Made by a program: the position numbers and the translations under genes. The notes below the pieces were generated by a model. The model saw only the letters and a program-made list of their open reading frames with translations, was not told where the DNA came from and made no database searches. Positions 1 to 64,000 of a stretch of 64,000 nucleotides of DNA are shown here, one piece after another; within the stretch, counting starts at the first letter, position 1, and each line of letters opens with the position of its first letter. This stretch comes from Bacteroidota bacterium (GTDB lineage Bacteria; Bacteroidota; Bacteroidia; Bacteroidales; ML635J-15), in the NCBI GenBank assembly GCA_029564465.1, contig JAKQPY010000096.1, positions 15,025 to 79,024 on the forward strand, given 5' to 3'.

Positions 1-549
1 TCCTTTCAGCGAGAATCCGTGAAAGTGCTTCCCCGAATGATTTTCGGAATCGATGCGATAGAGCATTTTAAACAATTCGAGGGTGGCCAGGGCGTCGCCT
101 TCGGCACGGTGACGGTTTTCGATGCGTATGTTGAGATTATCGCACAGCGTGCCCAGACTATAGGACCTGAAACCGGGAATAAGTTTGCGGCTCAGTTTTA
201 CAGTGCAGAGTTGATCGCGTTTATACCGATAACCTAATCGTTGAAACTCACTTTTCACAAAACCGTAATCGAAACCCACATTATGCGCCACAAAAATGGT
301 ATTCTCTGTAAGTTCAACCAGTTTTTTTGCAATTTCATAAAAACAGGGCGCACCTTCAACCATTTCGTTGCTTATACCGGTAAGGCTAACGATATAAGGT
401 GGAATGCGGCATTCGGGATTAATCAGGCTTGTAAACGATTCAATCAGTTTGTTGCCATCGGTTACCAACACGGCTATTTCGGTGATTTTATCCTGCGCAG
501 CACTGCCACCGGTGGTTTCGATGTCGATAACCGAATACAGTTGGGTCAT
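1..549 (-). CDS. DnaQ / Pol III epsilon-type 3'-5' exonuclease domain protein (3' part runs off the window)
   Basis: Own minus-strand translation from ATG at 549: MTQLYSVIDIETTGG (Exo I), FVAHNVGFDYGFV (Exo II), NRHRAEGDALAT (Exo III). It is absent from the ORF track because it is open at the window edge. Plus-strand ORFs 19-237 and 241-621 are shadows. Confidence 0.8.
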   Translation of the reverse strand, partial: MTQLYSVIDIETTGGSAAQDKITEIAVLVTDGNKLIESFTSLINPECRIPPYIVSLTGISNEMVEGAPCFYEIAKKLVELTENTIFVAHNVGFDYGFVKSEFQRLGYRYKRDQLCTVKLSRKLIPGFRSYSLGTLCDNLNIRIENRHRAEGDALATLELFKMLYRIDSENHSGKHFHGFSLKG

Positions 550-550
550 A

Positions 551-967
551 TCAGTTATGTCGTTTTTTTCCAGGTTTTCTTACCAACTCGACCACAACAT
601 ACGGCGGTTTTCGCATCATAATGGCAATAATTGCACCGGCAATTCCACCGGCAAAACCACTGGTAAGGCCATACGAGCCCAAAAGCTGAATTATCATATT
701 AACGACAAACAGAATACCCATAACTATCAGGCAAAGAACAAGGATTTTCTTCCAGTTGTAGCGAATAATTACTTCGGCATTGCAGTACATGCAAAATCGG
801 TTTTTTGAACCTTTTTGTTTTAAAAATATTTTGCGAAAAACACTCCCTTTACTATGACAATGTGGGCAATCCATAAAATGATCTGATAAGTCGGTTACAA
901 AAATAAGGAAAATATCTTTCTGTTGTGGTTTGCCATTTAATATAAGGGGCAGATCGTCATAAATCAA
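551..967 (-). CDS. hypothetical zinc-ribbon membrane protein
   Basis: 138-aa ORF. A CPHC...CMYC four-Cys ribbon is followed by two hydrophobic helices. Its TGA stop lies 1 nt before the exonuclease ATG (TGATATG), suggesting co-transcription. Confidence 0.5.
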   Translation of the reverse strand: MIYDDLPLILNGKPQQKDIFLIFVTDLSDHFMDCPHCHSKGSVFRKIFLKQKGSKNRFCMYCNAEVIIRYNWKKILVLCLIVMGILFVVNMIIQLLGSYGLTSGFAGGIAGAIIAIMMRKPPYVVVELVRKPGKKRHN

Positions 968-1141
968 TTACTTTATGTTAGCAAAAAATCAAGTATATGA
1001 ATAAAATAAGTTTTTTCATTCTAAATTATGAACACTTGAAATTAAATCAATTTGTCAATAAATCAGAATGTTACACTTTTAAATCACGCAACAATTAATA
1101 CTAATTTCTGTTGGCATATAAATTGATAAGCGTTACGGGTA

Positions 1142-1172
1142 TTTGTTTTGTAACATTAATTATTTATTTTTG
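1142..1172 (+). promoter_or_regulatory. Bacteroidota-type promoter (-33 TTTG / -7 TAnnTTTG) for the PrsW-like gene
   Basis: TTTG at 1142-1145, a 19-nt spacer, TATTTTTG at 1165-1172, 32 nt upstream of the ATG at 1204. Confidence 0.4.
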
Positions 1173-1203
1173 CTATCATTAGTAAACTTAAAAACCAAAA
1201 ACT

Positions 1204-2097
1204 ATGAAGTTTCTTACAAACAAAGGGTTCTTAGGAATCATCCTCTTAATCATCATCGGAGCCGTATGTACATGGCTTCTCGATGGCACCATCCTCAGCC
1301 TTACCGGTGGCTGGCAAATACTCTTCTCACTGGGTGTAACACTACTGCCCGGTTTGTTATGGTTGTGGTTCTTTTATATGCAGGATAAATACGAAAAAGA
1401 ACCGCCACAGATGCTCCTGGGTGTTTTCGCATTGGGTGCACTGGCAGCCTTTACCCTCAGCAAGCCTCTTACTGCTATGCTGACGCCCGAAGTTTCGGTT
1501 TTCGAACAAAGCCTGCTGACACAGTTTCTAAGTTCTTTCCTCGTAGTTGGCATGATACAGTTGCTGGTAATTTTCCTTGTAGTCAGATACAGTATTTATT
1601 TCAGCGATGAGTTCAACGAGCCTGCCGATGGTGTTATCTACTCGATAGCTGCCGGTTTAGGTTTCGCAGCGGCTTACAACATTACCTACCTCAATGGCCT
1701 CGAATCGATGAATATGGGCGTTGTGGTTACCCGTATCATTAACTTTTATCTGGTAATGGCGATTTTCTCAGGAATCATGGGATATTTCATTGGATTTGCC
1801 AAATTTTCGAAAAAAGGCAATTTCGGCAGAGAAATGTTTATGCTTATAGGATTATTAATTGCCACCTTTATTTTCGCAGTATATAATGTAATCGTTTCGA
1901 AAGTTCAGATTTTTGTTGAATTCTTCCAGAAGATATTCAACATCGAAACCGCTGCAGGCGAAAAATCATTTTCAGTTGGCGGGGAACTTGTCGTTTCTTC
2001 AATTGTTGTAATTATTATTTACATCATTATGTACTTCCTGCTCAACAAATCGGTGGAAGCTTCTCCTTTCAAGAATCAGGAAAACAAACCGGAATAA
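1204..2097 (+). CDS. PrsW-family-like polytopic membrane protein (catalytic motifs look degenerate)
   Basis: 297 aa with about 8 hydrophobic helices. PrsW-like landmarks are DKYEKEPPQMLL and EPADGVIYSIAAGLGFAAAYNITY. The expected EExxK reads MIQLLVI and GFAxxEN reads GFAAAYN. Confidence 0.5.
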   Translation: MKFLTNKGFLGIILLIIIGAVCTWLLDGTILSLTGGWQILFSLGVTLLPGLLWLWFFYMQDKYEKEPPQMLLGVFALGALAAFTLSKPLTAMLTPEVSVFEQSLLTQFLSSFLVVGMIQLLVIFLVVRYSIYFSDEFNEPADGVIYSIAAGLGFAAAYNITYLNGLESMNMGVVVTRIINFYLVMAIFSGIMGYFIGFAKFSKKGNFGREMFMLIGLLIATFIFAVYNVIVSKVQIFVEFFQKIFNIETAAGEKSFSVGGELVVSSIVVIIIYIIMYFLLNKSVEASPFKNQENKPE

Positions 2098-2131
2098 CCA
2101 GCTTAGTGTAAAACTTAAAAAAACAGAAACA

Positions 2132-2656
2132 ATGGAAAACAATAAATTATCCTATATTTCATGGACGGTGGTAATCGCCGCAATACTTATCTTTGCCGGC
2201 TGGTTTCTCACCCATGGTTCTAAAGCAAACCTGAAAACTTACCAGAACGAAAAAGTAAAAATCGAATTTGAATACAGTAAGGACTGGACCAATATGGTAA
2301 CCGACAAAGCCCTTGATAAGCTGGTTCAATTAAAAAACCCCAAGGCCTATATTCTCGTTAACAACCTGAGAATTTCTCCGATGGGTCTGAAATCTGGTCA
2401 ATCAGCCTACAATCGTCTCACGTTTGAATCATACGAAGAATTGGGAAGCGAAGCCCTCGAAATTGGAAAAACCGAAGGATTCAAAATCAGTTTTAAATTT
2501 GTGAACAACGGCGAATCGATGCAGGCTTGCGAAGTTCTCGTTCCGGTTTCCGATAAAGAAATGGCTGTTGTCGGATTCTATGCCCCCGCTGCCGAATTCG
2601 AAAACTACAAAGCCGAACTTGAAGATCTTGTGAAAAGTATCAGCATCAAAAACTAA
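2132..2656 (+). CDS. hypothetical membrane-anchored protein
   Basis: 174-aa ORF with one N-terminal TM helix (WTVVIAAILIFAGWFL). It sits 34 bp downstream of the previous gene. No motif recognised. Confidence 0.45.
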   Translation: MENNKLSYISWTVVIAAILIFAGWFLTHGSKANLKTYQNEKVKIEFEYSKDWTNMVTDKALDKLVQLKNPKAYILVNNLRISPMGLKSGQSAYNRLTFESYEELGSEALEIGKTEGFKISFKFVNNGESMQACEVLVPVSDKEMAVVGFYAPAAEFENYKAELEDLVKSISIKN

Positions 2657-2667
2657 ACAAATAACCT

Positions 2668-3924
2668 ATGAAAAAGCACATCATTTTTGGTCTGTTTGCA
2701 GCTGTAATGCTGCTGATGCAGTCGCAGACCTTCGCGCAAATCAACCCGGTTGCCATTTCGGACAACTATTACAAAGGAATCGTGAAAATCCTGCTTTTTG
2801 ACCCCGTTTTGGCTCAGGTTGATGAAGAATCCCTTGGCTATTTGGGTCGTGGTACCGGATTTTTTGTTACCACCGATGGTATAATATTCACCAACAGGCA
2901 TGTAATCGAACAATGTGTTTATGGATATGTAATGTACGAGAATAAAAAAGGCGAATACGATATCGAAACCTATTATAAAGGGATAGAGAAAGACGCCAAC
3001 GTAAAGTGCATTGCCTATAGCGGATACGCAATTCCAATTGTTCAGGTTTATCATGGCCGCGGACCAAACGATTACAAACTCTATCTGGCCGAAGTCCTCA
3101 CCCTGAGCGATGCCTACGATGGAGCTGTTATCAGAATTGTTTCCGATATGGATGGGAAAGCCGTAACAACACCCTTTACTGCTCTGCCGCTTGGAAACTC
3201 CGATTTGTGCAAGCAGGGTGAAGACCTGATTGTAATGGGTTATCCGGCTCAGTATTCAGGGAATTATGACCTCGCGCTTAAAGACATGATTACTTTTACC
3301 AAAGGGTATCATTCAGGTTGGGATTATGTGTTTAACCCCGACTACGGTTTCATAAAAACCGATGCAGCCATTAACGCAGGCAACAGTGGAGGACCCGTTT
3401 TTGGTAAAGACAATAAAGTAATTGGTATTGCCAGTGCAAAAGGTATTGCAACCAACATTGGTCTGGTGGGCGGAATTAATGGTATGTACTATGTTGTTGC
3501 GCCCAAAGCATCAATTTTTAAAGCCTTGGTAGCCAAAGGTCTGACACCGCCAAATAAGGCAGAAAATATAACCGTTACCACCGGGGAGCAAAAAGCAATG
3601 CCCGATTTTAAACTGTGCTCCGAATCGACTACAGCAGCAAAGAAAACTACTGTAACGGGTATTGTTAAAAGTGCTGATACCGGAAAACCTATTAAAAACG
3701 CAGTGGTTGGCTTGCTGATATACGATGCAGCAAAAGACGATTTTATCGTGGTAAGCGGAGGTTATTCGGGTGCTGATGGTAAATTTACAATGGATCCTGA
3801 GGTAACCCTCGATACCGACTATGGAATTGCCTGTATGGCCGATGGATATTCCGATTTGGTGGATGTAATTAAAATCACCAGTAACACCAATTATTTGACA
3901 GTAACACTCGCTCGCGCAAGATAA
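2668..3924 (+). CDS. secreted trypsin-like (S1/S1C) serine protease with C-terminal carboxypeptidase-regulatory-like beta-sandwich
   Basis: Signal peptide. Catalytic triad context is TNRHV ... DGAVIRI ... GNSGGPVFG. The C-terminal segment TVTGIVKSADTGKPIKNAVVGL...GADGKF resembles a CarboxypepD_reg domain. Confidence 0.8.
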   Translation: MKKHIIFGLFAAVMLLMQSQTFAQINPVAISDNYYKGIVKILLFDPVLAQVDEESLGYLGRGTGFFVTTDGIIFTNRHVIEQCVYGYVMYENKKGEYDIETYYKGIEKDANVKCIAYSGYAIPIVQVYHGRGPNDYKLYLAEVLTLSDAYDGAVIRIVSDMDGKAVTTPFTALPLGNSDLCKQGEDLIVMGYPAQYSGNYDLALKDMITFTKGYHSGWDYVFNPDYGFIKTDAAINAGNSGGPVFGKDNKVIGIASAKGIATNIGLVGGINGMYYVVAPKASIFKALVAKGLTPPNKAENITVTTGEQKAMPDFKLCSESTTAAKKTTVTGIVKSADTGKPIKNAVVGLLIYDAAKDDFIVVSGGYSGADGKFTMDPEVTLDTDYGIACMADGYSDLVDVIKITSNTNYLTVTLARAR

Positions 3925-3945
3925 AGACATCAATTTATCTGTTAG

Positions 3946-3980
3946 AAAAAAGACTTGCTGCGGTGAGTCTTTTTTCTTTT
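3946..3980 (+). terminator. rho-independent terminator after the protease gene
   Basis: AAAAAGACT (3946-3955) pairs with AGTCTTTTT (3966-3974), followed by a T-run. It overlaps the GTG start at 3963 proposed by the ORF track. Confidence 0.6.
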
Positions 3981-4025
3981 ATGTATCACTGTTTTTCGTT
4001 AATTTTACGGCAAAAGCTTCAGAAT

Positions 4026-5768
4026 ATGATAACACAAGATTTGCAAAAAATGGTAATCGAAAAAGTCCGAATGTGGCTTAACGATAATATAGACAACGAA
4101 ACGGCCTCCGAAATACGTAATTTAATCGAAGCAAACGACGAAAGCCTCATTGAAGCTTTCTATAAGGATCTTGAGTTTGGCACAGGCGGACTCAGGGGAA
4201 TTATGGGTGTCGGCTCGAATCGAATGAATCGGTATACCGTGGGAATGGCCACTCAGGGTCTTGCAAATTACCTGAACAGGGTTTTTATTGAATCTGAAAA
4301 ATCGGTTGCTATTGCCTACGATTGCCGGAATAATAGCCGTTTCTTTGCGGAGACTGCTGCAGCTGTGTTATCGGCCAACGGGATAAAAGTTTATTTGTTT
4401 GATGCCTTGCGTCCCACTCCCGAGCTTTCGTTTGCAGTACGATATCTTAAATGCAAAAGTGGTATTGTAGTAACTGCCTCTCATAATCCGAAAGAATATA
4501 ACGGGTATAAAGTGTATTGGGAAGATGGGGCTCAGATTGTTGCGCCCCACGATACCAATATTATTGCAGAAGTCAGAAAAATTACCCGTATTTCGGATGT
4601 TCGTTTCGAGGCCAACCCAATCCTGATTAAAAGCATTGGCAGCGAAATTGATGCTGTGTATATCGAAAAAGTTAAAGCATTAAGCGTAAACCCCGGTGTT
4701 ATCAAAAAACAGTCTGATATTCCCATTGTATACACTCCCATTCATGGCTCGGGTGTTACACTCGTTCCTATGGCACTCAAGGCTTTTGGATTTACTAATA
4801 TCCACTGTGTTGAGGAGCAGACCGTGGTAGATGGTAATTTCCCTACAGTTCATTCACCCAATCCTGAAGAGGCTGCAGCACTCGATATGGCGCTGCAACT
4901 TGCAAAAAAAGTTAATGCTGAATTGGTGCTGGGAACCGATCCTGATACTGATCGTGTAGGAGTAATTGCCCGCAACGACACGGGGGATTACGTATTGTTA
5001 AACGGGAATCAGTCAGCGAGTATTCTAATCTGGTATTTACTCAGTCAATGGAAAAGATTGGGTAAAATCACCGGTAACGAATATATTGTAAAAACCATTG
5101 TAACGACCGATTTGTTATCGGAAATGGCAACAAAACATAATGTTAAAAGTTACGATGTGTTGACTGGATTTAAATATATTGCCGAAATAATCAGAAACCT
5201 CGAAGGCAAGGCTCAGTTTATTGGTGGAGGCGAGGAAAGCTACGGATATTTAGCCGGTGACTTTGTTCGCGATAAAGATGCTGTAATTGCCTGTGCTTTA
5301 TTGGCTGAAGCCACAGCCTGGGCAAAAGAAAACGGAAAAACACTGACCCGTTTACTCGGTGAAATTTATCTGGAATATGGTTTTTACAAAGAAAAAATGA
5401 TTTCGCTGACAAAAAAAGGAAAATCAGGTGCTGAAGAGATTTCGCAGATGATGGAAAAATTCCGGCATCAGCCCCCTGAATCGATTGCAGGTATCGACGT
5501 TACAGTGATTCACGATTATTCAAAACAAGTGAGTTTCGATATGATCAGTCAACTGCGCTATTCAATAAATCTGCCCAAGTCGGATGTGTTGCAATTTGAA
5601 CTTAAAAACGGGTCGAAAATCACCGTACGTCCTTCGGGAACCGAGCCAAAAATCAAGTTTTATTTCAGCGTAAAGGGCATATTACAACACATAGATGATT
5701 ACGAAAATACCGATCTTGTGCTGAATGAACTCATCGAAACAATGAAAAACGAAATTTTCGGAATATGA
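4026..5768 (+). CDS. phosphoglucomutase / phosphomannomutase family (alpha-D-phosphohexomutase)
   Basis: Phosphoserine loop [15 protein letters not shown] and Mg loop GTDPDTDR. The ATG at 4026 was chosen because the upstream extension overlaps a terminator hairpin. Confidence 0.85.
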
Positions 5769-6181
5769 AAAGCTATCGTAAAGAACTCTGGTTCTCGACC
5801 GAAAGCCGGCGAAAATTGGTTAATATTACCCCTGAGGTGACAAAATGCCTGCACGAAAGTGGCATCAGCGAAGGCTTATGTTTGGTTAATGCCATGCATA
5901 TAACCGCCAGTGTTTTTATAAACGATGATGAAGCGGGACTGCATCACGATTATGAAATATGGCTCGAAAAGCTGGCTCCCGAAAAACCGCATTCTCAGTA
6001 TCGTCACAATGGGTTCGAAGATAATGCCGATGCACACCTGAAACGGACTGTGATGGGCCGCGAGGTGGTTGTGGCTGTCACCAACGGGAAACTCGATTTC
6101 GGACCCTGGGAACAAATATTTTATGGCGAATTCGACGGAATGCGTAAGAAACGTGTGTTGGTGAAAATAATCGGAGAATAA
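5765..6181 (+). CDS. YjbQ/UPF0047 family protein (secondary thiamine-phosphate synthase-like)
   Basis: 138 aa. The N-terminus and the [12 protein letters not shown]...HLKRTVMG pattern are typical of YjbQ. There is a 4-nt overlap with the upstream gene. Confidence 0.75.
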
Positions 6182-6192
6182 TCGAATTCCAA

Positions 6193-7617
6193 CTACTTTT
6201 TTGTGTCGAGATATTGCAGGTATCTGACAATATCAACAGGTTTAACATCTTTGGCGACAATCCGTTTTTGGCTGTCTAATATAAACAGACGCGGGGTTCG
6301 GTTGGTTCCGTAATACTTATAAAACTCGCATACTCCATCCGGGTCCCATGCATTTATCCAATACAGTTTGTTATCAGTAATATATTTTTCCCATTCACTT
6401 TTGTTGCGTTGAATATTGATAGCGATAAGTTCGGACCCCATTTTACGGATTTCTTCATATTTTGAATGTAACACGGGAGTCAGTTCATCGCACAAACTGC
6501 AGCCTGGTTCCCAAAACCATAATATCAGATACTTTGTACTTATCTCATTTGTATTGATATAATCGCCGTCGAGTTTCTTTAGTTTCAGGTTTTGAGCCTG
6601 CATGCCGAGCAAATTATACTGCATTTCGTCGCGCCGTTCTTTAATGAGGCTTACTGCCTTGTCGTCAGCCCAAGTCAGCTTTTTGTTGATAAAATAGTTA
6701 TCTGCCAGATACACAAATACAGCATCCATTCCAATAACTGAAGGTGTTTCGTAGTGATCGACGAGATAGCTGACAATATATTTTTCAAACTCAATGTTCG
6801 CAGATGCTTTGGTTATCAGGGCATCTACATCTTTATACACATTTTCGATGCTATCAACCCGTGTGCTTAGAAAAAATTTACAATACTCCTGCAACATGCG
6901 GTGAAAAATGAATTCAGGGGTACGCAGCAGCCTCTCATCGGTGAAATCAACAGCATCAAAATAATGGTCTTTGTAATAGTAATAATATTTCGCCGGGTCT
7001 TCGGTCTGCCACTGCAGTACATAAGTTGGAAATTCCGGAGGTAACATCAGATCGAGAATTTTCGACAGATAACTATTTCCGGCAATGCTTTTATAATATT
7101 TATATACGATAATTCGCCGGTTTTTCAGGCTGTCCTCTTCACGCTTAATATCTTCCGGCATTGCCTGACCTGAGTTTTTGAAGTATTGCTTTTTAATATC
7201 GAGTTGTGATGAAGCCAGATTAATTGAGGCAATATCGCGTTGTAAATCAAAGAATAAATCGGGTTTATCGGTACCACTCATCTTTAAATCTGCCACCAGA
7301 TTGTTTAAGTTAGTCGTCATCGAAAACTGCTGATCATCAAGCAATAAAAAGTCAAAACGGGTTTTAGGAGGAATTACAATAAAATATACTCCCTGGGGTA
7401 ATGTAGTTTTACCTTCGAACACGGCGTAGCCTTTATCATTGGTTTGTACCGTATCGATTACAAGAAATTCCGGACCATAATGTGCCCCAAGGTATAACAA
7501 ACCTCCCGGGTGTCCGGACACCGTAACCTCGATACGGTATGCAAAAACCGATGTTAATCCGCTAAATACTATAAAGACGAAAACCAGGAAGGTTTTTACC
7601 GTTCGAAATGGTTTCAT
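6193..7617 (-). CDS. TlpA/AhpC-like thioredoxin-fold protein with N-terminal beta-sandwich and helical domains
   Basis: Signal peptide. The C-terminal thioredoxin fold carries WFWEPGCSLCDE (CxxC). It is a paralog of the next gene. Confidence 0.7.
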   Translation of the reverse strand: MKPFRTVKTFLVFVFIVFSGLTSVFAYRIEVTVSGHPGGLLYLGAHYGPEFLVIDTVQTNDKGYAVFEGKTTLPQGVYFIVIPPKTRFDFLLLDDQQFSMTTNLNNLVADLKMSGTDKPDLFFDLQRDIASINLASSQLDIKKQYFKNSGQAMPEDIKREEDSLKNRRIIVYKYYKSIAGNSYLSKILDLMLPPEFPTYVLQWQTEDPAKYYYYYKDHYFDAVDFTDERLLRTPEFIFHRMLQEYCKFFLSTRVDSIENVYKDVDALITKASANIEFEKYIVSYLVDHYETPSVIGMDAVFVYLADNYFINKKLTWADDKAVSLIKERRDEMQYNLLGMQAQNLKLKKLDGDYINTNEISTKYLILWFWEPGCSLCDELTPVLHSKYEEIRKMGSELIAINIQRNKSEWEKYITDNKLYWINAWDPDGVCEFYKYYGTNRTPRLFILDSQKRIVAKDVKPVDIVRYLQYLDTKK

Positions 7618-7628
7618 TGCTAAAATTG

Positions 7629-9074
7629 TTATGGTTTACCCATTTTCTCTTTCCGTTGTTTATCGAACCTTATAAAGTCAGCCAGATTTTCGATGTTGAT
7701 TCGTTTGGCGACGATGCGTTTATCCTTATCGAGAACGAAAACTACCGGTGTTGAATAGATATCGTAGAAGTTACGGAAGTTTGAATGAGGATATGGTCCG
7801 TCCCAGACATTATACCAACCATTGGTAATCAAGTCTTTTTCGTTTATAAAATCAATCCATTTATCTTTTTCATATTGGGTATAAACTAAAAATACTTTTA
7901 CGCCCATCGTTGCGAGTGTATCCTTAAATTTTGAATATAATTCGGGAACTTCCTTTTTGCAATGCCCGCAATCGGGTTCAAAAAATACCAAAATGGTGTA
8001 TTCGGCTTCTACGGCATGCAGCGACATAAATGTTCCATCGTGGCACTCCATTTTTTTCAGGTCAGGAGCGATATTCCCGATAATATTTGGTGAAATCTTT
8101 ACTACCCTTTCGGTAAGTTTAGCCATAAAAGTACTATCACCCCAATATGTTTTCCCGCTAAGGTACCATTGTTCGGCAATATGAACAAAAACTTCGTCGA
8201 ACCCCATAATTTTAGAGGTCTCAAAATAATTGAGTAAATGGGCGGCAACAAAACGGAACATCAGAGAATCGCCCTGGTAAGCCATTTGTATTACACGGTC
8301 TGATTCCACTTTCATTGAATCGGGGGATGGAATTACCACTTTTTCGAAAAAATAATTGAGTTTTCCCTGAAAAATCGGAGTACGCAGCAGGCCATCTTCT
8401 TTGAAATCGATATTATCGAAATAGTGTTGTTTATAATATCGCCACTGAAAAGTACTGTCAGTAATATTCCCCTTATCGTCGCGGGGCGGTTCGGGCACAT
8501 CAACTTCAACCATTGAATTCAGCACCTTTGCCCAAAAAGTCTGTTTATTGTTTTTAATCATATTCAAAATATACTCATGCCTTTCGGTGTTAACCGCAGC
8601 AATTCTGTCATTAATATTTTTCACAGAATCCGGATTGTCGGCATATTTAGTCTTTGCATCATTCAGTGCCATGTGTTTTGCCTGAAGCTCGCTCATCTTT
8701 CGCTGATAATCGTTGAATAGCTTGTTTTCGAGTGAGCCTTTCACTTTCATATTAGTAACCAGGTTTGCCACATCGGTTTCAACCGAAAACTTCTGCTCGT
8801 TTCCCACGATGATTTCGAAATAGGTCATGTTCTGACTCGGCATAACGACAATGTAAATGCCCTTCTTTAATGCCTCTGCCCCTGAAAAAGTGCAGTTCCC
8901 TTTCGAATCGACCTTTGATGTGTCGACAACATATTTTTTATCGCCGAAATGATGTCCGAGATACATCACCGTGTCGGCAACACCATTTACTTTCACTTTA
9001 ATTTCGTAACCCTGGGCCACAACCGAGCCCACGAAAACAATACAAGCAAAAATCAAAACAACAATCTTATTCAT
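7629..9074 (-). CDS. TlpA/AhpC-like thioredoxin-fold protein (tandem paralog)
   Basis: Signal peptide. VFFEPDCGHCKKE (CGHC) in a C-terminal thioredoxin fold. The N-terminal region aligns by eye with 6193-7617. Confidence 0.7.
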   Translation of the reverse strand: MNKIVVLIFACIVFVGSVVAQGYEIKVKVNGVADTVMYLGHHFGDKKYVVDTSKVDSKGNCTFSGAEALKKGIYIVVMPSQNMTYFEIIVGNEQKFSVETDVANLVTNMKVKGSLENKLFNDYQRKMSELQAKHMALNDAKTKYADNPDSVKNINDRIAAVNTERHEYILNMIKNNKQTFWAKVLNSMVEVDVPEPPRDDKGNITDSTFQWRYYKQHYFDNIDFKEDGLLRTPIFQGKLNYFFEKVVIPSPDSMKVESDRVIQMAYQGDSLMFRFVAAHLLNYFETSKIMGFDEVFVHIAEQWYLSGKTYWGDSTFMAKLTERVVKISPNIIGNIAPDLKKMECHDGTFMSLHAVEAEYTILVFFEPDCGHCKKEVPELYSKFKDTLATMGVKVFLVYTQYEKDKWIDFINEKDLITNGWYNVWDGPYPHSNFRNFYDIYSTPVVFVLDKDKRIVAKRINIENLADFIRFDKQRKEKMGKP

Positions 9075-9168
9075 AACTTACAATTGCTTTAAAGTGTAAA
9101 AACCCATGACGTTAAAATAACAAAAAAGATAGCTAAAAGTCTGTTAAAATTTTTCAAAATTTATGCCA

Positions 9169-11901
9169 TTAAAAATTATCGTACCAACTTCGTTTTTTTG
9201 TCAGTTTCAGATCTTGCAACATCGCTGATTTCACATTAATCTGAAAGGAATATTGCTTGTAGGTGCCAAAAGGAACAAGGTTCAGGCTGGCTTCCCAACA
9301 GTGTAAATCGCGGTAAATATTAATTGAAGTATACGTAACTTTGTTGGCCACAAAATCCCAACCTGTTGTAACGGCAATTTTCCACTTTCCGGTAATATTG
9401 ATGTCGCCTGTTATCTGCAGACTTTGGGTAATTTTGCTTTCGAAATAGGGTTTTGCATACCAGAAATTATAACTTACCCTTAGGTTCCAGGGCATACTAA
9501 AGTCAACATAATTGTCGGGATAACCATATAATTGCGAAGTAGCTTCCTTTTTCTCAGTACCCTTTTTGGTTGAATTCAAATTTAACCCGACACTGACATT
9601 GGCACTGGTCAGGCGAATAATGCTTCCGTTTTCGGTGAGGGCAGCGCGGTTAATTCTTACTGGTTTATCGTATTCGTCGAGGGCTATGGCGTATGGGTCG
9701 AACAAGGAAGAGAAGTTTATATTCAGCTTTCCGAGGCTGGTACGGCCTGTCATATTAACAGGTGCCCAATTGAGCGAATCCGACATAATGTTATAGCTGG
9801 TACTGAACGACAAGCTTTCGAGAAGTTTTATCTTTTTTTCTCCGGTAATAGTATCAGCACGGTTTCGAACCTTCATTTCGAAGGAATTTCCAAGATTAAA
9901 GTTTACCGATCCGGAACCTCCGCGTGCCGGGGTGCCATACGGCAAACCTTCGAAAACAGAGTACACGTAGCTTACTGAATCGTATTGGCCGGTATTGTTG
10001 TTGTATTGAATACGATAATAATCATCGTAGTAGCCATAACGTGGCAACCCGAAATCGGGCAGGTACGAAAAATTTACCGAGGGATTAATAACATGACGAA
10101 AAGCTTTAACCGGACCTCCTTTGAAATTGAACATACCATAAATGGTAGTGTTTGCACCTACCGAAGCCTGGTAGTCCCAGACACGTGAGAATCTGGCAGC
10201 ATAATCAGACTGTAAACTACCGGTTACAGCACCGGCAGAGTCGGGTTGCCATACCCTGTTGAGTTCTTTGGTGTACCACCGCTCGGTGTATTGAAAGGAT
10301 GGAGTTATGTTGATTTGTTTGAAAAGTTTCAGCGTAGTATTTATTGGAATACTGTGTTTGATACCATTATTCAGATTCTGAAACCCGATGTTTAACAGAG
10401 AATCTTCGCGTACATGCACCTGATTGGTCATCACGGCAGAATAGCTGATTCCGATTTTTTCGTACCATCGCTGTTTCCCAACCATATTCTTTCGTTTGAG
10501 CGGATATATCCGGCTCATATTGAACGACATATCAGGGAGAGATATGTTTACTGTACTGTCGGTACTGTTCTGCGACTGCTTCATGGCTACCGACAGGCTG
10601 AACGGGGTGTTGGGCCAGATTTTAGAGTAGCTGATGCTTGATGTTTTATTGGTGTTCATATACGATGCATCGTTGTAGGAGTTCCAACGGTCGTAAGCAC
10701 TTGAGCTGATATTTACGTCGGCCGAAAAAGTGCTGTTTGGCCGGGCCTTGGGATCCTGCGAATGCTTCCACATTACCCTGTATAACCTGTCGACACGGTA
10801 ATTGTCCAGATCCCGGTAACCAAACTTATTGCTGTTGTAACTCAGGTCGAAGCTGCCGCTCATTTTATAGCGCTTTTTATAATTGGAGCGTGCATACAAG
10901 GCATAACTGCCCTTGGAATACACATCGCCCGATAGCAGTAAATCGACATAATCGTTAATGGCAAAATAGTAGCCTCCCCTGCGAAGGAAGAATCCGCGGT
11001 TTTGTTCTTCGCCAAACTCCGGGAAAATAATTCCGGAAGTACTGCCTTTTTTATTGGGGAAGAAACCGAACGGAATCCCCAGCGGTAATGGAACATCTTC
11101 GATAACCAGAAAGGCAGGCCCCGAAACAATTTTATCGTCGGGTATCATTTTCGCTTTACTGATGTTAAAATAAAAGTGCGGATGATCGAGGTTACAGGTT
11201 GTAAACTTTCCGTCTATCAGATGGATTTGATTATTGTCTTGTCTCTTGGTAATGCCACCGTGCAGATAGCTGCCCTCGAATTCGGTGGTTACTTCTTTAA
11301 TAATTGCTTTCTTCGATTTAAAGTTATAGCGTATTGTATCGGCTTTAAAAGTTTCCTCACCCTGAACAAAAACCGGTTTCCCGACAATATTACCGGCTGA
11401 GTCAGTTCTTCCGCAGGCATATACCGAGTTGTCAGAAAAATCAATCATAATATAATCGGCAGTAAGCACAATATCGCCATAGCTTACCTCTGCTTCTCCA
11501 AACAGATAGGCTTTCCGGTTTTTCATATCCACATCCGAAGAGTCTTTCGATTGATAATCGACCGGAAAATCTATTTCTGACTTTTTTGCTTTCACTACAA
11601 TGCTATCCTGCTTTATGGTATCACCACTGAAATAGAAAACTATTATTTGCCCGTTTTCAGAATTCCACCATCTGTTATCATGGCTGCCGGCTTCAATATT
11701 GGCATAACAATTGCCTCCGCAGAAAGCGGCAAAATAAAACAGATGTATGCTAAATAATAAAAGCCTTATGATAAATTTTGATAACAATTTGAAAGTTGTA
11801 TTTTTGTACAAACGGTTTTTTAAAATAATGCCCAAAACTACACAAAATTTAGAATCGTTCAACAGGAGTAACTTCTGGCTTGGGTTAAAAATTGTATGCA
11901 T
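9169..11901 (-). CDS. lptD: LPS-assembly outer-membrane protein LptD (OstA-like), Bacteroidota type
   Basis: About 900 aa. The N-terminal OstA-like region (AYLFGEAEVSYGDIVLTADYIMIDF...FTTCNLDHPHFY) is followed by a long beta-rich region. It is divergent from the amidase and MCE genes. The exact start is uncertain. Confidence 0.7.
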   Translation of the reverse strand: MHTIFNPSQKLLLLNDSKFCVVLGIILKNRLYKNTTFKLLSKFIIRLLLFSIHLFYFAAFCGGNCYANIEAGSHDNRWWNSENGQIIVFYFSGDTIKQDSIVVKAKKSEIDFPVDYQSKDSSDVDMKNRKAYLFGEAEVSYGDIVLTADYIMIDFSDNSVYACGRTDSAGNIVGKPVFVQGEETFKADTIRYNFKSKKAIIKEVTTEFEGSYLHGGITKRQDNNQIHLIDGKFTTCNLDHPHFYFNISKAKMIPDDKIVSGPAFLVIEDVPLPLGIPFGFFPNKKGSTSGIIFPEFGEEQNRGFFLRRGGYYFAINDYVDLLLSGDVYSKGSYALYARSNYKKRYKMSGSFDLSYNSNKFGYRDLDNYRVDRLYRVMWKHSQDPKARPNSTFSADVNISSSAYDRWNSYNDASYMNTNKTSSISYSKIWPNTPFSLSVAMKQSQNSTDSTVNISLPDMSFNMSRIYPLKRKNMVGKQRWYEKIGISYSAVMTNQVHVREDSLLNIGFQNLNNGIKHSIPINTTLKLFKQINITPSFQYTERWYTKELNRVWQPDSAGAVTGSLQSDYAARFSRVWDYQASVGANTTIYGMFNFKGGPVKAFRHVINPSVNFSYLPDFGLPRYGYYDDYYRIQYNNNTGQYDSVSYVYSVFEGLPYGTPARGGSGSVNFNLGNSFEMKVRNRADTITGEKKIKLLESLSFSTSYNIMSDSLNWAPVNMTGRTSLGKLNINFSSLFDPYAIALDEYDKPVRINRAALTENGSIIRLTSANVSVGLNLNSTKKGTEKKEATSQLYGYPDNYVDFSMPWNLRVSYNFWYAKPYFESKITQSLQITGDINITGKWKIAVTTGWDFVANKVTYTSINIYRDLHCWEASLNLVPFGTYKQYSFQINVKSAMLQDLKLTKKRSWYDNF

Positions 11902-13048
11902 TCTTGTGATTGTTGCCCTGCAATTCGTTTCGGTACATATGCTGAACGCCCAGACTGGAAATTCATACGGCGTTAAAAAAGTTGTAATCGATCCCGGTCA
12001 TGGCGGAAAAGACCCCGGAGCTGTTGGTTCATTTTCGAAGGAAAAAGACATTACTCTGGCTGTCTCTCTGAAAGTAGGAGACATGATTAAGAAAAATTTC
12101 CCTGATGTGGAAGTGATTTACACCCGATCTACGGATGATTTTGTGGAGTTACATAAAAGGGCAAAGATTGCCAACGATAACCATGCCGACTTGTTTATTT
12201 GCATCCATGTTAACGCTATAGCGGGTGGTTCGGCCTATGGTGCCGAAACTTTTGTTATGGGTCTTAATGTATCGGACGAAAATATGCGAGTAGCCAAACT
12301 CGAAAACTCGGTAATTCTGAAAGAAGACAATTACGAAAAGCACTACGATGGATTCGATCCCAACAGCCCTGAGTCGAATATAATGTTTTCGCTCTATCAG
12401 AATGCATATCTTGAACAGAGCCTGAAGTTGAGCGAAAAAGTGCAAAAATATATGAAGTCTGAAGCTGGTCGTTACGACCGGGGTGTAAAGCAGGCTGCTT
12501 TTTTGGTACTTTGGAGGACCACCATGCCCAGCATTCTTGTTGAATGTGGTTTTATCACACACAAGGATGAGGAGAAGTTTTTAAACTCCGATGAAGGTCA
12601 GAAAAAATTGGCAACAGCTATATTCAATGCTTTCAGCGATTACAAAAACTCGCTCGAAAATCAAGGCAAGGAAATGCATGGTAATAACGGAATTACTCCT
12701 TCGGATCAGAACTTTGTTCCTGCAGATACAAATTCCCCGGCAAATCTTACCAATACTTCCGACAATTCGTTTAACTTTGCCGAAGGAATATTTTTTGGAG
12801 TACAAGTGAAAACATCCGCAAAAAAGCTGGATATTGCCAGCGACCCGTTATTGAAAAACCAGGGCATGATATATGAATATCAGCAGGATGGACTGTACAA
12901 ATACGTTGCAGGAATTGACAGATCGTACGAAGCGGCCTACTCGAATTTTCAGAAACTACGCAACGAAGTGAAAGATTGTTTTCTGGTGGCTTTCAAGAAC
13001 GGGCAGCGGTTTTCGGTGACCCAGGCTCAAAAAGAGATTAAACAATAA
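11828..13048 (+). CDS. N-acetylmuramoyl-L-alanine amidase (Amidase_3) with C-terminal SPOR-like domain
   Basis: VVIDPGHGGKDPGA ... HVNA ... ECGFITH zinc-amidase motifs. The C-terminal FFGVQVKTSAKK...YKYVAG...FKNGQ region resembles SPOR. The ATG at 11828 is preferred over the ORF-track start at 11747. Confidence 0.85.
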   Translation: MPKTTQNLESFNRSNFWLGLKIVCILVIVALQFVSVHMLNAQTGNSYGVKKVVIDPGHGGKDPGAVGSFSKEKDITLAVSLKVGDMIKKNFPDVEVIYTRSTDDFVELHKRAKIANDNHADLFICIHVNAIAGGSAYGAETFVMGLNVSDENMRVAKLENSVILKEDNYEKHYDGFDPNSPESNIMFSLYQNAYLEQSLKLSEKVQKYMKSEAGRYDRGVKQAAFLVLWRTTMPSILVECGFITHKDEEKFLNSDEGQKKLATAIFNAFSDYKNSLENQGKEMHGNNGITPSDQNFVPADTNSPANLTNTSDNSFNFAEGIFFGVQVKTSAKKLDIASDPLLKNQGMIYEYQQDGLYKYVAGIDRSYEAAYSNFQKLRNEVKDCFLVAFKNGQRFSVTQAQKEIKQ

Positions 13049-13051
13049 GCT

Positions 13052-14482
13052 ATGGACGCAAAACGAAGGAAGTATATCATTTTCGGTGTGTTTGCGATTG
13101 TAGTACTCGCGGGGTCTTACTGGGGATACAATTATATTAAGGGAGCCGACTTATTCGAAAAGCGAAATACCTATTATGTGTATTACGACCGTGTTGATGG
13201 CTTGGGTGTTGCCAGTCCGGTGTATATTAACGGATATAAAATTGGTCAGGTAACTCAGGTTGATTTATTGATTGAGCGTGGTGGTATACTGCTGGTTACC
13301 TTCGATACCGACAGTAAATTTCAGATACCGGATTCAACAGTTGCCGAGATTTTTAGTACCGACCTCATGGGAACCAAAGGAATACAGCTTATCCTCGGTA
13401 ATAAAAAAACATACCACGAATCGGGAGATACAATTATTGGAAGCATCGAACAAAGCTTGAAGGATCAGGTGAGTATGCAGATGCTGCCAATAAAAAATCA
13501 GGCTGAGGATTTGATGAAAGAAATTCAGAATGCCATTACCATTATTACCTATATTTTCAACGAAGAAACCCGTGAAAATCTGGAAAAGAGCTTTGCCAGC
13601 ATTCAAACAACACTCGCTTACCTGGAGTCGTCGGCTATTACTCTCGATACCCTGCTTTCGACCGAAAGTAGTCGTCTGTCGAGGATATTTGCCAATATAG
13701 ATAAAATAACCACCAATCTGCGTGATAACAACGATAAGATAACCCGAATTCTGACCAATGTGGCCAATTTCAGCGACACCTTGCTGGCGATGAATATCAC
13801 ACAGACAATCAGCAATGCCAATAAAGCCATTGCTGACGTAGCTGCCATCACCGACAAAATAAACCGTGGCGAAGGAACATTGGGTATGTTAGCCAACAAC
13901 GATACCCTGTATTACAATCTCGAAAACGCAAGTCTGGAGCTTGACAGGTTGCTGCGTGATGTTCGGATGAATCCCGGAAAATATGTGAACTTCAGCCTGT
14001 TGCACTTTGGAAGGAGCATTAGCGTTACTAACGAAAACGACCTGAGCAAACGCGATAAAAAATATCTTGATAAGCAACGGGAAAAAAACAGCAAGGAAAC
14101 CGAAAAAATGAACAAGCGAAATGCCAATACCAAAGACCACACTTCGCCACCCCCAACCGAACGTAGTTTGCTCGATGTTCCTGCTGATTTCGATCAGAAT
14201 TCGCCGGCTTACTATATGATTCAGATATTAGCCGGATCGAACCGCCTGTACCCCAACTCCCCCGAATTAAAGGCTTATAAAAACGTTCAGGAATTCTACA
14301 GCGAAGGTATATACCGCTACCTGATTATGCCTCATACCAATGCATCAAACACGCGAAAATACCTTGAACTCATTAAACAGGACTTTGAGGATGCTTTCCC
14401 CGTGGGCGTGTATCAGGGAGGTATAATTCCATATCCCGATGCCATCGAAATCAACAATAACAAGGCTTCGGGCGGTAACTAA
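13052..14482 (+). CDS. MCE/MlaD family protein with long coiled-coil and C-terminal SPOR-like domain
   Basis: N-terminal TM helix and an MCE domain (YYVYYDRVDGLGVASPVYINGYKIGQV). The C-terminus YYMIQILAGSNRL...YRYLIMP...AFPVGVY is SPOR-like. Confidence 0.7.
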   Translation: MDAKRRKYIIFGVFAIVVLAGSYWGYNYIKGADLFEKRNTYYVYYDRVDGLGVASPVYINGYKIGQVTQVDLLIERGGILLVTFDTDSKFQIPDSTVAEIFSTDLMGTKGIQLILGNKKTYHESGDTIIGSIEQSLKDQVSMQMLPIKNQAEDLMKEIQNAITIITYIFNEETRENLEKSFASIQTTLAYLESSAITLDTLLSTESSRLSRIFANIDKITTNLRDNNDKITRILTNVANFSDTLLAMNITQTISNANKAIADVAAITDKINRGEGTLGMLANNDTLYYNLENASLELDRLLRDVRMNPGKYVNFSLLHFGRSISVTNENDLSKRDKKYLDKQREKNSKETEKMNKRNANTKDHTSPPPTERSLLDVPADFDQNSPAYYMIQILAGSNRLYPNSPELKAYKNVQEFYSEGIYRYLIMPHTNASNTRKYLELIKQDFEDAFPVGVYQGGIIPYPDAIEINNNKASGGN

Positions 14483-14556
14483 ATAAAACCTGGCGCGAAG
14501 TATTTTTATTTTTTTGAAGAAATTTTTCATTTCCCTCGCTTATTAAAAAAAAAGTG

Positions 14557-14564
14557 TATTTTTG
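14557..14564 (+). promoter_or_regulatory. candidate -7 box (TAnnTTTG) for tRNA-Leu
   Basis: TATTTTTG lies 20 nt upstream of the tRNA 5' end. No clean -33 TTTG was seen. Confidence 0.35.
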
Positions 14565-14584
14565 CGCTGCTCTTTCACAGAATG

Positions 14585-14668
14585 GCCCAGGTGGCGGAAT
14601 TGGTAGACGCGCTAGTTTCAGGGACTAGTATTCGTAAGGATGTGCAGGTTCGATTCCTGTCCTGGGCA
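14585..14668 (+). tRNA. tRNA-Leu (anticodon CAG)
   Basis: 84 nt. Acceptor GCCCAGG/CCTGGGC, anticodon stem CTAGT/ACTAG with loop TTCAGGG, a long variable arm, and T-arm GGTTCGATTCC. Confidence 0.9.
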
Positions 14669-14672
14669 CAAA

Positions 14673-14703
14673 AACGCTTCATGTTTCATGAGGCGTTTTT
14701 TTT
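14673..14703 (+). terminator. rho-independent terminator after tRNA-Leu
   Basis: 10-bp stem AACGCTTCAT/ATGAGGCGTT (one G-U pair), a 5-nt loop, then T8. Confidence 0.7.
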
Positions 14704-14782
14704 ATGGTTTATGTGAACATTTTTAGGATAGATTGGTTAATTTTAACAAAGATTATTAACGAACAACCAAATTAAAAACACT

Positions 14783-15223
14783 ATGGCAATTACCCGTAAA
14801 GCAAGCGCCGTTTGGAACGGCACAGGAAAAGAAGGAAAAGGAATTTTAACCGCTACCAGCGGAGTTCTCAACGAAACCCCTTACTCGTTTGCAGCACGAT
14901 TTGTAAGCGAAGACGGAAAAGCAGGTACCAACCCCGAAGAACTCATTGCAGCAGCCCATGCAGGTTGTTTCGCAATGGCTCTCAGCTTTCAGTTAAACGG
15001 TGCCGGTTTTACAGCCGACGAATTGAAGGCGAAAGCTTCGGTGACGATGGACAATATTGACGGTCATTTTGAATTTACCGGAATTCACCTCGATCTGGAA
15101 GCCAGAATCCCCGGTATTTCACAGGAAAAATTCATGGAACTGGCCGAAGTTGCTAAAAAGAACTGTCCCGTTTCGTTGGCATTGGCGGCTGTAAAAATTA
15201 CGATGGATGCCAAACTGAAATAA
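14783..15223 (+). CDS. osmC: OsmC family peroxiredoxin
   Basis: 146 aa. The ELIAAAHAGCFAMAL and KNCPVS motifs carry the two conserved Cys of OsmC. Confidence 0.85.
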   Translation: MAITRKASAVWNGTGKEGKGILTATSGVLNETPYSFAARFVSEDGKAGTNPEELIAAAHAGCFAMALSFQLNGAGFTADELKAKASVTMDNIDGHFEFTGIHLDLEARIPGISQEKFMELAEVAKKNCPVSLALAAVKITMDAKLK

Positions 15224-15245
15224 ATCGGATAATATAATATACAGA

Positions 15246-15271
15246 GAGCCGGTTTATCCCGGCTTTTTTTT
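15246..15271. terminator. bidirectional terminator between convergent osmC and ATPase genes
   Basis: AGCCGG(15247-15252)-TTTATC-CCGGCT(15259-15264) followed by T8. Confidence 0.6.
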
Positions 15272-15275
15272 CGCG

Positions 15276-16418
15276 CTATTGCAGTATTTCCTGAACCCAG
15301 CGCATAAAAAACACATCGTAGACGCAATAACATCGCTCTCCGGTATCGCTGCGAAATTCACAAACCAACTCTTTCGTCAATAGCGAGTCTAAGGCCCTTA
15401 AAATATTTGCCGAACTACCTAAGCCCGATGAAATAATAAACCCTTTGGCTGTGGGCGCAAACAATTCCTCTTCTCTGGCAACAGCTTTCAGTAATTGCCA
15501 TTGCGATTTTGTAAGCATATCGCGGTAGGTGAAAAAGAACATTTCCTGTTCTTTCAACAGTTTTTGGGCTACGCTTCGCCATGAAGCTTCTTTTACTTTT
15601 CGACCTGAGTTTATAAACAAACGGTTACATAATACCTGCACATAATAGGTGTGTCGTCTGGTCCAATTGAGCATGTCGTCAACATCACGCAGTGAAATAG
15701 TCTTTTTGCGCGACTCGAACATTTCGACAATGAATTCACGGTAAACATTATGGGGTATTTTTTCGAGGTGTAAAAATGCAGTGCTTCGAAAAAACGGACG
15801 TGACGGACTTGCAAATAGCTCTGTCATCAGATGCTGGCGACTTCCCGAGAAAATAAATACCACATTGCGTAAATGCTGAATTTTAGTTCGTAACCATGCG
15901 TCGACGTTTTTTTCGGGATATTCGAGAATCTGCTGGAACTCGTCGATGGCAACCAATACCCGTTTTTCTTGCTTGTCGAGTAGATCAAGTAGAGATTCAA
16001 TGTGTTTTCTGCTTTCGTTTTCATCCAAATCAAAACTCAGGTTGGGTTCTCCGGTAATCGCATCAAACCCCACAACCGGTCTTAATTGCTTCAATGCATT
16101 CCAGATTTTACGCCCCACGCCCGAACGTTCACTGAACACTCTTGCTATTGCTGAAGCTAACATATTCAGCAATTGACTCATGTTTTCGGTTGCCAGAATA
16201 TCTACATAGATACAAATCCAATCCTTATTCAATGTATGTTGCACATGCCTGATTAAGCCTGTTTTTCCAATCCGTCGCATCGAAGTCAGCGTGATTGAAT
16301 GTCCGCCTTTCAGGTTTTGAATCAGTTGATGCAATTCATCGTTTCTATCGCAGAAGTATTCCGGACCAAAATATCCGTTGGCCGGAAAAGGAGTGTAGGG
16401 TATTTTATTATCAGACAT
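15276..16418 (-). CDS. AAA-type ATP-binding protein (archaeal-ATPase/DUF234-like)
   Basis: Walker A MRRIGKTGL and Walker B VLVAIDEFQ. The C-terminal winged-helix-like tail is typical of the ATPase/DUF234 family. Confidence 0.65.
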   Translation of the reverse strand: MSDNKIPYTPFPANGYFGPEYFCDRNDELHQLIQNLKGGHSITLTSMRRIGKTGLIRHVQHTLNKDWICIYVDILATENMSQLLNMLASAIARVFSERSGVGRKIWNALKQLRPVVGFDAITGEPNLSFDLDENESRKHIESLLDLLDKQEKRVLVAIDEFQQILEYPEKNVDAWLRTKIQHLRNVVFIFSGSRQHLMTELFASPSRPFFRSTAFLHLEKIPHNVYREFIVEMFESRKKTISLRDVDDMLNWTRRHTYYVQVLCNRLFINSGRKVKEASWRSVAQKLLKEQEMFFFTYRDMLTKSQWQLLKAVAREEELFAPTAKGFIISSGLGSSANILRALDSLLTKELVCEFRSDTGERCYCVYDVFFMRWVQEILQ

Positions 16419-16433
16419 GGAGCGCTTTATTAA

Positions 16434-16475
16434 GTTACATTATGTTAGTTACATTATGTTAGTTACATTATGTTG
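16434..16475. repeat. 3 x 14-bp perfect/near-perfect tandem repeat (GTTACATTATGTTA) just upstream of the ATPase start codon
   Basis: Units at 16434-16447, 16448-16461 and 16462-16475 (last base A->G). Each unit contains the 9-bp palindrome ACATTATGT. Confidence 0.9.
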
Positions 16476-16741
16476 GTTGATTGAATACGATATTTGTTGA
16501 ACATTTAATATAAATAACATAAAATCAGTTAAATAGAATATTGTAATTAATAACAATGTCGTGCAAATATATTTATATATTTATGAAAATAGAAATAAAA
16601 GTGAGCTAAATTTTAATTTTAATGAAATAATATCATTGCAATTCACGCGAATAAATCAAAATAACTTGTCATAATAGAATAATATTGTGAAATATTTAGT
16701 TGTAATTTTGGGGAGATTCAGGAAAATTTAACATGGTACAG

Positions 16742-16960
16742 AGAAATCGTCTTCAGGTTCACCCTTCGATGAGCACTCCGCTGCGCTTCGTTACTCAGGG
16801 TGACAATACCCTGTCATGCTGAGTAGCGCAGCGTTAATCGAAGCATAGGCCGGGGGTTACAAAGAAATCGTCTTCAGGTTCACCCTTCGATGAGCGCTTC
16901 ACTTTGTTTCGTTACTCAGGGTGACAAATTAGATTACCACTTCACTGCGCTTCGTTACTA
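16742..16960. repeat. REP-like intergenic repeat cluster (two 65-bp direct copies, one partial copy, internal long hairpin)
   Basis: Copies at 16742-16806 and 16863-16927 share an identical 33-nt 5' block and 20-nt 3' block around a variable core. A partial copy lies at 16938-16960. An imperfect palindrome at 16779-16833 has arms CGCTGCGCTTCGTTACTCAGGGTGACA / TGTCATGCTGAGTAGCGCAGCG. Confidence 0.85.
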
Positions 16961-16982
16961 CCAATGACGTATTGCTAAATTT

Positions 16983-17133
16983 GGGAATACAGGAGACAGA
17001 ATACAGAAGGGGCTTTTCGTCGAACTAAAGAAAGCAGCTACCCCGAGAAGGTTCTAAAAATCCAGCCAGAGGAGAATGCTTGATAATTGCCAGTCGCCCC
17101 TTCTGAATTCTCTATTCTGACTTCTGTATTCCG
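16983..17133. repeat. about 150-bp element bounded by imperfect inverted repeats (MITE/REP-like)
   Basis: The left arm GGGAATACAGGAGACAGAATACAGAAGGGGC (16983-17013) matches the reverse complement of the right arm GCCCCTTCTGAATTCTCTATTCTGACTTCTGTATTCCG (17096-17133). The ends match and the interior carries indels. Confidence 0.7.
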
Positions 17134-17182
17134 AATTTTATCCTCAACAAAGTCCCCTTAATAACTTACTGCGAAACTGTTG

Positions 17183-20100
17183 TTAACGCATCAGCAGAAT
17201 ATCACCGGTTTTAACGTATATCTCACCATTCCACATTTCGGCGCGAACAAAAAACTTATAGGTGTCGATATTCTGTAGTTCGCCTTTATGGTAGCCATCC
17301 CATCCCACGTTGATGTCATCGGTGAAGAACACTTCTTCGCCCCAGCGGTTGTATATGCGGAACTCAATAAAATGCTTAATTCCATAGCCTTTGGCGTACA
17401 CAATGCGGTTGGTTTCGTGTCCGAGCGGCGTAAAGGCCGAAGGTACATCAAGCGAATACTGCTCTATCACATAAATATCGACATAGTAATTGTGCCGGAA
17501 ACAACCCGAGGAATCTTCGACAACCACGGTGTAACGCTGGTTCTCTTTAGGGGTAAGCCACGGATTGGGACAAGCGGTGCACGAAATCTCGTATGCGGGC
17601 GTCCATACATAGCTTATTTCTTCCTGGTCGACCACCGACGTAACAAACACTGTATCCCCAATAATAATGGTATCGTAAACCGGAGTTACTTCGAACTCAG
17701 GTATCTGTTGCACCCAAATCTGCACGGAGTCGTTAGCAATACAGCCGTTTTCGTCGGTGAGTCGGGCATAATAGATGATGCTGCTGTCGGGCTCGATAAT
17801 CGGAGTAAGCGAATTTACATCGTTGATAAACTCGTTGGGTGACCACAACACCTGAGGGCCTCCGGTAACATACAATGCAATCTGGTCGCCCAGACAAATG
17901 AGCGTGTCGGGAATAATCTGCATGTCGGGCTGACCATATATCGTAATCGTTTGGGTAGCCGTATCGGTACAACCGAGCTCGTTCTGTCCGAAAATCCGGA
18001 CATTCACCAGCGAATCAATAATGCTGTTGTTGGTCATGCTGAAAGGCAATGTATCGGTTCCGGCAAAGTCGGTTCCGGCAACAGTCCAGATTACTGTATC
18101 GGCACCCTGTGTGGCATTAATCAGATCGAACTCAAACGGACTGCATGAAGCCGAAATAACATTGCCCAGCGAATCGTGTACCACAAAACCTGCAATTACC
18201 TGTTGCACGTAAACCGGCAGGGTTCTGGTAACCTGACATCCGGCGAATTCAACAATCAGTTGAACTTCGGTGAAGCCATCGGGTGGCATATCGGAAAAAA
18301 TAAAATCTACTGTTGTACTCGTGTACTGAATACCCCTTATGTACCATCGAATATTATAATCGCCCTGCATGTTGGTTATTTCGAAATGTACCGTATCGCC
18401 TAAACAAATGGTATCCTGCAAATAATAATAATTAAACACCGGTCCGTTGATGGTTACCTGTACCGAGTCGGCATCTATACAGCCATGCGCTGTGGTAGCC
18501 TCCAGTTTTACCCAGAATAACCCGGGGCTGTCGATAAAAAAGTCCTGTGGTTCATATACGGGCAGGGTATCGCCTGTGCCAAAAGTCCACTGCCACGACG
18601 GACTGTAGAGGCCCTCCTCGGTATGGTTGTTGATGTCGAGGAATGCAGGATAACAGTTGTAAATAGTTTGAGTAATATCAAAATCCACATCCATTCCCTG
18701 TACTTCCACATCAATCTCATCTACGTCAGTGCAGCCAAAACCGTCATCAATCTGAAGGGTGGCGGTAAAAATCCCGTCATCGGTATATGCATGTTCCGGG
18801 TTTATTGCAGTAGACGTTTCGCCATCGCCAAAATCCCAGTGGTAATTGAGTGCCGGATTATCGATTCCCGAATAGAATTGCACGGGTACATTCACGCATT
18901 CCACCGGATCGAGGGTGGTGACGGCTGCTTCGATACTTGAAACCACCACAAGGCCGGGTTCTGTAACTGTAGCTGAACATCCATTGGTATTCGATACGGT
19001 AAGACTGACATCGTAAGTGCCCGGTGCAAATTGTTTTTCGAAAGTAAGGGAATAATGCGACTGGGGAGAACCACTTACCTGCCAGACATTATAACTTAAC
19101 GGGTAATCACTCTGATAGGTAAACGAAAACGTAACATTAAGGCTGTTGCAGCCATGAGCGGGATCGGGATCGGTAACAATCTGAATCACTGGTCCGGACA
19201 CGTGAATGGTTTGCTGGGCAGTAAATTCACAGTTATTGTTATCGATAACGGTAAGGGTAACAATAAAATCGCCGTAACCTTCGAAAACATGATTTGTTAT
19301 CGGATTATCGGATGGCTCCTGGCTTGCACCGTCACCAAAATCCCAGGCATAGCTTACACCGGTTGAGCTTGCCGTTGCATCAAAATAGACAGTGGCACCA
19401 GAGCAAACCTCATTATCTGAAACAAAAAAGCTGGCATTTGTATCTATTACATCTACCCTCACCGAATCGACAAAATCGCAGCCTGTTTCGGTGCTGTAGG
19501 CTCGTACACGAGCCCAGTACACGCCATAACCGGGAAAGGTGAAACTGATTTGGTCGTCGGTACTGCCCGGTTCGCTGTATAAGTTATCGCTGCCGGTTTC
19601 TCCCTCATCGATAAACCAGTCCCAGGCCAGTGTCAGGTCATCGTCGGGGTGGGTGATATTTACGGTAAATGTATAATCGAAAGGATTTCCACATTCAAAT
19701 TCCTTTTGAATACTTTCGATAACAGGACCATTTATATAAAATATTGAATCGAGTTGCAGGGTATCGCGGCATCCGTTAAAATTGGTTACCAGCATCACCG
19801 AAACATATCCCGTATCCTGATCGAAAGCCCATTCGAGATATTCCTCATCGCTGTCGTCGTCAATCGAATCGAGCAGCCATTCAAATTCATCAACATCGGG
19901 GTTATCCCACATAGAATTGTAGATTCTGAAGGTGTCCTGAGCACAGTGTTCCAGTTCGGTAACTTCGTACCAGTCATTGATTCCCTCATCGAACAACATA
20001 AAGGTAAGTTCGCTTTCGATAGGGTTGCCCACATTCACGGTTTGTGTGGAGCTCGAGGTGCAATTACCATCGGTAACTGTGAGCGTAACTGTATATTCTC

Positions 20101-21637
20101 CTGCGTTTTGAAAAGTATGCGCAACCGGAGGTGCTTGTTCTACCGACGGACTCCCATCGCCAAAATTCCATGTATAGCCGGTGATGGTGGAACCTGATGT
20201 CCCGGTGTAATTAAAGGTTTCGAGGAGTGGTGCGCAACCTTCGCCTTCGGTAAAGGCAAATGTAGCATCGGGACTGTGAATAATCACCTGGGCAGACGTC
20301 GTAGCAATGCAACCATTTACCGAGGTAACCGTGAGAACAACCGGATAGGTGCCACTGGTTTGGTAGGTATGACTCGTGTTTGCCTGTGCCGACGACTCGC
20401 CATCGCCAAAAGTATAATTATACGAAGCCACGTTGGCACTTGAGGTGCTGGTAAAATCAACTTCGAATGGCACATTGCAGGTTGTCAGGCTGGCCGGGTC
20501 AGTGGTAAAACCTGCCGAAACTTCCTCGACAAATAGCTGAAAATCAATGTAATTCTCGCATTCTCCTCCGGGTTGAACCGTAAACCTTAAATTATAGGTT
20601 CCCGGGTTCACGAAGGAATAATTATAAATATTCAGGCTTGATGTTTGTCCGCCCCCGAAGTCCCACAGACAATTATATGCAGTAAGATTGGTGAAATGTA
20701 CCGTGGTATTGGGACAAATTACGCTGCCTGGTTGAACGGCGGTACTACCCACATACATACTGAAATCAGGGACCAATTCAGTAATATTTATGTAGTCGGT
20801 ATATGTTTCGGAGTTTGTGCATCCGTAAGCGTCGACCACCGTAAGGGTAACGTCAAAAATATTGGGAGTTGTGTATGTGTGCTGCACACTGGTACCGGAA
20901 CCATTGGGTGCGCCATCACCAAAACTCCAGAAAGCCTGATAACTCAGGTTTAAGGATGTGGTAACAATGCTCTGGAAATTCACAGGAAGGGGAGGTTGAC
21001 AGTAGCTTAGCGGGAACGCGGTGAAAGCTACCGAGGGTGTGTCGGAAACCGAAACCAGCGAAGGCACCGTTACCTGCGATGAACAATTGTGATTGTCGCG
21101 GACAATGAGCAGTACATTAAAAATGCCGGAAAAATCATAAATATGTTGTGGATTTTGCAATGTAGATAAAGGAGTCCCATCGTTAAAAAACCACTCCCAG
21201 CTATTGATAGTGCCATCTCCAGGAGTAGATGCATCATGAAATTGCACAAGAAGCCCATTACCATCTAAAGGTAAGCATCCAATCACCGGAGAATCACCGA
21301 TGATTGCCGTAGGTGGCTGATACACGATAATGGTAATATTATCGCCAGCATTACCGGCTGCGCACGACACATTCAAGGTTACAGTGTAGTTGCCGGCGTT
21401 TTGAAACACCGTTCCCGGATTTGCCTGTGAGGAGTTACCACCCGAGAAACCAAAATCCCATTGGTAATTCACCGCACCGGTACAATTTTGCACGGTAGAA
21501 GTAAACAACACTTCGAGCGGAGCACAACCTTCGAGGGTACTGGCACCTATATCTACCGTAACCTGTGCTCGCCCTGTAAGCGACAACAACAACAGCAAAA
21601 CAGCAGTGATTATTACATTTTTCACAGAGTATACCAT
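17183..21637 (-). CDS. giant PKD-repeat surface protein with T9SS type-B (gliding-motility-associated) C-terminal domain
   Basis: 1484 aa with a signal peptide. At least 10 PKD-type modules are marked by W.FGDG motifs (WDFGDGAS, WNFGDGSP, YTFGDGES and others). The C-terminus VPSAFTPLG...FRIYNRWGEEVF...GWDG...YKFFV matches the type-B CTD pattern. Confidence 0.85.
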   Translation of the reverse strand: MVYSVKNVIITAVLLLLLSLTGRAQVTVDIGASTLEGCAPLEVLFTSTVQNCTGAVNYQWDFGFSGGNSSQANPGTVFQNAGNYTVTLNVSCAAGNAGDNITIIVYQPPTAIIGDSPVIGCLPLDGNGLLVQFHDASTPGDGTINSWEWFFNDGTPLSTLQNPQHIYDFSGIFNVLLIVRDNHNCSSQVTVPSLVSVSDTPSVAFTAFPLSYCQPPLPVNFQSIVTTSLNLSYQAFWSFGDGAPNGSGTSVQHTYTTPNIFDVTLTVVDAYGCTNSETYTDYINITELVPDFSMYVGSTAVQPGSVICPNTTVHFTNLTAYNCLWDFGGGQTSSLNIYNYSFVNPGTYNLRFTVQPGGECENYIDFQLFVEEVSAGFTTDPASLTTCNVPFEVDFTSTSSANVASYNYTFGDGESSAQANTSHTYQTSGTYPVVLTVTSVNGCIATTSAQVIIHSPDATFAFTEGEGCAPLLETFNYTGTSGSTITGYTWNFGDGSPSVEQAPPVAHTFQNAGEYTVTLTVTDGNCTSSSTQTVNVGNPIESELTFMLFDEGINDWYEVTELEHCAQDTFRIYNSMWDNPDVDEFEWLLDSIDDDSDEEYLEWAFDQDTGYVSVMLVTNFNGCRDTLQLDSIFYINGPVIESIQKEFECGNPFDYTFTVNITHPDDDLTLAWDWFIDEGETGSDNLYSEPGSTDDQISFTFPGYGVYWARVRAYSTETGCDFVDSVRVDVIDTNASFFVSDNEVCSGATVYFDATASSTGVSYAWDFGDGASQEPSDNPITNHVFEGYGDFIVTLTVIDNNNCEFTAQQTIHVSGPVIQIVTDPDPAHGCNSLNVTFSFTYQSDYPLSYNVWQVSGSPQSHYSLTFEKQFAPGTYDVSLTVSNTNGCSATVTEPGLVVVSSIEAAVTTLDPVECVNVPVQFYSGIDNPALNYHWDFGDGETSTAINPEHAYTDDGIFTATLQIDDGFGCTDVDEIDVEVQGMDVDFDITQTIYNCYPAFLDINNHTEEGLYSPSWQWTFGTGDTLPVYEPQDFFIDSPGLFWVKLEATTAHGCIDADSVQVTINGPVFNYYYLQDTICLGDTVHFEITNMQGDYNIRWYIRGIQYTSTTVDFIFSDMPPDGFTEVQLIVEFAGCQVTRTLPVYVQQVIAGFVVHDSLGNVISASCSPFEFDLINATQGADTVIWTVAGTDFAGTDTLPFSMTNNSIIDSLVNVRIFGQNELGCTDTATQTITIYGQPDMQIIPDTLICLGDQIALYVTGGPQVLWSPNEFINDVNSLTPIIEPDSSIIYYARLTDENGCIANDSVQIWVQQIPEFEVTPVYDTIIIGDTVFVTSVVDQEEISYVWTPAYEISCTACPNPWLTPKENQRYTVVVEDSSGCFRHNYYVDIYVIEQYSLDVPSAFTPLGHETNRIVYAKGYGIKHFIEFRIYNRWGEEVFFTDDINVGWDGYHKGELQNIDTYKFFVRAEMWNGEIYVKTGDILLMR

Positions 21638-21662
21638 TTTTTATTTTTTGAAAATTTGGTTT

Positions 21663-21690
21663 TTTGTTCTAAACAAAAATACTATATTTG
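21663..21690 (+). promoter_or_regulatory. candidate promoter for the PorP/SprF gene
   Basis: TTTG at 21663-21666 and TATATTTG at 21683-21690. The 16-nt spacer is shorter than the usual 19-21. Confidence 0.3.
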
Positions 21691-21712
21691 ACCAACAAAA
21701 AAAGCAATTCTG

Positions 21713-22726
21713 GTGAAAATATTGAGAATATTGGCTTTGTTAATAGGTTGTTGCTTCGGTATAATAAAACTGAGCGCACAGGATATACATTTCAGCCAGT
21801 ACCAATACAGTCCGCTTACATTAAATCCGGCCCTGGCGGGTAATTTCGACGGCAACTGGCGCTTTTCGAACAATTACCGCAGGCAGTGGAGTACGGTGGG
21901 GATTCCTTATCAGACAATTTCGGCAGGTTTCGACAAACCGTTCAGAACAAAAAAGGGATACTGGGGTCTTGGTGCCATGTTTGTTAACGACCGTTCGGGT
22001 AGTGCATTTCTGAGTGTGAATAAACTGGGTATTTCGGTAGCCTATCATTTCCAGATTGCCGACGGGCATTATCTTGGCGTTGGAGTTTGCGGAGCCTATG
22101 CGGTGCAATCGTTTTCGATTGACGACCTTACTTTTCCGTCGCAGTTTAACGATTTAACAGGGTATTACGACCATACACTTCCGAACAATATGAATCAGTG
22201 GGACGAGAATATCGACTATCCCGATATAAGCGCCGGAATACAATACAGGTCGAACGCAGGCAGTAAAAAGCCCTATGGAGGTATAGCCCTCTACCATGTA
22301 AACTCACCGAAAGTTAGTTTTATCAGAGAAGATAACAGAATGAACCTGCGTGTAGCAGGACATGCCGGAATTAACATCATGCTCAACGATAAAATGTATG
22401 TTGAACCGCGTGTTTTATGCATGTACCAGAAAAAAGCTTCCGATTATGTTGCCGGAGTTGAGGCCGGATATTTTTTTCCTTTAAAAAGCATTGTTGAACA
22501 AGCCTATGTGGGAGCCTCGTTCCGTACTGCCTTTACCAGCTACGACGCACTGATCCTCTCGGGTGGAGTAGGGTTGTATCATTTTCTGATTGGAATCAGC
22601 TATGATGTCAACGTATCGCACCTGGCCACGGTGAGCAATATGCGGGGTGCTTTCGAACTGACAATTATTTATAAAGATATTACCAAATCGCTTGACCAGA
22701 TTACACTGCCCTGTGACCGCTATTAA
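21713..22726 (+). CDS. PorP/SprF family type IX secretion system membrane protein
   Basis: Signal peptide followed by the family signature QDIHFSQYQYSPLTLNPALAG. Beta-barrel-like composition. GTG start, so the exact start is uncertain. Confidence 0.8.
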   Translation: MKILRILALLIGCCFGIIKLSAQDIHFSQYQYSPLTLNPALAGNFDGNWRFSNNYRRQWSTVGIPYQTISAGFDKPFRTKKGYWGLGAMFVNDRSGSAFLSVNKLGISVAYHFQIADGHYLGVGVCGAYAVQSFSIDDLTFPSQFNDLTGYYDHTLPNNMNQWDENIDYPDISAGIQYRSNAGSKKPYGGIALYHVNSPKVSFIREDNRMNLRVAGHAGINIMLNDKMYVEPRVLCMYQKKASDYVAGVEAGYFFPLKSIVEQAYVGASFRTAFTSYDALILSGGVGLYHFLIGISYDVNVSHLATVSNMRGAFELTIIYKDITKSLDQITLPCDRY

Positions 22727-24836
22727 TTACAGATATATAGTTGCCTTACTGATTGGATTCCTTTTGTTACCATGGGTTTTGTCAGCACAAACCGATGCAC
22801 AGCAAATGAAACCCGGTCAGATAAAAAAATATGCAAAGCTGGCAGCCGAATCGGGCGATATATTTACAGCTATCGATTTTTATGAGATTTTTTTGAAGGA
22901 AAGGCCGGGTAATATTAAAGCGCTGCACGAATTGGGCAATTTATATTACCGTGAAAAGAACTATGTAAAAGCGGCCGATTGTCTGCGCAAGGCGTTTAAA
23001 GGCAACCGCGATAAATACATTTTGGATCAGTATTACTATGCCATGGCCCTTAAAACTATGGGAGAATATCTGGATGCTGAGCAACAATTCCAGATTTTTC
23101 AGCGATACCTTAAAAAAGACAAGCTGAAGGACACCTATGGTAAGATGGCTAAGATACATATCGAAAGTTTGAAATTAATACCGGAGCTTCAAAAACCAAC
23201 ACAGAATATTGTAATCACCCACCTCGACTCGGCTGTGAATAAACCCCATATCGAATTTTCGCCCATTCCTACCGAAGATGGAAAACTGATTTATGCTTCG
23301 TTGAAACAAGATAAGCTGGAATACTACGATCCGATTACCCAGAAACTACCTGTTCGTAAGTTTTATATGGCCTACGAAAAAAATGGGAAATGGGTAAACC
23401 TTGGCGAGTTCGATAAAACGATTAATGGCGAAAACCAGAATACCGGCAATGGAGCTTTCGCAGTAAACGGTAACAAGTTTTACTTTACCCGTTGCGAAAA
23501 ATCAGAACAGAATAAAGTAATCTGTAAAATTTTTTACAGTGTTAGCCTCCATAACGAATGGCAAGCGCCTATTGAATTGGGCGAGGAAATCAACATGCCC
23601 TTCTTTACATCGACAATGCCGGCTGTGGGTGTGTCGAAGCGTAATACCGATATTCTCTATTTTGTTTCCGACAGACCCGATGGGCGCGGTGGTCTCGACA
23701 TTTGGTTTACGGCGTACAACGACCGTAAGAACGAGTATGAAACCCCCAAAAACTGTGGTAAAAACATCAATACCCTGGGCAACGAGATTACACCTTATTA
23801 TAATATAGATACCAAAACACTGTACTTCAGTTCTGATTTGCATCCCGGACTGGGTGGTTACGATGTTTTCAAATCGTCGGGTGAAGGCAAGCAATGGACT
23901 GCAGCCGAGAACCTTGGTATTGGCATTAATTCCTCATTCGACGACTTATATTATACCCTAACTCCCAACCGACAGAAAGGATATTTTGTTTCGAACCGTA
24001 AAGGTACACAATCGATTCGTCACGAGAATTGCTGCGATGATATTTTCGAATTTGTGTATTCCGATTTCATTGTTATCGGGGTAACAGGTCAGGTATTCGG
24101 AATTACCGACAGCACATTCTTTAAAAGTATTGAGCACGATTATAAGGAGGATTTGCACCTCAATATCGAAGATGTTAGTCATAACAATGCCATCGAAGTA
24201 TTGTACAATTACCCTGTTTCGCTGTTTATGAAAGACAAAAACACCGGAAAAGACCTGTTTATTAAAACCGATAGCACCCGAAACGGCAATTACTTCTTCA
24301 ATCTGGAACAGGGAATTGATTATTACATTACAGTAAAAGACTTTAACCGGGTCGAAAAGCGGATCGATTTCACTACAAAGCCCATTACCAGTTCTGATAC
24401 CCTGGTACTCGATGCAATTATTGTGAATACCATTCCCAATCAGCCCTTTGTTGTAAACAACATTTATTACGAATTCGGACTGGCCCGATTAACCGATAAA
24501 GCCAAAACCACTATCGACAATACGATATACAGTCTGATGACAAAATATCCCCAGATTATTGTAGAAATCAGGTCGCATACCGACAGTGTTGCCAGCGACG
24601 AGTTTAATATGAAGCTTTCGCAGGACAGGGCGCAGAGCGTAGTGGATTATCTCATTGAGAAAGGAATTAGTCGGGACCGCCTGGTAGCCACAGGCTTTGG
24701 AGAGGCTTTCCCGATAGCCCCCAACACAAACCCTGATGGCACTGACAACCCTGACGGAAGGGCCAAAAACCGCAGAACCGAGTTCAGAATAATTGGTGCT
24801 ATCGAAGACTATTCCGATATTCTCTACGAGGATTAA
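22692..24836 (+). CDS. OmpA-family protein with N-terminal TPR and TolB-like beta-propeller repeats
   Basis: TPR region (ALHELGNLYYREKNYVKAADCL). Repeated 'NT.GNE..P....D..TLYF.S.R.GG.GG.DI' motifs. C-terminal OmpA domain (IEIRSHTDSVASDEFNMKLSQDRAQSV...NRRTEF). Non-ATG (TTG) start that overlaps the porP-like gene. Confidence 0.8.
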   Translation: MTRLHCPVTAINYRYIVALLIGFLLLPWVLSAQTDAQQMKPGQIKKYAKLAAESGDIFTAIDFYEIFLKERPGNIKALHELGNLYYREKNYVKAADCLRKAFKGNRDKYILDQYYYAMALKTMGEYLDAEQQFQIFQRYLKKDKLKDTYGKMAKIHIESLKLIPELQKPTQNIVITHLDSAVNKPHIEFSPIPTEDGKLIYASLKQDKLEYYDPITQKLPVRKFYMAYEKNGKWVNLGEFDKTINGENQNTGNGAFAVNGNKFYFTRCEKSEQNKVICKIFYSVSLHNEWQAPIELGEEINMPFFTSTMPAVGVSKRNTDILYFVSDRPDGRGGLDIWFTAYNDRKNEYETPKNCGKNINTLGNEITPYYNIDTKTLYFSSDLHPGLGGYDVFKSSGEGKQWTAAENLGIGINSSFDDLYYTLTPNRQKGYFVSNRKGTQSIRHENCCDDIFEFVYSDFIVIGVTGQVFGITDSTFFKSIEHDYKEDLHLNIEDVSHNNAIEVLYNYPVSLFMKDKNTGKDLFIKTDSTRNGNYFFNLEQGIDYYITVKDFNRVEKRIDFTTKPITSSDTLVLDAIIVNTIPNQPFVVNNIYYEFGLARLTDKAKTTIDNTIYSLMTKYPQIIVEIRSHTDSVASDEFNMKLSQDRAQSVVDYLIEKGISRDRLVATGFGEAFPIAPNTNPDGTDNPDGRAKNRRTEFRIIGAIEDYSDILYED

Positions 24837-25340
24837 TTACTCTATCTGCAGGCTTCGCAATACCATTTTCCTAGCATAATAAATCCGGCTTTTCACGGTG
24901 CCCATGGGTAATTGGTATCTTTCAGAAATTTCGCTGTATTTATAGCCTGAAATAAAATCGAAAAATGGCTCCCTGAATTTGCTGTCCAACCGGTTGATAC
25001 ATTGCACCACTTCCTTGTACAATAGCTGAGAATCGGGTGAAGGCTCGTAAGTGCAGGTATTGCTTACAATAGGCATCTTGTTGGAAACTGCCTCGGTAAG
25101 CACTTTTCGATATTGTACACTCCGACGGCGCTGGTTAATAAACTGGTGTTTCATAATCGTAAACAACCATGCCCGCAGACATGTGTCACTGGCAAGATTT
25201 CCTTTATAAGAAATAGCCTTGAGCATAGTGTCCTGGGTCAGGTCTTCGGCATCCTCCACATTTTCGGAAAGTGAAACAGCCCTGTCAATCAGCTGACCTC
25301 GTAAGTCAACAAGCTCGTTCTCGAATCCGGGAGTTCTCAT
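24837..25340 (-). CDS. ECF-type RNA polymerase sigma-70 family factor
   Basis: Region 2 (EDAEDLTQDTMLKA...WLFTIMKHQFINQRRR) and region 4 (YSEISERYQLPMGTVKSRIYYARK). The ATG at 25340 is preferred over 25397. No anti-sigma gene is adjacent. It is divergent from the hydrogenase cluster. Confidence 0.75.
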   Translation of the reverse strand: MRTPGFENELVDLRGQLIDRAVSLSENVEDAEDLTQDTMLKAISYKGNLASDTCLRAWLFTIMKHQFINQRRRSVQYRKVLTEAVSNKMPIVSNTCTYEPSPDSQLLYKEVVQCINRLDSKFREPFFDFISGYKYSEISERYQLPMGTVKSRIYYARKMVLRSLQIE

Positions 25341-25458
25341 GTGCTTACAATTTGTGGTTTCTATATCAAATATACAACGCACTGATTGCTTTCGCAAATA
25401 ATTTGTGTTTTAAAATATGCGTTGTTCACATTAAACTTATATTGTTATTGTTCTAACA

Positions 25459-25476
25459 TTGTTTTTTGTTTCACAA
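25459..25476 (+). promoter_or_regulatory. weak candidate Rex operator upstream of the hydrogenase cluster
   Basis: TTGTTTTTTGTTTCACAA compared with the Rex consensus TTGTGAA-N4-TTCACAA. The right half-site is perfect and the left half matches 4 of 7. It sits just upstream of the candidate -7 box. Confidence 0.2.
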
Positions 25477-25483
25477 ATATCAT

Positions 25484-25491
25484 TATCTTTG
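25484..25491 (+). promoter_or_regulatory. candidate -7 box (TAnnTTTG) for the hydrogenase cluster
   Basis: TATCTTTG lies 18 nt upstream of the ATG at 25509. A TTTG at 25465-25468 gives only a 15-nt spacer. Confidence 0.3.
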
Positions 25492-25508
25492 TAACTCAAT
25501 TATCAGTT

Positions 25509-25994
25509 ATGGGTTCCGCATTGGTGCAGGAAATAATTAGCGAAAAAAAAATCACCGACAAATCGGGACTGCTCATGCTGTTGCAGATATTGCAGGAACG
25601 GACAGGTGTGATTCAATATCATGATATTGTTGATATTTCGAAACAACTGGGCATAGCAGAAAGTAAAATATTCGGCATTGCCAGCTTTTACAATTACTTC
25701 CGATTTATCCCTAAAGGGAAATTTCACATCGAAATTTGTACGGGCACCTCTTGTTATCTTTGCGACTGCGAGAAGATGACAGCCGAACTTACACGGCTAA
25801 CCGGTCTCTCCAATGGAGAATTAAGTCGCGACGGACTAGTGTCGATAGAGCATACCGGATGTTTGGGGGGATGTTCGCAAGGTCCGGTTCTAAAAATCAA
25901 TGATAGTTTTTTTACACATGTTGATGTTGCGAAGCTCCGGAACCTTGTTTCTAAATTACAGTCGGGTGAGATGCCTGAAGAAATGAGCGTTTGA
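25509..25994 (+). CDS. NuoE/HydC-like thioredoxin-fold [2Fe-2S] subunit
   Basis: Cys pattern CTGTSC (Cx4C) ... CLGGC (Cx3C) with GPVLKIND, typical of NuoE/HndA. The ATG at 25509 was chosen. The ORF-track extension to 25386 is hydrophobic junk overlapping the divergent promoter. Confidence 0.85.
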   Translation: MGSALVQEIISEKKITDKSGLLMLLQILQERTGVIQYHDIVDISKQLGIAESKIFGIASFYNYFRFIPKGKFHIEICTGTSCYLCDCEKMTAELTRLTGLSNGELSRDGLVSIEHTGCLGGCSQGPVLKINDSFFTHVDVAKLRNLVSKLQSGEMPEEMSV

Positions 25995-25995
25995 A

Positions 25996-27858
25996 ATGAA
26001 TACACCGCTCGAAATAAACAAATCGAAAACAGCACCGTCACAGATATTTCTGCAAACGGGCACCTGTAGCATAGTTGCAGGTATAACCAAAACCAGGGAT
26101 GCATTTATTCAATACATCGAAAGTCATCAGATAGATGCCGACCTGATTGAGACCGGTTGTATGGGCATGTGTTCCAACGATCCGGTTGTCGATATTTTGA
26201 TTCCCGGAAGAAATAAAATCAGCTTTCGCAGGGTGATGCCATCGGATGTGGCTATTATATGCGACTGTATTTTCAATAATATTTTGCCGGAAAAAACCCA
26301 CATTCTGGGGCAGTACAAAAGCAACGACCGTTTTCCCTGGGAATTTGTTCCTTATATTGATGAACTCCCGTTTTTTGCGACACAAAAAAGAATACTTCTT
26401 TCCGGGATCGAAACAATCAGGCCCGATAGTGCCAGCGATTACGAAAGCCTTGGTGGTTTCACTGCCTTGCTCAAAGCCATCAGAACAATGACACCTGCAG
26501 CTGTCTGCAGCGAAATAGCCGAAAGTGGTCTGACCGGGCGCGGCGGCGGTGGATACAGCACTGGCAGTAAACTTCGGACGGTGTTGCAGCAGCATTCTTA
26601 CAAAAAATATTTGATATGCAATGCCGATGAAAGCGATCCGGGATCATTCTCGGGAAGATTACTCGTAGAAGCAAAACCTTTTTTACTCCTTGAGGGAATC
26701 ATCATTGCAGCCTATGCATCCGGGGCAAATCAGGCAATTATTTATATCCGCAACAAATACCGCTTATCTATTGATCGTTTGCAGCGTTGCATCCATCAGT
26801 TATATGAACTCAAGTGGCTGGGAGATGACATTTTAGACAGCGGAATAAACCTTCGGATCAGTATTTACGAAAGTCCGGGCGCCTTTGTTTGTGGCGAAGA
26901 AACAGCCCTGATTGAAAACCTTGAAGGGAACCGGGGGATGCCTCGTACCAAACCGCCTTATCCTGCCATCAGTGGCTTACATGGTATGCCTACCGTGGTA
27001 AACAATGTAGAGACACTGTGCAATATTCCTGCAATAATCAGCAATGGAGCCGCATGGTTTCGCAGCATTGGGAATAACAACACTACGGGAACCAAGTTAT
27101 TTTCTGTTTCAGGTAAAACCGAAATCGGGGGTGTAGTCGAGATCGAAATGGGCAGTACCATCAGACAGGTTATTGATGCATGTGGCGGACCTCAATCGCA
27201 TTCCGAAATAAAGGCAGTGCATCTGGGTGGACCGTCGGGAGGCTTGGTGCCTGTCGAAGACTTTGGGATTCCCCTAGACTACTATCATTTAGATAAACAA
27301 AAACTCTACCTGGGCTCGGGCAGCTTTGCCGTATTAGATCAGGAAAACTGTATTGTGAATACCTGCCGCTATTTTATGGAATTTATCGAGGGCGAAAGTT
27401 GTGGGAAATGTATTCCTTGCCGCGAAGGCTCACAGCGTATTACAGAAATCTTTAAAAGAATATCGAACAAACCCAACGATGCTGAGGAATTTGCCACACT
27501 ACTGCGTTTTAAGGGTGTGATGCAACTGGAACAGATGGCGGAAGTGATGCATGAAACATCATTGTGTGGTTTGGGTCAGCATGCGCCCAATGTGGTTACC
27601 ACTGCATTAAAACATTTCAGAGAAGAGTTTGAGGAGCATATTTTCGAGCGAAAATGCAGGGCAGGAGTATGTAAAAATCTTAAATCCTACTCGATAGACC
27701 ACACGGCATGCACCGGGTGTGGTATGTGTGCAAAACGCTGCCCTGCTGATGCAATTGCCGGTAGTTTGCGGCAAACACATTATATTATCAGCGAGCGCTG
27801 TATCGGATGCGGGATGTGTATGGAATCGTGTAAGTTTAACGCCGTTATTCTCAAATAA
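25996..27858 (+). CDS. NuoF/HydB-like NADH- and FMN-binding subunit with C-terminal 2x[4Fe-4S] ferredoxin domain
   Basis: GLTGRGGGGYSTGSK (FMN), CNADESDPGSF (NADH), ESCGKCIPCREG...LCGLGQ (N3-type 4Fe-4S), and C-terminal CTGCGMCAKRCP / CIGCGMCMESC. Confidence 0.9.
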   Translation: MNTPLEINKSKTAPSQIFLQTGTCSIVAGITKTRDAFIQYIESHQIDADLIETGCMGMCSNDPVVDILIPGRNKISFRRVMPSDVAIICDCIFNNILPEKTHILGQYKSNDRFPWEFVPYIDELPFFATQKRILLSGIETIRPDSASDYESLGGFTALLKAIRTMTPAAVCSEIAESGLTGRGGGGYSTGSKLRTVLQQHSYKKYLICNADESDPGSFSGRLLVEAKPFLLLEGIIIAAYASGANQAIIYIRNKYRLSIDRLQRCIHQLYELKWLGDDILDSGINLRISIYESPGAFVCGEETALIENLEGNRGMPRTKPPYPAISGLHGMPTVVNNVETLCNIPAIISNGAAWFRSIGNNNTTGTKLFSVSGKTEIGGVVEIEMGSTIRQVIDACGGPQSHSEIKAVHLGGPSGGLVPVEDFGIPLDYYHLDKQKLYLGSGSFAVLDQENCIVNTCRYFMEFIEGESCGKCIPCREGSQRITEIFKRISNKPNDAEEFATLLRFKGVMQLEQMAEVMHETSLCGLGQHAPNVVTTALKHFREEFEEHIFERKCRAGVCKNLKSYSIDHTACTGCGMCAKRCPADAIAGSLRQTHYIISERCIGCGMCMESCKFNAVILK

Positions 27859-27859
27859 G

Positions 27860-29515
27860 ATGCAAGTCGAAATTACAGTAAACCGTACTAAAATTCAGGC
27901 ACGCAAAGGCGAAACAATCCTGACGGCATTACAGCGTAACGGAATAAAAATACCAACCCTTTGCAATCTTCCTGAACTTACTCCCACAGGTGCCTGCCGG
28001 CTATGTGTGGTAGAGGATGAAGATACCCGGCATTTGATTCCAGCCTGCTCGACTCCGGTACAAACCGGAATGAAAATATTAACCCATTCACCCAAAGTAA
28101 TCAGAAGTCGCCAGACAATTATCGATTTACTCCTGACGAATCACCCGGACGATTGCCTTTACTGTGATAAAAACCGTCGTTGTGAGTTGCAGTCACTTTC
28201 CGAAGAACTTTATATAAGAGAAAGACTTTTTACCGGTGTTAAAAAGAAGGGTAAAACCGACCGTTCGAGTCAGGGCCTGGTATTCGACATGTCGAAGTGT
28301 ATTTTATGCGGACGCTGTGTAAAGGTATGCTCCGAAATTATAGGCGTTGCTGCCATAGACCATGTGTACCGTGGCAAGCGTTCGGTGGTAGATACCGTAT
28401 TGGGGAAAGGACTATATTATTCTTCCTGCATTCAATGCGGGCAATGCATCAACATTTGCCCGACAGGTGCCCTGCGCGAAAAATCGGCTATAGAACAAAT
28501 TGCTGCCAAAATTGGGCAGGAGTCTGTGAAAATATCGGTAATACTTTCGGCATCATCCGTGGCTTCGATAGCAGCCGTATTTGGAATCCGTAAGTTTGAA
28601 GAAATGACTGAAATGCTGGTGGCTGCTTTGAAAGACACCGGATTTTCTACAATAGTGACCGATAGCTTCGCATCCGATCTGTACTTTGCTGATGCCACAT
28701 CCCTGATTTGTGAGCGAATTGTGCAACCCGATTTTAAAATGGTAATTTCCGATTGCCCTGCTGCCATTCAATGGGTGAAGCAAAAACATCCTGAATTTGC
28801 CCATTTTTTGGTGCCTTTAAGATCACCACAGCAGATAACCGGTCGCATGTTAAAGCGGGAGACCAATGGTAGTAACAATATAGTGGTAGCCGTAATGCCA
28901 TGTATAGCACGTAAAACCGAAGCACTTCAACCCAATAACCTGACCCGCGGTTTGCCTGATATTGATTTTGTGGTTACCACACACGAATTACTTCATTTAC
29001 TCCGTACCCGCGGTGTGACCATGCCATTCCCCAAAAGATGCACCGTCGATAAACCATATAACATATACAGTTCTTGTTCTGTGTTGCACGAATATAATGG
29101 TGGTTTCGCTGAGTCTCTGGTCAGGAATCTGTTAAGTACGGAGGGGAAAAATTCTTTCGATAGTAAATATACCGAACTAAGGGTAAACAAACCTGTGAAA
29201 ACATTCGAAACCAGTATTTCGGGTCGCAACCTGAAGCTTGTTTCTCTTAATGGCATGCAGGCAATCAATGAGTATTTTTTGAAATATGTAACCGACAACA
29301 GTGTACATATAATCGAAATTTCGTCGTGCGTTGGAGGCTGTATCAACGGCAGCAGCCAGCTCGATAGTGAAGCAAGTATTTCGGGCAAGGTGTTACTCGA
29401 TTTCGAAAGTTCAGGTTTACTGCGTAATTCGGTGCAGAATGCCATAGTGAAAGGTATGAGTTCCGACAATGTGGTTAAGCCGATTACACGCTACGAATCA
29501 AATTCTGAATTGTGA
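27860..29515 (+). CDS. HydA-like protein: NuoG-type Fe-S N-terminus + [FeFe]-hydrogenase H-cluster domain with non-canonical motifs
   Basis: N-terminal plant-type 2Fe-2S (CNLPELTPTGACRLC), His-ligated cluster HPDDCLYCDKNRRCELQ, and 2x CxxCxxCxxxCP. H-domain motifs are SDCPAAIQW (28748-), MPCIARKTE (28895-28921) and EISSCVGGCINGSSQ (29315-29359). The ATG at 27860 is 1 nt after the nuoF-like stop. Confidence 0.8.
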   Translation: MQVEITVNRTKIQARKGETILTALQRNGIKIPTLCNLPELTPTGACRLCVVEDEDTRHLIPACSTPVQTGMKILTHSPKVIRSRQTIIDLLLTNHPDDCLYCDKNRRCELQSLSEELYIRERLFTGVKKKGKTDRSSQGLVFDMSKCILCGRCVKVCSEIIGVAAIDHVYRGKRSVVDTVLGKGLYYSSCIQCGQCINICPTGALREKSAIEQIAAKIGQESVKISVILSASSVASIAAVFGIRKFEEMTEMLVAALKDTGFSTIVTDSFASDLYFADATSLICERIVQPDFKMVISDCPAAIQWVKQKHPEFAHFLVPLRSPQQITGRMLKRETNGSNNIVVAVMPCIARKTEALQPNNLTRGLPDIDFVVTTHELLHLLRTRGVTMPFPKRCTVDKPYNIYSSCSVLHEYNGGFAESLVRNLLSTEGKNSFDSKYTELRVNKPVKTFETSISGRNLKLVSLNGMQAINEYFLKYVTDNSVHIIEISSCVGGCINGSSQLDSEASISGKVLLDFESSGLLRNSVQNAIVKGMSSDNVVKPITRYESNSEL

Positions 29516-31500
29516 TGGATCCAAAAAAAATAATATATACGGTCGAAGACCGATGTGAGGTTTGCTACAGTTGTGTGCGTGTTTGTCCAGCCAAGGCAAT
29601 CAGTATTAAAAACGGTCAGGCTCAAGTGATACACGAACGCTGTATTGCCTGTGGAAATTGTGTGAAAGTGTGTACCCGGGAAGCCAAGAGATTCAGGGAT
29701 TCAGCTGATGAACTGATTGAGATGCTCGGTGCGGGAGAATCAATAATTGCCTGTATCGCTCCCAGTTTCCCAGCCGAATTCAGAGAAGTTGCCGATTACA
29801 GATATGTTGTAGGTATGTTCCGTTCACTGGGATTCAGCAAGGTTGTTGAAGTTGCTTTTGGTGCCGATCTGGTAGCCAGGGAATATATTAAACTGCTTAA
29901 TGACCCCGACGGTAAAAAATTCATTTCTTCCGATTGTCCGGCAGTAGTAAACTATATTACCAAATATCACCCGCATCTTACCGAGAATCTGGCACCCATA
30001 GTATCGCCGGTGATGGCACTTGCCCGTGTTTTAAAAAAGGAATATGGTACAAAATATAAACTTGCTTTAATCAGTCCCTGTATTGCAAAGAAATCGGAAT
30101 CCAACGAAATTGATGTTGTTCTCACATTTAAAGAGATTCGCGAAGTATTCCGGATGAAAGGTATTGAGTACCAGCACTGTGAGCCTACGGAGTTTGATCC
30201 GCCGTTAAGTGGCCGTGGTGCCATTTTCCCTGTTTCGAGGGGCATCATTCAAACCATCAATGTTTCCGAAGATTATGTCGATGGGAATGTGGTGGTTGCC
30301 GATGGAAGGTTAAGTTTTAAAGAAGCCATCAATGAGTTCGACAATGGCCTGATTGCCGACCAGCATCTCGAGCTGCTTTGCTGCGAAGGTTGCATCATGG
30401 GGCCCGGAATGTCATCGCAGGGAAAGCCTTATCAAAGCCGGGCTTACGTAACCCGCTATGTAAAAGGCAAATTAAAAAACATCGACCGTAAGTATTGGAA
30501 AAGTCAGGTAAATAAGTACAAAACGCTCAATCTTCAACGCGAGTTTACTCCCGACGACTGCCGTGTAGTGTATCCTTCGCCCGATGAAATTATGAGCATT
30601 TGGAACTCGATGGGCAAAACCGAAGCCATCGACCGTCTCGATTGTCAGGCCTGTGGTTACGAATCGTGCAAAGAGCATGCCGTAGCCGTATTGCGAGGAC
30701 TGGCCGAAATCGACATGTGTTTACCTTATATGATAAAAAAACTTCACCAATCGATTGGTGAACTGAATTTAAAAAATCAAACCCTGGCTTCGGTGCAACA
30801 GGCATTAAAGCAAAGCGAAAAACTGGCCCATCTGGGGCAGTTGTCGGCAGGTATTGCCCATGAACTTAACAACCCGCTGGGTGTGGTAATTATGTACAGT
30901 AACATTCTTATTGACGAAGCAAAACCCGATGACCCACAGGTCGAAGACCTTAAAATGATTGCCGATCAGGCCTTACGCTGTAAAAACATTGTGGGCGGAT
31001 TATTGAATTTTGCACGTAAGAACAAATTGAAAGTCGATAATATCAATATAAGTTCATTAATCAATCGTTCACTGAAATCATTGGTAATACCGGATAATAT
31101 TAAGGTACATACTGCTTTTCAGCTCAAAAACGATCAGGCGGGTCTCGATGAAGAACAAATGATACAGGCATTAACAAATATTATTAAGAACGCTATTGAA
31201 GCCATGCCCGATGGGGGAAGCCTTAATGTCACGGTAAGCGACCGAAATGATATCATTAAAATTGATATTGCAGATACCGGAACAGGCATTGAACAGGAGC
31301 ACATGGATAAAATATTTACGCCGTTTTTTACCACCAAAGGACTTGGAAAAGGAACCGGACTGGGTATGCCTACCACTTACGGTATCATTAAAATGCATAA
31401 TGGGAAAATACACATCGAAACCAATGCAGATGCTGAAAGAGGTAATACCGGAACCACTTTTAGTATCGAAATTCCACGCTATAATAACCAAGTAAGTTGA
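29515..31500 (+). CDS. sensory-type [FeFe]-hydrogenase domain fused to a histidine kinase (HydS-like::HisKA-HATPase)
   Basis: 2x[4Fe-4S] (CEVCYSCVRVCP, CIACGNCVKVCT). H-domain motifs are SSDCPAVVNY, SPCIAKKSE and LLCCEGCIMGPG. Cx2Cx4C...C motif CQACGYESC...MC (30643-30720). Coiled coil, H-box AHELNNPL (His codon at 30859), N/G1/F/G2 boxes. Start is ATG 29515 (TGATG overlap) or GTG 29512. Confidence 0.8.
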   Translation: MDPKKIIYTVEDRCEVCYSCVRVCPAKAISIKNGQAQVIHERCIACGNCVKVCTREAKRFRDSADELIEMLGAGESIIACIAPSFPAEFREVADYRYVVGMFRSLGFSKVVEVAFGADLVAREYIKLLNDPDGKKFISSDCPAVVNYITKYHPHLTENLAPIVSPVMALARVLKKEYGTKYKLALISPCIAKKSESNEIDVVLTFKEIREVFRMKGIEYQHCEPTEFDPPLSGRGAIFPVSRGIIQTINVSEDYVDGNVVVADGRLSFKEAINEFDNGLIADQHLELLCCEGCIMGPGMSSQGKPYQSRAYVTRYVKGKLKNIDRKYWKSQVNKYKTLNLQREFTPDDCRVVYPSPDEIMSIWNSMGKTEAIDRLDCQACGYESCKEHAVAVLRGLAEIDMCLPYMIKKLHQSIGELNLKNQTLASVQQALKQSEKLAHLGQLSAGIAHELNNPLGVVIMYSNILIDEAKPDDPQVEDLKMIADQALRCKNIVGGLLNFARKNKLKVDNINISSLINRSLKSLVIPDNIKVHTAFQLKNDQAGLDEEQMIQALTNIIKNAIEAMPDGGSLNVTVSDRNDIIKIDIADTGTGIEQEHMDKIFTPFFTTKGLGKGTGLGMPTTYGIIKMHNGKIHIETNADAERGNTGTTFSIEIPRYNNQVS

Positions 31501-31501
31501 T

Positions 31502-31885
31502 ATGAAAACCCACACGATTCTCATTGCCGACGATGACTACGATTACCTTTATCAGATGTGTTATCACATAGAAGATGCAGGTTTTACTGTAATTAAGGCC
31601 AATAGTCAGGCAGAAGCAGAAGCCGTAATTGGTGAGCTAAAACCCGACCTTGCCCTTTTCGACTTAATGATGGAAAACCATGATAGCGGTTTTGTACTTG
31701 CCTATAAGATGAAAAAAACATATCCCGATGTGCCGGTAATTATTGCTACGGCTGTTGCCGGTGAGACCGGACTGAATTTCGGGAACGGAAATCAGGGAGG
31801 CTGGGTTAAAGCCGACAAATACCTTGAAAAAGGAACCAGTCCACAGGTAATCATCGAAATTATTAAACAAATGCTCGGAATATAA
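31502..31885 (+). CDS. single-domain response regulator (REC only)
   Basis: 127 aa. ILIADDD ... DLALFDLMM (acceptor Asp) ... PVIIATA ... K. No output domain. Confidence 0.85.
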   Translation: MKTHTILIADDDYDYLYQMCYHIEDAGFTVIKANSQAEAEAVIGELKPDLALFDLMMENHDSGFVLAYKMKKTYPDVPVIIATAVAGETGLNFGNGNQGGWVKADKYLEKGTSPQVIIEIIKQMLGI

Positions 31886-31886
31886 T

Positions 31887-33005
31887 ATGGAAAACCTGAA
31901 AATTCTTGTTGTTGACGACGAACCCGGCATTCGCATGGGTGTACACAGGGTACTCGATAAATTTGTGGTTGACTATCCCTTTATGGACGACTCCATAGGT
32001 TTTGATGTTGACGATGCCTCAACCGGTGAAGAAGCGCTCGAAAAATTGAACGCTGTTACTTACGACATAGTCTATCTCGACAATAAATTGCCGGGAATTC
32101 AGGGAATCGAAGTGCTCGAACATCTCAACAAGGCAAATCCTGCCACCAAGGTTATCATGATTACATCGTATGCCTCACTTGAGCTGGCTGTGCAGGCTAC
32201 CAAAATGGGAGCCCATGATTTTGTTCCAAAACCCTTCACACCACAGGATCTGCGCTCTTCTGCCGAGAATGTGACCAAACAGATATTCCTGAAAAGAATG
32301 ATGCAGAAAATGTATAAGGAAGGGAAACAAATCCGTTTCCAATTCTTGTCATTGTTGTCGCACGAATTGAAAGCCCCTTTGAATGCCATTGAGGGATATC
32401 TGAAAATAATGATTGAACAGAAAGAAGGTAAAGACATAGCCTCTTACGACAAAATGATCAGGCGTTCGCTTGACCGTGTTAAAGATATGCGCTCGCTTAT
32501 TTTTGATCTGCTCGACCTTACAAAGATTGAATCAGGTGAACTGGCAAAGAAAACCGAAGATCTCAATCTTTGTGAAGTATTGAAAAACTCGCTTTCGTCG
32601 ATTCAACCCATGGCAATACAAAAGGACATTACACTGGGTTGCAACCTGAGCTACCCGGTTATTTACAAAGCCGACCCGCGTGATATGGAAATCGTCTTCA
32701 ACAACCTGTTGTCGAATGCAGTAAAATACAATCGCCAGAATGGCTCAATTTCGTGCGCCGTATCCGACACAAGTACGCAAATTGAAGTCAGTATTTCCGA
32801 CACGGGTATTGGTATGACACCCGAAGAAATCGACAGAGTTTTCGGGGAATTTGTCAGAATTAAAAACGAAAACACACGCAATATTCCGGGAAGTGGCCTG
32901 GGATTGGCTATTGTTAAAAAAATTCTTGACAGTTATAACGCCTCCATCAGGGTGCAAAGCACTCCGGGCGAAGGCTCTGTATTTACAGTTACATTTAACA
33001 AATAA
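31887..33005 (+). CDS. hybrid REC-histidine kinase (N-terminal receiver, C-terminal HisKA + HATPase_c)
   Basis: ILVVDDEPGIR ... VYLDNKLPG ... FVPKPF (REC). H-box SHELKAPLN, N-box LLSNAVKYN, G-boxes DTGIGM / GSGLGL. Confidence 0.85.
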   Translation: MENLKILVVDDEPGIRMGVHRVLDKFVVDYPFMDDSIGFDVDDASTGEEALEKLNAVTYDIVYLDNKLPGIQGIEVLEHLNKANPATKVIMITSYASLELAVQATKMGAHDFVPKPFTPQDLRSSAENVTKQIFLKRMMQKMYKEGKQIRFQFLSLLSHELKAPLNAIEGYLKIMIEQKEGKDIASYDKMIRRSLDRVKDMRSLIFDLLDLTKIESGELAKKTEDLNLCEVLKNSLSSIQPMAIQKDITLGCNLSYPVIYKADPRDMEIVFNNLLSNAVKYNRQNGSISCAVSDTSTQIEVSISDTGIGMTPEEIDRVFGEFVRIKNENTRNIPGSGLGLAIVKKILDSYNASIRVQSTPGEGSVFTVTFNK

Positions 33006-33010
33006 TAACT

Positions 33011-33631
33011 ATGTTACCTGAAAAAACCACCGAACGTTTGAGCCAGTATCGCCGTCTGCTTCAGAACCTGTCGGACGAGGGGAAGGAATATATTTTTTCG
33101 CACGAAATTGCATTGATGTTGCACCTGACTCCCGTTCAGGTCCGTCGCGACATTATGCTTATCGGATATAACGGTTCACAACGAAAAGGCTATATCATTC
33201 ACGATCTGATTCAAAAACTCAGTCAGGTACTTGACTCGGAACAGTGTCAAAATGCTGCCGTTTTTGGGGTGGGTAATCTGGGCAAGGCGATTACCAGCTA
33301 TTTCAATGGCAAAGGTCATAATATTAATATTGTGGCTGCTTTCGACAGTGACCCGCAAAAAACCGACAGAATTATCTCGGGCGTTTGGTGTTACGATATT
33401 AAGCAAATAAAAGAGATTGTTAGCGAGAATAATATTTCGCTGGCCATTCTTACTCTGCCACCCCAATATGCCCAGGACATTACCGATAAGCTGGTTTATG
33501 CGGGAATTCGCGGAATACTCAATTTTACCAGTGTTCCACTAAGGGTGTCGCCCGATGTATATGTCGAAAATTACGACATGGTTACATCGCTCGAAAAACT
33601 GGCATACTATGTTAAAGAAATAAATCGTTAA
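33011..33631 (+). CDS. rex: redox-sensing transcriptional repressor Rex
   Basis: 206 aa. N-terminal winged helix (RLSQYRRLL...VQVRRDI..IGY) and a Rossmann fold (VFGVGNLGKAI...AAFDSDP...ILNFT), characteristic of Rex. Confidence 0.85.
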   Translation: MLPEKTTERLSQYRRLLQNLSDEGKEYIFSHEIALMLHLTPVQVRRDIMLIGYNGSQRKGYIIHDLIQKLSQVLDSEQCQNAAVFGVGNLGKAITSYFNGKGHNINIVAAFDSDPQKTDRIISGVWCYDIKQIKEIVSENNISLAILTLPPQYAQDITDKLVYAGIRGILNFTSVPLRVSPDVYVENYDMVTSLEKLAYYVKEINR

Positions 33632-33639
33632 GATATAGC

Positions 33640-34539
33640 ATGAAAGTACATTATAACTTCGATGATTTTGGAACAATCAAAAATCCAGTCGTTACCACGG
33701 GTTCTTTTGATGGCGTTCATACCGGGCACCGCGTGATAATTCAGCGCATTAATTTTTTGGCAAAAGCCATCGATGGCGAATCTGTTCTCATTACATTTTA
33801 CCCGCATCCACGTAAAATATTGTTTCCGAACGAGACTCAGGGCTTGTTCATGATTAACACACCGGACGAAAAAGAATACTTATTGTCGAATACAGGTCTA
33901 GATCACTTGTTTATTATCAACTTTACCATTGAGTTTTCGAAAACCCCATCCGAAGTTTTTGTCAAGGATATATTACTCGCAAAACTGGGTGCAAAAATTA
34001 TCGTGGTTGGGTTTAATCACCATTTCGGACATAATCGTCAGGGCGATTACCAGTACTTGTATCAACTAAGCAAGGTGGCAAACTTCAGGGTTGAAGAAAT
34101 TCCGCAACAGGATATCGAAAACGAAGCTGTAAGTTCAACCCGTATCCGTAAAGCCATACTCGAAGGGAAAATTGGCAGGGCCAACGCCTATCTGAATCAT
34201 CCGTTTTTCTTCATTACGCAACACCTGAAAGCGAGGAAAGCAGTGTTCGAAAATTTTTTACAATATACTGTTACCGATTTATTGCCGGAAAAAATTCTTC
34301 CTCCCTCTGGTAGGTATGCGGGTAAACTATTAAATGTCAATGGAATAACATATATTTTGTGTGATATTTTTGCTAACAGGTTATACTTTTACCTGAATGG
34401 TGATTTTGCTGATTCCGACATGAATAAGGGCATTATAGAACTGCATATGCAAATAAGAACATTTACTGATGAAGAAGATTTAAACATTTACGATAGCTTT
34501 ATGCCGGATGTTGTGTTTTTATCGGAATTGATTTATTAA
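33640..34539 (+). CDS. ribF: RibF-like FAD synthetase (FMN adenylyltransferase domain intact; riboflavin-kinase domain apparently degenerate)
   Basis: N-terminal motifs GSFDGVHTGH, TFYPHPR, VVGFNHHFG and SSTRIRK are present. In the C-terminal domain the expected G(R)xxGFPTAN reads KARKAVFENFLQ. Confidence 0.7.
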   Translation: MKVHYNFDDFGTIKNPVVTTGSFDGVHTGHRVIIQRINFLAKAIDGESVLITFYPHPRKILFPNETQGLFMINTPDEKEYLLSNTGLDHLFIINFTIEFSKTPSEVFVKDILLAKLGAKIIVVGFNHHFGHNRQGDYQYLYQLSKVANFRVEEIPQQDIENEAVSSTRIRKAILEGKIGRANAYLNHPFFFITQHLKARKAVFENFLQYTVTDLLPEKILPPSGRYAGKLLNVNGITYILCDIFANRLYFYLNGDFADSDMNKGIIELHMQIRTFTDEEDLNIYDSFMPDVVFLSELIY

Positions 34540-34570
34540 TATTGAGGTCTAATTTAAAAAAAAGCGAAGT

Positions 34571-35884
34571 ATGAAAGTTGTTATGATAGGTACCGGTTAT
34601 GTGGGTTTGGTTTCGGGAACCTGCTTTGCCGAGATGGGTGTACATACTGTTTGTGTTGACATTGATACAGTGAAAATCGAGAACCTGAAAAAAGGCATTA
34701 TCCCCATTTGGGAGCCCGGTCTCGAAGATATGTTAAAACGTAATTTTGAGAGTGGCAGACTGAGCTTCTCGACAAGTATTGCCGAAAGCATCAGCGGGGC
34801 TGACGCCTGTTTCATTGCTGTGGGAACTCCTCCTGACGAAGATGGCAGCGCTGATCTTCAATACGTTCTGGCTGTCGCCCGCGAAATTGGGAAAAACATT
34901 TCCGACTATCTGGTGGTAGTAACCAAAAGTACAGTTCCTATCGGAACATCCGAAAAAGTAAGAACCGCTGTTCAGGAGGAGATAAGCCTGCGGGGTTTAA
35001 GCATTAGTTTCGATGTGGCCAGTAATCCTGAATTTCTGAAGGAAGGCGATGCCATCGATGATTGTATGCACCCCGACAGAATTGTTATCGGTACCGATTC
35101 CGAAAGGGCACAGGAATTGCTGAACCGTCTTTACAAACCTTTTGTTTTGAATGGCCACCCCATCATTTTCATGGATATTCCCTCGGCTGAGATAACCAAA
35201 TATACGGCCAATGCCATGTTGGCTACGAAAATCAGTTTCATGAATGATATTGCCAACTTCTGTGAACTGGTGGGTGCTGATATTAACGCTGTGAGAAAAG
35301 GAATCGGCAGCGACAGACGAATAGGACAGTACTTTATTTATGCCGGAACGGGTTATGGGGGTTCCTGTTTCCCAAAAGATGTAAAAGCAATCATTAAAAC
35401 AGCTGATAGCAAAGGTTATTCGCTCGAAATTCTCAAAGCGGTGGAGGATGTTAACGACCGGCAGAAATCGAGATTGTACCAAAAAGCCATGCAATACTTT
35501 GGGAATAATCTGCAGGGAAAGAAAATTGCGCTCTGGGGACTTTCGTTCAAACCCAACACCGACGATATGCGTGAAGCTCCGGCGCTGGTTCTGATACAAC
35601 TTCTGGTGAAAGCCGGATGCAAGGTAGTCGCTTACGACCCCGTAGCCATCGAAGAAACCAAACGTAGAATTGGCAACATTATAGAGTATGTCGAAAATCC
35701 ATACGATGCAATTGTTGATGCTGATGCTCTTTTCTTAGTTACCGAATGGACGGAATTCAGGGTGCTGAACTACGAAAAAATGAAAACAATGCGTCATAAA
35801 ATTATTTTTGACGGCAGAAACATATACGACCCCAAAGAATTGCATGCCCATGGGTTTGAATACTTTGGAATCGGACGAAAATAA
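34571..35884 (+). CDS. ugd: UDP-glucose 6-dehydrogenase
   Basis: MIGTGYVGLVSGTCFAEMG (NAD fold), catalytic GGSCFPKDV, and the C-terminal UDP-binding domain. Confidence 0.9.
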   Translation: MKVVMIGTGYVGLVSGTCFAEMGVHTVCVDIDTVKIENLKKGIIPIWEPGLEDMLKRNFESGRLSFSTSIAESISGADACFIAVGTPPDEDGSADLQYVLAVAREIGKNISDYLVVVTKSTVPIGTSEKVRTAVQEEISLRGLSISFDVASNPEFLKEGDAIDDCMHPDRIVIGTDSERAQELLNRLYKPFVLNGHPIIFMDIPSAEITKYTANAMLATKISFMNDIANFCELVGADINAVRKGIGSDRRIGQYFIYAGTGYGGSCFPKDVKAIIKTADSKGYSLEILKAVEDVNDRQKSRLYQKAMQYFGNNLQGKKIALWGLSFKPNTDDMREAPALVLIQLLVKAGCKVVAYDPVAIEETKRRIGNIIEYVENPYDAIVDADALFLVTEWTEFRVLNYEKMKTMRHKIIFDGRNIYDPKELHAHGFEYFGIGRK

Positions 35885-35893
35885 CATCCTTAC

Positions 35894-36145
35894 ATGGAAA
35901 AAACAGTAGAAATAACCATTTGCCTTGGCAGCTCATGCTTTAGTCGCGGTAACAAAGAAATGGTGAGTGTGATTCAGGACTATCTCGAGGAACACAAACT
36001 CAAGGAACAGGTCAAATTTAAAGGTGGCCACTGCTTTGGTAATTGCAGCAATGGACCGGTAATAAAAATAAATGGTCAGCCCTATTATGGGGTTTCCAAA
36101 ATCGGTATTACCGATATTCTGAACCAGGCGTTTAACCTCGAATAA
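35894..36145 (+). CDS. small thioredoxin-like [2Fe-2S] ferredoxin (NuoE-fold, HfsA-like position)
   Basis: 83 aa. CLGSSC (Cx4C) ... CFGNC (Cx3C) ... GPVIKING. It lies 9 bp after ugd and 11 bp before the H-domain-PAS gene. Confidence 0.7.
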   Translation: MEKTVEITICLGSSCFSRGNKEMVSVIQDYLEEHKLKEQVKFKGGHCFGNCSNGPVIKINGQPYYGVSKIGITDILNQAFNLE

Positions 36146-36156
36146 ACCAACGGCAA

Positions 36157-37989
36157 ATGGAATTGATACAATTCGACAAATCGAAATGCACCCTCTGCTA
36201 TGCTTGCGTGAGAGCCTGTCCTGTGCGGGCCATTCATGTAAACAACGAAAATAACGGGGTTTCGATTATTCACGACCGGTGCATTGGTTGCGGCAATTGC
36301 TACACCAATTGTGCCTCGAAGGCAATTTTGTATTACGGTAGTATAAACGAAACACAAGCTTTACTAGCAAAATACACCTGCATGGCCATTGTTGATCCTT
36401 GTATTGCCGCCGAATTTCCTGATGTCACCGACTACCGGAATTTTGTGGGGATGATTAAAGCCATTGGGTTCCGCTATGTTTGTGAAATTTCGTATGGCGC
36501 AGGATTGGTTGCCGATGAGTATAAAACCCATTTCGAGAATTTTCGCGGGAAATATCATATCACCTCGGCATGCACACCTGTGGTTGAATATGTAAGAAAA
36601 TATCAGCCCGGGTTAATAGACAGCCTGATTCCTGTATTAACCCCCATGCTCGCAACTGCTAAAGCATGTCGTGCCATTTATGGCAACGATATTAGAATAA
36701 TTGCTATCACTCCCTGCATCGGGCAAAAACTGGAAGCGCACGAGTTCAATGGTTTAGTACATTCTGTGCTTACTTTTGAGGAATTACGTGAGTTGTTTTC
36801 ACAAAAAGATATTGCCGAAAACTCGGTTGAATTTTCGGAGTTCGACCCGCCCTATGGAGGAAAAGGTTCACTTTTTCCTATCAGTACCGGTCTGCTGGAG
36901 GCAGGCAATATTGCCACCGAGGCGGGAGTCAATCGTATTATAACCCGTGACGGTCCCGATGAGTTTCGTGACAATATTGACGACTTCTCGCGTATAGCAG
37001 CCGTAAAGCACCATTTGAATGCTTACTTCTGCAAAGGCTGTTGTACCGGTCCATGTACTTCGGCCAAACGATCGTATCTGCAAAACCACAGCCTGGTAGT
37101 CGATTTTACAATGAAGCGGGTGGCATTTTGTAACGAAAACCAACCCGATACACTGGCGAATATTCAGCTGAACCGTAGCTTTACTGCTGACGACCAGCGC
37201 TTGCCAATGCCCGATCCGGCCCGGGTTCAGGAGATACTCAAAATGTTGGGGCGTGATATGAACGACAACCACGGTTGCCAGTCGTGCGGATATAAAAGCT
37301 GTACAGAGTTTGCTGTTCATGTGGCTAAAGGCCTTGCCAAGCCTGAACTCTGCGTTACCTATACCCTCCGCAACAGCCAGGAGTTCATAAAACAGCTTAC
37401 CATCACCAATAAAAAACTTGCCGAAACCCAAAAAGCGCTCGAAATTTCGGAACGCAAACTCAGGCAGGATCATAGTGTGGTAAAAGAAACCATGAACTTA
37501 CTGGAAGCCATTATGCAAAAACTGCCTTCTGGGGTTGTGCTGGCCGACAAAAACCTGAAAATCATTCAGTCGAACGAAAAATTCATTCAGATTATTGGCC
37601 GCGAAGCCGAAGAAATCAACGAGATTGTACCCGGGCTTACAGGTGCCGACCTAAAAACGATATTACCTCAGTCGGTATATACCCTTTTTGGTTATGTGCT
37701 GGGCAACAATCAGCCGGTCGAAAACAAAGATATCAGCTACGATGATAAACTCCTTAATGTATCGGTGTTTCCGATAAAAAAAGGTGAAATTGCCGGAGCA
37801 ATATTCCGCGACCTGTATCAGCCCGAGGTTCGCCGCGAAGAAGTGATTAACCGGGTAAACGAAGTCATTGAGAAAAACCTGCAGATGGTTCAGCAAATTG
37901 GCTTCCTGCTTGGAGAAGGTGCTTCCGAAACAGAACGCATGCTCAACAGTATTATAGAATCGTATCAAAAAAGCAACCGGCAGCCATAA
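36157..37989 (+). CDS. sensory [FeFe]-hydrogenase-like protein with C-terminal PAS domain (HydS/HfsB type)
   Basis: 2x[4Fe-4S] (CTLCYACVRACP, CIGCGNCYTNC). H-domain motifs are TSACTP (36562-36579), TPCIGQKLE (36709-36735) and FCKGCCTGPC (37030-37056). CQSCGYKSC...LC (37276-37353), coiled coil, then PAS (LPSGVVLADKNLKIIQSNEKF...). Confidence 0.8.
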   Translation: MELIQFDKSKCTLCYACVRACPVRAIHVNNENNGVSIIHDRCIGCGNCYTNCASKAILYYGSINETQALLAKYTCMAIVDPCIAAEFPDVTDYRNFVGMIKAIGFRYVCEISYGAGLVADEYKTHFENFRGKYHITSACTPVVEYVRKYQPGLIDSLIPVLTPMLATAKACRAIYGNDIRIIAITPCIGQKLEAHEFNGLVHSVLTFEELRELFSQKDIAENSVEFSEFDPPYGGKGSLFPISTGLLEAGNIATEAGVNRIITRDGPDEFRDNIDDFSRIAAVKHHLNAYFCKGCCTGPCTSAKRSYLQNHSLVVDFTMKRVAFCNENQPDTLANIQLNRSFTADDQRLPMPDPARVQEILKMLGRDMNDNHGCQSCGYKSCTEFAVHVAKGLAKPELCVTYTLRNSQEFIKQLTITNKKLAETQKALEISERKLRQDHSVVKETMNLLEAIMQKLPSGVVLADKNLKIIQSNEKFIQIIGREAEEINEIVPGLTGADLKTILPQSVYTLFGYVLGNNQPVENKDISYDDKLLNVSVFPIKKGEIAGAIFRDLYQPEVRREEVINRVNEVIEKNLQMVQQIGFLLGEGASETERMLNSIIESYQKSNRQP

Positions 37990-37992
37990 ACC

Positions 37993-39177
37993 ATGCACAA
38001 CGACTTTTTCATAGAAATTGATGCCCGACAGATAAACCATCAGGGTCAAAAAATCTGCGGAGATGTGTTCATGAAGCGTCGTATCAAAGAGGAGAACCGT
38101 TTTATTGTGGTGTTGAGCGATGGCATGGGACATGGTGTAAAAGCCAATATCCTTGCAAGCCTTACGGCAACCATGGCCATGAATTTTACCATTGAGCACC
38201 GCGATCCGGGACGAATTGCCGAAATCATCATGAAAACCCTGCCGGTGTGTAAGGAACGGAAAATTGCCTATGCCACCTTTACCATAATTGATGTTACTAC
38301 GCACGATAAGGTTCAGATTATTGAGTACGACAACCCGCATGTTATGGCTTTTCGTGACGGAAAGCCCATGCAGCTCGACTGGCACGAAATTGAATTATCG
38401 AAATACGCCCAACACGACAAAAAGCTGTTCACTACAGGTTTTTATCCTCACCTGGGCGACAGGCTTATTCTGGTTTCCGATGGGGTAGCCCAGTCGGGCA
38501 TGGGTTCCGAAACATTCCCATTTGGCTGGGGTGTCGATAAAATTACGAACTATGTAGCTGGGCTGATTGAGGCCGATCACAATATTTCGGCAGCCCGTTT
38601 GTCCGAAAAAATTGTCAACCGCTCAGTACTGAACGATGGCTATAAATCGAAAGACGATACCAGCTGTGCTTCGCTCTACTTCAGAGAACCCCGGAAATTG
38701 CTGCTGGTGACCGGTCCACCCTTCGAAGCCTCCTATGATGCGCGTTTGGCGACCATAATCAGAGAACACAGCGGAAAAAAAGTGGTTTGCGGGGGTACCA
38801 CCACCGATATCGTTTCGCGTGAACTGGGGGTGGAGGTTACCGACAGCCTCGACTTTTACGACAAGGAGCTTCCTCCGGTAGCTTATATGCCGGGTATCGA
38901 CCTTGTTACCGAAGGTATACTCACCCTGAATAAGGTAAACCGCCTGTTACGTGATTTCGACAGCGACTACCTGACGGGCAAAGGTCCTGCCGACCAGATT
39001 GTAAAAATGTTTCACGAAAGCGACCGTATCGATTTCGTGGTGGGTACCAAGGTTAACGAAGCCCATCAGGATCCAAATGTTCCCGTGGACCTCGAAATAC
39101 GGCGTACCATCATAAACCGTATCGCACGTTTACTCGACGAAAAATTTCTGAAAGAAGTAAGCATCTCTTATTTGTAA
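37993..39177 (+). CDS. PP2C/SpoIIE-family serine phosphatase with extra C-terminal domain
   Basis: GDVF...VVLSDGMGHGVKA...LILVSDGV...DDTS metal-binding pattern of SpoIIE/PP2C in the first roughly 225 aa. The remaining roughly 170 aa contain no motif I recognise. Confidence 0.8.
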   Translation: MHNDFFIEIDARQINHQGQKICGDVFMKRRIKEENRFIVVLSDGMGHGVKANILASLTATMAMNFTIEHRDPGRIAEIIMKTLPVCKERKIAYATFTIIDVTTHDKVQIIEYDNPHVMAFRDGKPMQLDWHEIELSKYAQHDKKLFTTGFYPHLGDRLILVSDGVAQSGMGSETFPFGWGVDKITNYVAGLIEADHNISAARLSEKIVNRSVLNDGYKSKDDTSCASLYFREPRKLLLVTGPPFEASYDARLATIIREHSGKKVVCGGTTTDIVSRELGVEVTDSLDFYDKELPPVAYMPGIDLVTEGILTLNKVNRLLRDFDSDYLTGKGPADQIVKMFHESDRIDFVVGTKVNEAHQDPNVPVDLEIRRTIINRIARLLDEKFLKEVSISYL

Positions 39178-39256
39178 GTAGTTTTGCTTTTTTGCTGAAG
39201 ATTTACCAACCGGGAATACCAAAGCGTATTCTATTTTGAAAGTCATTCACGAAATA

Positions 39257-39308
39257 CCCCGACTCCGCTGCGATAACCTGTAAAAGTGGTCGCCGGGCGG
39301 AGGCGGGG
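39257..39308. other. GC-rich long hairpin between convergent genes
   Basis: CCCCGACTCCGC (39257-39268) pairs with GCGGAGGCGGGG (39297-39308) with 1 mismatch. The intervening 28 nt can also pair (GCGA...TCGC). No T-run follows. Confidence 0.5.
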
Positions 39309-39366
39309 TGTCCAAACAATATTCAATCAGAATTTATTTTGGCAAGGTGCAACCACACCTGTCCAA

Positions 39367-40209
39367 TCAATTCCCGTTTATCAGATTTCCGCTACCGCCA
39401 CCTCCTGAGTTTATGCTAGGATTTCCCCGGTAAATAACATCACCACTGCCATCAATTTCGACCAACAGGTTCTCGGTTGCCCACACTTCAGCATTTCCGC
39501 TACCATCGATAAAGACACTGGTGGTTTCGGTTTCGAGGTTGAAACCATAGAAGTCGCCCGATCCATCGATATGCAGAATATTTGAGGCTGACCAACCACT
39601 TGCAAAAACATCACCGCTTCCATTGATACGGAACGAAGAATTGGCAAGTTCAGTTTCGAGGTGCATATTGCCGCTGCCGTCGATAGTGGCACTCAGGCTT
39701 TGGCCCTTTCCTTCAAGGTTCAAATCACCGCTACCGTCGATTTCGAGTGTAATGTTATCGGCTTCGAGCCACTGGAATCCAACATTACCCGATCCGTTGA
39801 TGTCGATTTCAAGGCTGCTTATTGTGTCGAAAACTCCATTAGTAGTCAGGTCGCCACTACCGTCAATTTTAACATAATTTACCTCGTCAGTATAAATGTA
39901 AACAGTTACCGGAAGAGTGGGTCTCACATTGTAGCCGTGCATGAACTCAACAGTGCATATGCCATTGCTGACTTCGGTACTAACCAGATTGATGATATTT
40001 TCCTGTGCTTCAACAAGAATTTTAGCTGAGTCGCTTTTAACAAGTACTACATCAATCATGTCGTTAATCTCAACTCCGTTAATTCCACGACTGTCTCTTT
40101 CAATACTGGTAAGTTGCCCAACGCCCCTTACGTAATCGTGCGGGAAATAGCACGACGATAACCCTCCAAGCAGTGCAGCAATGGCTGCAATTAATGCGAA
40201 TCGTTTCAT
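39367..40209 (-). CDS. GIN-domain (DUF2807, adhesin-head-like) lipoprotein
   Basis: Lipobox LGGLSSC. Repeated (I/V)DGSGD / INGSGN beta-helix turns are typical of DUF2807. Confidence 0.65.
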   Translation of the reverse strand: MKRFALIAAIAALLGGLSSCYFPHDYVRGVGQLTSIERDSRGINGVEINDMIDVVLVKSDSAKILVEAQENIINLVSTEVSNGICTVEFMHGYNVRPTLPVTVYIYTDEVNYVKIDGSGDLTTNGVFDTISSLEIDINGSGNVGFQWLEADNITLEIDGSGDLNLEGKGQSLSATIDGSGNMHLETELANSSFRINGSGDVFASGWSASNILHIDGSGDFYGFNLETETTSVFIDGSGNAEVWATENLLVEIDGSGDVIYRGNPSINSGGGGSGNLINGN

Positions 40210-40227
40210 ATTTATAATTATTTTATA

Positions 40228-40896
40228 TTAGAATTTACCAATTTTAAGACTTACACCTGCATTAAAACCGTTCATCAGATTGTTGTTCCCGATAATCTGT
40301 CCGGCACCACCGGAATACTCAAGATAAATATTCGAAGTATAGCGATAACTGGCATGCACTGCAAGTCTGAAGAAGCGTGTCATATTGAATTGCAGCTCAA
40401 GTCCCGGCTGAACGTAAAAATATGCATAATAGCTTTCGGGATAATAATCGTAGTTTTCGGCAAAATAGTAGTAATTGCCCATATAGCCTACGCCTCCTGC
40501 GCCAATGCTGACAGGTACCGAAAGGTTGATGGCTTTCTGGGGAAATATATTGGCTGCAAACAGTAAACCACCATAAGCACCCGAATACAGGTAATACGAG
40601 TTGTTTAAACTGGCATCGGGACGGGGTTCCGAAACAAAAGCATTAACATCAAGACCGACCTCAAACATGTGGTCAACAACCCAGGCTGTCCGGATGCCCC
40701 CGATGAAGGCATTACGGCCTGCTATCTGAGTGTAGTACAGGTTCGCCCCTAAATAAGCACCATGCGAGGTAATACCATCAGAATCAAAAAGGGTTTGAAT
40801 TTCGGAACCCTGTCGACTGTGCTTTAATGAGTCATTTTGTGAAAAGGCTGTCCCGACAAGGGTTGCCATACAGATTACAAGAAATAGTTTTTTCAT
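40228..40896 (-). CDS. small outer-membrane beta-barrel protein (hypothetical)
   Basis: Signal peptide, Tyr/Gly-rich alternating strands, and a C-terminal ...GVSLKIGKF ending in Phe. Confidence 0.5.
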   Translation of the reverse strand: MKKLFLVICMATLVGTAFSQNDSLKHSRQGSEIQTLFDSDGITSHGAYLGANLYYTQIAGRNAFIGGIRTAWVVDHMFEVGLDVNAFVSEPRPDASLNNSYYLYSGAYGGLLFAANIFPQKAINLSVPVSIGAGGVGYMGNYYYFAENYDYYPESYYAYFYVQPGLELQFNMTRFFRLAVHASYRYTSNIYLEYSGGAGQIIGNNNLMNGFNAGVSLKIGKF

Positions 40897-40967
40897 ACGT
40901 TTTTATTTTTTTACAATCTTATGACAGATACATCTCATTATACCCCTATTCATTAAAAAAAAAAATC

Positions 40968-42932
40968 TTAAAATCTTACCCCAATAGTGAAACCCTGCCA
41001 AATACTATATTGTGTTGGTTTACCTTCGGAAGTGTAATATGCGTAATCAGGTTTCATGTCCGTTAAAAATTCGTTGGTGTATGGATTTTTCCACCTGCTG
41101 GCCGAAAGATTCAACGATGTTCCGGCAAAGAGTATAAAGCTATTTGCCAGATTTAATCCGATTTGTGGCTTCAACGATAACCATAAATTGAGGTCTTTAA
41201 CAAAACTATTGTGCTCAAACACGTGGCTGCAGGTTAAGTCGCAGTTCAGCATCCATTTTTTTCCCATTGAGGTGGATGTTCCCAGTCCATAGCCAATAAA
41301 TAAACGTAAATCGGACCTATCGGGGCTGATTCCGGTATTGATTATATTGTAGAATTTTGGTAATCCGCTTTTAAAACAGAACACGATATTGTTGAGATCG
41401 TTGTAGCTGAATTCAATTGAACGGTATCCGTTTTTGACAACAGTAAAAAAGCCGGCTGCAAAACCACTGTTCACTTCGGAAACATTAATAAAACCAATCT
41501 GGCCACCCCGGCATGAATCGCTTATATTAATAAGCCCAAGTTGAAGACCGTGATTTACGTTGCATCGATTATATAAAGCCGGACACTGCAGCAATTGTAA
41601 ATTGTTGGCTACATTAAAGATAAATGCGGTTTGCAATATCGGGTTCCCGTAACAATCGCGATTTCCCACAGCAGCTATTTGCAATCCATTCGATTCATCA
41701 GCGACATTATAAATTGCTGAAACCTGCAATTTCCCGTTTATTCCGTCGGCAATATTTACTACCGGCGAAATCTGCGAACCCACATAACGACCACGACTCA
41801 GCGAGCTTACTCCCGAAAATTGTAATCCGTTAAGCGAGTCTGTCGACAAGTTACTCACCAGTGAGAACTGCACACCATTCCCAATTCCTGTAAGTGTGTT
41901 ATGAATCAGTGCCAGTTGCATGCCGTTTAAATCGTTACGGCAATAGTTTGTTAAACCTGCTGCTTGTAAGCCCGTTACATGATTGAAAACCAGATTTGCC
42001 CCGGGACTGATCTGTGTACCGCTAACGCTGCCGTTTACAATATTTAGTAGTCCGCCAAACTGAAATCCGAGCATATTGCGGCGTACAATATTCAAAAGCA
42101 ACCCGATTTCAACACCCGAAACGGCTCCAACATAGCCACCGGGAATATTTAATGAAGTTGAATACTTCATGTTGCGGCTGTGCCATAAATCGCTGCCTAT
42201 AAAGGGCAGTACCGACAACTGAAACTCTTTTTTTTCAAGGTCATGATATTCAATGGTATCGCTGACAGGCCTGATTTTAAAAGCATCGGAGAACCCAACT
42301 GCAGCAACGCTGTCATGGTCGTAAGGCGTTGGCTCAAGCATTGGCACCTTTATAATCACGTCGGGTGTTCTTGTCAGTGGCTGCATTTCGAGAATAAATC
42401 CCGGAGTCGGTTTTTCAAGTTTCAGTAGGGTATCGTAATAACCATTGGCTGTAACTTCGATGTAACATGGGTATTCATTACAAATTACGGTAAAATTACC
42501 GGCGCGGTCGCTGCGCCATCTACTTCGTTGCTGGTTCGAAACGCGGGCATTGGAAATCCCGCTGCGTGTTCTCGAATTAATTACCTTACCACTCATTGAT
42601 TGCTTTTGTTGGCTTACTTTCTTCAGAATAATGTGGGTTCCCGATTCCAACATCTGAATATTGTTGCCGCATAGAGTGGTAATAATTTTCCGTATGGTTT
42701 GTTGTTCTGCGTATATACTGACAATAGAATCCTGATTAATAGCATCGTTCCCATAAGAAAAACTGAAGTTTCCGAGTCGTTCAATTTCTGTTAAGGCTTT
42801 ATGCAGGCTGATATTCCGGAATTCAACCGTGATTTTTTTATCCAGAATATGACTCTGCCCAATAACTATTTCACTCTGAGCAAGCATCAGGAGCAAAAGT
42901 ACCAAATGCAGGAACAGGGTTTTATTCGGCAT
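40968..42932 (-). CDS. STN-domain + carboxypeptidase-regulatory-like domain outer-membrane protein with 16-residue repeats (not a TonB-dependent transporter)
   Basis: Signal peptide from ATG 42932. STN-like ITVEFRNISLHKALTEIERLGNFSFSY. CarboxypepD_reg-like MSGKVINSRTRSGISNARV. About 14 repeats of xxGxQxxxxxNxxxxx. C-terminal ...GFTIGVRF. The start overlaps the FecR stop. Confidence 0.65.
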   Translation of the reverse strand: MPNKTLFLHLVLLLLMLAQSEIVIGQSHILDKKITVEFRNISLHKALTEIERLGNFSFSYGNDAINQDSIVSIYAEQQTIRKIITTLCGNNIQMLESGTHIILKKVSQQKQSMSGKVINSRTRSGISNARVSNQQRSRWRSDRAGNFTVICNEYPCYIEVTANGYYDTLLKLEKPTPGFILEMQPLTRTPDVIIKVPMLEPTPYDHDSVAAVGFSDAFKIRPVSDTIEYHDLEKKEFQLSVLPFIGSDLWHSRNMKYSTSLNIPGGYVGAVSGVEIGLLLNIVRRNMLGFQFGGLLNIVNGSVSGTQISPGANLVFNHVTGLQAAGLTNYCRNDLNGMQLALIHNTLTGIGNGVQFSLVSNLSTDSLNGLQFSGVSSLSRGRYVGSQISPVVNIADGINGKLQVSAIYNVADESNGLQIAAVGNRDCYGNPILQTAFIFNVANNLQLLQCPALYNRCNVNHGLQLGLINISDSCRGGQIGFINVSEVNSGFAAGFFTVVKNGYRSIEFSYNDLNNIVFCFKSGLPKFYNIINTGISPDRSDLRLFIGYGLGTSTSMGKKWMLNCDLTCSHVFEHNSFVKDLNLWLSLKPQIGLNLANSFILFAGTSLNLSASRWKNPYTNEFLTDMKPDYAYYTSEGKPTQYSIWQGFTIGVRF

Positions 42933-43899
42933 ATAGCATGAATTGTTGTCCCTGTTTTTCAACCCGCAGACCAAGGGTTAAAGCAATAACATTCAAGACT
43001 TTATCGGCTTGTTCGTTTGTGAATGAGGAGGTAAGTCTCATTTGCCTGATGCTACTGTCGGCTATTCCGATTTGACATCCGTACGCTTTTTCGATAGCCG
43101 AAATAACATCGGGCAGGGGAGTGTTATAAAACGAAAGTCTGTTTTCGACCCAGAACACTTCGTTTCCACTTCCTGCGGTTTTAATAATTTCGTTGCTGTC
43201 AGCCTTGCACAAGGCTTTCTCACCCTTGTGAAGGCTTACACTGTTTTCGTCTTTATTTTGTTTCACCATAACAGAACCTTCTTCTACCCATACCATTACA
43301 TCACCACCGGGTTGGTTGCTGACTAAAAATCGGGTTCCCGTTACCCGGATTTCGGTGGATGCGGTTTTTACAATAAATGGTTTTTGCTTGTCTGATGACA
43401 CCTCGAAAAAAGCCTCTCCGTTCAAACTGACTTCACGGGTATTTTGACTGCCAAAATTCGCAGCATATTTAATTTCGGAGTTTTTATTCAGTGTAATCTT
43501 ACTTCCATCACCCAGTTGTGTATGGCCAATACTATCGGTAGCGGTAAAACTCAGCCACTGGGTTTCGACCCCCGATTTTTTACCAAGCATAGTAACAATA
43601 CCCACTGATACAATTATCAGACAGGTAACGGCTGCGGCATACAACAGGAGTTTGTAAGAAAATCGTGATCTACTATTGTTTGCTGAAATCTTATGTCTCG
43701 TTTTAATAAGGGCTGCCTCAGTATCGAAGGATTCTGTCCCCGAATGAGTCTTATAAATCAAAAGAAACTGCCTGTATAAACGGGAAAATCCAACATCATT
43801 GGCCAGACGTTGTTTTACCTCTTCAACCTGTTCTGCCGTAAGTTTGTCGGCAATAAAGGCAGCCAGTAAATCGTAATCGTATGTGTTTGGTTCCTGCAT
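42922..43899 (-). CDS. FecR-family anti-sigma factor
   Basis: Cytoplasmic N-domain, a single TM helix (LLLYAAAVTCLIIVSVGIVTML), and a periplasmic FecR domain (VSLNGEAFFEV...PFIVKTASTEIRVTGTRFLV). Confidence 0.8.
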   Translation of the reverse strand: MQEPNTYDYDLLAAFIADKLTAEQVEEVKQRLANDVGFSRLYRQFLLIYKTHSGTESFDTEAALIKTRHKISANNSRSRFSYKLLLYAAAVTCLIIVSVGIVTMLGKKSGVETQWLSFTATDSIGHTQLGDGSKITLNKNSEIKYAANFGSQNTREVSLNGEAFFEVSSDKQKPFIVKTASTEIRVTGTRFLVSNQPGGDVMVWVEEGSVMVKQNKDENSVSLHKGEKALCKADSNEIIKTAGSGNEVFWVENRLSFYNTPLPDVISAIEKAYGCQIGIADSSIRQMRLTSSFTNEQADKVLNVIALTLGLRVEKQGQQFMLYAE

Positions 43900-43932
43900 T
43901 TTATACTCTGACAGCTAAATTCATAAATACCC

Positions 43933-44490
43933 CTATTTGAATACCTCAAATAAATTAATCCCCATAATTATTATAATCGGCAAATAGTCCTTCAATTCTT
44001 CCCTGAGATGTTTCAGCGCGTGGCCCATTTGGTTTTCGACTGTTTTAACCGAAATATTTAGTTTATCGGCTATTTCCTGATAGCTCAATCCCTGATTCCT
44101 GCTTAATTGAAACACCTGGCGGCGCCCTTCGCTGAGCGAGTTAATGGCGAATTGTATTCTTTCCTGCAATTCAGCAACCAAAAGTGGGTTAACATCGTGC
44201 AATTCCGATTGACTATATTGCACTTCTCCGGCATATTTCTGTTGCACTTTTCGATGTTCGAATAAATTAAACACTGCATTTCGGGTCGCTGTAAACAGGT
44301 AGGACTTTATCGAAATTGTAATGTCTGTCTGATTACGTTGTGTCCAAAATCTGGCAAACAGGTCCTGAACAATTTCTTCTGCGTCTTCGGCGGTGCAACC
44401 CAACATACATGCATACCGGCACAATCTTGCATAGTAAGCCCTGAAAAGCTGATCGAAAGCAGCTTCAGCCCCATTTTTCAATTGTTCCAT
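43933..44490 (-). CDS. ECF-type RNA polymerase sigma-70 family factor
   Basis: Region 2 (AEEIVQDLFARFW) and region 4 (LSYQEIADKLNISVKTVENQMGHALK). The ATG at 44490 is preferred over the GTG at 44511. Confidence 0.8.
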   Translation of the reverse strand: MEQLKNGAEAAFDQLFRAYYARLCRYACMLGCTAEDAEEIVQDLFARFWTQRNQTDITISIKSYLFTATRNAVFNLFEHRKVQQKYAGEVQYSQSELHDVNPLLVAELQERIQFAINSLSEGRRQVFQLSRNQGLSYQEIADKLNISVKTVENQMGHALKHLREELKDYLPIIIIMGINLFEVFK

Positions 44491-44616
44491 TAACAAACAG
44501 TCTTCCACCAAGAAGCGATTTATTGGCGTAAAATTACATTATTTACATTAAGAAATTGATTCCGTTGAAATAAGATTTTCGAAATGAATTAAACCTGCCT
44601 GATTCCGGTATGTGAA

Positions 44617-45036
44617 TTATTTGCGGGGCTCTTCATCCAAGCCGTTCAGGTGATCCTCAAGAATTTGAAACAGGGTTTCGGAGCGAAGCGGTTTGCAGAT
44701 ATAATCGTCGAAGCCCAGACGCATGTATTTCGACCGGTCGGTGGGAAGTGCGTGCGCGGTTTGAGCAATAACCGATGCATTCGATTTCATCTCCTTCAGC
44801 TTATTCAAGGTATACATGCCATCGCCGTTAGGCATCTGAATGTCAAGCATAATCAAATCAATATCCGGGTTTTTCCGGCAAATCGAAAGTACTTCGTTCC
44901 CGCTGCGGGCTTCAACAATATTAACCCCCGTAACCTGCAGCAATGCCCGGTAGTAAAACAAAACATCATCAACATCGTCGGCTACTAAAATCGTCTTGCC
45001 TTTAAATAGGTTCTTGTATTTGTTTAGTTGCATCAT
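44617..45036 (-). CDS. single-domain response regulator (REC only)
   Basis: ILVADDVDD ... LIMLDIQMPNGDG ... VIAQTAH ... CKP. No output domain. Confidence 0.8.
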   Translation of the reverse strand: MMQLNKYKNLFKGKTILVADDVDDVLFYYRALLQVTGVNIVEARSGNEVLSICRKNPDIDLIMLDIQMPNGDGMYTLNKLKEMKSNASVIAQTAHALPTDRSKYMRLGFDDYICKPLRSETLFQILEDHLNGLDEEPRK

Positions 45037-45270
45037 CCTTCACTTAACTTGAATCATTTCTAGAATAGGTAACCCGTCCTCACAAATTTAGATATTAATT
45101 CTTACTAAAAAAGTCAAGCTTTCCTTTTTGTTTCCATAAAATAATAAAATTAACAGTTCATTAAAATTACCAATTTTATGAAAAAGATGTAGTTTTTTGA
45201 AAATCATTACATTATATTCGCACATGGCTTGAACCAAAGTGAAAAAAAATTGTTTGACAAAAAACTTAGT

Positions 45271-48021
45271 ATGCCACACGATAAACTATTGTCCGGAAGT
45301 GTAAGTGCGATTTGGTTTGATGAATATTATAAGCAATTCTGCGAAGACCCGGAAAGCCTGAGCAGCGACTGGCGCAATTTTTTTGCAGGTTTCGAATATG
45401 CAACCGAAAGCACTGCAATGGATGGTGGCTCCCATTGGGTTTCCAAAGAGTTTAAAGTAGCGCATCTGATTGACGATTACCGGAAGCGCGGTCATTTGTT
45501 TACACAAACCAATCCGGTGCGTACCCCCCGAAAATTTTCTCCAACGCTTGATTTTGTAAATTACGGCCTGAGCAACGAAGACCTCGATCAGGAGTTCGAA
45601 GCGGGTATGCTCATTGGTTTGGGAAAATCCAGCCTGAGAAACATAATTCAAAAACTACAAAAGACCTATTGCAGCAACATTGGGGTTGAGTATATGTATA
45701 TCCGCAATCCCGAGGTTGTCGAGTGGCTGACCACTTATATGGAAACTGCTTCGAATACCCCTGATTTTAGTGTTAGCGTTAAGACCGATATTTATAAGGC
45801 TATCGAAAAAGCAGTTGATTTTGAACAGTTTATACATCGGCGTTTCCCTGGGCAAAAACGCTTTTCGCTCGAAGGTGCAGAAGCATTGGTACCCGGCTTG
45901 CAGTTTCTTATCGATGAGGCTGTATTGCTGGGCGTGGAAGAAATAGATTTTGGTATGGCCCATCGTGGCAGACTCAATGTGCTAACGAATATTATGCAGA
46001 AACCCTATGAAAATGTTTTCAGGGAGTTTCTTGCAAAAGAATACAGCGAAAACGATTTTCTTGGTGATGTGAAATATCACCTGGGATACCAGAGCTGCGT
46101 CACGGTACAGCAGAAGAATATCGAGCTGAACCTGCTGCCCAACCCTTCGCATCTCGAGGCGGTAGGAGGGGTTTTGCAGGGTTTTGCCCGCGGTAATGCC
46201 GACCGTAAGTTTGGCAGCGATTTCAACAAAGTATTGCCGGTGCTGATTCATGGTGATGCAGCAGTTGCTGCTCAGGGGGTGGTGTACGAAGTAATTCAGA
46301 TGTCGCAACTCGACGGTTATAAAACCGGCGGTACCATCCACTTTGTAATAAACAATCAGATTGGATTTACAACCAACTACCTCGATGCCCGATCGAGTAT
46401 TTACAGTACGGATATTGGAAAGGTTACCCGATCTCCGATTTTCCATGTAAACAGCGACGATCCGGAAGCACTGGTGTATGTGGTGCAGATGGCGGTTCGC
46501 TATCGTCAGCGGTTTCACACCGATGTTTTTATCGATGTGCTGGGGTATCGTAAATATGGACACAACGAAGGCGACGAGCCCCGTTTTACTCAGCCGGAAC
46601 TTTATGATGCCATTGCAGCACATCCCAATGTAAAGAAAATATACGCTGCTCAATTGGTTGCCGAAAATGCATTCAGTCAGGCTGATATCATTCAATCAGA
46701 AAAAGTGGTTGTCGATACCCTAGACGCCGCTTTTACATTGGCAGGAAGTCAAAACAGGGTCGATTTTTTTAAATTCAATCGTGATAACCAGCCAGTTGAC
46801 AATGCCCTGAAAGCCGATACGACGCGTATAAAAGAATTGGCACAACAGATTTTCTCCTTGCCAGCCGATGGTGGTTTTATTCCCAAAGCATATAAAATAG
46901 CCGAAGCGCGCCTGCAACGTGCAGCTGATGATAAACTCGACTGGTCGATGTGCGAAATGCTGGCTTATGCGCAGGTAGTTACTTCGGGCAGGAATGTTCG
47001 GCTCAGTGGACAAGATTCGATCAGGGGGACATTTTCGCACCGTCACTCGGCATTTTTTATAAACGATACACGAAACCAGTATTTTCCGCTTAATAGTATT
47101 ACCGGTTACAACGATGCCAGATTCAATGTGTGGAATTCGCTGCTGTCGGAATATGGTGTGCTGGGTTTCGAATATGGTTATGCCCTGGCTGACCGCAATG
47201 CATTGGTTATTTGGGAAGCCCAGTTTGGCGATTTCAACAATGTGGCGCAGGTAATTATCGACCAGTATATTTCATCTGCCGAGGCAAAATGGGGTGTGCA
47301 AAATGGTCTGGTGCTTTACCTGCCTCATGGTTACGAAGGTCAGGGTCCGGAACATTCCAGTGCCCGTATCGAACGTTTTCTTCAGTTGGCTGTTAACGGA
47401 AATATGCAGGTGGTACAACCGGTAAGCCCTGCCAACCTCTATCACATCCTACTACAACAGGCGTCAAACCCGGTGAAGCCTTTGGTGGTGTTTACTCCAA
47501 AAAGTCTGTTAAGACACCCCGCTGTTACCGCTACATTTTCGGAATTAAGCGATAACACCTTCCGAAAGCTTTTGGTTGAATATCCCACCGATCCATCACT
47601 GGTGAAACATCTTGTGTTGTGCAGTGGTAAGGTATATTACGATTTAAAGGATAAACAGAAAGAACTCAATGATACCTCACGTTGTATTGTCGCTGTCGAA
47701 ATGTTACACCCATTCCCGTTGAAGGAAATCGAAACTGTAATAAACTCTTTTGAGAATCTGGCCGAAGTGCTTTGGGTTCAGGAAGAGCCTATTAACATGG
47801 GTGCGGCCTATTATGTGGTTCGCGAAATGCGTGACCATAAAACCCGTGTTGCTGCTCGACCGGCCAGTAGTAGTCCGGCGGTAGGACTTATGGAGCAACA
47901 TTTGCGTCAACAAAAAAAGCTGATTGATAAAGCCTTTGGTTTTTGTAATTGTGTGCGACGATACGATTTTTGCGATATGCAATGTTCAAATTTTGATAAC
48001 CACGAAACGCATGAAGATTGA
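45271..48021 (+). CDS. sucA: 2-oxoglutarate dehydrogenase E1 component
   Basis: About 915 aa. Conserved blocks are [61 protein letters not shown] and [22 protein letters not shown]. The ATG at 45271 is preferred over the TTG at 45229. Confidence 0.9.
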
Positions 48022-49180
48022 AATTAAAATTCCCAGTCCCGGTGAATCTATCGAGGAGCTTGAATTGGTAGAGTGGCTGGTTGCCGACGGCAGTACTGTT
48101 GAGAAGGATCAGGAACTGGCGACTCTTGAATCGGAAAAAGCTAGCCTGATACTGGTGGCCTCCAGCACAGGAGTCATACATATTTTGCTGAAAGCACCCG
48201 CATTGGTTAAGGTTGGAAGTACAGCTTGTGTTATCGATGAGGCGAAAATTCCGGCATCAGGTTCGAACCCGGTTCAGAAATCCGTCGGAAGCGCCATAAT
48301 CTCCGAAAGCCATGTCGAAGTTTTTCAGGCCGAGTCTAAAACCAGGGTTTCTCCCGTAGCGCGCAAACTGGCTGAATTAAACGCAATCGATATTGAGAAG
48401 CTTGCACACCAGGGCGACCGAATTTCGAAAGCCGATGTGGTTAAAGCTATGCGCCGGAAATCGACTGAGAGCCGCGAAGAGAAAGTTCCCATGTCGCAGT
48501 TGCGTAAAAAACTCAGCGAAAAGCTGGTATCGGTACAGCTAAACACGGCCATGCTAACTACCTTCAACGAAGTTGATATGTTCCCCGTGCTCGAACTCCG
48601 GAAAATGTATGGCGAAAAGTTTCTGGCACAATATGGAGTGAAATTGGGACTCATGTCGTTTTTTACAAAAGCAGTTGCATTGGCTTTGAATGATTATCGC
48701 AATGTAAATGCGGCCATTAGCGGAAACGATTTGGTTTTTTATAAATACGCCGATATCGGTATTGCAGTTCAAACCAATAAAGGTCTCATGGTTCCGGTGT
48801 TGCGCGATGTTCAGGATTTGAATCTCCCCGAAATTGAACAACAAATATTTTTAATGGCCGAGAAAGCCCGAAATGCAAGAATCAGCCTTGACGATCTGAA
48901 GGGAGGAACTTTTACCATTACCAATGGAGGTGTTTTTGGCTCATTACTTTCTACACCAATTATAAACCCTCCGCAATCTGCCATACTGGGAATGCATACC
49001 ATTCAGGAAAGACCGGTAGTACGCGATGCACAGATAGTAATTCGCCCAATGATGTATGTGGCATTGTCGTACGATCACCGCATTATCGATGGCCGCGATT
49101 CGGTTGGTTTCCTGAAAACCGTAAAGAATTTAATTGAAAACCCCAAAGAACTTTTTGATTTCGGCTCTTTGGGGTCGTAG
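48011..49180 (+). CDS. sucB: dihydrolipoyllysine-residue succinyltransferase (E2 of 2-oxoglutarate dehydrogenase)
   Basis: N-terminal lipoyl domain (LESEKAS), a peripheral subunit-binding domain (VSPVARKLA), and the catalytic domain ending SYDHRIIDG. The ATG at 48011 overlaps the sucA stop by 11 nt. Confidence 0.9.
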
Positions 49181-49207
49181 TTTCTTCTAAAACCGAGTTT
49201 TCTATCC

Positions 49208-51262
49208 TTACTTTTTATTCAGGTAATCAACAGCTTCTGCCGCGGCATCAAGACAAGGTTTTGCACTAATTTCGGAGCCTACGGCGTTTTTCATCCAGAT
49301 TTGTGGTATTAATTTACCCTGCGAAAACATTCGGGTAATTTCGTTTGCTATATTCTTGCCTTCAACATAGTCTTCTATCTGATATTCAATAAGATGACCC
49401 ACCGGATAATTCGAGAGGTAAAGGGGTGCATCAATCATGTGCGAATAAATTGCCAGGATGGGGGAGTCCTTAACCCCGAAAACCGGAGCATAATATTCGT
49501 TCCATACCTTGATAGCGATATCGGTTACAGCGTTTTTCAATTGTTCGGGAGTGGCATCGGGGTTTTCGTACATCCATTTCCACACGCGTTGATCCACCAG
49601 GCTTACACCCATAATTTCGTACACCGACCAGCAGTTGTCGAGCGCGTTCAGTGCTTCGAGTTCTTCTTTTCCGGTACTGATTTTCACACCCAGTAATTCC
49701 AGATCCTTGGCCTGAAACAGGAACGCTACAGCTTCGGTAAATGCTGTGTTTGGAACGCCATGAAGCATGTAGAACGGTACGTTATGCAGGGTAATGGTTT
49801 GCTCTACACAATGGCCAAATTCATGAACAGCAATGTTGTAGCCTTTATAATCCATCCCATTGGCTCCGATACGGGTTCTCAAATGGGCATTGTAGGCTTT
49901 TCCTTCGGCTCCCCAGGCATGCCCGGCACCCCGTGATGCATCTACCGATATTTTTGATGAGATCCATTCGGCAGTTTGTTTGTCCCATCCCAGTTTAACC
50001 AATATTACCGGTAATTCTTTGGCAAAGGCCGCTTCATTTGGAAAGCGTTTTGTGGTAATGGCACTGAGTTCATCTTCGTTAATAGTACTACGTGATTTAA
50101 AGCCGTCGTACCAGATATCAAAAGGCTGCAAGTCGCGCCCTAACCGTGCTTTAATAATTCCGGCAACATCTTTCATTACAGGGGATGAAATATAATCGAT
50201 AAATAATTTTTCGGTTTCTTCGAGCGACAATTCCATACTGCCATCGAACGCGCGTTGAATGTAAGTTGGATATACCGGATTGTATTGATCCATGTCTTTC
50301 ATTGCCTTGAACACATTCAGAAGGTGCTGGTACCTGACATCCGTTTCGCGTTCCGCAGCAATCGACGCACCATCCTTATACACGGTATTGCTTTTAGGAT
50401 TCCAGCTTAATGCGTTATTGTTAATTACATCTTTTGGTATTGTCTGATTAATAATGTGCAGCATTACAGTGTAAATCAGCTGTTGTTTTTCGAAGCCCCG
50501 TTCCGCATTGTAGTTCGATTTCAGTTCGTCGCGGAGTCCCCAGTGGCTTATCAGTTTCATATCGGCAGGGAAGAGGTTCTCGTTTTTCTCGTTTACCAGT
50601 TTCCCCATCATAATATTATATTCTGATATATATGTGTCTGCATTGGTGGTTGCAACCGAAGCAGCCTGAATCAGCGATGCCGGAACACGTTGGGTAAACA
50701 TGTCACCCATTCGGGCGTACGCCCACTCCCGGGCTGTCCAGCTTTCGCCGAGTTGTTTTTTCTCAGCCAGTGTATAAGCCGGAAAGTTTAGTGCAGTGAG
50801 AAATGCAATTTTATTTTCGAAAAAATCATCCGATAAATGAGCTCCCGGCGAATAGGCTCCAAACATTTCATCAACAGGATGCAGTTCGCCCATATCGAGA
50901 TGCAGGGGCTCCATAAGGCCAATCACCATTTGGTTGTTGCCACCATAGAGTACCTCGAAATTGCGTTCCAGTTTAAGAAATACGGTATGAAGTTCTGCCG
51001 TATCACCTATAAAACTATTCTTACAGAATTCTTTGAAATTGTCGGTAGTACCATCGGTTTCCTGCCAAAGACCGGCAATTTGCTTAACCCCGCGCTCAAT
51101 GCGTGTTTTCTGATTTGGGAAACTGTCGCTAAGGGTTTTAATGGTTTCCTCTATGGTTTTTTGGCCTATAAAGGCAGCAGGGGTGGGGTTCTCGGTGGTT
51201 TTCCTTCCGCATGCAGCAACGAGCAGGCATATAATGAGTGCTCCCGGGATGATTTTTTTCAT
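49208..51262 (-). CDS. lipoprotein with HExxH zinc-metallopeptidase motif (family not resolved)
   Basis: Lipobox LLVAAC. HEFGH sits within YNIAVHEFGHCVEQT. 684 aa and largely helical. Confidence 0.45.
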   Translation of the reverse strand: MKKIIPGALIICLLVAACGRKTTENPTPAAFIGQKTIEETIKTLSDSFPNQKTRIERGVKQIAGLWQETDGTTDNFKEFCKNSFIGDTAELHTVFLKLERNFEVLYGGNNQMVIGLMEPLHLDMGELHPVDEMFGAYSPGAHLSDDFFENKIAFLTALNFPAYTLAEKKQLGESWTAREWAYARMGDMFTQRVPASLIQAASVATTNADTYISEYNIMMGKLVNEKNENLFPADMKLISHWGLRDELKSNYNAERGFEKQQLIYTVMLHIINQTIPKDVINNNALSWNPKSNTVYKDGASIAAERETDVRYQHLLNVFKAMKDMDQYNPVYPTYIQRAFDGSMELSLEETEKLFIDYISSPVMKDVAGIIKARLGRDLQPFDIWYDGFKSRSTINEDELSAITTKRFPNEAAFAKELPVILVKLGWDKQTAEWISSKISVDASRGAGHAWGAEGKAYNAHLRTRIGANGMDYKGYNIAVHEFGHCVEQTITLHNVPFYMLHGVPNTAFTEAVAFLFQAKDLELLGVKISTGKEELEALNALDNCWSVYEIMGVSLVDQRVWKWMYENPDATPEQLKNAVTDIAIKVWNEYYAPVFGVKDSPILAIYSHMIDAPLYLSNYPVGHLIEYQIEDYVEGKNIANEITRMFSQGKLIPQIWMKNAVGSEISAKPCLDAAAEAVDYLNKK

Positions 51263-51279
51263 AGATTGTGTTTTTTATT

Positions 51280-53292
51280 TTAAAACAATGAATTTATAAG
51301 TTTGTCGGAGGCCATGTTGGGAATGCTTATTTTTAAATTAGGATTTTTTTCCATTGCCCGTTGAATTGCAAACACAGCTCCTTCGTTTCGGGCCCAGCTG
51401 CGACGGCTGATACCATTGTTAACGTCCCAGAAAAGCATCATTTCGAGCCTGCGGTCAGCCTCATAACTGCCATCGAGTACCATGCCAAACCCTCCGTTTA
51501 TTACTTCGCCCCATCCAACACCCCCGCCATTATGTATCGAAACCCAGGTAGCCCCGCGGAACGAATCGCCAATCACATTTTGTATGGCCATATCGGCAGT
51601 AAACCGGCTGCCATCATAAATATTGGAGGTTTCGCGGTATGGTGAGTCCGTCCCTGAAACATCGTGATGATCGCGTCCAAGCACAATGGGAGCACTGATT
51701 TTTCCTTCACGAATGGCTGTGTTAAATTCTCGCGCAATTTCGATGCGACCATTGGCATCAGCATATAAAATTCTGGCTTGTGAACCCACAACCAGTGCAT
51801 TTTTTTTTGCTTCGCGAATCCATTTTATATTATCGTGCATTTGCTGCGAAATTTCGTTGGGCGATTCAGCAGCAAGGCGGGTCAGCACACCGAGTGCAAT
51901 ATTGTCGGTAGTGTCGAGATCCTCGGGCTTCGACGAGCAGCATACCCAGCGAAATGGTCCGAAACCATAGTCAAAGCACATGGGGCCCATGATGTCCTGC
52001 ACATACGACGGGTACCTGAATGAGATTCCGTCAGCGGCCATGATGTCGGCTCCGGCGCGTGAACTTTCGAGTAGAAACGCATTGCCGTAATCGAAGAAGT
52101 ACATTCCCTTGCTGCAGAGTGTGTTGATAGCTTTTACCTGCCGCTTGAGGCTTTGGTGAACTTTTTCACGGAAAATCTCAGGCTGTTCAGCCATCAATAG
52201 GTTCGATTCTTCAAGGCTGAGACCAACCGGATAGTATCCCCCTGCCCATGGGTTGTGCAGCGAAGTCTGATCAGAACCCAAATCAACTTTTATGTTTCGT
52301 TCGGCAAGCCGTTCCCACAAATCAACAACATTGCCCAGGTATGCCACCGACCGCGCCTGTTTTAATGAAACGTATTTCAAGGCGACATCAATGGCAGTGT
52401 CAACATTGTCGCTGATTTCGTCGACCCAGCCCTGCTCATGACGCTTGTGTGCGGCCTTAGGATTTATTTCGGCTGTAATGCTTACAACACCCGCTATATT
52501 TCCTGCTTTTGGCTGGGCTCCGCTCATACCACCGAGACCGGAGGTAATAAACAGCTTTCCTTCGGGGCCTTCGCCAGATTTCGAAATTTTACGGCTTGCA
52601 TTCAATACGGTAATTGTAGTACCGTGTACAATTCCCTGCGGCCCGATATACATATAGGAACCTGCGGTCATTTGCCCGTATTGTGAAACGCCGAGCGCAT
52701 TGAATTTTTCCCAGTCATCGGGTTTTGAATAGTTGGGAATAACCATACCGTTGGTTACTACACAGCGCGGAGCATCTTTGTGCGAAGGAAACAGCCCCAT
52801 GGGGTGACCCGAATACATCACCAGGGTTTGCTCGTCGGTCATGTTTGCCAGATATTGCATGGTGAGCAGGTACTGTGCCCAGTTTTGAAAAACCGCCCCA
52901 TTGCCACCATAAGTAATCAGTTCCTGCGGATGCTGGGCAACGGCCTTATCGAGATTGTTGCTTATCATCAGCATGATGGCTGCAGCCTGTTGCGAACGAT
53001 GGGGAAACCACGAAATATCGCGTGCGAAAATTTCGTAATCAGGAATAAAACGATACATGTAAATACGGCCATAGGTCTCCAGTTCTTCTTTGAATTCCTC
53101 GGCTAATACCGGATGCCATTCAGGTTTAAAATACCGTAGTGCATTTCGGATGGCTAGTTTTTTCTCGTCTTTACCTAAAATGTCTTTTCGCTTGGGAGCA
53201 TGATTTAACGAAGTATTAATTGTTTTTTTTGACGGAAGTTCTTGCGGGATACCTTCCAGAATCATTTGCTGAAACTGCTCTTTACTAATCAT
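51280..53292 (-). CDS. hutU: urocanate hydratase (long Bacteroidota form)
   Basis: Conserved blocks are GGMSGAQPKAG, LGSDQTSLHNP, GRDHHDVSGTDSPYRETSN and HNGGGVGWGE. Confidence 0.9.
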   Translation of the reverse strand: MISKEQFQQMILEGIPQELPSKKTINTSLNHAPKRKDILGKDEKKLAIRNALRYFKPEWHPVLAEEFKEELETYGRIYMYRFIPDYEIFARDISWFPHRSQQAAAIMLMISNNLDKAVAQHPQELITYGGNGAVFQNWAQYLLTMQYLANMTDEQTLVMYSGHPMGLFPSHKDAPRCVVTNGMVIPNYSKPDDWEKFNALGVSQYGQMTAGSYMYIGPQGIVHGTTITVLNASRKISKSGEGPEGKLFITSGLGGMSGAQPKAGNIAGVVSITAEINPKAAHKRHEQGWVDEISDNVDTAIDVALKYVSLKQARSVAYLGNVVDLWERLAERNIKVDLGSDQTSLHNPWAGGYYPVGLSLEESNLLMAEQPEIFREKVHQSLKRQVKAINTLCSKGMYFFDYGNAFLLESSRAGADIMAADGISFRYPSYVQDIMGPMCFDYGFGPFRWVCCSSKPEDLDTTDNIALGVLTRLAAESPNEISQQMHDNIKWIREAKKNALVVGSQARILYADANGRIEIAREFNTAIREGKISAPIVLGRDHHDVSGTDSPYRETSNIYDGSRFTADMAIQNVIGDSFRGATWVSIHNGGGVGWGEVINGGFGMVLDGSYEADRRLEMMLFWDVNNGISRRSWARNEGAVFAIQRAMEKNPNLKISIPNMASDKLINSLF

Positions 53293-53318
53293 AGTCGTCG
53301 CTTATTAAAAGGGTAAAA

Positions 53319-53355
53319 ATAAAAAAAACCTGTGGTTTGACCGCAGGTTTTTTAT
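53319..53355 (-). terminator. terminator between the lipoprotein gene and hutU
   Basis: AACCTGTGG (53327-53335) pairs with CCGCAGGTT (53341-53349). It is flanked by A8 and T-runs, so it could act bidirectionally. Confidence 0.55.
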
Positions 53356-53371
53356 TTGTTTTTACCTTACT

Positions 53372-53821
53372 TTATTCTTTAGTCATCGAAATTTTTTGGG
53401 TGATGTTGGTTTGATAGTCTTCGTCAAAATAGGTTCTTTCAATAGCCATTTCATCTTTATATAGTTTCAATATAGTGAATTCTTCCCATTCTTTCCAAAC
53501 TTGGTTTTCATCTTTGGCTCTCATTCTCAATGTTTCGCCATTATTTGTTAACTCCCATTCCGCTTCAAAAGATATGCGCAGATTAAAAAATACAAAGCTC
53601 GCAGTTCCAGTCCCGTCTTTTTCGAAGGTATATTTTGGGTCTAAACTCGAAATGTCTTGGGCTGTACCATTATTAAGGATTTCGGTTACAGTCCATTCAC
53701 CGGCCAGTCGGCTCTTCTTCGACAATAAACTGATTGACGGGCCTTCTTCGTAGGGTTGGCATGATGAAAATACGAATGCAAATACTGCGATTGCAATTCC
53801 GAAAATACTAGCTCTTTTCAT
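53372..53821 (-). CDS. small lipocalin-like lipoprotein (hypothetical)
   Basis: Lipobox VFSSC from ATG 53821. SLLSKKSRLAGEWTV motif. Paralog of 53838-54281. Confidence 0.45.
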   Translation of the reverse strand: MKRASIFGIAIAVFAFVFSSCQPYEEGPSISLLSKKSRLAGEWTVTEILNNGTAQDISSLDPKYTFEKDGTGTASFVFFNLRISFEAEWELTNNGETLRMRAKDENQVWKEWEEFTILKLYKDEMAIERTYFDEDYQTNITQKISMTKE

Positions 53822-53837
53822 AGGATTCTGTTTTAAG

Positions 53838-54281
53838 TTATTGTTTAATGTATCTTTTCTCAACACTTGATTCAGTACGGATTTGATTGCTTCGCTCAAG
53901 CACCAGCCACATTTCGCTATTTGTCAAACGGGTTACATAATAATCCTGACAAAGACTGTCACCGGTAAGCATGTACGAAATATGCCGGTTATCGGGGTTG
54001 TATTGCCAACTACCGTTTTTCGAATAGGTAAGTTCTCCGTTACGGTAGCATTGCATTTCGAAAACCGATTGCTCTCCGAAATTGAGAATATATTGCGATT
54101 CTTCGTTGAACAACGAATCATCGGGCAAGTCGTTAATCAGGGCTGTTTCGAGAGTCCAAGCTCCGTTGATACGCGATTCAACCGATCGAAGACTCAGATA
54201 GGAACCCTCTTCGAAACTGGTACAGGAGCTGATAAAAATGAGGGCAAAGAATGCAAAAATCAGTAATCTTGTTTTTCTCAT
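53838..54281 (-). CDS. small lipocalin-like lipoprotein (hypothetical, tandem paralog)
   Basis: Lipobox FISSC. SLRSVESRINGAWTL motif. Same length class and layout as the downstream gene. Confidence 0.45.
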   Translation of the reverse strand: MRKTRLLIFAFFALIFISSCTSFEEGSYLSLRSVESRINGAWTLETALINDLPDDSLFNEESQYILNFGEQSVFEMQCYRNGELTYSKNGSWQYNPDNRHISYMLTGDSLCQDYYVTRLTNSEMWLVLERSNQIRTESSVEKRYIKQ

Positions 54282-54320
54282 TTTACTTTTGATAAAATTC
54301 CTGACAAATCTAAACGAATT

Positions 54321-54357
54321 TATTTATAAAACAAAATCCCGGTTTTGCCGGGATTTT
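54321..54357 (-). terminator. terminator after the T9SS cargo gene
   Basis: AAAATCCCGG (54333-54342) pairs with CCGGGATTTT (54348-54357), 21 nt past the stop. A T-rich tract follows on the minus strand. Confidence 0.55.
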
Positions 54358-54378
54358 GTAATGCGTTTTTTAAGGATT

Positions 54379-57300
54379 TTATTCCACGATCAGTTTTTTA
54401 ATACCGAATCCGTTTTCACCTTCGATTCTGATGAAATACAAACCCGAAGCCAGCGAACTGATGTCGATACTTCCATTGAAACTGTTGATTTCACTTGAAT
54501 AAACAGTTTTTCCTTCAGGAGTAACGATACTCAGCGATTTTAGGGGTAATTCCGAAACAACCTGAATTACGTCAGTGGCCGGATTGGGATAAATGGTAGT
54601 ACTTCTGCTTAATTCGGTTTCGATGGCTGTCGATTCCACAACATCCGAAGGAATACGGTAGTTAAGTGTGAATGCTCCATAAGAATACAGCATAACACCA
54701 ATAATATCGTAATGTGTACCCACTACTTCCTGAAATGTAAAGGCTCCGTTGTCTTTGCAGGTCAATGCGCCACTGCCATCGTTAACGGTCCATTCTCCAT
54801 ACGTATTCTGAAGAGTCATACATTCGGCATTCTGAACTTTAATCAGAACGCTTTCGTACATTTCGGTTCCAGCGGCAGCGGTAGTAACAACAACGGGCGG
54901 GGGAACAACCTCACCGATTGAAGTAACCTGATAATACGAAATGGTGGTTAACTCAGTCATTTCGAAATATTCCGAAACCTTACCGGTAACCATAACCTTA
55001 TCGCCAATGGCAGGTGTATTGTTCAGGTCGAAAATATACAAGCCATTCCATGCGCCATTGTCGTCCTGTACGAAATAACCTTCACCATAGGGTGTACCGT
55101 TAAATGAAGCAGTAACAACGCCTTCGATAGTAACAGTCTGATTTACAAGGGGCGATGCATAGGGTGAGGTTTCGCTGAACTGAATGTCATAAATCGGAGT
55201 GATATCAGGGCCGCTGAGGTCAACAGTAAAGGTTGAAGTTGCAGTAACAGCAGGACTCAGTGGTGCATTCGACATATTCACCAGTTGTGCGTTCAAAGTA
55301 TGCGATCCATCAGTCATGCCGGTTATGGCAGCGGTTGTTGTTGTAATATAAGTTATACTGCCACCATCAAGCTGGTATGCAATTTTTCCATCAGTACCCA
55401 GTGTAAAATTCGAAACTGTAAATACAGCTGTTGTTCCAGCACTGTACACGGTGGATGCATTGGCAGGGCTGGTAATCGAAAGCATTGGAGTGCTACTTAC
55501 TCCAAGATCAATTACATCCGCTGCGTCCCGGGGTAATAATTTACGTTCACTAAACGCAAAATCAGCCACACCGGTTACATTGTAGGTGTTGCCCAATACA
55601 GGGGTGTAATCATACAGTAAGTCATCAACCAATATAGCTCCAGAACCATCATTAACGGCCCATTGTCCGTAACTGTCGGGAGCTGCTGAATTAACGCCCT
55701 CAATCTGAACCAGTACTCCTTCGTACATTTCGGCACTGGCATCAGCAGTGGTTATTTCAGCTGGAGCACCAATGGTATTTCCCGAGTTAATCAATGTAAA
55801 TGTGGCAAACGAAATTTCGGTCAGGTTATTATATTCGGCAACGGTACCGTTAACCCAAACAGAGTCGCCCACAGCGGGACTCGGGGTGGTGTTGAAATAA
55901 ACATATACACCATTCCATGCTCCAACACCGTCCTGTATCCAGAATTTATCTCCGTTTTTAGCAACTACAACGCCCCTGGTGGTAACTTCCTGACCAACCA
56001 GTGGAGAATCACCTGAAGCTTCAGTAGTATATTGTATACTATAAATGGTGTTGTATTCGGGAACGCTGGTGTTAACTGTGAAGCTAACCTGAGCTGTTAC
56101 CGCTGGGCTTAGCGGGTTGTTGCTCATGTCAACCAGTTCGAGTGCAACCGTGTGCAATGCTTCCGAAAGACCAGTGAGTGCAATCGGGCTTGCAGTTGTG
56201 TATTGAGCACTTCCTCCGTCAACAACATATTTTACTCGTCCTTCGGTTCCTAAATCAAAATTAGTTACATTGAATGCCACATTAACGTCGGTTGTATTTA
56301 TAGTGGCATTGTTGGCAGGTGATGAGATATACAAATAAGGTTCTGTTGATGAAAACTGTGTCCACGATATATCGTCGATGGTAATCTGACTGTTAAAATC
56401 GCTTTCGCCAACGCATTTAATCATCATGGTAAAGCTACCTGCCACATTGATATTGTCAACTGCAAAAGTGTAGATGGTTTCGTCGGCACCGGTAAAAGCA
56501 CCAAAGCTTTCGGAAGTACCTGCAAGTTGTCCGTTTATGTAAAGTTCCAGCTGACGGGCTGTAGACCCGGTAAAGGCTTTACGCATTTTTACCTCGAAGC
56601 TGGCAATACCACCAGGGATTTGGCCTGATTCGAGCTTGCTGTCGGATGCACGACGGAGCATCAACCCGGTTCCGTTAATCGGATAATCACCTTCGTTGCG
56701 TGAATGATAGTAATTCCAGGTTATATCGTTATTGCCTACGAAAGAACCATCTCCATAAGTTGCTGTAGCAGTGCTGTTGTCGAAAGGTTCCATGCCACCG
56801 GGTGTAGTTTCCACACAAGTGAATGTAACTACGTCTGTAACTGCCGGGTCAAGAGCGTTATTACTCATGTCAACCAGTTCGAGTTCCACGGTATGTTCAG
56901 CATAGCTTAATCCTGTCAGTGCTATGGCGTTTGTGTTGGTTTGGTACGTGGTAGCACCACCGTCAACGCTTATAGCTACTTTCCCTTCAGTACCTAAATC
57001 GAAATTAGCTACTGTAAATGTAATGTTGACAGCATCGCTATTAATATTCTGACCTTCAGTAGGACTGGTTATTGTAATTGTTGGGTCGGTCGAAGGTATT
57101 TCGTAAATTACGTTCAGCGTAACTAAAACAGCCGGGTCTAAGGCTGTGCCTTCCATGTCAACCAATTGCAGTTGAATGGTGTTGTTGCCTTCGGTAAGAC
57201 CAGAGATATTGATGGGGCTGGTGGTGGTATATGACGGAGCACCGGAATTGAGAATGTATTCAACCTCACCATCAGTACCCAGCTCAAAATTTGCCACTTC

Positions 57301-57912
57301 GAAAACAACACTTACATTGTCGGCATTCACAATTGCATTATTTGCAGGTGAAGTAACATTAAGTTCGGGGTTAAGCTGAACTGTTCCCCAAAGCTCAAGA
57401 CTGGCATTTGCCAACAGGTTGGCGCCACCGTTTTCTGTATACACAATGTTGTCGATAATAACGCTGGCAGTACCTGCCCAACCTGCTGTAACATCGTAGA
57501 AACGAATTCTGATTACAGCGGTGGTTGCTCCTGCAGGAACAGTTCCTGTCAGGGTGTTGGTTTGCCAGTCAACTCCATCGGCTGAGTACCCCGTTGCATA
57601 ATTCGAGGGAGGGGTGATGTCGGTTCCCCAGAAAATGCCAATACGGCATCTGCCGGCAGGATCGTTGTCGAGAACATCGACCGAAGCCGAAAATGAAGCA
57701 CCTGCAGTTACAGCAATCGGATCAGAATCAATGTCCTGATTGTCAACACTTGTCCAGGTCATCAATGCAGCTTTCGACCCATCACTGACGTCACCGGTTT
57801 CCTCAACGGCAGTAAGCGCCGATGTGGTAATGGTCCAGTTCGTGGGAACGGTCTGTGCCATAACAAAGCCGAAGGCAACCATTCCCAGAATTAAAAAGAT
57901 AGCTTTTTTCAT
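54379..57912 (-). CDS. large modular cell-surface protein with T9SS type-A C-terminal sorting domain
   Basis: Signal peptide. Four roughly 87-aa repeats (SP.N...V...V.F.V.NF.LGT.G...Y..DGG...Y.T......GL....HT..L.LVDM.N..L.P.V). Two OB-like modules (IY.IQ....SPL.GQ.VT..GVV...). C-terminus TIYPNPATDVIQV...GLYFIRIEGENG...KKLIVE. Confidence 0.75.
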   Translation of the reverse strand: MKKAIFLILGMVAFGFVMAQTVPTNWTITTSALTAVEETGDVSDGSKAALMTWTSVDNQDIDSDPIAVTAGASFSASVDVLDNDPAGRCRIGIFWGTDITPPSNYATGYSADGVDWQTNTLTGTVPAGATTAVIRIRFYDVTAGWAGTASVIIDNIVYTENGGANLLANASLELWGTVQLNPELNVTSPANNAIVNADNVSVVFEVANFELGTDGEVEYILNSGAPSYTTTSPINISGLTEGNNTIQLQLVDMEGTALDPAVLVTLNVIYEIPSTDPTITITSPTEGQNINSDAVNITFTVANFDLGTEGKVAISVDGGATTYQTNTNAIALTGLSYAEHTVELELVDMSNNALDPAVTDVVTFTCVETTPGGMEPFDNSTATATYGDGSFVGNNDITWNYYHSRNEGDYPINGTGLMLRRASDSKLESGQIPGGIASFEVKMRKAFTGSTARQLELYINGQLAGTSESFGAFTGADETIYTFAVDNINVAGSFTMMIKCVGESDFNSQITIDDISWTQFSSTEPYLYISSPANNATINTTDVNVAFNVTNFDLGTEGRVKYVVDGGSAQYTTASPIALTGLSEALHTVALELVDMSNNPLSPAVTAQVSFTVNTSVPEYNTIYSIQYTTEASGDSPLVGQEVTTRGVVVAKNGDKFWIQDGVGAWNGVYVYFNTTPSPAVGDSVWVNGTVAEYNNLTEISFATFTLINSGNTIGAPAEITTADASAEMYEGVLVQIEGVNSAAPDSYGQWAVNDGSGAILVDDLLYDYTPVLGNTYNVTGVADFAFSERKLLPRDAADVIDLGVSSTPMLSITSPANASTVYSAGTTAVFTVSNFTLGTDGKIAYQLDGGSITYITTTTAAITGMTDGSHTLNAQLVNMSNAPLSPAVTATSTFTVDLSGPDITPIYDIQFSETSPYASPLVNQTVTIEGVVTASFNGTPYGEGYFVQDDNGAWNGLYIFDLNNTPAIGDKVMVTGKVSEYFEMTELTTISYYQVTSIGEVVPPPVVVTTAAAGTEMYESVLIKVQNAECMTLQNTYGEWTVNDGSGALTCKDNGAFTFQEVVGTHYDIIGVMLYSYGAFTLNYRIPSDVVESTAIETELSRSTTIYPNPATDVIQVVSELPLKSLSIVTPEGKTVYSSEINSFNGSIDISSLASGLYFIRIEGENGFGIKKLIVE

Positions 57913-58013
57913 AAGAGATTAATTTGATTATTTTCGATACAAAATTATTCCTTTTAATAACAGGAATCTGTTCAAAAGGTTAAATATTATTAGAATTTAT
58001 TAACGGTTTTTAA

Positions 58014-58781
58014 CTATTCCGTAATACCCAAAATGCTTTTATCAACGAGAATCCTCCCACAAAATTCACAGGGAATGATTTTCTTTCTTGAATTGATATC
58101 TAACTGGCGCTGGGGCGGAATCTTTGCAAAGCAACCACCGCAGGCATCACGTTCAACGGTTACAACAGCCAGGCCATTGCGGGCATTGTTGCGGATACGG
58201 TAGTAGGCATTGAGGGTTCTTGAGTCAATATAGGCTGCAACTTTATCAGCCTCATCTTTCAATTGTTGCTGATCTTTATAATTCTCTTTCACAATTTCTT
58301 CGAGTTCGGCCTTTTTTTGTTGCAAATCCTGTTTACGTTCTTCAAGCTGATCGAGCGATTCTTTGATAACAAAGTTTTTGTTTTCGATGGCAATATTGTA
58401 CTCTCTGATTCTTTTTTCGAACAGTTCTATTTCGAGGGTTTGAAATTCAATTTCTTTCGAAAGCGCATCATACTCACGATTGTTACGAACATTCATTTGC
58501 TGAGACTCATATTTTTTAATAAGCGACTGTGCACTCAGAATCTCGGTTTTTTTACCTGTGATTTGCTCGTTCAGGTTTTTTATGTCGTTTTCGAAATTTC
58601 CAATTCGGGTTTCCAGACCGGTAATTTCGTCTTCGAGGTCCTGTACTTCGAGGGGTAATTCGCCCTGAAGCATTTTTATTTGGTCAATTTTGCTGTCGAT
58701 GAGCTGTAATTGATATAAATACCGGAGTTTATCCTCTATGCTGAGGCTTGTATTTTCCTGCGTTTGCGCTGTTTTTACCAT
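58014..58781 (-). CDS. coiled-coil protein with C-terminal C4 zinc ribbon (COG1579 family)
   Basis: A long heptad-rich region followed by CGGC...CEFCGRIL. It lies immediately downstream of the Nif3-like gene, the usual conserved pairing. Confidence 0.7.
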   Translation of the reverse strand: MVKTAQTQENTSLSIEDKLRYLYQLQLIDSKIDQIKMLQGELPLEVQDLEDEITGLETRIGNFENDIKNLNEQITGKKTEILSAQSLIKKYESQQMNVRNNREYDALSKEIEFQTLEIELFEKRIREYNIAIENKNFVIKESLDQLEERKQDLQQKKAELEEIVKENYKDQQQLKDEADKVAAYIDSRTLNAYYRIRNNARNGLAVVTVERDACGGCFAKIPPQRQLDINSRKKIIPCEFCGRILVDKSILGITE

Positions 58782-58782
58782 T

Positions 58783-59877
58783 TCAGATAAATTTTATCGG
58801 ATTCGTATTAATATTTGAAAAACGGACTGCAAATGTAGAATTTATTTTTGAAAGTAAATCATAAAAAATCTCTTTTGTAAATTGTTCACTTTCATAATGC
58901 CCGATATCGAGCAGCCATAACTTTCCTTCAGCTTGAAAATATTGGTGGAAGCCAATTTCGGCAGTAATAAAAGCATCGGCTTTCGAAGCAAGTGCAGCCG
59001 GTATTAGCGATGCCCCACTGCCACCGCATAGAGCCACCCTGCGGATATTTTCCGGCAACATTTTATTGCTTTTCACGGTGCTGCAACCAAATATCTCTTT
59101 GATTAATCTGAGAAACTGCCTTCCCGAAATCGTTTGTTGTAATTCGCCAATGACGCCCAGTCCCGATGATGGGTCGCTATTGCCCAGCGGAATGATGTCG
59201 TATGCCACTTCTTCGTAAGGATGTGCAGCCAGCATCGACTGAATCAGTCCGGGCAGGTGTGCCTTATGTACTATGGTTTCGATTCTGATTTCCGGTTCAC
59301 GGTGCATTTCACCGGTGCTGCCAACATAAGGCTTGCAATTATCGCCTGCGCGGAAAGTTCCAAAACCGCTTGTATTAAAACTGCATTGGTCGTAGTTGCC
59401 AATATTTCCGGCACCTCCGGCAAACATGGCTTCGCGAACTGCATCGGCATGCGATTCAGGTACAAAGCATATCAGTTTTTGTAATCCCTGACTTGCCGGC
59501 ATCAGGCATCGTGTATCTACCAAACCCAGTTTCTCTGCCATCCGGTAACTAACCCCGCCTTTAACCATGTCGAAATTTGTGTGTGCTGCATACACGGCAA
59601 TGTCGTTTTTTACAGCATAAATAACGCATTCTTCCACCATGTTGCTTCCCGTAAGCTTACTCAGGGGTTTGAAAATTAGCGGGTGATGCGCAATAACCAG
59701 ATTGCAGCCCGATTGAAAAGCTTCCTGCAAAACTTCAGGTGTGATGTCGATACTGAGCAGTACGCCTTTAATTTCTGATTCACGATTCCCTACCAGCAAG
59801 CCGCAATTATCGTAACTCTCCTGATATTGCAATGGGGCGAAGTCTTCGATTATTTTAAGAAGCTCTATTATTTTCAT
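58783..59877 (-). CDS. Nif3-like dinuclear metal centre protein (with PII-like insert)
   Basis: LVIAHHPLIF, VYAAHTNFD and CGGSGAS...ADAFITAEIGFH motifs. 364 aa. Confidence 0.85.
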   Translation of the reverse strand: MKIIELLKIIEDFAPLQYQESYDNCGLLVGNRESEIKGVLLSIDITPEVLQEAFQSGCNLVIAHHPLIFKPLSKLTGSNMVEECVIYAVKNDIAVYAAHTNFDMVKGGVSYRMAEKLGLVDTRCLMPASQGLQKLICFVPESHADAVREAMFAGGAGNIGNYDQCSFNTSGFGTFRAGDNCKPYVGSTGEMHREPEIRIETIVHKAHLPGLIQSMLAAHPYEEVAYDIIPLGNSDPSSGLGVIGELQQTISGRQFLRLIKEIFGCSTVKSNKMLPENIRRVALCGGSGASLIPAALASKADAFITAEIGFHQYFQAEGKLWLLDIGHYESEQFTKEIFYDLLSKINSTFAVRFSNINTNPIKFI

Positions 59878-59935
59878 TCTTCATGATTTTTATAAGTGTG
59901 GAACAGCTGCCCTGACACTTGTACTCACCGTATAA

Positions 59936-60280
59936 TTACAAGGTGTCGCGTATCTCGGTCAGCAAACTTTTGATTTCTTTCAACTTGCTTACCACTTCAA
60001 AATTACGGTCAACGTCATCCTTATTCTCGCGTATTTTCTTCTTTGCACCGGCAAGTGTCATTCCCCGCTCTTTTACCAGATGGTAAATCAGATGAAAGTT
60101 TTCGATGTCTTTTTTTGTAAATAAACGATTTCCCTTTTTATTCTTAAAAGGCTTAATTATTTCGAATTCCTTCTCCCAGAACCTTATTAGCGATGCATTG
60201 ACATCAAACATGGCAGCTACTTCGCTGATTGAAAAATATAATTTTTCGATTTCTTTTTCTTTGTACGGCATATCATTCAT
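59936..60280 (-). CDS. MerR-family transcriptional regulator
   Basis: 114 aa. HTH segment YFSISEVAAMFDVNASLIRFWEKEF and ...RLFTKKDIENFHLIYHLVKERGMTLAGAKK. Confidence 0.8.
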   Translation of the reverse strand: MNDMPYKEKEIEKLYFSISEVAAMFDVNASLIRFWEKEFEIIKPFKNKKGNRLFTKKDIENFHLIYHLVKERGMTLAGAKKKIRENKDDVDRNFEVVSKLKEIKSLLTEIRDTL

Positions 60281-60442
60281 TATTGCAGTATCAAAAATGC
60301 AAAATTTTGATGAAATTGCAAAAATAATTTTCGTTTAACTTACAATTTATTGAGGTCACCTAAAGAGGTTTTACATTGATGCGAGAATGTAAATAATTGA
60401 ATTTCAAACAAATGCGATGTAATAAAAAAATCTGACAAAATA

Positions 60443-60473
60443 TTTGGTGGATAAAAAAATAGCTTTAATTTTG
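60443..60473 (+). promoter_or_regulatory. Bacteroidota-type promoter for the tRNA-Gly/tRNA-Leu pair
   Basis: TTTG at 60443-60446, a 19-nt spacer, TAATTTTG at 60466-60473, 10 nt before the tRNA 5' end. Confidence 0.45.
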
Positions 60474-60483
60474 CACCTCACAA

Positions 60484-60556
<73 letters not shown>

Positions 60557-60586
60557 CTTTTTTATTGTCAGTTCTTTTGACATGTT

Positions 60587-60672
60587 GCCCGAATGGCGGA
60601 ATAGGTAGACGCGTTGGACTTAAAATCCAATGACCAGCAACGGTCGTGCCGGTTCGATTCCGGCTTCGGGTA
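60587..60672 (+). tRNA. tRNA-Leu (anticodon TAA)
   Basis: 86 nt. Anticodon stem TTGGA/TCCAA with loop CTTAAAA, a long variable arm, and T-arm GGTTCGATTCC. The first acceptor pair is G-U. Confidence 0.88.
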
Positions 60673-60676
60673 CTAT

Positions 60677-60714
60677 AAAAAAAGCGCCTTACAGATATAG
60701 GGCGCTTTTTTTTT
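60677..60714. terminator. bidirectional rho-independent terminator
   Basis: AAAGCGCC (60681-60688) pairs with GGCGCTTT (60701-60708). It is flanked by A7 upstream and T-run downstream, and lies between the tRNA pair (+) and the convergent minus-strand gene. Confidence 0.7.
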
Positions 60715-60729
60715 ATCTGGTTCGGCTTA

Positions 60730-61164
60730 CTAGTGAGCGGTCTCAAAGGATTCTTCCATTTTATCTTCGAAATTCAAATTCTGCACTTTCCATTTATCAT
60801 TGGGCTTGTACATGACAATAATAATTTTTACCGGCTGACGGTCGTAACGCAACATATAGGTGTATCTGCGGTAGGAATCGCCTGCATACTCTAATTTCAT
60901 AAGTTCGTATCCATAGTAGTTGCCCAGTAATTTGCGAGATACTTCGAGCCGCTCTTTGATACTTCTGATACCATCCTGATTTGGGGCTATCAGTTCGTTG
61001 GTCGAGAACAGGTAATCGATGGCCTTATTCATATCGACCTTGAAGGTATCGAAAAAAACATCGATGATATCTTCGGCGTTTTGCTGTGCATGCAAAGCAG
61101 GTAATCCTGCAAATCCCACCAGGGCAACAATGATGATAAGTTTTTTCATAATATTTTTTTTCAA
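60730..61164 (-). CDS. hypothetical secreted protein
   Basis: 144 aa with signal peptide LIIIVALVGFAGLPALHAQQ. It lies downstream of an ECF sigma gene. No TM helix or anti-sigma motif. Confidence 0.45.
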   Translation of the reverse strand: MKKNIMKKLIIIVALVGFAGLPALHAQQNAEDIIDVFFDTFKVDMNKAIDYLFSTNELIAPNQDGIRSIKERLEVSRKLLGNYYGYELMKLEYAGDSYRRYTYMLRYDRQPVKIIIVMYKPNDKWKVQNLNFEDKMEESFETAH

Positions 61165-61250
61165 AGATATAAACTATGTATTACCGAATGCAGGATTCTG
61201 CAAAAAAAATGCCGTTATCGAAACAACAGCATGTATTGCATGAAAACGGG

Positions 61251-61838
61251 TCAGCGGGTCAGGGTAATCTGGTTTTCTTCAATCAGTTTGCGCATGTTAA
61301 TCAGGGCATAGCGCATGCGACCCAGAGCTGTATTAATGCTTACGTTGGTGTGGTCGGCAATTTCCTTGAAACTCATGCCGCCGTAATGCCGCATAAGAAC
61401 AACCTGCTTCTGATCTTCGGGCAGCAATTCGAGTACACTGCGGATATCGGTGCAGATCTGCTCATCAACCAAACGGTCTTCGATGTTGGCATCCGAAAAC
61501 TTATGTGAATTAAACAAATCCACCTCGTTGTCATCGTTCGAGCGTGTATTCAGGTTACGCTCTTTCCTGAAATAGTCAATGGTGAGGTTATGGGCAATAC
61601 GCATCACCCACGGTAAAAATCGTCCTTCGTCTTTATAGCGACCCGATCGCAACGACTGTATCACTTTCATGAACGTATCCTGAAACAAATCGTTGGCAAC
61701 ATCACGGTTGCGCACCGACATCATCAGGTACGTAAACACTTTCGATTTATGGCGTCTGATTAAGATTTCCATGCTTGCATCATCGCCTTTAACAAACCTC
61801 TCTACCAGTTCTTGATCCGTAAGTTTGCGAATGTCCAT
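61251..61838 (-). CDS. ECF-type RNA polymerase sigma-70 family factor
   Basis: Region 2 (VANDLFQDTFMKVI...WVMRIAHNLTIDYFRK) and region 4 (MSFKEIADHTNVSINTALGRMRYA). Confidence 0.8.
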   Translation of the reverse strand: MDIRKLTDQELVERFVKGDDASMEILIRRHKSKVFTYLMMSVRNRDVANDLFQDTFMKVIQSLRSGRYKDEGRFLPWVMRIAHNLTIDYFRKERNLNTRSNDDNEVDLFNSHKFSDANIEDRLVDEQICTDIRSVLELLPEDQKQVVLMRHYGGMSFKEIADHTNVSINTALGRMRYALINMRKLIEENQITLTR

Positions 61839-62307
61839 CTTCGTTAGGTTTTGGTTAAATGCGTAGATCTTTTCTTATAGCATGGTCTCCTTTCTTTTTA
61901 AGTTTTTTTATCTATACGTTACAACCCAAAAATGGTTGCGTAAATATACATGTTTTTTTACAACAGATAATCTTTTTACAAAAATTATACCTTAATTTTT
62001 AATAAAATCCGTGAATCACGTAACTCAGAGATTTTTACCTATAATGTAAGTTTTTGATATTGAGATGATGAATGTTGTAAACTCACACAGCACACGGTTA
62101 TCGTAGAATCAATGCTCCCACGGAGACACAGTGCTCATTTGTAAAAATAAATTCAAAAATGTTCACCTGCCATTTTGATGCTATACTATGTAATTATTAA
62201 AATCACATGACGATAACATTTAGTGAACTAAGAGCTACTTACAACCTGTTGAATAATCAAGTACAGATGATTTATACCGATTTACCAGTGTATGGATCTT
62301 TGTATTT

Positions 62308-62760
62308 TTATCCTTCGAAACCTGTAGCCATATGAGAACCATCGCAGAAGGGTTTGCCCTGTGATTTGCCACAGCGGCAGATGTATTTATCCTGTCCGGC
62401 TTTCAACTCTTTGCCCTGCGCATCGGTGAGGATTACTTCTTTGGGAAGCAACAATGGCCCGTTGCTGAATACTTTAGCGGTTACACTGGTCGTCTCTTTT
62501 TTGTTGTCCATATCGTTTTGGTTTTGTTGTTTGTTTTTTAGTGCATCGTTCCATCGCCAGGTTAAAGCATCCGTCGGACACAGGTCTACAGTCTCAATTA
62601 TTGCATCGGTTTCGGCCTGATCGAGTACAATCCATGGACGTTTATTCGGTCGGAAAACCTTTGGAAGCCGGGCAAAACATACCGTGCTGTGAATGCAAAG
62701 ATGGGGTTGCCAGGTTACGGTAATATCTGCGTTACTGTAGTCTTTTTTTATTTTGTCCAT
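62308..62760 (-). CDS. Fe-S protein: divergent 4Fe-4S mono-cluster domain + CDGSH iron-sulfur domain
   Basis: N-terminal VTWQPHLCIHSTVCF...CPTDAL and C-terminal CRCGKSQGKPFCDGSH. Confidence 0.75.
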   Translation of the reverse strand: MDKIKKDYSNADITVTWQPHLCIHSTVCFARLPKVFRPNKRPWIVLDQAETDAIIETVDLCPTDALTWRWNDALKNKQQNQNDMDNKKETTSVTAKVFSNGPLLLPKEVILTDAQGKELKAGQDKYICRCGKSQGKPFCDGSHMATGFEG

Positions 62761-62953
62761 GACGACTTTTTGGTTTATAACAAAAATACAGATTATTTGG
62801 TTCAGTAAATATTACATTTTTATTTTTAACTCCGTATACAAAAATGTAGTGTTGAAGCACTTGCTTATAAAGTTATAAGGGTTTATAATATAAAAATAAT
62901 TTGAATGGCTTGTTGCGTTGAACAATTTGCGATATTTGCGGTTAGAAAACAAA

Positions 62954-63406
62954 ATGAAGGCGCGAAAAATATATGCATTGTTTTTTGCCTTGCTGATATC
63001 AGCCGGTAGCATTGGTTTTTTTATAATTGACCACTATTGCAAACTGTGCCACATCGAAAAATTGGAATTCAGTGTGTTAAACGGCTCGGAACACGAACAT
63101 CATCATCATGCCTGTACCCATGCTATTGGCGAATGTAATCAGTGTGCTTGCGAGACCAGCGATGATTCTGAATCATGTAGCAGCTATTATTTTACTGTTC
63201 CGGTTGTCCAGACAATTGTTTATGATAAAATTACTCCCGGGGTAATCGACCTCTTGCCCTTACTGAGTTTATATTTTGGTGAAACCGGATTGTCAGATAA
63301 AGGCAGAATAGCTGAATATAACAATAATAAACGACTTCATTTACCTCCTTTATTGGGTTTACTTAATCAGTCTGATCCCGAAAATGTCATGTCTTTCAGG
63401 TTATGA
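62954..63406 (+). CDS. small membrane-anchored His/Cys-rich protein (possibly HYC_CC_PP-like metal-binding family)
   Basis: N-terminal TM helix followed by DHYCKLCH, the His-rich tract SEHEHHHHACTHAIGECNQCAC, and a C-terminal LPPLL. It lies directly upstream of a TonB-dependent receptor. The family assignment is from memory only. Confidence 0.45.
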   Translation: MKARKIYALFFALLISAGSIGFFIIDHYCKLCHIEKLEFSVLNGSEHEHHHHACTHAIGECNQCACETSDDSESCSSYYFTVPVVQTIVYDKITPGVIDLLPLLSLYFGETGLSDKGRIAEYNNNKRLHLPPLLGLLNQSDPENVMSFRL

Positions 63407-63456
63407 GAGCGCAATAGTGAATTGCTTACTGTTGTGTAATTTTAACTTGAAATACT

Positions 63457-64000
63457 ATGAAACTCAAAACAATTTTATTAATAATAGCTTACCTGTGTAT
63501 TGCTAATGCGGTATTTACACAGGTAACAGGTAGTGTAAGCTACCGCGATGGAGGAAAGATTGTGCCACTTTCGGGTGCAAACGTATATTGGTACGCAACC
63601 CAAATTGGCACTGTGACCGATGTTTCCGGCAAATTTATCATCGAAAAACCTGAAAACGCCCGTTTGTTGATTGTGAGTTACGTGGGTTTTACCACCGATA
63701 CTATTGCGATAAACCGAAAAACTCAACATATAGAGGTCGTGCTGACTGAGAGTAACCTGCTCGATGAAGTTACTGTGGGTGAACGTGCTAACACAACTAC
63801 TTTCGACAGGCTTGATCCGCTGGTAACCCAGAAAATTAATGATGGCGAACTGAAGCAGGCCGCGTGTTGCAATTTGGGCGAAAGCTTCGAAACCAATGCT
63901 TCGGTTGATGCAGCCTACAGTGACGCAGGTACCGGTGCCAAGCAGATTAAACTGCTGGGTTTAAGCGGCCGCTATGTGCAAATGATGACCGAAAACATCC
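63457..64000 (+). CDS. TonB-dependent receptor (N-terminal part; continues beyond window)
   Basis: Own translation from ATG 63457: MKLKTILLIIAYLCIANAVFTQVTGSVSYRDGG... gives a signal peptide and a CarboxypepD_reg-like domain. This is followed by ELKQAACCNLGESFETNASVDAAYSDAGTGAKQIKLLGLSGRY, typical of a Bacteroidota TBDR plug region. Confidence 0.75.
   Translation, partial: MKLKTILLIIAYLCIANAVFTQVTGSVSYRDGGKIVPLSGANVYWYATQIGTVTDVSGKFIIEKPENARLLIVSYVGFTTDTIAINRKTQHIEVVLTESNLLDEVTVGERANTTTFDRLDPLVTQKINDGELKQAACCNLGESFETNASVDAAYSDAGTGAKQIKLLGLSGRYVQMMTENI

Follow-up and report, generated by a model that had tools for sequence, protein, structure and literature searches.

Twelve plus-strand genes, g01 to g12, lie between positions 25509 and 39177 of the window, by which we mean the whole 64,000-nucleotide stretch of Bacteroidota DNA analysed here. 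PorP/SprF and T9SS genes elsewhere in it, and the names that NCBI gives to identical proteins, assign it to an uncultured Bacteroidales MAG. The ORF listing confirms the co-directional packing reported in the preliminary description, with successive gaps of 1, 1, -1, 1, 1, 5, 8, 31, 9, 11, and 3 bp, and the overlap of g03 and g04 (TGATG, 29513 to 29517) can be read directly from the sequence. The cluster start given there, 25341, falls instead in the divergent sigma-factor gene/intergenic region, outside the cluster. Pfam and NCBIfam searches recovered every earlier domain call, although g08 matches in one half only, the PAS region of g11 stays below cut-offs, and g03 scores below hydrogenase thresholds.

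The first three genes resemble HydC, HydB, and HydA. The thioredoxin-like [2Fe-2S] subunit encoded by g01 (25509 to 25994) is NuoE/HydC-like (Pfam PF01257, 2Fe-2S_thioredx, E = 6e-37, residues 7 to 150), with all NCBIfam NuoE models scoring under their cut-offs. g02 (25996 to 27858) encodes a NuoF/HydB-type FMN/NADH subunit (Complex1_51K, NADH_4Fe-4S, and two Fer4 matches in Pfam) that ends in a 2x[4Fe-4S] domain of the Bfu type and matches, over most of its length and with E values of 1e-139 to 1e-150, chain 7t2r_B and three HydB proteins, those from T. kivui (8a6t_B), T. maritima (7p5h_B), and A. woodii (7q4v_B). g03 (27860 to 29515) joins a NuoG-type N terminus to an H-domain in a HydA-like protein (Fer2_4, NADH-G_4Fe-4S_3, Fer4, and Fe_hyd_lg_C).

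Next comes g04 (29515 to 31500; Fer4, Fe_hyd_lg_C, FeS, HisKA, and HATPase_c), a group C1-like putative H2 sensor in which a 2x[4Fe-4S] region, the H-domain, and a Cx2Cx4Cx16C motif read from the translation precede HisKA/HATPase. It is followed by a stand-alone REC protein (g05, 31502 to 31885, PF00072) and by a REC-HisKA-HATPase hybrid kinase lacking a DNA-binding domain (g06, 31887 to 33005; REC, HisKA, and HATPase_c), and no DNA-binding output for a His-Asp relay is encoded in the cluster. The redox-sensing repressor Rex is encoded by g07 (33011 to 33631; Put_DNA-bind_N and CoA_binding), which exceeds the cut-offs of five Rex models, including NF003995 (206 bits against 126). g08 (33640 to 34539) has an FAD synthetase (FMN adenylyltransferase) domain (FAD_syn in Pfam and NCBIfam), and the earlier RibF-like label holds for this half; no flavokinase domain was detected, including in the C-terminal 110 aa. 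Domain searches identify g09 (34571 to 35884) as ugd, the NAD+-dependent UDP-glucose 6-dehydrogenase gene.

A sensor trio closes the run, opening with g10 (35894 to 36145), an 83-aa thioredoxin-like [2Fe-2S] protein (PF01257, E = 3e-10). The group C3-like putative sensor g11 (36157 to 37989; Fer4, Fe_hyd_lg_C, FeS, and weak PAS) shares the order 2x[4Fe-4S], H-domain, and Cx2Cx4Cx16C, here followed by a PAS-like region; its H-domain is thus recovered as first described, but the PAS matches, with E about 1e-3, lie under the Pfam cut-offs. g12 (37993 to 39177) encodes a PP2C/SpoIIE-type Ser/Thr phosphatase (Pfam SpoIIE/PP2C), RsbX-like by sequence, whose structural model (pLDDT 87.7) is closest in fold to 3pu9, SpoIIE, and RsbU. 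Its conserved C-terminal domain is Rossmann-like, with no specific match found, and homologues of g12 are almost always 394 aa long in more than 100 clusters.

Promoter region and transcript ends

Upstream of g01 and on the same strand, a tandem Rex-box-like operator (25442 to 25476) consists of two 18-bp palindromes, TTGTTATTGTTCTAACAT and TTGTTTTTTGTTTCACAA, that overlap by 1 nt. It lies just 5' of a Bacteroidota-type -7 box, TAnnTTTG (TATCTTTG, plus strand, 25484 to 25491, 18 nt 5' of the g01 ATG), which we take to be the promoter -7 motif established for Bacteroides, and the two abutting palindromes overlap this promoter. In a 35-nt position weight matrix built from 7 orthologous loci, with the window left out, the operator is the unique top match in 64 kb, with 27.4 bits compared to 5.9 bits for the next unrelated site and a score attained in 0 of 200 shuffles; single Rex boxes in the window carry 2 to 3 mismatches each and are individually not significant. 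The operator forms a phylogenetic footprint across seven loci, five of which also have the -7 box downstream of it. Moreover, of 19 loci that contain Rex, 13 have boxes with at least 12 of 14 matches close to their first gene, whereas none of five Rex-less loci does. Rex control of the locus, as proposed earlier, is thus backed by a conserved putative tandem operator at the cluster promoter, and the operon is probably Rex-gated.

The intergenic region with the operator is common to g01 and a divergent ECF-type sigma factor gene (24837 to 25397, minus strand; Sigma70_r2/r4_2). This neighbor is kept in three other loci, and whether it is associated with the cluster is uncertain. At the other end, the convergent intergenic region 3' of g12 contains a 153-nt segment of -49 kcal/mol (z = -3.8, equalled by none of 200 shuffles), whose 3' stem-loop is a long GC-rich hairpin without a T-run (39254 to 39311, plus strand). 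This hairpin is a candidate end of the g01-g12 transcription unit, where it would act as a terminator; the intergenic gaps inside g01-g12 contain no plus-strand terminator-like site.

The HydA-like subunit and the two group C proteins

Compared to T. kivui HydA1 in an alignment, g03 has ISDCP in place of TSCCP (the C299D change) together with E279A, E282L, K358R, and M497S; P231 and G418 are replaced too. No small-subunit-like domain is recognizable, and Fe_hyd_SSU is absent across the g03 clade. These losses make binding of the [2Fe] subcluster uncertain. The NCBIfam scores are 412 bits for A6 (cut-off 765) and 226 bits for group A (cut-off 406). Judged from its sequence, g03, the enzyme presumed earlier to be regulated, is not a canonical A3 or bifurcating hydrogenase, and its H-cluster pocket is remodelled.

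Such a protein could have lost H2 conversion altogether and retain only Fe-S clusters, in which case the complex would be an NADH/ferredoxin oxidoreductase or a redox-sensing scaffold on which the kinase-fused sensor might dock, and the locus would regulate something besides its own hydrogenase. Scores far under both curated hydrogenase cut-offs, the replaced residues, and the missing domain point this way. So does the naming of g03-identical proteins at NCBI, which are called only "(2Fe-2S)-binding protein" or "H-domain-containing protein", and so does the faster divergence of g03 than of its neighbors (50% identity versus 65% for g04 in L001, a metagenome-assembled genome, and 61% versus 77% in the closest relative). 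Among the 117 nearest representatives at the 50%-identity level, 47 likewise lack K358. However, g03 retains the four H-cluster cysteine ligands as well as M353, S319, Q325, and E361, K358R is conservative, and residues in the clade are conserved inside subclades rather than varying at random. Of 22 clade members, 20 have Asp at residue 299, the sole substitution of C299 shown to keep turnover in CaHydA (PMC3485046), and this points to selection acting on how protons reach a [2Fe] site. We therefore regard complete loss of H2 conversion as unlikely: g03 probably remains a hydrogenase whose proton path and cofactor environment are altered.

In g04 and g11, the H-cluster cysteine ligands are retained, C299 is lost, and M353 is replaced by Ser or Thr, a position that is Gly in most of their orthologues. 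The sites are D299, S353, K358 (retained), and L497 in g04 and A299, T353, Q358, and Y497 in g11, which is 33 to 37% identical to g04 orthologues. Matching hallmarks are reported for sensory enzymes, of which TmHydS and TamHydS are weakly active and sensor-like (PMC8163306, PMC10055695). Architecture and second-sphere substitutions agree with the initial assignment of both proteins to putative sensory group C; by the HydDB definitions (PMC5037454), kinase-fused g04 is putatively C1-like and PAS-bearing g11, with its adjacent PP2C, C3-like. The g10-g12 trio is the counterpart of the Firmicutes HydS/HfsB-HfsC type unit.

Both proteins might instead sense the redox state of the ferredoxin/NADH pool through their Fe-S chains or be low-rate catalytic hydrogenases. 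HydDB lists the sensory role of group C as "putative" (PMC5037454), and a metabolic role has been raised for C1 genes beside bifurcation subunits (PMC8542988). K358 is missing in g11 and its orthologues, unlike in TmHydS, where the cofactor H-bonding residues are reported to be conserved (PMC10055695), the C499 ligand is missing in two g11 orthologues, and g10, as a dedicated [2Fe-2S] partner, is suggestive of electron exchange. Yet the HisKA/HATPase fusion and the pairing with REC or PP2C hold across many phyla, TmHydS and TamHydS behave like sensors, and genetics mark the Firmicutes PAS-HydS/PP2C unit as regulatory, with hfsB deletions giving regulatory phenotypes (PMC5707799). Dedicated H2 sensing thus seems the better reading, and we consider these alternatives improbable.

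Occurrence in other genomes and a proposed mechanism

Homologues of g04 and g12 fall into more than 100 clusters at 54 to 80% identity, largely from Bacteroidota/Bacteroidales sources. The core NuoE-NuoF-HydA-HK-REC-REC/HK with Rex is found across phyla: a g04-g06-type trio lies downstream of the trimer in at least eight phyla, a g05-type REC directly 3' of the kinase in most full-length loci of several phyla, and g06 is a conserved partner across phyla. The Rex-FAD synthetase pair is kept 3' of this trio in Bacteroidales loci. A search for the 12-gene order found it identical in L001, at 35 to 75% protein identity, and in cultured Tenuifilum thalassicum a single locus unites the trimer with Rex and both sensors. 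For Elusimicrobia, a group C enzyme fused to a kinase has been described beside a trimeric hydrogenase, with Rex in the vicinity (10.1101/765248). The layout is not rare and its parts list is common to many related genomes, which at the genome level counters the earlier view that none is known in Bacteroidota and the uniqueness that it implied.

A g10-type gene precedes HydS(PAS) in seven of eight HydS(PAS) loci, and in relatives the Trx-HydS(PAS)-PP2C trio stands on its own as a unit that is co-directional, divergent, or unlinked (570 kb distant in one). "One operon", as first proposed, is therefore a lineage-specific arrangement, and co-transcription of the trio with the other genes here is putative. 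Only the window, L001, and one further locus have ugd at the g09 position; the gene is probably either a passenger or an NADH producer under shared regulation. Chance juxtaposition of independent units (the trimer plus the two-component genes, rex with the ribF-like gene, ugd, and the sensor trio), each driven from a separate promoter and without common logic, would suit this variable linkage, the restricted ugd, and TAnnTTTG motifs within upstream coding regions (e.g., 35803 to 35810), but is very improbable, since module joints of at most 9 bp (one of 31 bp) leave no room for intergenic promoters, intergenic terminators are absent, L001 keeps the order despite its divergence, six or more other genomes keep the trio beside the trimer locus, in varying orientation, and the Rex operator correlates with rex presence.

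We favor, with moderate confidence, a Rex-gated redox/H2 regulatory operon of three modules, also separate in relatives, in which the trimer makes the H2 link and two sensors read H2. Module 1 (g01-g03) would be a Bfu/HydABC-type complex of NuoE-like, NuoF-like, and HydA-like subunits; module 2 (g04-g06) would combine the kinase-fused group C protein with REC and the REC-kinase hybrid; and module 3 (g10-g12) would combine the small [2Fe-2S] protein with the PAS-bearing group C protein and PP2C. At low NADH/NAD+, Rex would sit on the tandem operator and repress the whole unit, including rex. When NADH rises, Rex would leave the operator, and the trimer would then be produced and couple NADH, probably with reduced ferredoxin, to H+/H2. 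H2 would be reported by two slow, sensor-type H-clusters, with g04 signaling through His autophosphorylation and a multi-step His-Asp relay to a final target encoded outside the cluster and g11 through PAS-controlled Ser/Thr dephosphorylation of some phosphoprotein.

Consistent with the preliminary description, no radical-SAM or HydF-like gene for HydE/F/G occurs among the scanned window ORFs of at least 150 aa; the scan covered all of these except some of the wrong size for HydE/F/G, namely two very large ones of 1484 and 1177 aa and a handful of 150 to 184 aa. The T. thalassicum locus also carries a HydG-like radical-SAM gene.

Cluster organization and the predicted Rex operator

The twelve co-directional plus-strand genes at 25509-39177 (g01 to g12) most likely form a Rex-gated operon making an NADH-linked hydrogenase-type complex and two H2/redox signalling branches. 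Their arrangement is as the preliminary description had it, with gaps of -1 to 31 bp and a stop/start overlap (TGATG, 29513-29517) that is present on reading the sequence. Pfam and NCBIfam scans reproduced the domain calls for all 12 genes. The trimer genes encode a NuoE-like [2Fe-2S] protein (g01), a NuoF-like FMN/NADH subunit (g02), and a protein with a NuoG-type N-terminus and an H-domain (g03). They are followed by a single polypeptide in which an H-domain is fused to HisKA (E=4e-13) and HATPase_c (E=3e-22) (g04), a REC protein (g05), a REC-HisKA-HATPase protein (g06), Rex (g07), a protein with an FAD-synthetase domain (g08, 33640-34539, +), and UDP-glucose 6-dehydrogenase (ugd; g09, 34571-35884, +). 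Last comes the sensor trio, comprising an 83-aa thioredoxin-like [2Fe-2S] protein (g10), a second sensor-type H-domain protein (g11), and a SpoIIE/PP2C phosphatase that starts 3 bp after g11 (g12). The name RibF-like given to g08 holds for the FAD-synthetase half only, as no flavokinase model hits the final ~110 aa, and the PAS region claimed for g11 returned a weak match below Pfam cut-offs (E 8e-4 to 3e-3).

The terminator scan found no terminator-like plus-strand sites in the intergenic gaps inside the cluster, and a strong hairpin lies at 39254-39311 in the convergent spacer 3' of g12 (z = -3.8 for the enclosing 153-nt segment). Rfam and tRNA scans gave no match inside the cluster, neither an FMN nor another riboswitch; a sigma-70 promoter scan was set aside because its model is not applicable to Bacteroidota. 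The rex-FAD synthetase pair lies 3' of the REC-kinase gene in most Bacteroidales loci, and the g08 counterpart in cultured Tenuifilum thalassicum has both FAD-synthetase and flavokinase domains. UDP-glucose 6-dehydrogenase yields 2 NADH per turnover, and ugd, placed here between rex-FAD synthetase and the trio, may be either a passenger or a Rex-co-regulated NADH source. It has the same position in one homologous locus (L001) and follows rex-FAD synthetase with no trio behind it in another (L082).

The product of g07 is Rex by NF003995 (206 bits against a cut-off of 126) and by five Rex models in all above their cut-offs, with a winged-helix N-terminus and a Rossmann NAD(H) domain. The Rex operator of anaerobes is TTGTGAAnnnnTTCACAA, with the variant TTGTTAAnnnnTTAACAA in clostridia. 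In the 111-bp region 5' of g01 there is a Bacteroidota-type -7 box, TATCTTTG, at 25484-25491, and directly upstream of it lie two 18-bp palindromes with one base in common, TTGTTATTGTTCTAACAT at 25442-25459 and TTGTTTTTTGTTTCACAA at 25459-25476. Each palindrome alone is a three-mismatch Rex box and is not significant. With at most 3 mismatches allowed, a scan of the window found 7 matches to TTGTGAAnnnnTTCACAA and 11 to a TTGTTAA variant, where 6.4 and 8.6 are expected; it is uninformative by itself and becomes informative once orthologous promoters are compared. The same abutting pair stands 5' of the first gene in seven homologous loci (L001, L003, L005, L007, L008, L009, and L012), five of which have a TAnnTTTG box after it. 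A 35-nt weight matrix built from these seven loci only, with the window excluded, ranks 25442-25476 first in the 64-kb window at 27.4 bits, the next, unrelated site scoring 5.9 bits; none of 200 shuffles reaches this score, the largest value being 18.2. Moreover, 13 of the 19 rex-containing loci, and none of the five that lack rex, have a box with at least 12 of 14 matches between -400 and +150 relative to their first gene. The matrix ranking and the way the box tracks rex across loci make a good comparative case for gating of the unit by Rex through a predicted tandem operator.

Palindrome spacing, half-sites, and overlap with a hydrogenase-operon promoter are as in the Rex regulons of anaerobes, from which this case differs in its two abutting boxes with one common base, in having rex inside the operon that it would repress, and in its Bacteroidales lineage. 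Our literature search found no description of a Rex regulon in Bacteroidales, nor any paper on these loci or on a Rex operator in Bacteroidota. Regulation of trimeric hydrogenases by Rex, and also by HydS, has been proposed (PMC10084766). The operator-containing intergenic region is common to the cluster and a divergent gene for an ECF-type sigma factor (24837-25397, -), which is adjoined by no anti-sigma gene and is kept in the closest relatives (51% identity in L083, 41% in L001, and 40% in L082). Rex may control this sigma factor, or the PP2C phosphatase may act on it.

Two sensor-type H-domain proteins and the phosphatase

Both g04 and g11 have two N-terminal [4Fe-4S] sites (Fer4), a Fe_hyd_lg_C H-domain with all four cysteines (C300, C355, C499, and C503), and, after it, an exact Cx2Cx4Cx16C tail (CQACGYESCKEHAVAVLRGLAEIDMC in g04, CQSCGYKSCTEFAVHVAKGLAKPELC in g11) that is matched by Pfam FeS PF04060. 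Such a C-terminal tail is the mark of putative sensory [FeFe] enzymes (PMC8163306), in which the proton-relay residue C299 is not kept and M353 is replaced by Gly, Ser, or Thr (PMC10055695). The site table gives D299 and S353 for g04 and A299 and T353 for g11, with G353 in most orthologues. Architecture and reported substitutions are therefore both present for the group C (HydS/HfsB-type) assignment that had been made for the two proteins. They are each other's closest paralogues (33-37% identity), and each is only ~25% identical to g03.

HydDB defines C1 as an H-domain fused or adjacent to a histidine kinase and C3 as an H-domain/PAS protein co-located with a Ser/Thr phosphatase, and labels the sensory role of group C "putative" (PMC5037454). 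By its architecture, with a predicted complete kinase, g04 matches C1, and g11 matches C3 by its adjacent PP2C gene, both assignments being made from sequence. TmHydS keeps the residues that hydrogen-bond the [2Fe] cofactor, K358 included (PMC10055695). K358 is kept in g04 and in all 29 full-length orthologues (L030 aligns in the kinase part alone). The corresponding residue is Gln in g11 and Ile, Ala, Ser, Asn, or Gln in its orthologues, two of which also have C499 replaced by Asp; this makes it less certain that the PAS-type protein binds the cofactor.

The HydS/HfsB-HfsC systems of Firmicutes and Thermotoga (C3), among which TmHydS has been studied biochemically, have the same succession of two [4Fe-4S] sites, H-domain, Cx2Cx4Cx16C tail, and PAS-like region as g11. 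In g11, position 299 is Ala as in TmHydS, a small hydroxyl residue takes the place of M353, and a PP2C gene comes directly next. In contrast, position 358 is Gln here and variable in orthologues, the first gene encodes a Trx-like [2Fe-2S] protein and not HfsA, no catalytic HfsD/HydA2-type hydrogenase gene comes after the unit, the PP2C carries an extra Rossmann-like domain, and the host belongs to Bacteroidota. In genetic work on hfsABCD, a PAS-HydS/PP2C unit acts as a regulator (PMC5707799, PMC11837493).

In g12, sequence search and predicted structure both give a catalytic domain of the RsbX/SpoIIE/RsbU type. Its C-terminal 165 aa (38680-39177, +) are modelled (pLDDT 88) as a Rossmann-like domain, which is strongly conserved and has the invariant motifs TGPP, GG.T, TEGILT, GPAD, and AHQDP. 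This domain is found almost always on this PP2C, in proteins of nearly always 394 aa in total from more than 100 Bacteroidota clusters. It has no match in Pfam, NCBIfam, or PDB sequences, and fold searches with the full model and with the isolated domain returned only PP2C or generic Rossmann-like folds (TM up to 0.5, E of 8e-4 or more).

The relay after g04 is a single REC protein and a REC-kinase hybrid, without a DNA-binding output. The [NiFe] HoxBC-HoxJ-HoxA system of Cupriavidus (group 2b) follows the same logic as is predicted here, from a slow hydrogenase through a histidine kinase to hydrogenase expression; however, metal site and protein family are unrelated, and HoxA is a DNA-binding response regulator, of which none is encoded here. 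C1 members have apparently not been characterised biochemically, judging from the literature search and the HydDB label, and to our knowledge H2 signal transmission by [FeFe] "sensory" hydrogenases is unproven in any organism. A kinase-fused sensor offers a direct read-out, autophosphorylation with versus without H2, and this locus sets it beside a second, phosphatase-linked sensor and a promoter predicted to be Rex-controlled.

The HydA-like subunit of the trimer

Alignments to HydB proteins of known structure cover most of the g02 protein (E 1e-139 to 1e-150), which is convincingly predicted to be a Bfu/HydB-type subunit. HydDB places a catalytic subunit in group A3 when NuoF-type and NuoE-type subunits are encoded beside it (PMC5037454), and here g02 and g01 adjoin g03, whose best PDB match is T. 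kivui HydA1 (8a6t_A, E=1e-94). The scores of g03, however, fall under the NCBIfam cut-offs, both for NF040763 (A6; 412 vs 765 bits) and for TIGR02512 (group A; 226 vs 406), and it has no match to the small-subunit-like domain. Its H-cluster motifs are ISDCPAA (L1), MPCIARKTE (L2), and EISSCVGGC within EISSCVGGCING (L3), departing from the canonical TSCCPxW, MPCxxKxxE, and ExMxCxxGCxxG. The four Cys ligands, M353, S319, and E361 are kept, while C299D, K358R, and M497S are substituted and A279, L282, A231, and E418 replace group A residues; the group A proton pathway C299-E279-S319-E282-R286 thus reads D299, A279, S319, L282, and R286. With this pocket and scores below curated cut-offs, g03 is not a canonical A3 catalytic subunit, and the enzyme presumed earlier to be regulated is not a canonical bifurcating hydrogenase. 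Compared with HydABC (A3; T. maritima 7p5h, T. kivui 8a6t, and A. woodii 7q4v), the three subunits, the Bfu-type NuoF with C-terminal ferredoxin domain, and the NuoG-like N-terminus on HydA are the same, whereas g03 has ISDCP and not TSCCP in L1, R for K358 in L2, and S for M497 in L3, and lacks E279, E282, and the small-subunit-like domain match.

The g03 clade, small at 50% clustering, consists of the 22 closest clusters (542-559 aa), 20 of which have Asp299, with Arg, His, Leu, or Tyr at position 358 and Ser, Thr, or Arg at 497. Conservation of these residues inside subclades speaks for selection of an altered pocket and against decay. Asp is the sole replacement of C298 that preserves turnover in CaHydA (PMC3485046). 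Among 50%-identity representatives of the NuoG-fused H-domain proteins nearest g03, 47 of 117 (~40%) are without Lys358 and 41% without Cys299; by the former count, atypical HydA-like proteins are numerous and under-described, and the two counts together point to a large radiation.

One could go further and regard g03 as an undescribed, Bacteroidales-restricted subgroup of NuoG-fused H-domain proteins with a rebuilt H-cluster pocket (C299D, K358R/H, M497S/T/R, and G418E, the E279/E282 relay being absent) that, with NuoE/NuoF, the kinase-fused sensor, and Rex, makes a device comparing NADH, ferredoxin, and H2 and is not a bulk H2 producer. We consider this unlikely; if true, this would make the locus a redox signalling machine with three inputs, and one with the first natural Asp proton relay in an [FeFe] site. 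A constant association of the divergent HydA with Rex and the C3 trio was ruled out, since in T. thalassicum the two sensors and Rex accompany a HydA that is near-canonical (SSCCP, K358, and M497). In the kinase-linked trimers of non-Bacteroidota loci (L011, L013-L017, L019-L021, and L025-L028), HydA orthologues read TSCSP versus TSCCP, which puts Ser at the [4Fe-4S]H ligand position C300 in the alignment with C299 kept. Either the alignment is out of register here or L1 has a conserved variant form.

Distribution, related loci, and surroundings

The best 120 clusters for g04 and for g12 contain homologues at 54-80% identity, nearly all the named ones being from Bacteroidales, Tenuifilaceae, or other Bacteroidota. 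The synteny scan, which took one genome per species, used search patterns from the kinase half of g04, and for this reason 51 of the 80 loci returned were unrelated kinases; 29 have a full-length or near-full-length kinase-fused H-domain protein (two truncated by contig ends). The order NuoE-NuoF-HydA-kinase-fused sensor-REC-REC/kinase is found in Bacteroidota, Hydrogenedentes, Verrucomicrobiota, Desulfobacterota, Acidobacteriota, Planctomycetota, and Actinomycetota. In Bacteroidales, rex lies downstream, with the FAD-synthetase gene next in nearly all, and in other phyla it lies upstream. In L001 all 12 genes stand in the same order, their proteins being 35-75% identical to those of the window. 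Uniqueness of the arrangement and its absence from Bacteroidota, as proposed earlier, thus do not hold at the genome level, given this locus, the mostly Bacteroidota homologues, and the same parts in T. thalassicum.

The Trx-HydS(PAS)-PP2C trio is divergently adjacent in L005, L008, L009, L012 (where no Trx ORF was detected), and L024, as well as in T. thalassicum, and in one genome of 3.94 Mb it is found by itself, with the trimer/kinase/Rex locus 570 kb away. These varied positions mark the trio as an autonomous unit, frequently though not invariably located beside the trimer locus, and its co-directional placement behind ugd is specific to the window's lineage.

In groundwater Elusimicrobia, a trimeric group A hydrogenase lies beside a group C enzyme with a kinase HATPase domain, with Rex nearby (10.1101/765248), and other genome papers place C1 genes beside kinases or bifurcation subunits (PMC8542988, PMC6163223). 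Our locus has the same H-domain-HisKA/HATPase protein directly 3' of the NuoE-NuoF-HydA trimer, Rex near it, and conserved REC and REC-kinase partners; distinctive here are a downstream Rex with the FAD-synthetase-like gene behind it, Asp at position 299, a neighbouring HydA of non-canonical type, and a second, phosphatase-linked sensor added to the cluster. The functional reading proposed at the outset, integration of H2 and NADH/NAD+, is largely supported and is strengthened by the predicted operator, and what is added to it is a conserved tandem operator, a modular, mobile phosphatase-linked trio, and a non-canonical HydA pocket. The locus is not a new kind of system; it is of value because it can be tested in well-defined ways and because it draws attention to an atypical HydA clade. 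Three testable leads come from it: a Rex operator defined for Bacteroidales, T. thalassicum as a cultured model, and a natural Asp-for-Cys299 pocket variant.

No HydE/F/G-like gene was found among the scanned window ORFs of at least 150 aa, in line with the preliminary description. In T. thalassicum (CP041345, locus at 1.955-1.977 Mb), rex-ribF is directly followed by a gene for a TM1266-like small protein and by a HydG-like radical-SAM/BATS gene of 475 codons (15382-17135 of locus L081), so that at least one maturase-like gene is linked there and none in the window. The neighbours in the window include PorP/SprF and OmpA genes, which, with the names that NCBI gives to identical proteins, assign it to an uncultured Bacteroidales MAG. 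Genes for 2-oxoglutarate dehydrogenase E1 and E2 and for urocanase are also present (45229-49180, +, and 51280-53292, -); they would be unexpected in an organism living strictly by H2-producing fermentation and hint at broader metabolic abilities.

Follow-up and report, generated by a model that had tools for sequence, protein, structure and literature searches.

The closest described relatives of the system reported here are the group A3 (HydABC/Bfu) complexes, among them those of T. kivui (8a6t), A. woodii (7q4v) and T. maritima (7p5h). They are encoded by a hydC-hydB-hydA unit, in which HydA harbors a [2Fe-2S] cluster, a His-ligated [4Fe-4S] cluster, two further [4Fe-4S] clusters and an H-domain with four Cys, and HydB an FMN/NAD(H) site, the B2/Zn ligands and a C-terminal ferredoxin domain. 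Many A3 operons have genes for sensory hydrogenases (HydS) in their neighborhood (PMC8163306). All these features recur in the locus described below.

That catalytic [FeFe] hydrogenases use a Cys for proton exchange, with exceptions in sensors only, was the working rule in 2022 (PMC9563086). In the same study Asp and Ser were the two sole replacements of this Cys that retained cofactor insertion, and the engineered Cys-to-Asp variants kept about 10-58% of H2 evolution, with the bias moved toward evolution. In CpI, whose numbering is used here for pocket positions, C299 and M497 both flank the bridgehead amine, and the exchange M497L alone already impairs cofactor insertion (PMC10055695). E279, S319 and E282 are each required for fast turnover of CpI (PMC6226526, as related in PMC11803613), and F417 and V423 govern gas access (PMC11023054).

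The putative sensory enzymes TmHydS (group C) and TamHydS (group D) have a non-Cys relay residue and a non-Met residue at 497, and the canonical proton path is not conserved in them (PMC8163306, PMC10055695, PMC10407848). TmHydS, which has Ser at 497, holds a diiron site and is active in H2 turnover (PMC10055695). A further variation is found in the HydA of the NiFe-HydABCSL complex of A. mobile (7t2r), which has a plain [4Fe-4S] cluster instead of the H cluster; in this and other Bfu members the HydABC-type core lacks a diiron site in the C-terminal part of HydA (PMC9304861), and a separate catalytic module (HydSL or others) is brought in. Our literature search found no description of a natural Asp at the relay position of a HydABC-type HydA; the nearest publications were PMC11406978, which reports Ser/Cys variation without biochemistry, and PMC9563086. 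The lone biochemically tested A3 HydA from Bacteroides had low activity (PMC12578642).

A conserved hydrogenase gene cluster

The window, by which we mean the whole 64-kb stretch of DNA that was analyzed, contains a conserved 12-gene cluster in which a HydA-like protein, here called HydA*, occupies the position of the group A3 catalytic subunit:

25509..25994, + strand: hydC*, NuoE-like thioredoxin-type [2Fe-2S] subunit, 161 aa (Pfam 2Fe-2S_thioredx, E = 6.3e-37)
25996..27858, + strand: hydB*, NuoF-like FMN/NAD(H) subunit with a C-terminal 2x[4Fe-4S] ferredoxin domain, 620 aa (Pfam Complex1_51K, NADH_4Fe-4S and Fer4; Bfu-type B subunits in the PDB, E = 1e-139 to 1e-150)
27860..29515, + strand: hydA*, M3-type [FeFe]-hydrogenase-like subunit, 551 aa (Pfam Fe_hyd_lg_C, E = 4.6e-45, with Fer2_4, NADH-G_4Fe-4S_3 and Fer4)
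29515..31500, + strand: hydS-HK, M2-type H-domain with SDCP (29929-29940) and K358 kept, C-terminal FeS motif, HisKA/HATPase
31502..31885, + strand: stand-alone response-regulator receiver
31887..33005, + strand: hybrid kinase, receiver and HisKA/HATPase
33011..33631, + strand: Rex, NADH/NAD+-sensing repressor (NCBIfam NF003995, 206 bits, cut-off 126)
33640..34539, + strand: FAD synthetase, RibF-related
34571..35884, + strand: UDP-glucose 6-dehydrogenase
35894..36145, + strand: thioredoxin-like [2Fe-2S] protein, 83 aa
36157..37989, + strand: hydS-PAS, M2-type H-domain with TSACTP (aa 135-140), Q at 358 and N at 495, FeS motif, PAS
37993..39177, + strand: SpoIIE/PP2C phosphatase

The cluster is conserved at nine distinct loci of the clade to which HydA* belongs, and the UDP-glucose 6-dehydrogenase gene is a conserved part of it in this clade; a contig scan gave one clade locus (L009) among 80, and a metagenome scan with a subclade-specific alignment gave two more. 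The layout hydC-hydB-hydA-hydS_HK-RR-RR_HK-rex-FAD synthetase plus the PAS-HydS/SpoIIE module is found in many Bacteroidota and in other phyla, where it surrounds canonical HydA and HydA with Asp or Ser at 299 alike. Inspection of the genes by domain search revealed no other candidate catalytic subunit in the cluster, and neither there nor in the related loci was a gene for a NiFe hydrogenase (HydSL), formate dehydrogenase, Nfn or other oxidoreductase found. Within the 64-kb window hydE, hydF and hydG are absent; in one clade member a probable hydG lies 9.5 kb upstream.

Cluster-binding motifs of HydA*

The N-terminus of HydA* is NuoG-like and complete, all four of its FeS ligand motifs being present in the translation and in the Pfam matches, and the four H-cluster Cys (C300, C355, C499 and C503 of CpI) are all there as well:

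27962..28048, + strand: [2Fe-2S] motif, C35-x10-C46-x2-C49-x13-C63
28142..28183, + strand: His-ligated [4Fe-4S] motif, H95xxxC99xxC102xxxxxC108
28298..28462, + strand: two [4Fe-4S] motifs, C147xxC150xxC153xxxC157 and C190xxC193xxC196xxxC200
28691..28717, + strand: helix of the CpI E279/E282/R286 region, with D278, A279, L282 and R286
28742..28771, + strand: L1, VISDCPAAIQ (SDCP at 28748-28759), with Cys299 (= CpI C300) as cubane ligand
28751-28753, + strand: codon GAT of Asp298 (= CpI C299)
28811..28813, + strand: Val318, at the position of the proton-path residue Ser319 of CpI
28895..28921, + strand: L2, MPCIARKTE, with M346 (= M353), C348 (= C355), R351 (= K358), K352 (= K359) and E354 (= E361)
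29087..29107, + strand: H410-E411...F416, matching CpI F417-G418...V423, gas-channel end and pocket loop
29315..29359, + strand: L3, EISSCVGGCINGSSQ, with E486, S488 (= M497), C490, C494, G497, S498, S499 and Q500

An initial annotation of this DNA had read the same motifs, and translation reproduced each of them at its exact coordinates, including SDCP in the kinase-fused paralog and TSACTP in the PAS paralog; its statements that the N-terminus is of the full bifurcating type, that the cluster-ligating Cys are present and that HydA* has NuoEF partners were borne out too, intact NuoE/NuoF-type subunits being encoded next to hydA*. When HydA* was aligned by phmmer with the solved HydA of T. kivui (8a6t_A, the best PDB match, E = 1e-94), A. 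woodii (7q4v_A) and T. maritima (7p5h_A) and with CpI, ISDCP fell on TSCCP, MPCIARKTE on MPCIGKKFE and EISSCVGGCINGSSQ on EVMACPGGCMSGGGQ. A separate MAFFT alignment, of 123 sequences, led to the identical mapping in CpI numbering; the assignment is not an artefact of eyeballing. Nor is the sequence a one-off error, as the identical protein occurs on four contigs from several archives and six proteins make up its cluster at 90%.

AF2 modelled the H-domain with a pLDDT of 80-95, and the best Foldseek match is again 8a6t_A (TM 0.73). HydA* stays below the curated family cut-offs, with 411.9 bits against 765 for NCBIfam NF040763 ("NADH-dependent [FeFe] hydrogenase, group A6") and 226.1 bits against 405.95 for TIGR02512 (group A); PGAP names it merely "large subunit C-terminal domain-containing protein." The small-subunit-like C-terminal domain PF02256 was not found by Pfam search.

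A rebuilt pocket and proton path

None of the three signatures of group A3 HydA, Cys299 in L1, Lys358 in L2 and Met497 in L3, is present in HydA*, which has Asp/Arg/Ser/Ser-Ser at 299/358/497/507-508, and thus GSSQ for GGGQ. The proton path E279-S319-E282-R286 reads A, V, L, R, only R286 being kept. Further changes are A230S, P231A, A272S, F417H, G418E and V423F, whereas M353, P324, Q325, S232, K359 and E361 are kept. These alignments show a rebuilt diiron pocket and a rebuilt proton path (C299D, K358R, M497S, G507S/G508S, F417H, G418E, A272S, E279A, S319V, E282L); the list of the initial annotation was right in what it named and had missed E279A, S319V, E282L, F417H, G418E and A272S. Among the 45 nearest canonical-looking homologs (those with C299, K358 and M497) position 279 is itself variable (Thr in 19, Glu in 8, Gln in 7); S319 and E282 show little variation among these homologs.

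The comparison with the engineered enzymes CpI C299D, CaI C298D and CrHydA1 C169D, which like HydA* have Asp at the position of proton exchange with the bridgehead amine, ends here. The solved CpI C299D (6glz) is the top-scoring CpI entry for HydA*, but these laboratory constructs keep all other residues of pocket and proton path, whereas HydA* is a natural protein that does not. Our predecessor's statement that Asp in this place preserves activity agrees with the published mutagenesis, in which Ser was the other tolerated residue (PMC9563086), and its statement that HydS sensors have exchanged both the relay Cys and the Met residues agrees with PMC8163306 and PMC10055695. The main reading of the initial annotation, a fully competent electron-bifurcating hydrogenase with Asp as a plain stand-in for the relay Cys, is very unlikely for HydA*. 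In mutagenesis no replacement was tolerated better than Asp (PMC9563086), both NuoE and NuoF partners are intact, and the surrounding operon is of the hydrogenase kind; yet E279, S319 and E282 are Ala, Val and Leu, K358, M497, F417 and G418 are replaced too, and the constraint on the H-domain is visibly weaker than in canonical HydA.

HydB* and HydC*

As far as motifs can tell, HydC* and HydB* keep the FMN/NAD(H) sites and nearly all iron-sulfur ligands. HydC*, which among PDB entries matches the HydC subunits from T. kivui, T. maritima and A. woodii, has the four cluster Cys; its residue 83 is Tyr, which is His in 48 of 49 canonical proteins. In HydB* the Cys and His for the [4Fe-4S] cluster near FMN, for the B2/Zn site (C452, H548, C554, C559) and for the ferredoxin domain are conserved, and Cys is lost at 138 and 417, the conserved "GGPSGGC" Cys being missing. 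Loss of conserved HydB Cys goes together with loss of canonical HydA residues. That the lost Cys417 is a Zn/B2 ligand was considered and rejected; it equals C403 of A. mobile HydB, in which the Zn/B2 ligands are C438, C476, H525, C531 and C536, all conserved or semi-conserved in HydB*.

Conservation and rate of evolution in the HydA* clade

Twenty-one protein clusters make up the HydA* lineage, a small clade within the Bacteroidales. Of these, 19 retain Asp299. In conservation this position ranks 27th among the 285 of the H-domain that were scored (pairwise identity 0.81; mean of the H-domain, 0.41); its conservation within the clade exceeds chance. The four H-cluster Cys, including the bridging one, are invariant in 21/21, and so are E495, G506, K359 and P301. 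Other sites that are invariant in canonical pockets vary: 358 is R, H, L or Y, 497 is S, T or R, and 353 is M, A, V, S or T. Lys358 is kept in none of the 21 (six have Leu or Tyr), and exactly one Arg is found at either 358 or 497 in every member, in most of them at 497; the subclade of the window has kept M353 and has the Arg in place of Lys358. The clade has a polar pocket consensus of its own (N/S272, D299, E/Q/D418, C/S507), in which small or hydrophobic positions have turned polar or bulky (G418E, A272S/N, G507S/C, F417H). An equation of the clade's Glu418 with Glu252, the alternative relay of TamHydS, was dropped, as numbering offsets settled nothing without the TamHydS sequence.

No part of the cluster evolves faster than the H-domain of HydA*. 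Its identity between clade loci is 30-41%, compared with 59-69% for the N-domain of HydA*, 60-67% for the H-domain of the kinase-fused HydS and 54-63% for that of the PAS-HydS; its rate is about twice that of the two adjacent sensor H-domains. The H-domain/N-domain identity ratio is 0.60-0.62 in the HydA* clade and 0.76-0.91 in canonical HydA. By this measure the H-domain of HydA* is under visibly weaker constraint than that of canonical HydA. Of the proposal that HydA* is a natural Cys-to-Asp catalytic variant, the Asp itself is real and conserved in the lineage; an otherwise canonical enzyme it is not, in view of the residues lost from pocket and path, the pace of its H-domain and the 411.9 bits.

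A possible though doubtful reading is that the H-domain of HydA* binds the cubane only, the former diiron cavity being filled by a buried Asp-Arg(-Glu) network, and is non-catalytic. In that case HydC*B*A* would itself carry out no H2 chemistry and act as a redox module of flavin and iron-sulfur clusters, which might pass on or report the NADH/ferredoxin redox state, e.g., to the translationally coupled kinase-fused HydS. Consistent with this are the fast H-domain next to two conserved sensor H-domains, the clade's own polar consensus with its single Arg, the complete loss of Lys358, the coupled loss of HydB Cys, the scores below the family cut-offs and the precedent of NiFe-HydABCSL (PMC9304861). 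Because C299 and M497 flank the bridgehead amine in CpI (PMC10055695), a putative Asp299-Arg497 pair would occupy the place of the cofactor. Against it stands that the four Cys, E495, G506, K359 and P301 have remained invariant over deep divergence, which an electron relay would not obviously need, and that the window subclade has M353 and an Arg for Lys358. Moreover, it is not evident what reaction an NADH/ferredoxin module would catalyze if it lacked a third substrate, and the cluster offers no alternative catalytic partner such as the NiFe HydSL of the H-cluster-less Bfu complexes. HydB* is most similar to the B subunit of A. mobile NiFe-HydABCSL (E = 3.5e-150), and 7t2r_A aligns with HydA* over the N-terminal 206 residues only.

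The initial annotation had also considered HydA* as a third, NADH/ferredoxin-coupled H2 sensor, which would have an H-cluster of low activity and signal via the adjacent kinase-HydS and the response regulators. The pattern of substitutions is indeed like that of groups C and D: residue 299 is not Cys, residue 497 is not Met (it is Ser, which TmHydS has too), and the canonical path is missing (PMC8163306, PMC10055695). In addition, the start of hydS-HK overlaps the stop of hydA* (TGATG), hydA/hydS-HK adjacency is conserved across phyla, and a study of Hydrogenedentota counts such HydS as an extra "T" subunit (PMC11406978). We consider a sensory role quite unlikely. The proposal gained no direct support, as Pfam detects in HydA* neither PAS nor kinase nor another output domain nor, at the C-terminus, the four-Cys motif that HydS typically have. 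The architecture of HydS is M2-type, with or without PAS, and TmHydS and TamHydS have Ala at 299, whereas HydA* is M3-type, NuoEF-linked and a positional ortholog of the catalytic subunit, and has Asp. Its nearest relatives are A3 HydA rather than group C or D, and its H-domain identity to the HydS paralogs in the window is low. With respect to the residues that the sensory groups exchange (PMC8163306), the picture is mixed: position 299, Met497 and the proton path are replaced in HydA*, Met353 is kept, and residue 299 is Asp instead of Ala. Finally, the known sensory groups have group-specific conserved pockets (group D with the alternative path E252-E289), while the pocket varies within the HydA* clade, and both bona fide sensor H-domains of the cluster are far better conserved than that of HydA*.

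The relay residue in other Bacteroidota

It had been asked whether SDCP defines a clade. It does not: in a neighbor-joining tree of A3-like HydA proteins Asp299 is scattered over at least four or five separate places, and among kinase-fused HydS proteins it is the norm (49 of 74). Going by this tree, Asp299 has had several origins among Bacteroidota HydA that are canonical in other respects. Examples are HydA of 573-574 aa (P0092 from Lentimicrobiaceae, P0116, P0044, P0030), which share with HydA* the Asp and the arrangement of the operon, with hydS-HK, RR, RR-HK, rex and FAD synthetase. Unlike HydA*, they keep K358 (or R), M353, M497, GGGQ, S319, E282, R286 and PF02256, and they fall outside the HydA* clade. 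These proteins would be better candidates than HydA* for plain natural Cys-to-Asp catalytic variants.

The relay position of HydABC-type subunits in Bacteroidota can naturally be Asp, Ser, Asn or Ala, and the variants form a graded series that begins with otherwise canonical HydA and ends with the HydA* lineage and its heavy remodelling. (Searching for homologs of a "Bacteroides sp." HydA having S299 and A358 returned no named protein of B. thetaiotaomicron.) A wider reading, which we think unlikely, is that Bacteroidota HydABC operons have repeatedly swapped the relay Cys (for Asp, Ser, Asn, Ala and others), each time losing the HydB Cys near the flavin, and that the HydA* lineage has gone furthest, to a new type of active site. 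Its pocket would consist of Asp299, one Arg (358 or 497), Glu418 and Cys/Ser507 on an intact cubane, and could hold a modified H-cluster with a carboxylate/guanidinium relay or catalyze a different redox chemistry.

Proposed function of HydC*B*A*

The most likely reading, which we put forward tentatively, is that HydA* is a remodelled, slow HydABC hydrogenase using Asp for proton exchange, i.e., a strongly diverged positional ortholog, in a small Bacteroidales lineage, of the NADH-/ferredoxin-linked catalytic HydA of group A3. Because the rest of the proton path is lost and the lineage is small and fast evolving, it is probably a slow or altered enzyme rather than a simple point variant. HydA* would still take up the diiron subcluster, and Arg351 may take over the role of Lys358 as partner of the distal cyanide, with M353, P324, Q325, S232 and E361 kept around it. 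Asp298 would exchange protons with the bridgehead amine, as in engineered CpI C299D, and protons would come to it along a non-canonical path, probably one mediated by water. NADH (via FMN in HydB*) and reduced ferredoxin (via the C-terminal domain of HydB*) would supply the electrons, which would flow through the clusters of HydA* to the active site and leave as H2. Turnover is expected to be much below that of prototypical enzymes and biased toward H2 evolution, and expression is presumably set by the cluster's two sensory hydrogenases, its two-component proteins and Rex.

In favor of a slow hydrogenase are the bifurcating HydA subunits as closest solved relatives (8a6t_A both by sequence and by Foldseek), the invariant Cys (21/21), Asp299 in 19/21, the conservative exchange K358R, the Ser497 shared with the H2-converting TmHydS, the retention of cofactor and activity by engineered Cys-to-Asp variants, the cofactor sites of HydB* and HydC*, the positional orthology, the conservation of the cluster at nine clade loci and the probable hydG near one of them. 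Against it are the fast H-domain, the variable pocket with its newly polar or bulky positions, the missing canonical proton path, the scores below cut-off, the lack of hydEFG in the window and, in most clade members, an Arg497 at a position in contact with the bridgehead amine.

Significance

The natural series of Asp, Ser, Asn and Ala is of interest in view of the working rule of a Cys in every catalytic enzyme (PMC9563086). Its graded members are a ready natural mutagenesis set for finding out which second-sphere and proton-path residues are needed and how the catalytic bias is set. The coupled change of HydB Cys is a hint that flavin subunit and H-domain communicate, a matter that bears on the mechanism of bifurcation. 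A new active site in the HydA* lineage, if true, would be a previously unrecognized functional class inside group A3. The series also offers a test of whether the "group A3" annotations in Bacteroidales from gut, rumen and sediment stand for active H2 producers.

Gene Cluster and Positional Orthology

HydA*, the HydABC-type [FeFe]-hydrogenase-like subunit of the window, is encoded by gene 3 of a closely packed string on the + strand:

25509-25994, + strand, hydC* (NuoE-like partner)
25996-27858, + strand, hydB* (NuoF-like partner)
27860-29515, + strand, hydA*
29515-31500, + strand, kinase-fused sensory [FeFe] hydrogenase (HydS), its start overlapping the hydA* stop
31502-31885, + strand, receiver
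31887-33005, + strand, receiver-kinase
33011-33631, + strand, Rex
33640-34539, + strand, FAD synthetase
34571-35884, + strand, UDP-glucose dehydrogenase
35894-36145, + strand, 83-aa [2Fe-2S] protein
36157-37989, + strand, PAS-type HydS
37993-39177, + strand, SpoIIE phosphatase

Elsewhere the window contains unremarkable Bacteroidota DNA (T9SS, LptD, OGDH, urocanase), and neither hydE nor hydF nor hydG was found within the 64 kb. The presence of genes for 2-oxoglutarate dehydrogenase E1 and E2 (45229-49180) alongside three hydrogenase-like genes would be surprising in a strictly fermentative anaerobe.

The string is kept in all recovered loci of the closest relatives (L001/L002, L003, L004/L005, L009, L089, L090, L091 and L092), with varying flanks, except that the PAS-HydS module is missing from L089 and that L091 stops short. 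The same layout, in which the PAS-HydS module stands upstream in divergent orientation, flanks 573-575-aa HydA proteins that have Asp299 (CpI numbering; P0092 in locus L006, P0116 in L007) or Ser299 (P0053 in L008) and also fully canonical HydA of many Bacteroidota as well as of Planctomycetota, Acidobacteriota, Melainabacteria and others. Since canonical, Asp299 and Ser299 proteins share this layout, HydA* is the positional ortholog of the group A3/Bfu catalytic subunit and no stray paralog.

Three features of individual loci may be recorded. In L089, whose HydA (P0010) has Asn299, the small [2Fe-2S] protein, PAS-HydS and SpoIIE are missing together, and acetate kinase and phosphotransacetylase genes follow directly downstream on the opposite strand. 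The PAS-HydS gene of L003 (L003:18224-20089) is divided into two ORFs of 378 aa and 216 aa, which suggests a frameshift or a pseudogene. HydA paralogy inside one cluster occurs in some genomes: L020 and L086-L088 carry two HydA-type genes less than 10 kb apart.

Motifs and Fold of HydA*

Translation of hydA* (551 aa; Pfam Fe_hyd_lg_C, E = 4.6e-45) yielded the H-cluster motifs L1 SDCP (28748-28759), with the relay-position Asp298 encoded by GAT (28751-28753), L2 MPCIARKTE (28895-28921) and L3 EISSCVGGCINGSSQ (29315-29359), just as the initial annotation had read them. SDCP in the kinase-fused paralog (29929-29940), TSACTP in the PAS paralog and the N-terminal motifs of HydA* for a [2Fe-2S], a His-ligated [4Fe-4S] and two ferredoxin-type [4Fe-4S] clusters preceding the H-domain are likewise all present. 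In a proper alignment with HydA1 of T. kivui (8a6t_A; E = 1e-94, phmmer against all PDB chains), ISDCP pairs with TSCCP, MPCIARKTE with MPCIGKKFE and EISSCVGGCINGSSQ with EVMACPGGCMSGGGQ; the register is identical against A. woodii, T. maritima and CpI, the top-scoring CpI entry being the engineered C299D variant 6glz.

CpI numbering was rebuilt from the phmmer PDB alignment and transferred via a 123-sequence MAFFT alignment, according to which HydA* keeps S232, R286, C300, S323, P324, Q325, M353, C355, K359, E361, E495, C499, C503, G506 and Q509 and carries the changes A230S, P231A, A272S, E278D, E279A, E282L, C299D, S319V, K358R, F417H, G418E, V423F, M497S, G507S and G508S. Positions 272, 418 and 507 we take to belong to the pocket from their sequence neighbourhood and the CpI structure; the pocket and channel positions backed by papers are F417/V423 and C299/M353/M497/K358. 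Unseen at first reading was that the whole canonical proton pathway C299-E279-S319-E282 is replaced and that F417 and V423, where the gas channel ends (PMC11023054), are altered together with their neighbour G418. The C-terminal domain PF02256 was not found in HydA* with Pfam, and the score with the NCBIfam model for NADH-dependent [FeFe] hydrogenase is 411.9 bits vs. a cut-off of 765. In GenBank the protein (HOE03669.1, from a Bacteroidales MAG) is named at domain level only.

The AlphaFold2 model (34-sequence alignment) has a pLDDT of 80-95 throughout the H-domain and a low one in the ferredoxin-like domains, as is usual for domains of this type, which depend on their cofactors. Foldseek with this model found 8a6t_A first (TM 0.73), followed by CpI and other HydABC structures. 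Because of these matches and the high pLDDT, the H-domain is predicted to be an intact hydrogenase fold.

By its sequence HydA* is an A3-type HydA that has diverged and that stands beside intact HydC and HydB, with intact cubane ligands, Asp as relay residue and a remodelled diiron pocket and proton path. Of the proposal that it is a natural Cys-to-Asp variant of a bifurcating hydrogenase, the Asp and the partner context have stood. However, with proton path and pocket changed too, a fully competent bifurcating enzyme differing by a mere C-to-D swap is the least likely of the readings considered here, and we give it little credence. The other proposal, a third sensor, is improbable as well: the substitutions resemble those of sensors and the gene is coupled to that of the kinase-fused HydS, but HydA* is without an output domain.

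A Small Lineage with a Rebuilt Pocket

The 21 protein clusters closest to HydA* among its 7438 homologs at E <= 1e-30 (P0001-17 and P0019-22; 542-559 aa; 40-61% identity to HydA*) group together on a long branch as a monophyletic clade when a neighbour-joining tree is built from BLOSUM distances without support values. The clade is a small Bacteroidales lineage, of which 2-3 representatives are left when 1.84 billion proteins are clustered at 50% and to which genome and metagenome scans added only three more loci. Seven stretches matching the clade profile were also seen in P0126, a predicted 4122-aa protein that could stem from a mis-assembly or from a gene call that ran through.

All 21 members have the four H-cluster Cys, P301, K359, E495 and G506. 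Asp299 is found in 19 (one of the others has Cys, one Asn) and Cys507 in 18; position 418 is always E, Q or D and position 272 always N or S. Lys358 occurs in none, being replaced by R in the window subclade (P0001-5) and by H, L or Y elsewhere, and at position 497 that subclade has S or T and the remaining 16 have Arg, P0009 (D299, H358, R497, E418, C507) being an example of the majority type. Every member therefore has a single Arg at exactly one of the two positions (in the window R351, codon 28910-28912, with S488, codon 29321-29323, at the other). Since in CpI both C299 and M497 touch the bridgehead amine (PMC10055695), this pattern suggests that Asp and Arg may be paired within or next to the diiron site, perhaps as a buried pair.

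Within the cluster, the H-domain of HydA* has evolved most rapidly. In comparisons of the window with six further loci of the clade, its identity is 30-41%, as compared with 59-69% for the N-terminal domain of HydA*, 60-67% for the H-domain of the kinase-HydS and 54-63% for that of the PAS-HydS (37% in L089, which is without the PAS-HydS module); in four of these loci HydB is 51-54% and Rex 60-67% identical. The H-domain/N-domain identity ratio is 0.60-0.62 in the clade vs. 0.76-0.91 in canonical HydA sets. At nineteen pocket positions, however, the mean pairwise identity of 0.54, although lower than the canonical 0.80, is higher than the clade H-domain background of 0.41. A new, partly conserved and more polar consensus has thus arisen, and the pocket has been rebuilt, not merely lost. 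It is held less tightly than in the catalytic enzymes or the two adjacent sensors.

The rapid evolution, the variable position 358 and the Arg497 of most members point, on the other hand, to an H-domain that contains only the cubane, the cavity being filled by the Asp/Arg/Glu set, for which the H-cluster-less HydA of NiFe-HydABCSL (PMC9304861) provides a parallel. Against this speak the four strictly conserved Cys and a cluster without any other catalytic module, and we regard it as the main rival, somewhat less likely than the reading preferred below.

In the clade locus L090 a 476-aa radical-SAM/BATS gene (L090:1-516, - strand) is located 9.5 kb upstream of the string. HydG is the best match of its N-terminal 172 residues (TIGR03955, 117.8 bits vs. 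105.9 for ThiH), and the gene is probably hydG. This would fit production of H-clusters by the lineage, whichever proteins receive them; the two well-conserved HydS proteins would require H-clusters regardless of HydA*.

Relay Residues in Other HydA and HydS Proteins

The possibility that SDCP defines a clade is refuted, because Asp299 recurs in separate HydA lineages and in the kinase-fused HydS. It is found at a minimum of 4-5 separate places of the tree in 573-574-aa HydA that are otherwise canonical (K358, M353, M497, GGGQ, S319, E282), where Ser, Asn and Thr were seen too, and about 50 of the 131 representatives nearest to the clade profile depart from the canonical residues at 299, 358 or both while retaining the four Cys. 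In kinase-fused HydS, Asp299 is present in 49 of 74 loci, including every locus annotated to Bacteroidota families; the loci without it belong to other phyla, to Melioribacteraceae (L086, L087) and to one "Bacteroidetes bacterium" MAG (L088). In the kinase-fused HydS of Bacteroidota it is the rule and goes with a retained Lys358; in those of other phyla Thr, Ser or Pro takes its place. Sensory hydrogenases that have been characterised carry Ala at this position.

According to a 2022 paper all catalytic [FeFe] hydrogenases have Cys at the relay position, the exceptions being sensory (PMC9563086); a genomic survey of 2024, which contains no biochemistry, mentions that BfuA of Hydrogenedentota varies between Ser and Cys (PMC11406978). 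Our literature search found no published description of a natural Asp, and natural variation of the relay residue in HydA seems to be barely documented.

Other variants were met with. In 23 of the 131 representatives, otherwise canonical, L1 reads TSCSP, the second Cys (a cubane ligand in CpI) aligning with Ser; the hosts are Planctomycetota, Acidobacteriota, Melainabacteria and others (e.g. L013, L023, L024, L050, L059-L085, P0074, P0109). A separate, well-populated HydA class with the same operon layout, from Rikenellaceae/Bacteroidales MAGs (L018, L025, L029, L030, L032, L037-L039, L045, L047, L049, L051, L065, L072, L073), has Ala299 (Val in L051), Thr/Ser353 and Met358, usually with Ala507 and Leu or Met at 509; Met in place of Lys358 does not sit easily with cyanide binding. 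The PAS-type HydS of the window (36157-37989) is unusual in having Thr for Pro301 (TSACTP), Gln358, Asn at the L3 Glu495 and Tyr497.

Partner Subunits

HydB* (E = 1e-139 to 1e-150 vs. Bfu-type B subunits) keeps the FMN/NAD(H) motifs, the FMN-proximal [4Fe-4S], the clusters of the ferredoxin domain and the B2/Zn-site ligands C452, H548, C554 and C559, which correspond to C438, H525, C531 and C536 of A. mobile (PMC8880783). In HydC* all four Cys are kept; residue 83 (25755-25757), following the cluster ligand Cys82, is Tyr instead of the His found in 48 of 49 canonical HydC and in the four other clade HydC examined.

The Cys of the HydB motif GGPSGGC is Leu417 in HydB* (27244-27246). Its counterpart in A. 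mobile, C403, is absent from the published B2/Zn ligands, and a role as such a ligand was dismissed. Among the HydB genes of loci L001-L088 this Cys is kept in 48 of 49 loci with canonical HydA and replaced by F, L, I, Y or A in 24 of 28 with a HydA non-canonical at 299/358 (Fisher's test, p ~9e-15, the lineages being non-independent); the loss spans several separate HydA classes. The covariation suggests that flavin subunit and H-domain change function together, and it also points toward a cubane-only H-domain.

Proposed Function of HydA*

The reading that we prefer, though at somewhat less than even chances, is that HydA* is a slow, remodelled NADH/ferredoxin-dependent hydrogenase. It would still take up the diiron site, as may be judged from the conservative K358R exchange, from the retention of M353, P324, Q325, S232 and E361 and from Ser497, which HydA* shares with TmHydS. 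Asp298 would then exchange protons with the bridgehead amine in the way modelled by the engineered C299D variant of CpI, and the protons would reach it by a non-canonical route. The resulting enzyme would probably be biased toward H2 evolution and may be under the control of the adjacent sensors and Rex.

Follow-up and report, generated by a model that had tools for sequence, protein, structure and literature searches.

A kinase-fused group C (HydS-type) putative sensory [FeFe]-hydrogenase in a NuoEF-HydA-like gene cluster of a Bacteroidota bacterium

The 64,000-nucleotide stretch analyzed here (the window; contig JAKQPY010000096.1, positions 15,025 to 79,024, GenBank assembly GCA_029564465.1) derives from a member of the Bacteroidales and carries a hydrogenase gene cluster in which all of the features described below lie on the plus strand. 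A NuoF/HydB-like flavoprotein subunit (25996 to 27858; Complex1_51K and NADH_4Fe-4S domains; syntenic in about 75 of 80 loci) is followed by a HydA-like M3-type subunit (27860 to 29515; Pfam), whose H-cluster pocket is non-canonical (residue table: C299D, K358R, F417H, and M497S). Next comes hydS-HK (29515 to 31500, stop codon included; open reading frame bounds, 29512/29515 to 31500), a gene for a 661-amino-acid, kinase-fused group C sensory-type [FeFe]-hydrogenase, as assigned from the open reading frame list, Pfam, and 120 full-length homologues of the same architecture. The two receiver (REC) domains noted downstream in a first-pass annotation of the window are real by Pfam; one is a single-domain receiver of 127 amino acids (31502 to 31885; Response_reg), located directly after hydS-HK in nearly all loci, and the other belongs to a syntenic REC-HisKA-HATPase_c hybrid kinase (31887 to 33005). 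A Rex-type NADH/NAD+-sensing repressor (33011 to 33631; Put_DNA-bind_N and CoA_binding domains; syntenic in most loci) is the only DNA-binding output encoded in the hydS-HK gene cluster. A second sensor module (35894 to 39177; Pfam) comprises a Trx-like [2Fe-2S] protein, a HydS-PAS paralogue (36157 to 37989), and a PP2C/SpoIIE phosphatase (37993 to 39177), and it is found alongside the kinase sensor in about 50 of the 80 related loci. Scanning positions 25000 to 39600 for sigma-70 promoters and terminators, with models that do not cover Bacteroidota promoters, gave nothing helpful above shuffled sequences.

The domain order of hydS-HK was determined with Pfam and from the sequence as 2x[4Fe-4S], H-domain, Cx2Cx4Cx16C motif, a single helical linker, HisKA, and HATPase_c, which bears out the PAS-less order proposed in the first-pass annotation. 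The N-terminal 2x[4Fe-4S] ferredoxin-like domain (residues 9 to 58; 29539 to 29688) gave two Fer4 matches (Fer4/Fer4_10), and its eight Cys are invariant in the hydS-HK alignment. The H-domain core (residues 77 to 298; 29743 to 30408) matched Fe_hyd_lg_C (E value, 5.7e-45) and was delimited by alignment to CpI and TmHydA and by invariant columns. The accessory-cluster motif CQACGYESCKEHAVAVLRGLAEIDMC (C377, C380, C385, and C402) occupies residues 377 to 402, in exact agreement with the proposed positions 30643 to 30720, within a match to the FeS family PF04060 (residues 376 to 405; E value, 2.1e-8). Beyond the C-terminal cluster domain, a further 259 residues form the kinase, with HisKA/DHp at residues 441 to 503 (30835 to 31023; E value, 4.2e-13) and HATPase_c at residues 546 to 656 (31150 to 31482; E value, 2.7e-22). 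The linker and the H-box AHELNNPL, which contains the phospho-acceptor His449 (30859 to 30861), are both present as described.

A PAS or GAF domain hidden between the cluster motif and the H-box was rejected on three grounds, namely, Pfam (no PAS or GAF family in hydS-HK at an E value of ≤0.01), a helix in the AlphaFold2 model, and the fixed linker length. Only 35 residues, all helical in the model, separate the FeS domain from HisKA, leaving no room for PAS. In the AlphaFold2 monomer (mean pLDDT, 73), the stretch from cluster motif to H-box is helix only (residues 403 to 425 and 430 to 468; DSSP), beginning one residue past the last Cys, and the predicted DHp helices span residues 430 to 468 and 474 to 501. 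Because the model is monomeric and of low confidence (below 50) over residues 413 to 453, the coiled coil was deduced from sequence.

This heptad-patterned signalling helix (residues 403 to 448; 30721 to 30858) runs from the last cluster Cys to DHp helix 1, and its assignment combines fixed length, hydrophobic period, DSSP, and heptad-stepped lengths in relatives. All 200 close homologues compared, the most divergent at 53% identity, have the equivalent of His449 exactly 47 residues after that of Cys402, and the hydrophobic moment of the linker peaks at a period of 3.5 residues. The Cx2Cx4Cx16C spacing is identical across 120 of 120 close homologues, and the four motif Cys are invariant among 112 distant relatives (71 of the 112 representatives were covered by the Pfam scan). 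Among 46 distant direct fusions (50%-identity representatives), the Cys-to-His length was 33, 40, 47, 54, or 68 residues in 37 and off the heptad register in 9. Of the 19 length changes inferred on the tree, 11 were multiples of 7 (binomial P = 1.2e-5). Profile-to-profile alignment of the kinase family with the PAS family showed no gap between residue 7 and about residue 437, including the first 35 residues past the last Cys. The ungapped profiles, the fixed 47-residue distance, and the whole-heptad changes in distant relatives together support the earlier proposal of a conserved transmission module made up of the C-terminal cluster and the helix.

The kinase half resembles ZraS, AtoS, and KinB, and the solved structures nearest to its HATPase_c domain are those of ZraS and KinB. 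Its H, N, G1, F, and G2 boxes are all present and invariant (H449 within A448-H449-E450, N555, N559, D587, G589, G591, F604, and G613 to G617). No NCBIfam model reached its cut-off for the whole hydrogenase-kinase fusion.

Active-site residues were compared with CpI, and invariant columns were taken from an alignment of 32 sequences at 55 to 77% identity. The H-cluster ligands C141, C189, C290, and C293 align to CpI C300, C355, C499, and C503, and K192 aligns to the CN-binding K358; all are invariant, as are K193 (CpI K359), E195, P83 (P231), S164-P165 (S323-P324), and F238 (F417). HydE, HydF, and HydG each scored over the curated cut-off in the same genome, and the H-domain is predicted to hold a complete H-cluster. 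At the proton-relay position C299, where the usual replacement in group C is Ala, the hydS-HK clade has Asp: Asp140 lies in the L1 motif SSDCP (residues 138 to 142; 29926 to 29940), SSDCP or TSDCP was found in 78 of 81 orthologues, and the best CpI match was the C299D variant 6GLZ, aligned sdcp to sdcp. hydS-HK does not retain the group A proton path (S319 to Ala, R286 to Leu, and a four-residue deletion around E279), and the pocket methionines are replaced (M353 to Ser and M497 to Leu). In the residue table, partner HydA orthologues are often non-canonical, many having lost the K358 and F417 equivalents that hydS-HK keeps.

As the first-pass annotation had noted, the paralogue at 36157 to 37989 has the same Cx2Cx4Cx16C motif and helix and then continues into PAS, matched weakly by Pfam at residues 447 to 553. 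hydS-HK is 33% identical to this PAS paralogue over 500 amino acids, 25% identical to an M2e-type protein encoded elsewhere in the genome (455 amino acids; contig C59), and 23 to 25% identical to HydA; hhalign of the hydS-HK family against the PAS family gave a probability of 100% (E value, 7e-141). On the tree, the relatives surrounding hydS-HK carry PAS, kinase, or sigma54 fusions. A single origin of the direct kinase fusion was unsupported, with starred branches forcing at least seven label changes on a FastTree topology that is indicative only. The window's two paralogues fall in separate, well-supported deep clades (starred on the tree), so a recent duplication was rejected. They also differ at the C299 position (Asp in hydS-HK, Ala in the PAS type). 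The suggestion that they provide alternative outputs of one input is thus supported in outline, and only as far as the shared locus goes. Membership in group D (M2e) was rejected because a fused kinase follows the cluster domain and identity is 25% to the M2e type versus 33% to the PAS type. The PAS domain after the C-terminal cluster that marks the strict M2f subclass is absent from hydS-HK, and the group C (HydS-type) features found were the Fer4 domains, the H-cluster Cys and Lys, the lost proton path, the C-terminal motif, and kinship with the PAS type. By sequence, hydS-HK belongs to the group C (HydS-type) putative sensory [FeFe]-hydrogenases and represents their kinase-fused form.

Relatives of hydS-HK are encoded in at least 592 species genomes. 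Among the 80 related Bacteroidota loci inspected, essentially every one shows the order nuoE-nuoF-hydA-hydS_HK-REC-REC_HK(-rex), with hydS-HK directly 3' of hydA/bfuA in the NuoE-NuoF-HydA cluster in the window and in about 75 of the 80. The PAS/PP2C module is usually divergent and upstream of nuoE; in the window, it is downstream and co-directional. At GTGATGG (29512 to 29518), the TGA of the HydA-like gene (29513 to 29515) and the ATG of hydS-HK (29515 to 29517) share one base, so the TGATG overlap from which translational coupling had been proposed is real here. Such overlap occurs at only about 11 of 77 orthologous junctions, some of which have gaps of 100 to 600 nucleotides; coupling as a family trait was therefore rejected, and the case for it is weak and local.

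Beginning from the established architecture, residue conservation, linker geometry, synteny, and maturase complement, we infer that H2 is the signal, and likewise which way the switch works, which proteins receive the phosphate, and which genes are regulated. We consider it fairly likely that hydS-HK is a soluble H2-sensor histidine kinase with a HydS-type input that signals through a register-locked helix, and it probably serves as a hydrogen sensor for the adjacent hydrogenase genes. H2 would react at the H-cluster and alter its redox or protonation state, and this change would alter the conformation of the H-domain and the C-terminal cluster domain. Cys402, the last ligand, is predicted to cap the N terminus of a continuous coiled-coil helix that runs in fixed register to DHp helix 1 and His449; because of this position, signal transfer would be mechanical. 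Rotation or piston movement of the helix in a hydS-HK homodimer would switch the balance of kinase and phosphatase, and phosphate would pass to the adjacent single-domain receiver, the REC-kinase hybrid, or both. The phosphorylation output may then adjust hydrogen and redox metabolism, along with Rex and the HydS-PAS/PP2C phosphatase. Published studies of TmHydS and TamHydS lend support to an H-cluster of low turnover and sensor-like character in groups C and D (PMC8163306, PMC10407848); no biochemical test of any kinase-fused group C member was found in the literature searched. In TamHydS, the C-terminal cluster is unresponsive to H2, and its loss barely affects catalysis (PMC13104023), which disfavors a simple relay by cluster reduction. 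The 9 of 46 distant direct fusions outside the heptad register and the lack of any DNA-binding output other than Rex also count against the sensor-kinase model.

An unlikely alternative is that hydS-HK senses electron flux or redox state by docking on, or exchanging electrons with, the NuoE-NuoF-HydA-like complex or ferredoxin; reduction state would be reported through the [4Fe-4S] chain, with H2 as just an indirect input. The unresponsive TamHydS cluster (PMC13104023) and the treatment of a homologue as the "T subunit" of BfuABC clusters (PMC11406978) speak for such a role, as do the gene's place directly after hydA, with the stop codon overlapped here, the NADH sensor Rex in the same cluster, and the often non-canonical partner HydA. 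However, the overlap is not conserved, and invariance extends over the whole H-cluster pocket and not the FeS ligands alone, which is hard to explain with an irrelevant di-iron site. Also counting against this alternative, TmHydS has not, to our knowledge, been reported as a component of the HydABC complex.

It is likewise doubtful that the Bacteroidota clade forms a distinct kind of sensor, in which Asp140 would keep proton exchange at the di-iron site, H2 turnover would be slow, and the kinase would sense, through the register-locked helix, either flux through catalysis or the redox poise of the adjacent non-canonical NuoEF-HydA complex. The cluster domain would then act as a mechanical hub and not as a redox relay, and such a hub would explain why the TamHydS cluster is not reduced by H2.

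Quite improbable is a working hydrogenase subunit with a catalytically competent Asp140 clade, the kinase reporting turnover or being a secondary add-on. Because CpI and HydA1 with Asp at the C299 position still release H2 at 30 to 80% of the wild-type level (PMC6226526), the clade may turn over H2 and not merely bind it, and both the near-constant Asp and the retained K358 and F417 equivalents point the same way. Against this, the group A proton path is not retained elsewhere either, M353 and M497 are replaced as in slow sensory enzymes, and HydA1 C169D has just 1 to 2% of wild-type H2 uptake (PMC6226526).

That the H-domain is degenerate, without a di-iron subcluster, and belongs to an oxygen- or iron-sulfur-status sensor kinase like NreB is highly improbable: substitutions affect the C299 position and both pocket methionines, and loss of the phospho-His in some distant relatives (P0141 and P0149) shows that the family can decay, but the four H-cluster Cys and the K358, E361, P231, S323-P324, and F417 equivalents are invariant, all three maturases are in the genome, and the comparably substituted TmHydS and TamHydS bind a functional H-cluster (PMC8163306, PMC10407848).

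Among known systems, the preferred H2-sensor kinase is closest to the kinase-fused group C of published surveys, which has the same domain order, a histidine kinase in place of PAS, and a gene right after hydA/bfuA of a trimeric NuoEF-type cluster with Rex nearby. There is no essential difference; in the window, the placement of the PAS/PP2C module departs from the divergent upstream arrangement. HydDB already lists this type as class C1, "histidine kinase-linked (putative)" (PMC5037454), and it is known from Elusimicrobia lineage V, Ignavibacterium, and Caldithrix (bioRxiv 10.1101/765248). "BfuT" of sub-type V bfu clusters is a kinase-fused homologue, including that of Tenuifilum thalassicum, and two-sensor Bacteroidota clusters have been explicitly described (PMC11406978). 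A T. thalassicum protein (P0043) matched hydS-HK over its full length at 57% identity. Published papers place kinase-bearing relatives inconsistently in C1 or C3. The PAS-less fusion and the two-sensor cluster are thus already in the literature, and hydS-HK is one more member of a large catalogued family; the three works just cited do not describe the fixed 47-residue linker, the heptad steps, or the conserved Asp.

TmHydS shares with hydS-HK two N-terminal [4Fe-4S] clusters, replacement of the relay Cys and pocket methionines, the Cx2Cx4Cx16C motif, and a proposed H2-sensing role, but it continues into PAS, lacks a kinase, and has Ala at the C299 position; the window's PAS paralogue is its closer analogue. 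TamHydS likewise lacks PAS, carries a four-Cys cluster at its C terminus, and shows the same pocket replacements as hydS-HK (Ser for M353 and Leu for M497). Its gene adjoins one for a kinase-like ATPase; unlike hydS-HK, the TamHydS protein ends after the cluster domain, so that any kinase is a separate protein, and it has Ala at position 299. In HoxBC/HoxJ of Cupriavidus necator ([NiFe] group 2b), a slow hydrogenase acts as an H2 sensor that governs a histidine kinase and hydrogenase gene expression, as proposed for hydS-HK, with an unrelated metal site, separate sensor and kinase, and a PAS-like input on the kinase. FixL and the engineered YF1 (PDB 4GCZ, which matches hydS-HK residues 421 to 654) likewise connect input and DHp through an uninterrupted coiled coil, the length of which counts in steps of a heptad. 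In hydS-HK, the input is an iron-sulfur enzyme module of about 400 residues in place of PAS, and the heptad dependence comes from natural length variation and not from engineering.

The fusion design is real and common in Bacteroidota. A 2026 study of TamHydS closes by asking for interaction partners (PMC13104023). With the kinase on the same chain as the H-domain, hydS-HK would allow a direct readout from one protein, in which autophosphorylation under H2 is compared with that under an inert gas. The linker lengths that occur naturally (33, 40, 47, 54, and 68 residues), like the occurrence of either Asp or Ala at the relay position, are ready-made experimental variants. The locus would represent a conserved control unit for hydrogen/NADH balance in anaerobic Bacteroidales from sediments, digesters, and guts.

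The sequence of hydS-HK (29515-31500, + strand) shows a genuine gene, intact and well conserved, for a putative sensor of a catalogued kind: a kinase-fused group C sensory-type [FeFe]-hydrogenase. The reading frame starts at GTG 29512 or, likelier, at ATG 29515, stops at 31500 and gives a product of 661 amino acids. Pfam places two Fer4 domains (residues 9-58), Fe_hyd_lg_C (77-298; E 5.7e-45), the PF04060 "putative Fe-S cluster" domain (376-405; E 2.1e-8), HisKA (441-503; E 4.2e-13) and HATPase_c (546-656; E 2.7e-22), with the four-Cys motif Cx2Cx4Cx16C at residues 377-402 (nucleotides 30643-30720, + strand). The first-pass annotation had described this domain order and cluster motif, the same motif in the paralogue and the overlap with the stop of the HydA-like gene, all correctly. 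It had also stated that no PAS domain intervenes, and a hidden PAS or GAF domain was sought between the Cys motif and the H-box; Pfam gave no match to either family in the protein at E ≤ 0.01, and only 35 residues fit between PF04060 and HisKA. An AlphaFold2 monomer model (32 homologues; mean pLDDT, 73) contained helices at 403-425, 430-468 and 474-501, with no strand between cluster motif and H-box; confidence was low in the linker, a segment expected to pair in a dimer.

In phmmer searches against solved structures, the H-domain aligned to TmHydA and CpI. Of the CpI entries, the C299D variant 6GLZ matched best, because hydS-HK reads S-S-D-C-P where CpI has T-S-C-C-P, which puts Asp140 at the position of proton-relay Cys299. 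Further substitutions relative to CpI were S319 to Ala, R286 to Leu, M353 to Ser and M497 to Leu. The H-cluster cysteines (C141, C189, C290, and C293) were retained, as were K192 (CpI K358), E195, P83, S164-P165, and F238 (CpI F417), with no variation at any of these positions among 32 homologues (55-77% identity). Since these pocket residues are kept and the genome encodes HydE, HydF, and HydG (all exceeding curated cut-offs), the module can very probably hold a complete H-cluster. In groups C and D, position C299 is "mostly" occupied by Ala (A131 of TmHydS, A137 of TamHydS; PMC10407848), whereas the hydS-HK clade has Asp, conserved in 78 of 81 orthologues; more distant kinase-fused representatives carry T, N, A, S, P or F. 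The Cys-to-Asp variant of CpI and HydA1 retains 30-80% of H2 release, and Cys-to-Ala is dead (PMC6226526).

The last cluster cysteine and the phospho-acceptor His were exactly 47 residues apart in all 200 homologues compared (120 database clusters and 80 genomic loci; 53-77% identity). The modeled helix starts one residue past the last cluster ligand, and averaged linker hydrophobicity is a/d-like (positions 1, 5, 8, 12, 15, 22, 25, 29, and 36; strongest period, 3.5 residues), and a core-like position holds an invariant Asn, N421. Among 46 more distant direct fusions, sampled as representatives of 50%-identity clusters, the distance was in register in 37 (33 [n = 5], 40 [6], 47 [20], 54 [4], and 68 [2]) and off register in 9 (24, 27, 34, 38, 44, 48, 49 [twice], and 58); in five of the nine the H-box is of another type, suggesting exchange of the kinase, not an indel. 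Fitch parsimony on the sensor-module tree (FastTree topology) yielded 19 length changes, 11 of them multiples of seven against 2.7 expected (binomial p = 1.2e-5). Heptad-stepped lengths are what a continuous coiled coil of fixed register would predict.

The paralogue HydS-PAS (36157-37989, + strand) shares the Cx2Cx4Cx16C motif, after which Pfam gives weak PAS matches; a SpoIIE/PP2C phosphatase gene lies directly downstream. A profile of the kinase family aligned with a profile built from 30 PAS-type orthologues (probability 100%; E 7e-141), with no gap across the cluster motif or the helix's first 35 residues; the two families share N421, L424, Q428, A430-L431-K432, and S434-E435 and part where one enters DHp and the other PAS. 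This ungapped alignment across both families supports the earlier proposal that the C-terminal cluster and helix form a transmission module. At 33% identity and in separate starred clades of the tree, the two proteins are old paralogues. Other relatives join the module to PAS-kinases or sigma-54 AAA+ activators, and output types are interleaved on the sensor-module tree, a pattern indicative of domains having been exchanged at the helix more than once. The sigma-54 AAA+/HTH_8 fusions, from other bacteria (13 of 71 representatives scanned: P0185, P0198, P0202, P0203, P0207, P0211, P0214, P0224-P0228, and P0235), keep 2x[4Fe-4S], H-domain and four-Cys cluster and resemble enhancer-binding proteins that would respond to H2 as one-component systems.

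The H, N, G1, F, and G2 boxes of the kinase half were invariant in 32 homologues, and its nearest solved and curated relatives were ZraS, KinB, and AtoS. No NCBIfam model attained its cut-off, hence the generic public annotation. Two kinase-fused proteins of other organisms, P0141 and P0149, have the standard 47-residue linker, and their phospho-acceptor His is replaced by Cys or Phe (…AMVCKLNNPLS and …ATAFKLNNPLS); they are probably pseudokinases.

An alignment-based scan found relatives in at least 592 species genomes. The best 80 loci bear Bacteroidota names save three metagenomic bins labeled otherwise (L045, L049, and L064), and essentially all that are long enough show the order nuoE-nuoF-hydA-hydS_HK-REC-REC_HK, followed in most by rex and a ribF-like gene (33640-34539 in the window), whose conserved position is no accident of this genome. 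A Trx-like/HydS-PAS/PP2C module lies divergently upstream of nuoE in about 50 of the 80; in the window (35894-39177) and its four closest relatives (L001-L004), it lies downstream of rex/ribF/ugd on the same strand. Translational coupling of hydA and hydS_HK had been suggested from their overlap, which is real in the window (GTGATGG around 29512; stop TGA 29513-29515 shares one base with ATG 29515). Overlap occurs at just about 11 of the 77 junctions, and in others the gap reaches 625 nt, so the coupling is a local feature.

Kinase-linked enzymes are class C1, "Histidine kinase-linked (putative)," in HydDB (PMC5037454). One was reported near hnd genes in Petrimonas mucosa (Bacteroidales; PMC7768429), and the Elusimicrobia type, kin to Ignavibacterium and Caldithrix, adjoins a trimeric group A enzyme and Rex (10.1101/765248). 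A Hydrogenedentota study named the kinase-bearing form BfuT (sub-type V), with two bfuT genes in one cluster in the Bacteroidota Perlabentimonas, Tenuifilum thalassicum, and Williamwhitmania (PMC11406978); a T. thalassicum protein matches hydS-HK over its full length (57% identity). The literature searched yielded no biochemical work on kinase-fused members.

The genome has seven H-domain matches, among them two canonical HydA genes, and three sensor forms: kinase-fused, PAS-fused, and output-less. The last is an M2e-type (group D-like, ending after the C-terminal cluster) protein of 455 amino acids with Phe at the C299 position, encoded beside canonical hydABC on contig C59 (30992-32359, − strand); neighbors at 24582-33112 include small anti-sigma-like ATPase, DRTGG-like, and PHP genes. 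A further one of the seven matches, a partial near-duplicate of this M2e gene, lies on contig C256, where 208-1519 repeats C59 30992-32768 (a 146-amino-acid ATPase-like gene and the M2e gene start) with a few substitutions; the copy stems either from strain variation or from duplication in the assembly.

The likeliest interpretation makes hydS-HK a kinase responsive to H2: changes at the H-cluster would pass through the C-terminal cluster domain and a register-locked coiled coil to the kinase. In TamHydS, a group D enzyme, the C-terminal cluster is unreduced by H2 and may be structural (PMC13104023); by analogy, this fits a relay that is mechanical and not redox-based. In the main rival reading, hydS-HK would monitor the neighboring complex through its electron flux or redox poise; this reading gains some weight from the partner of hydS-HK, the HydA-like subunit (27860-29515, + strand), non-canonical in the window (C299D, K358R, F417H, and M497S). 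Among the orthologues of this subunit at the same operon position in the 80 loci, none lacks any of the four cluster cysteines. Some 30 are fully canonical and some 20 carry C299A, M353T, K358M, and F417A, a set that also lends weight to flux or redox sensing; in others, position 299 is D, S, E, N or T. The fixed 47-residue linker, heptad-stepped lengths, shared helix signature, and clade-specific Asp are new here; they refine the picture and suggest experiments, and leave the category of hydS-HK unchanged.
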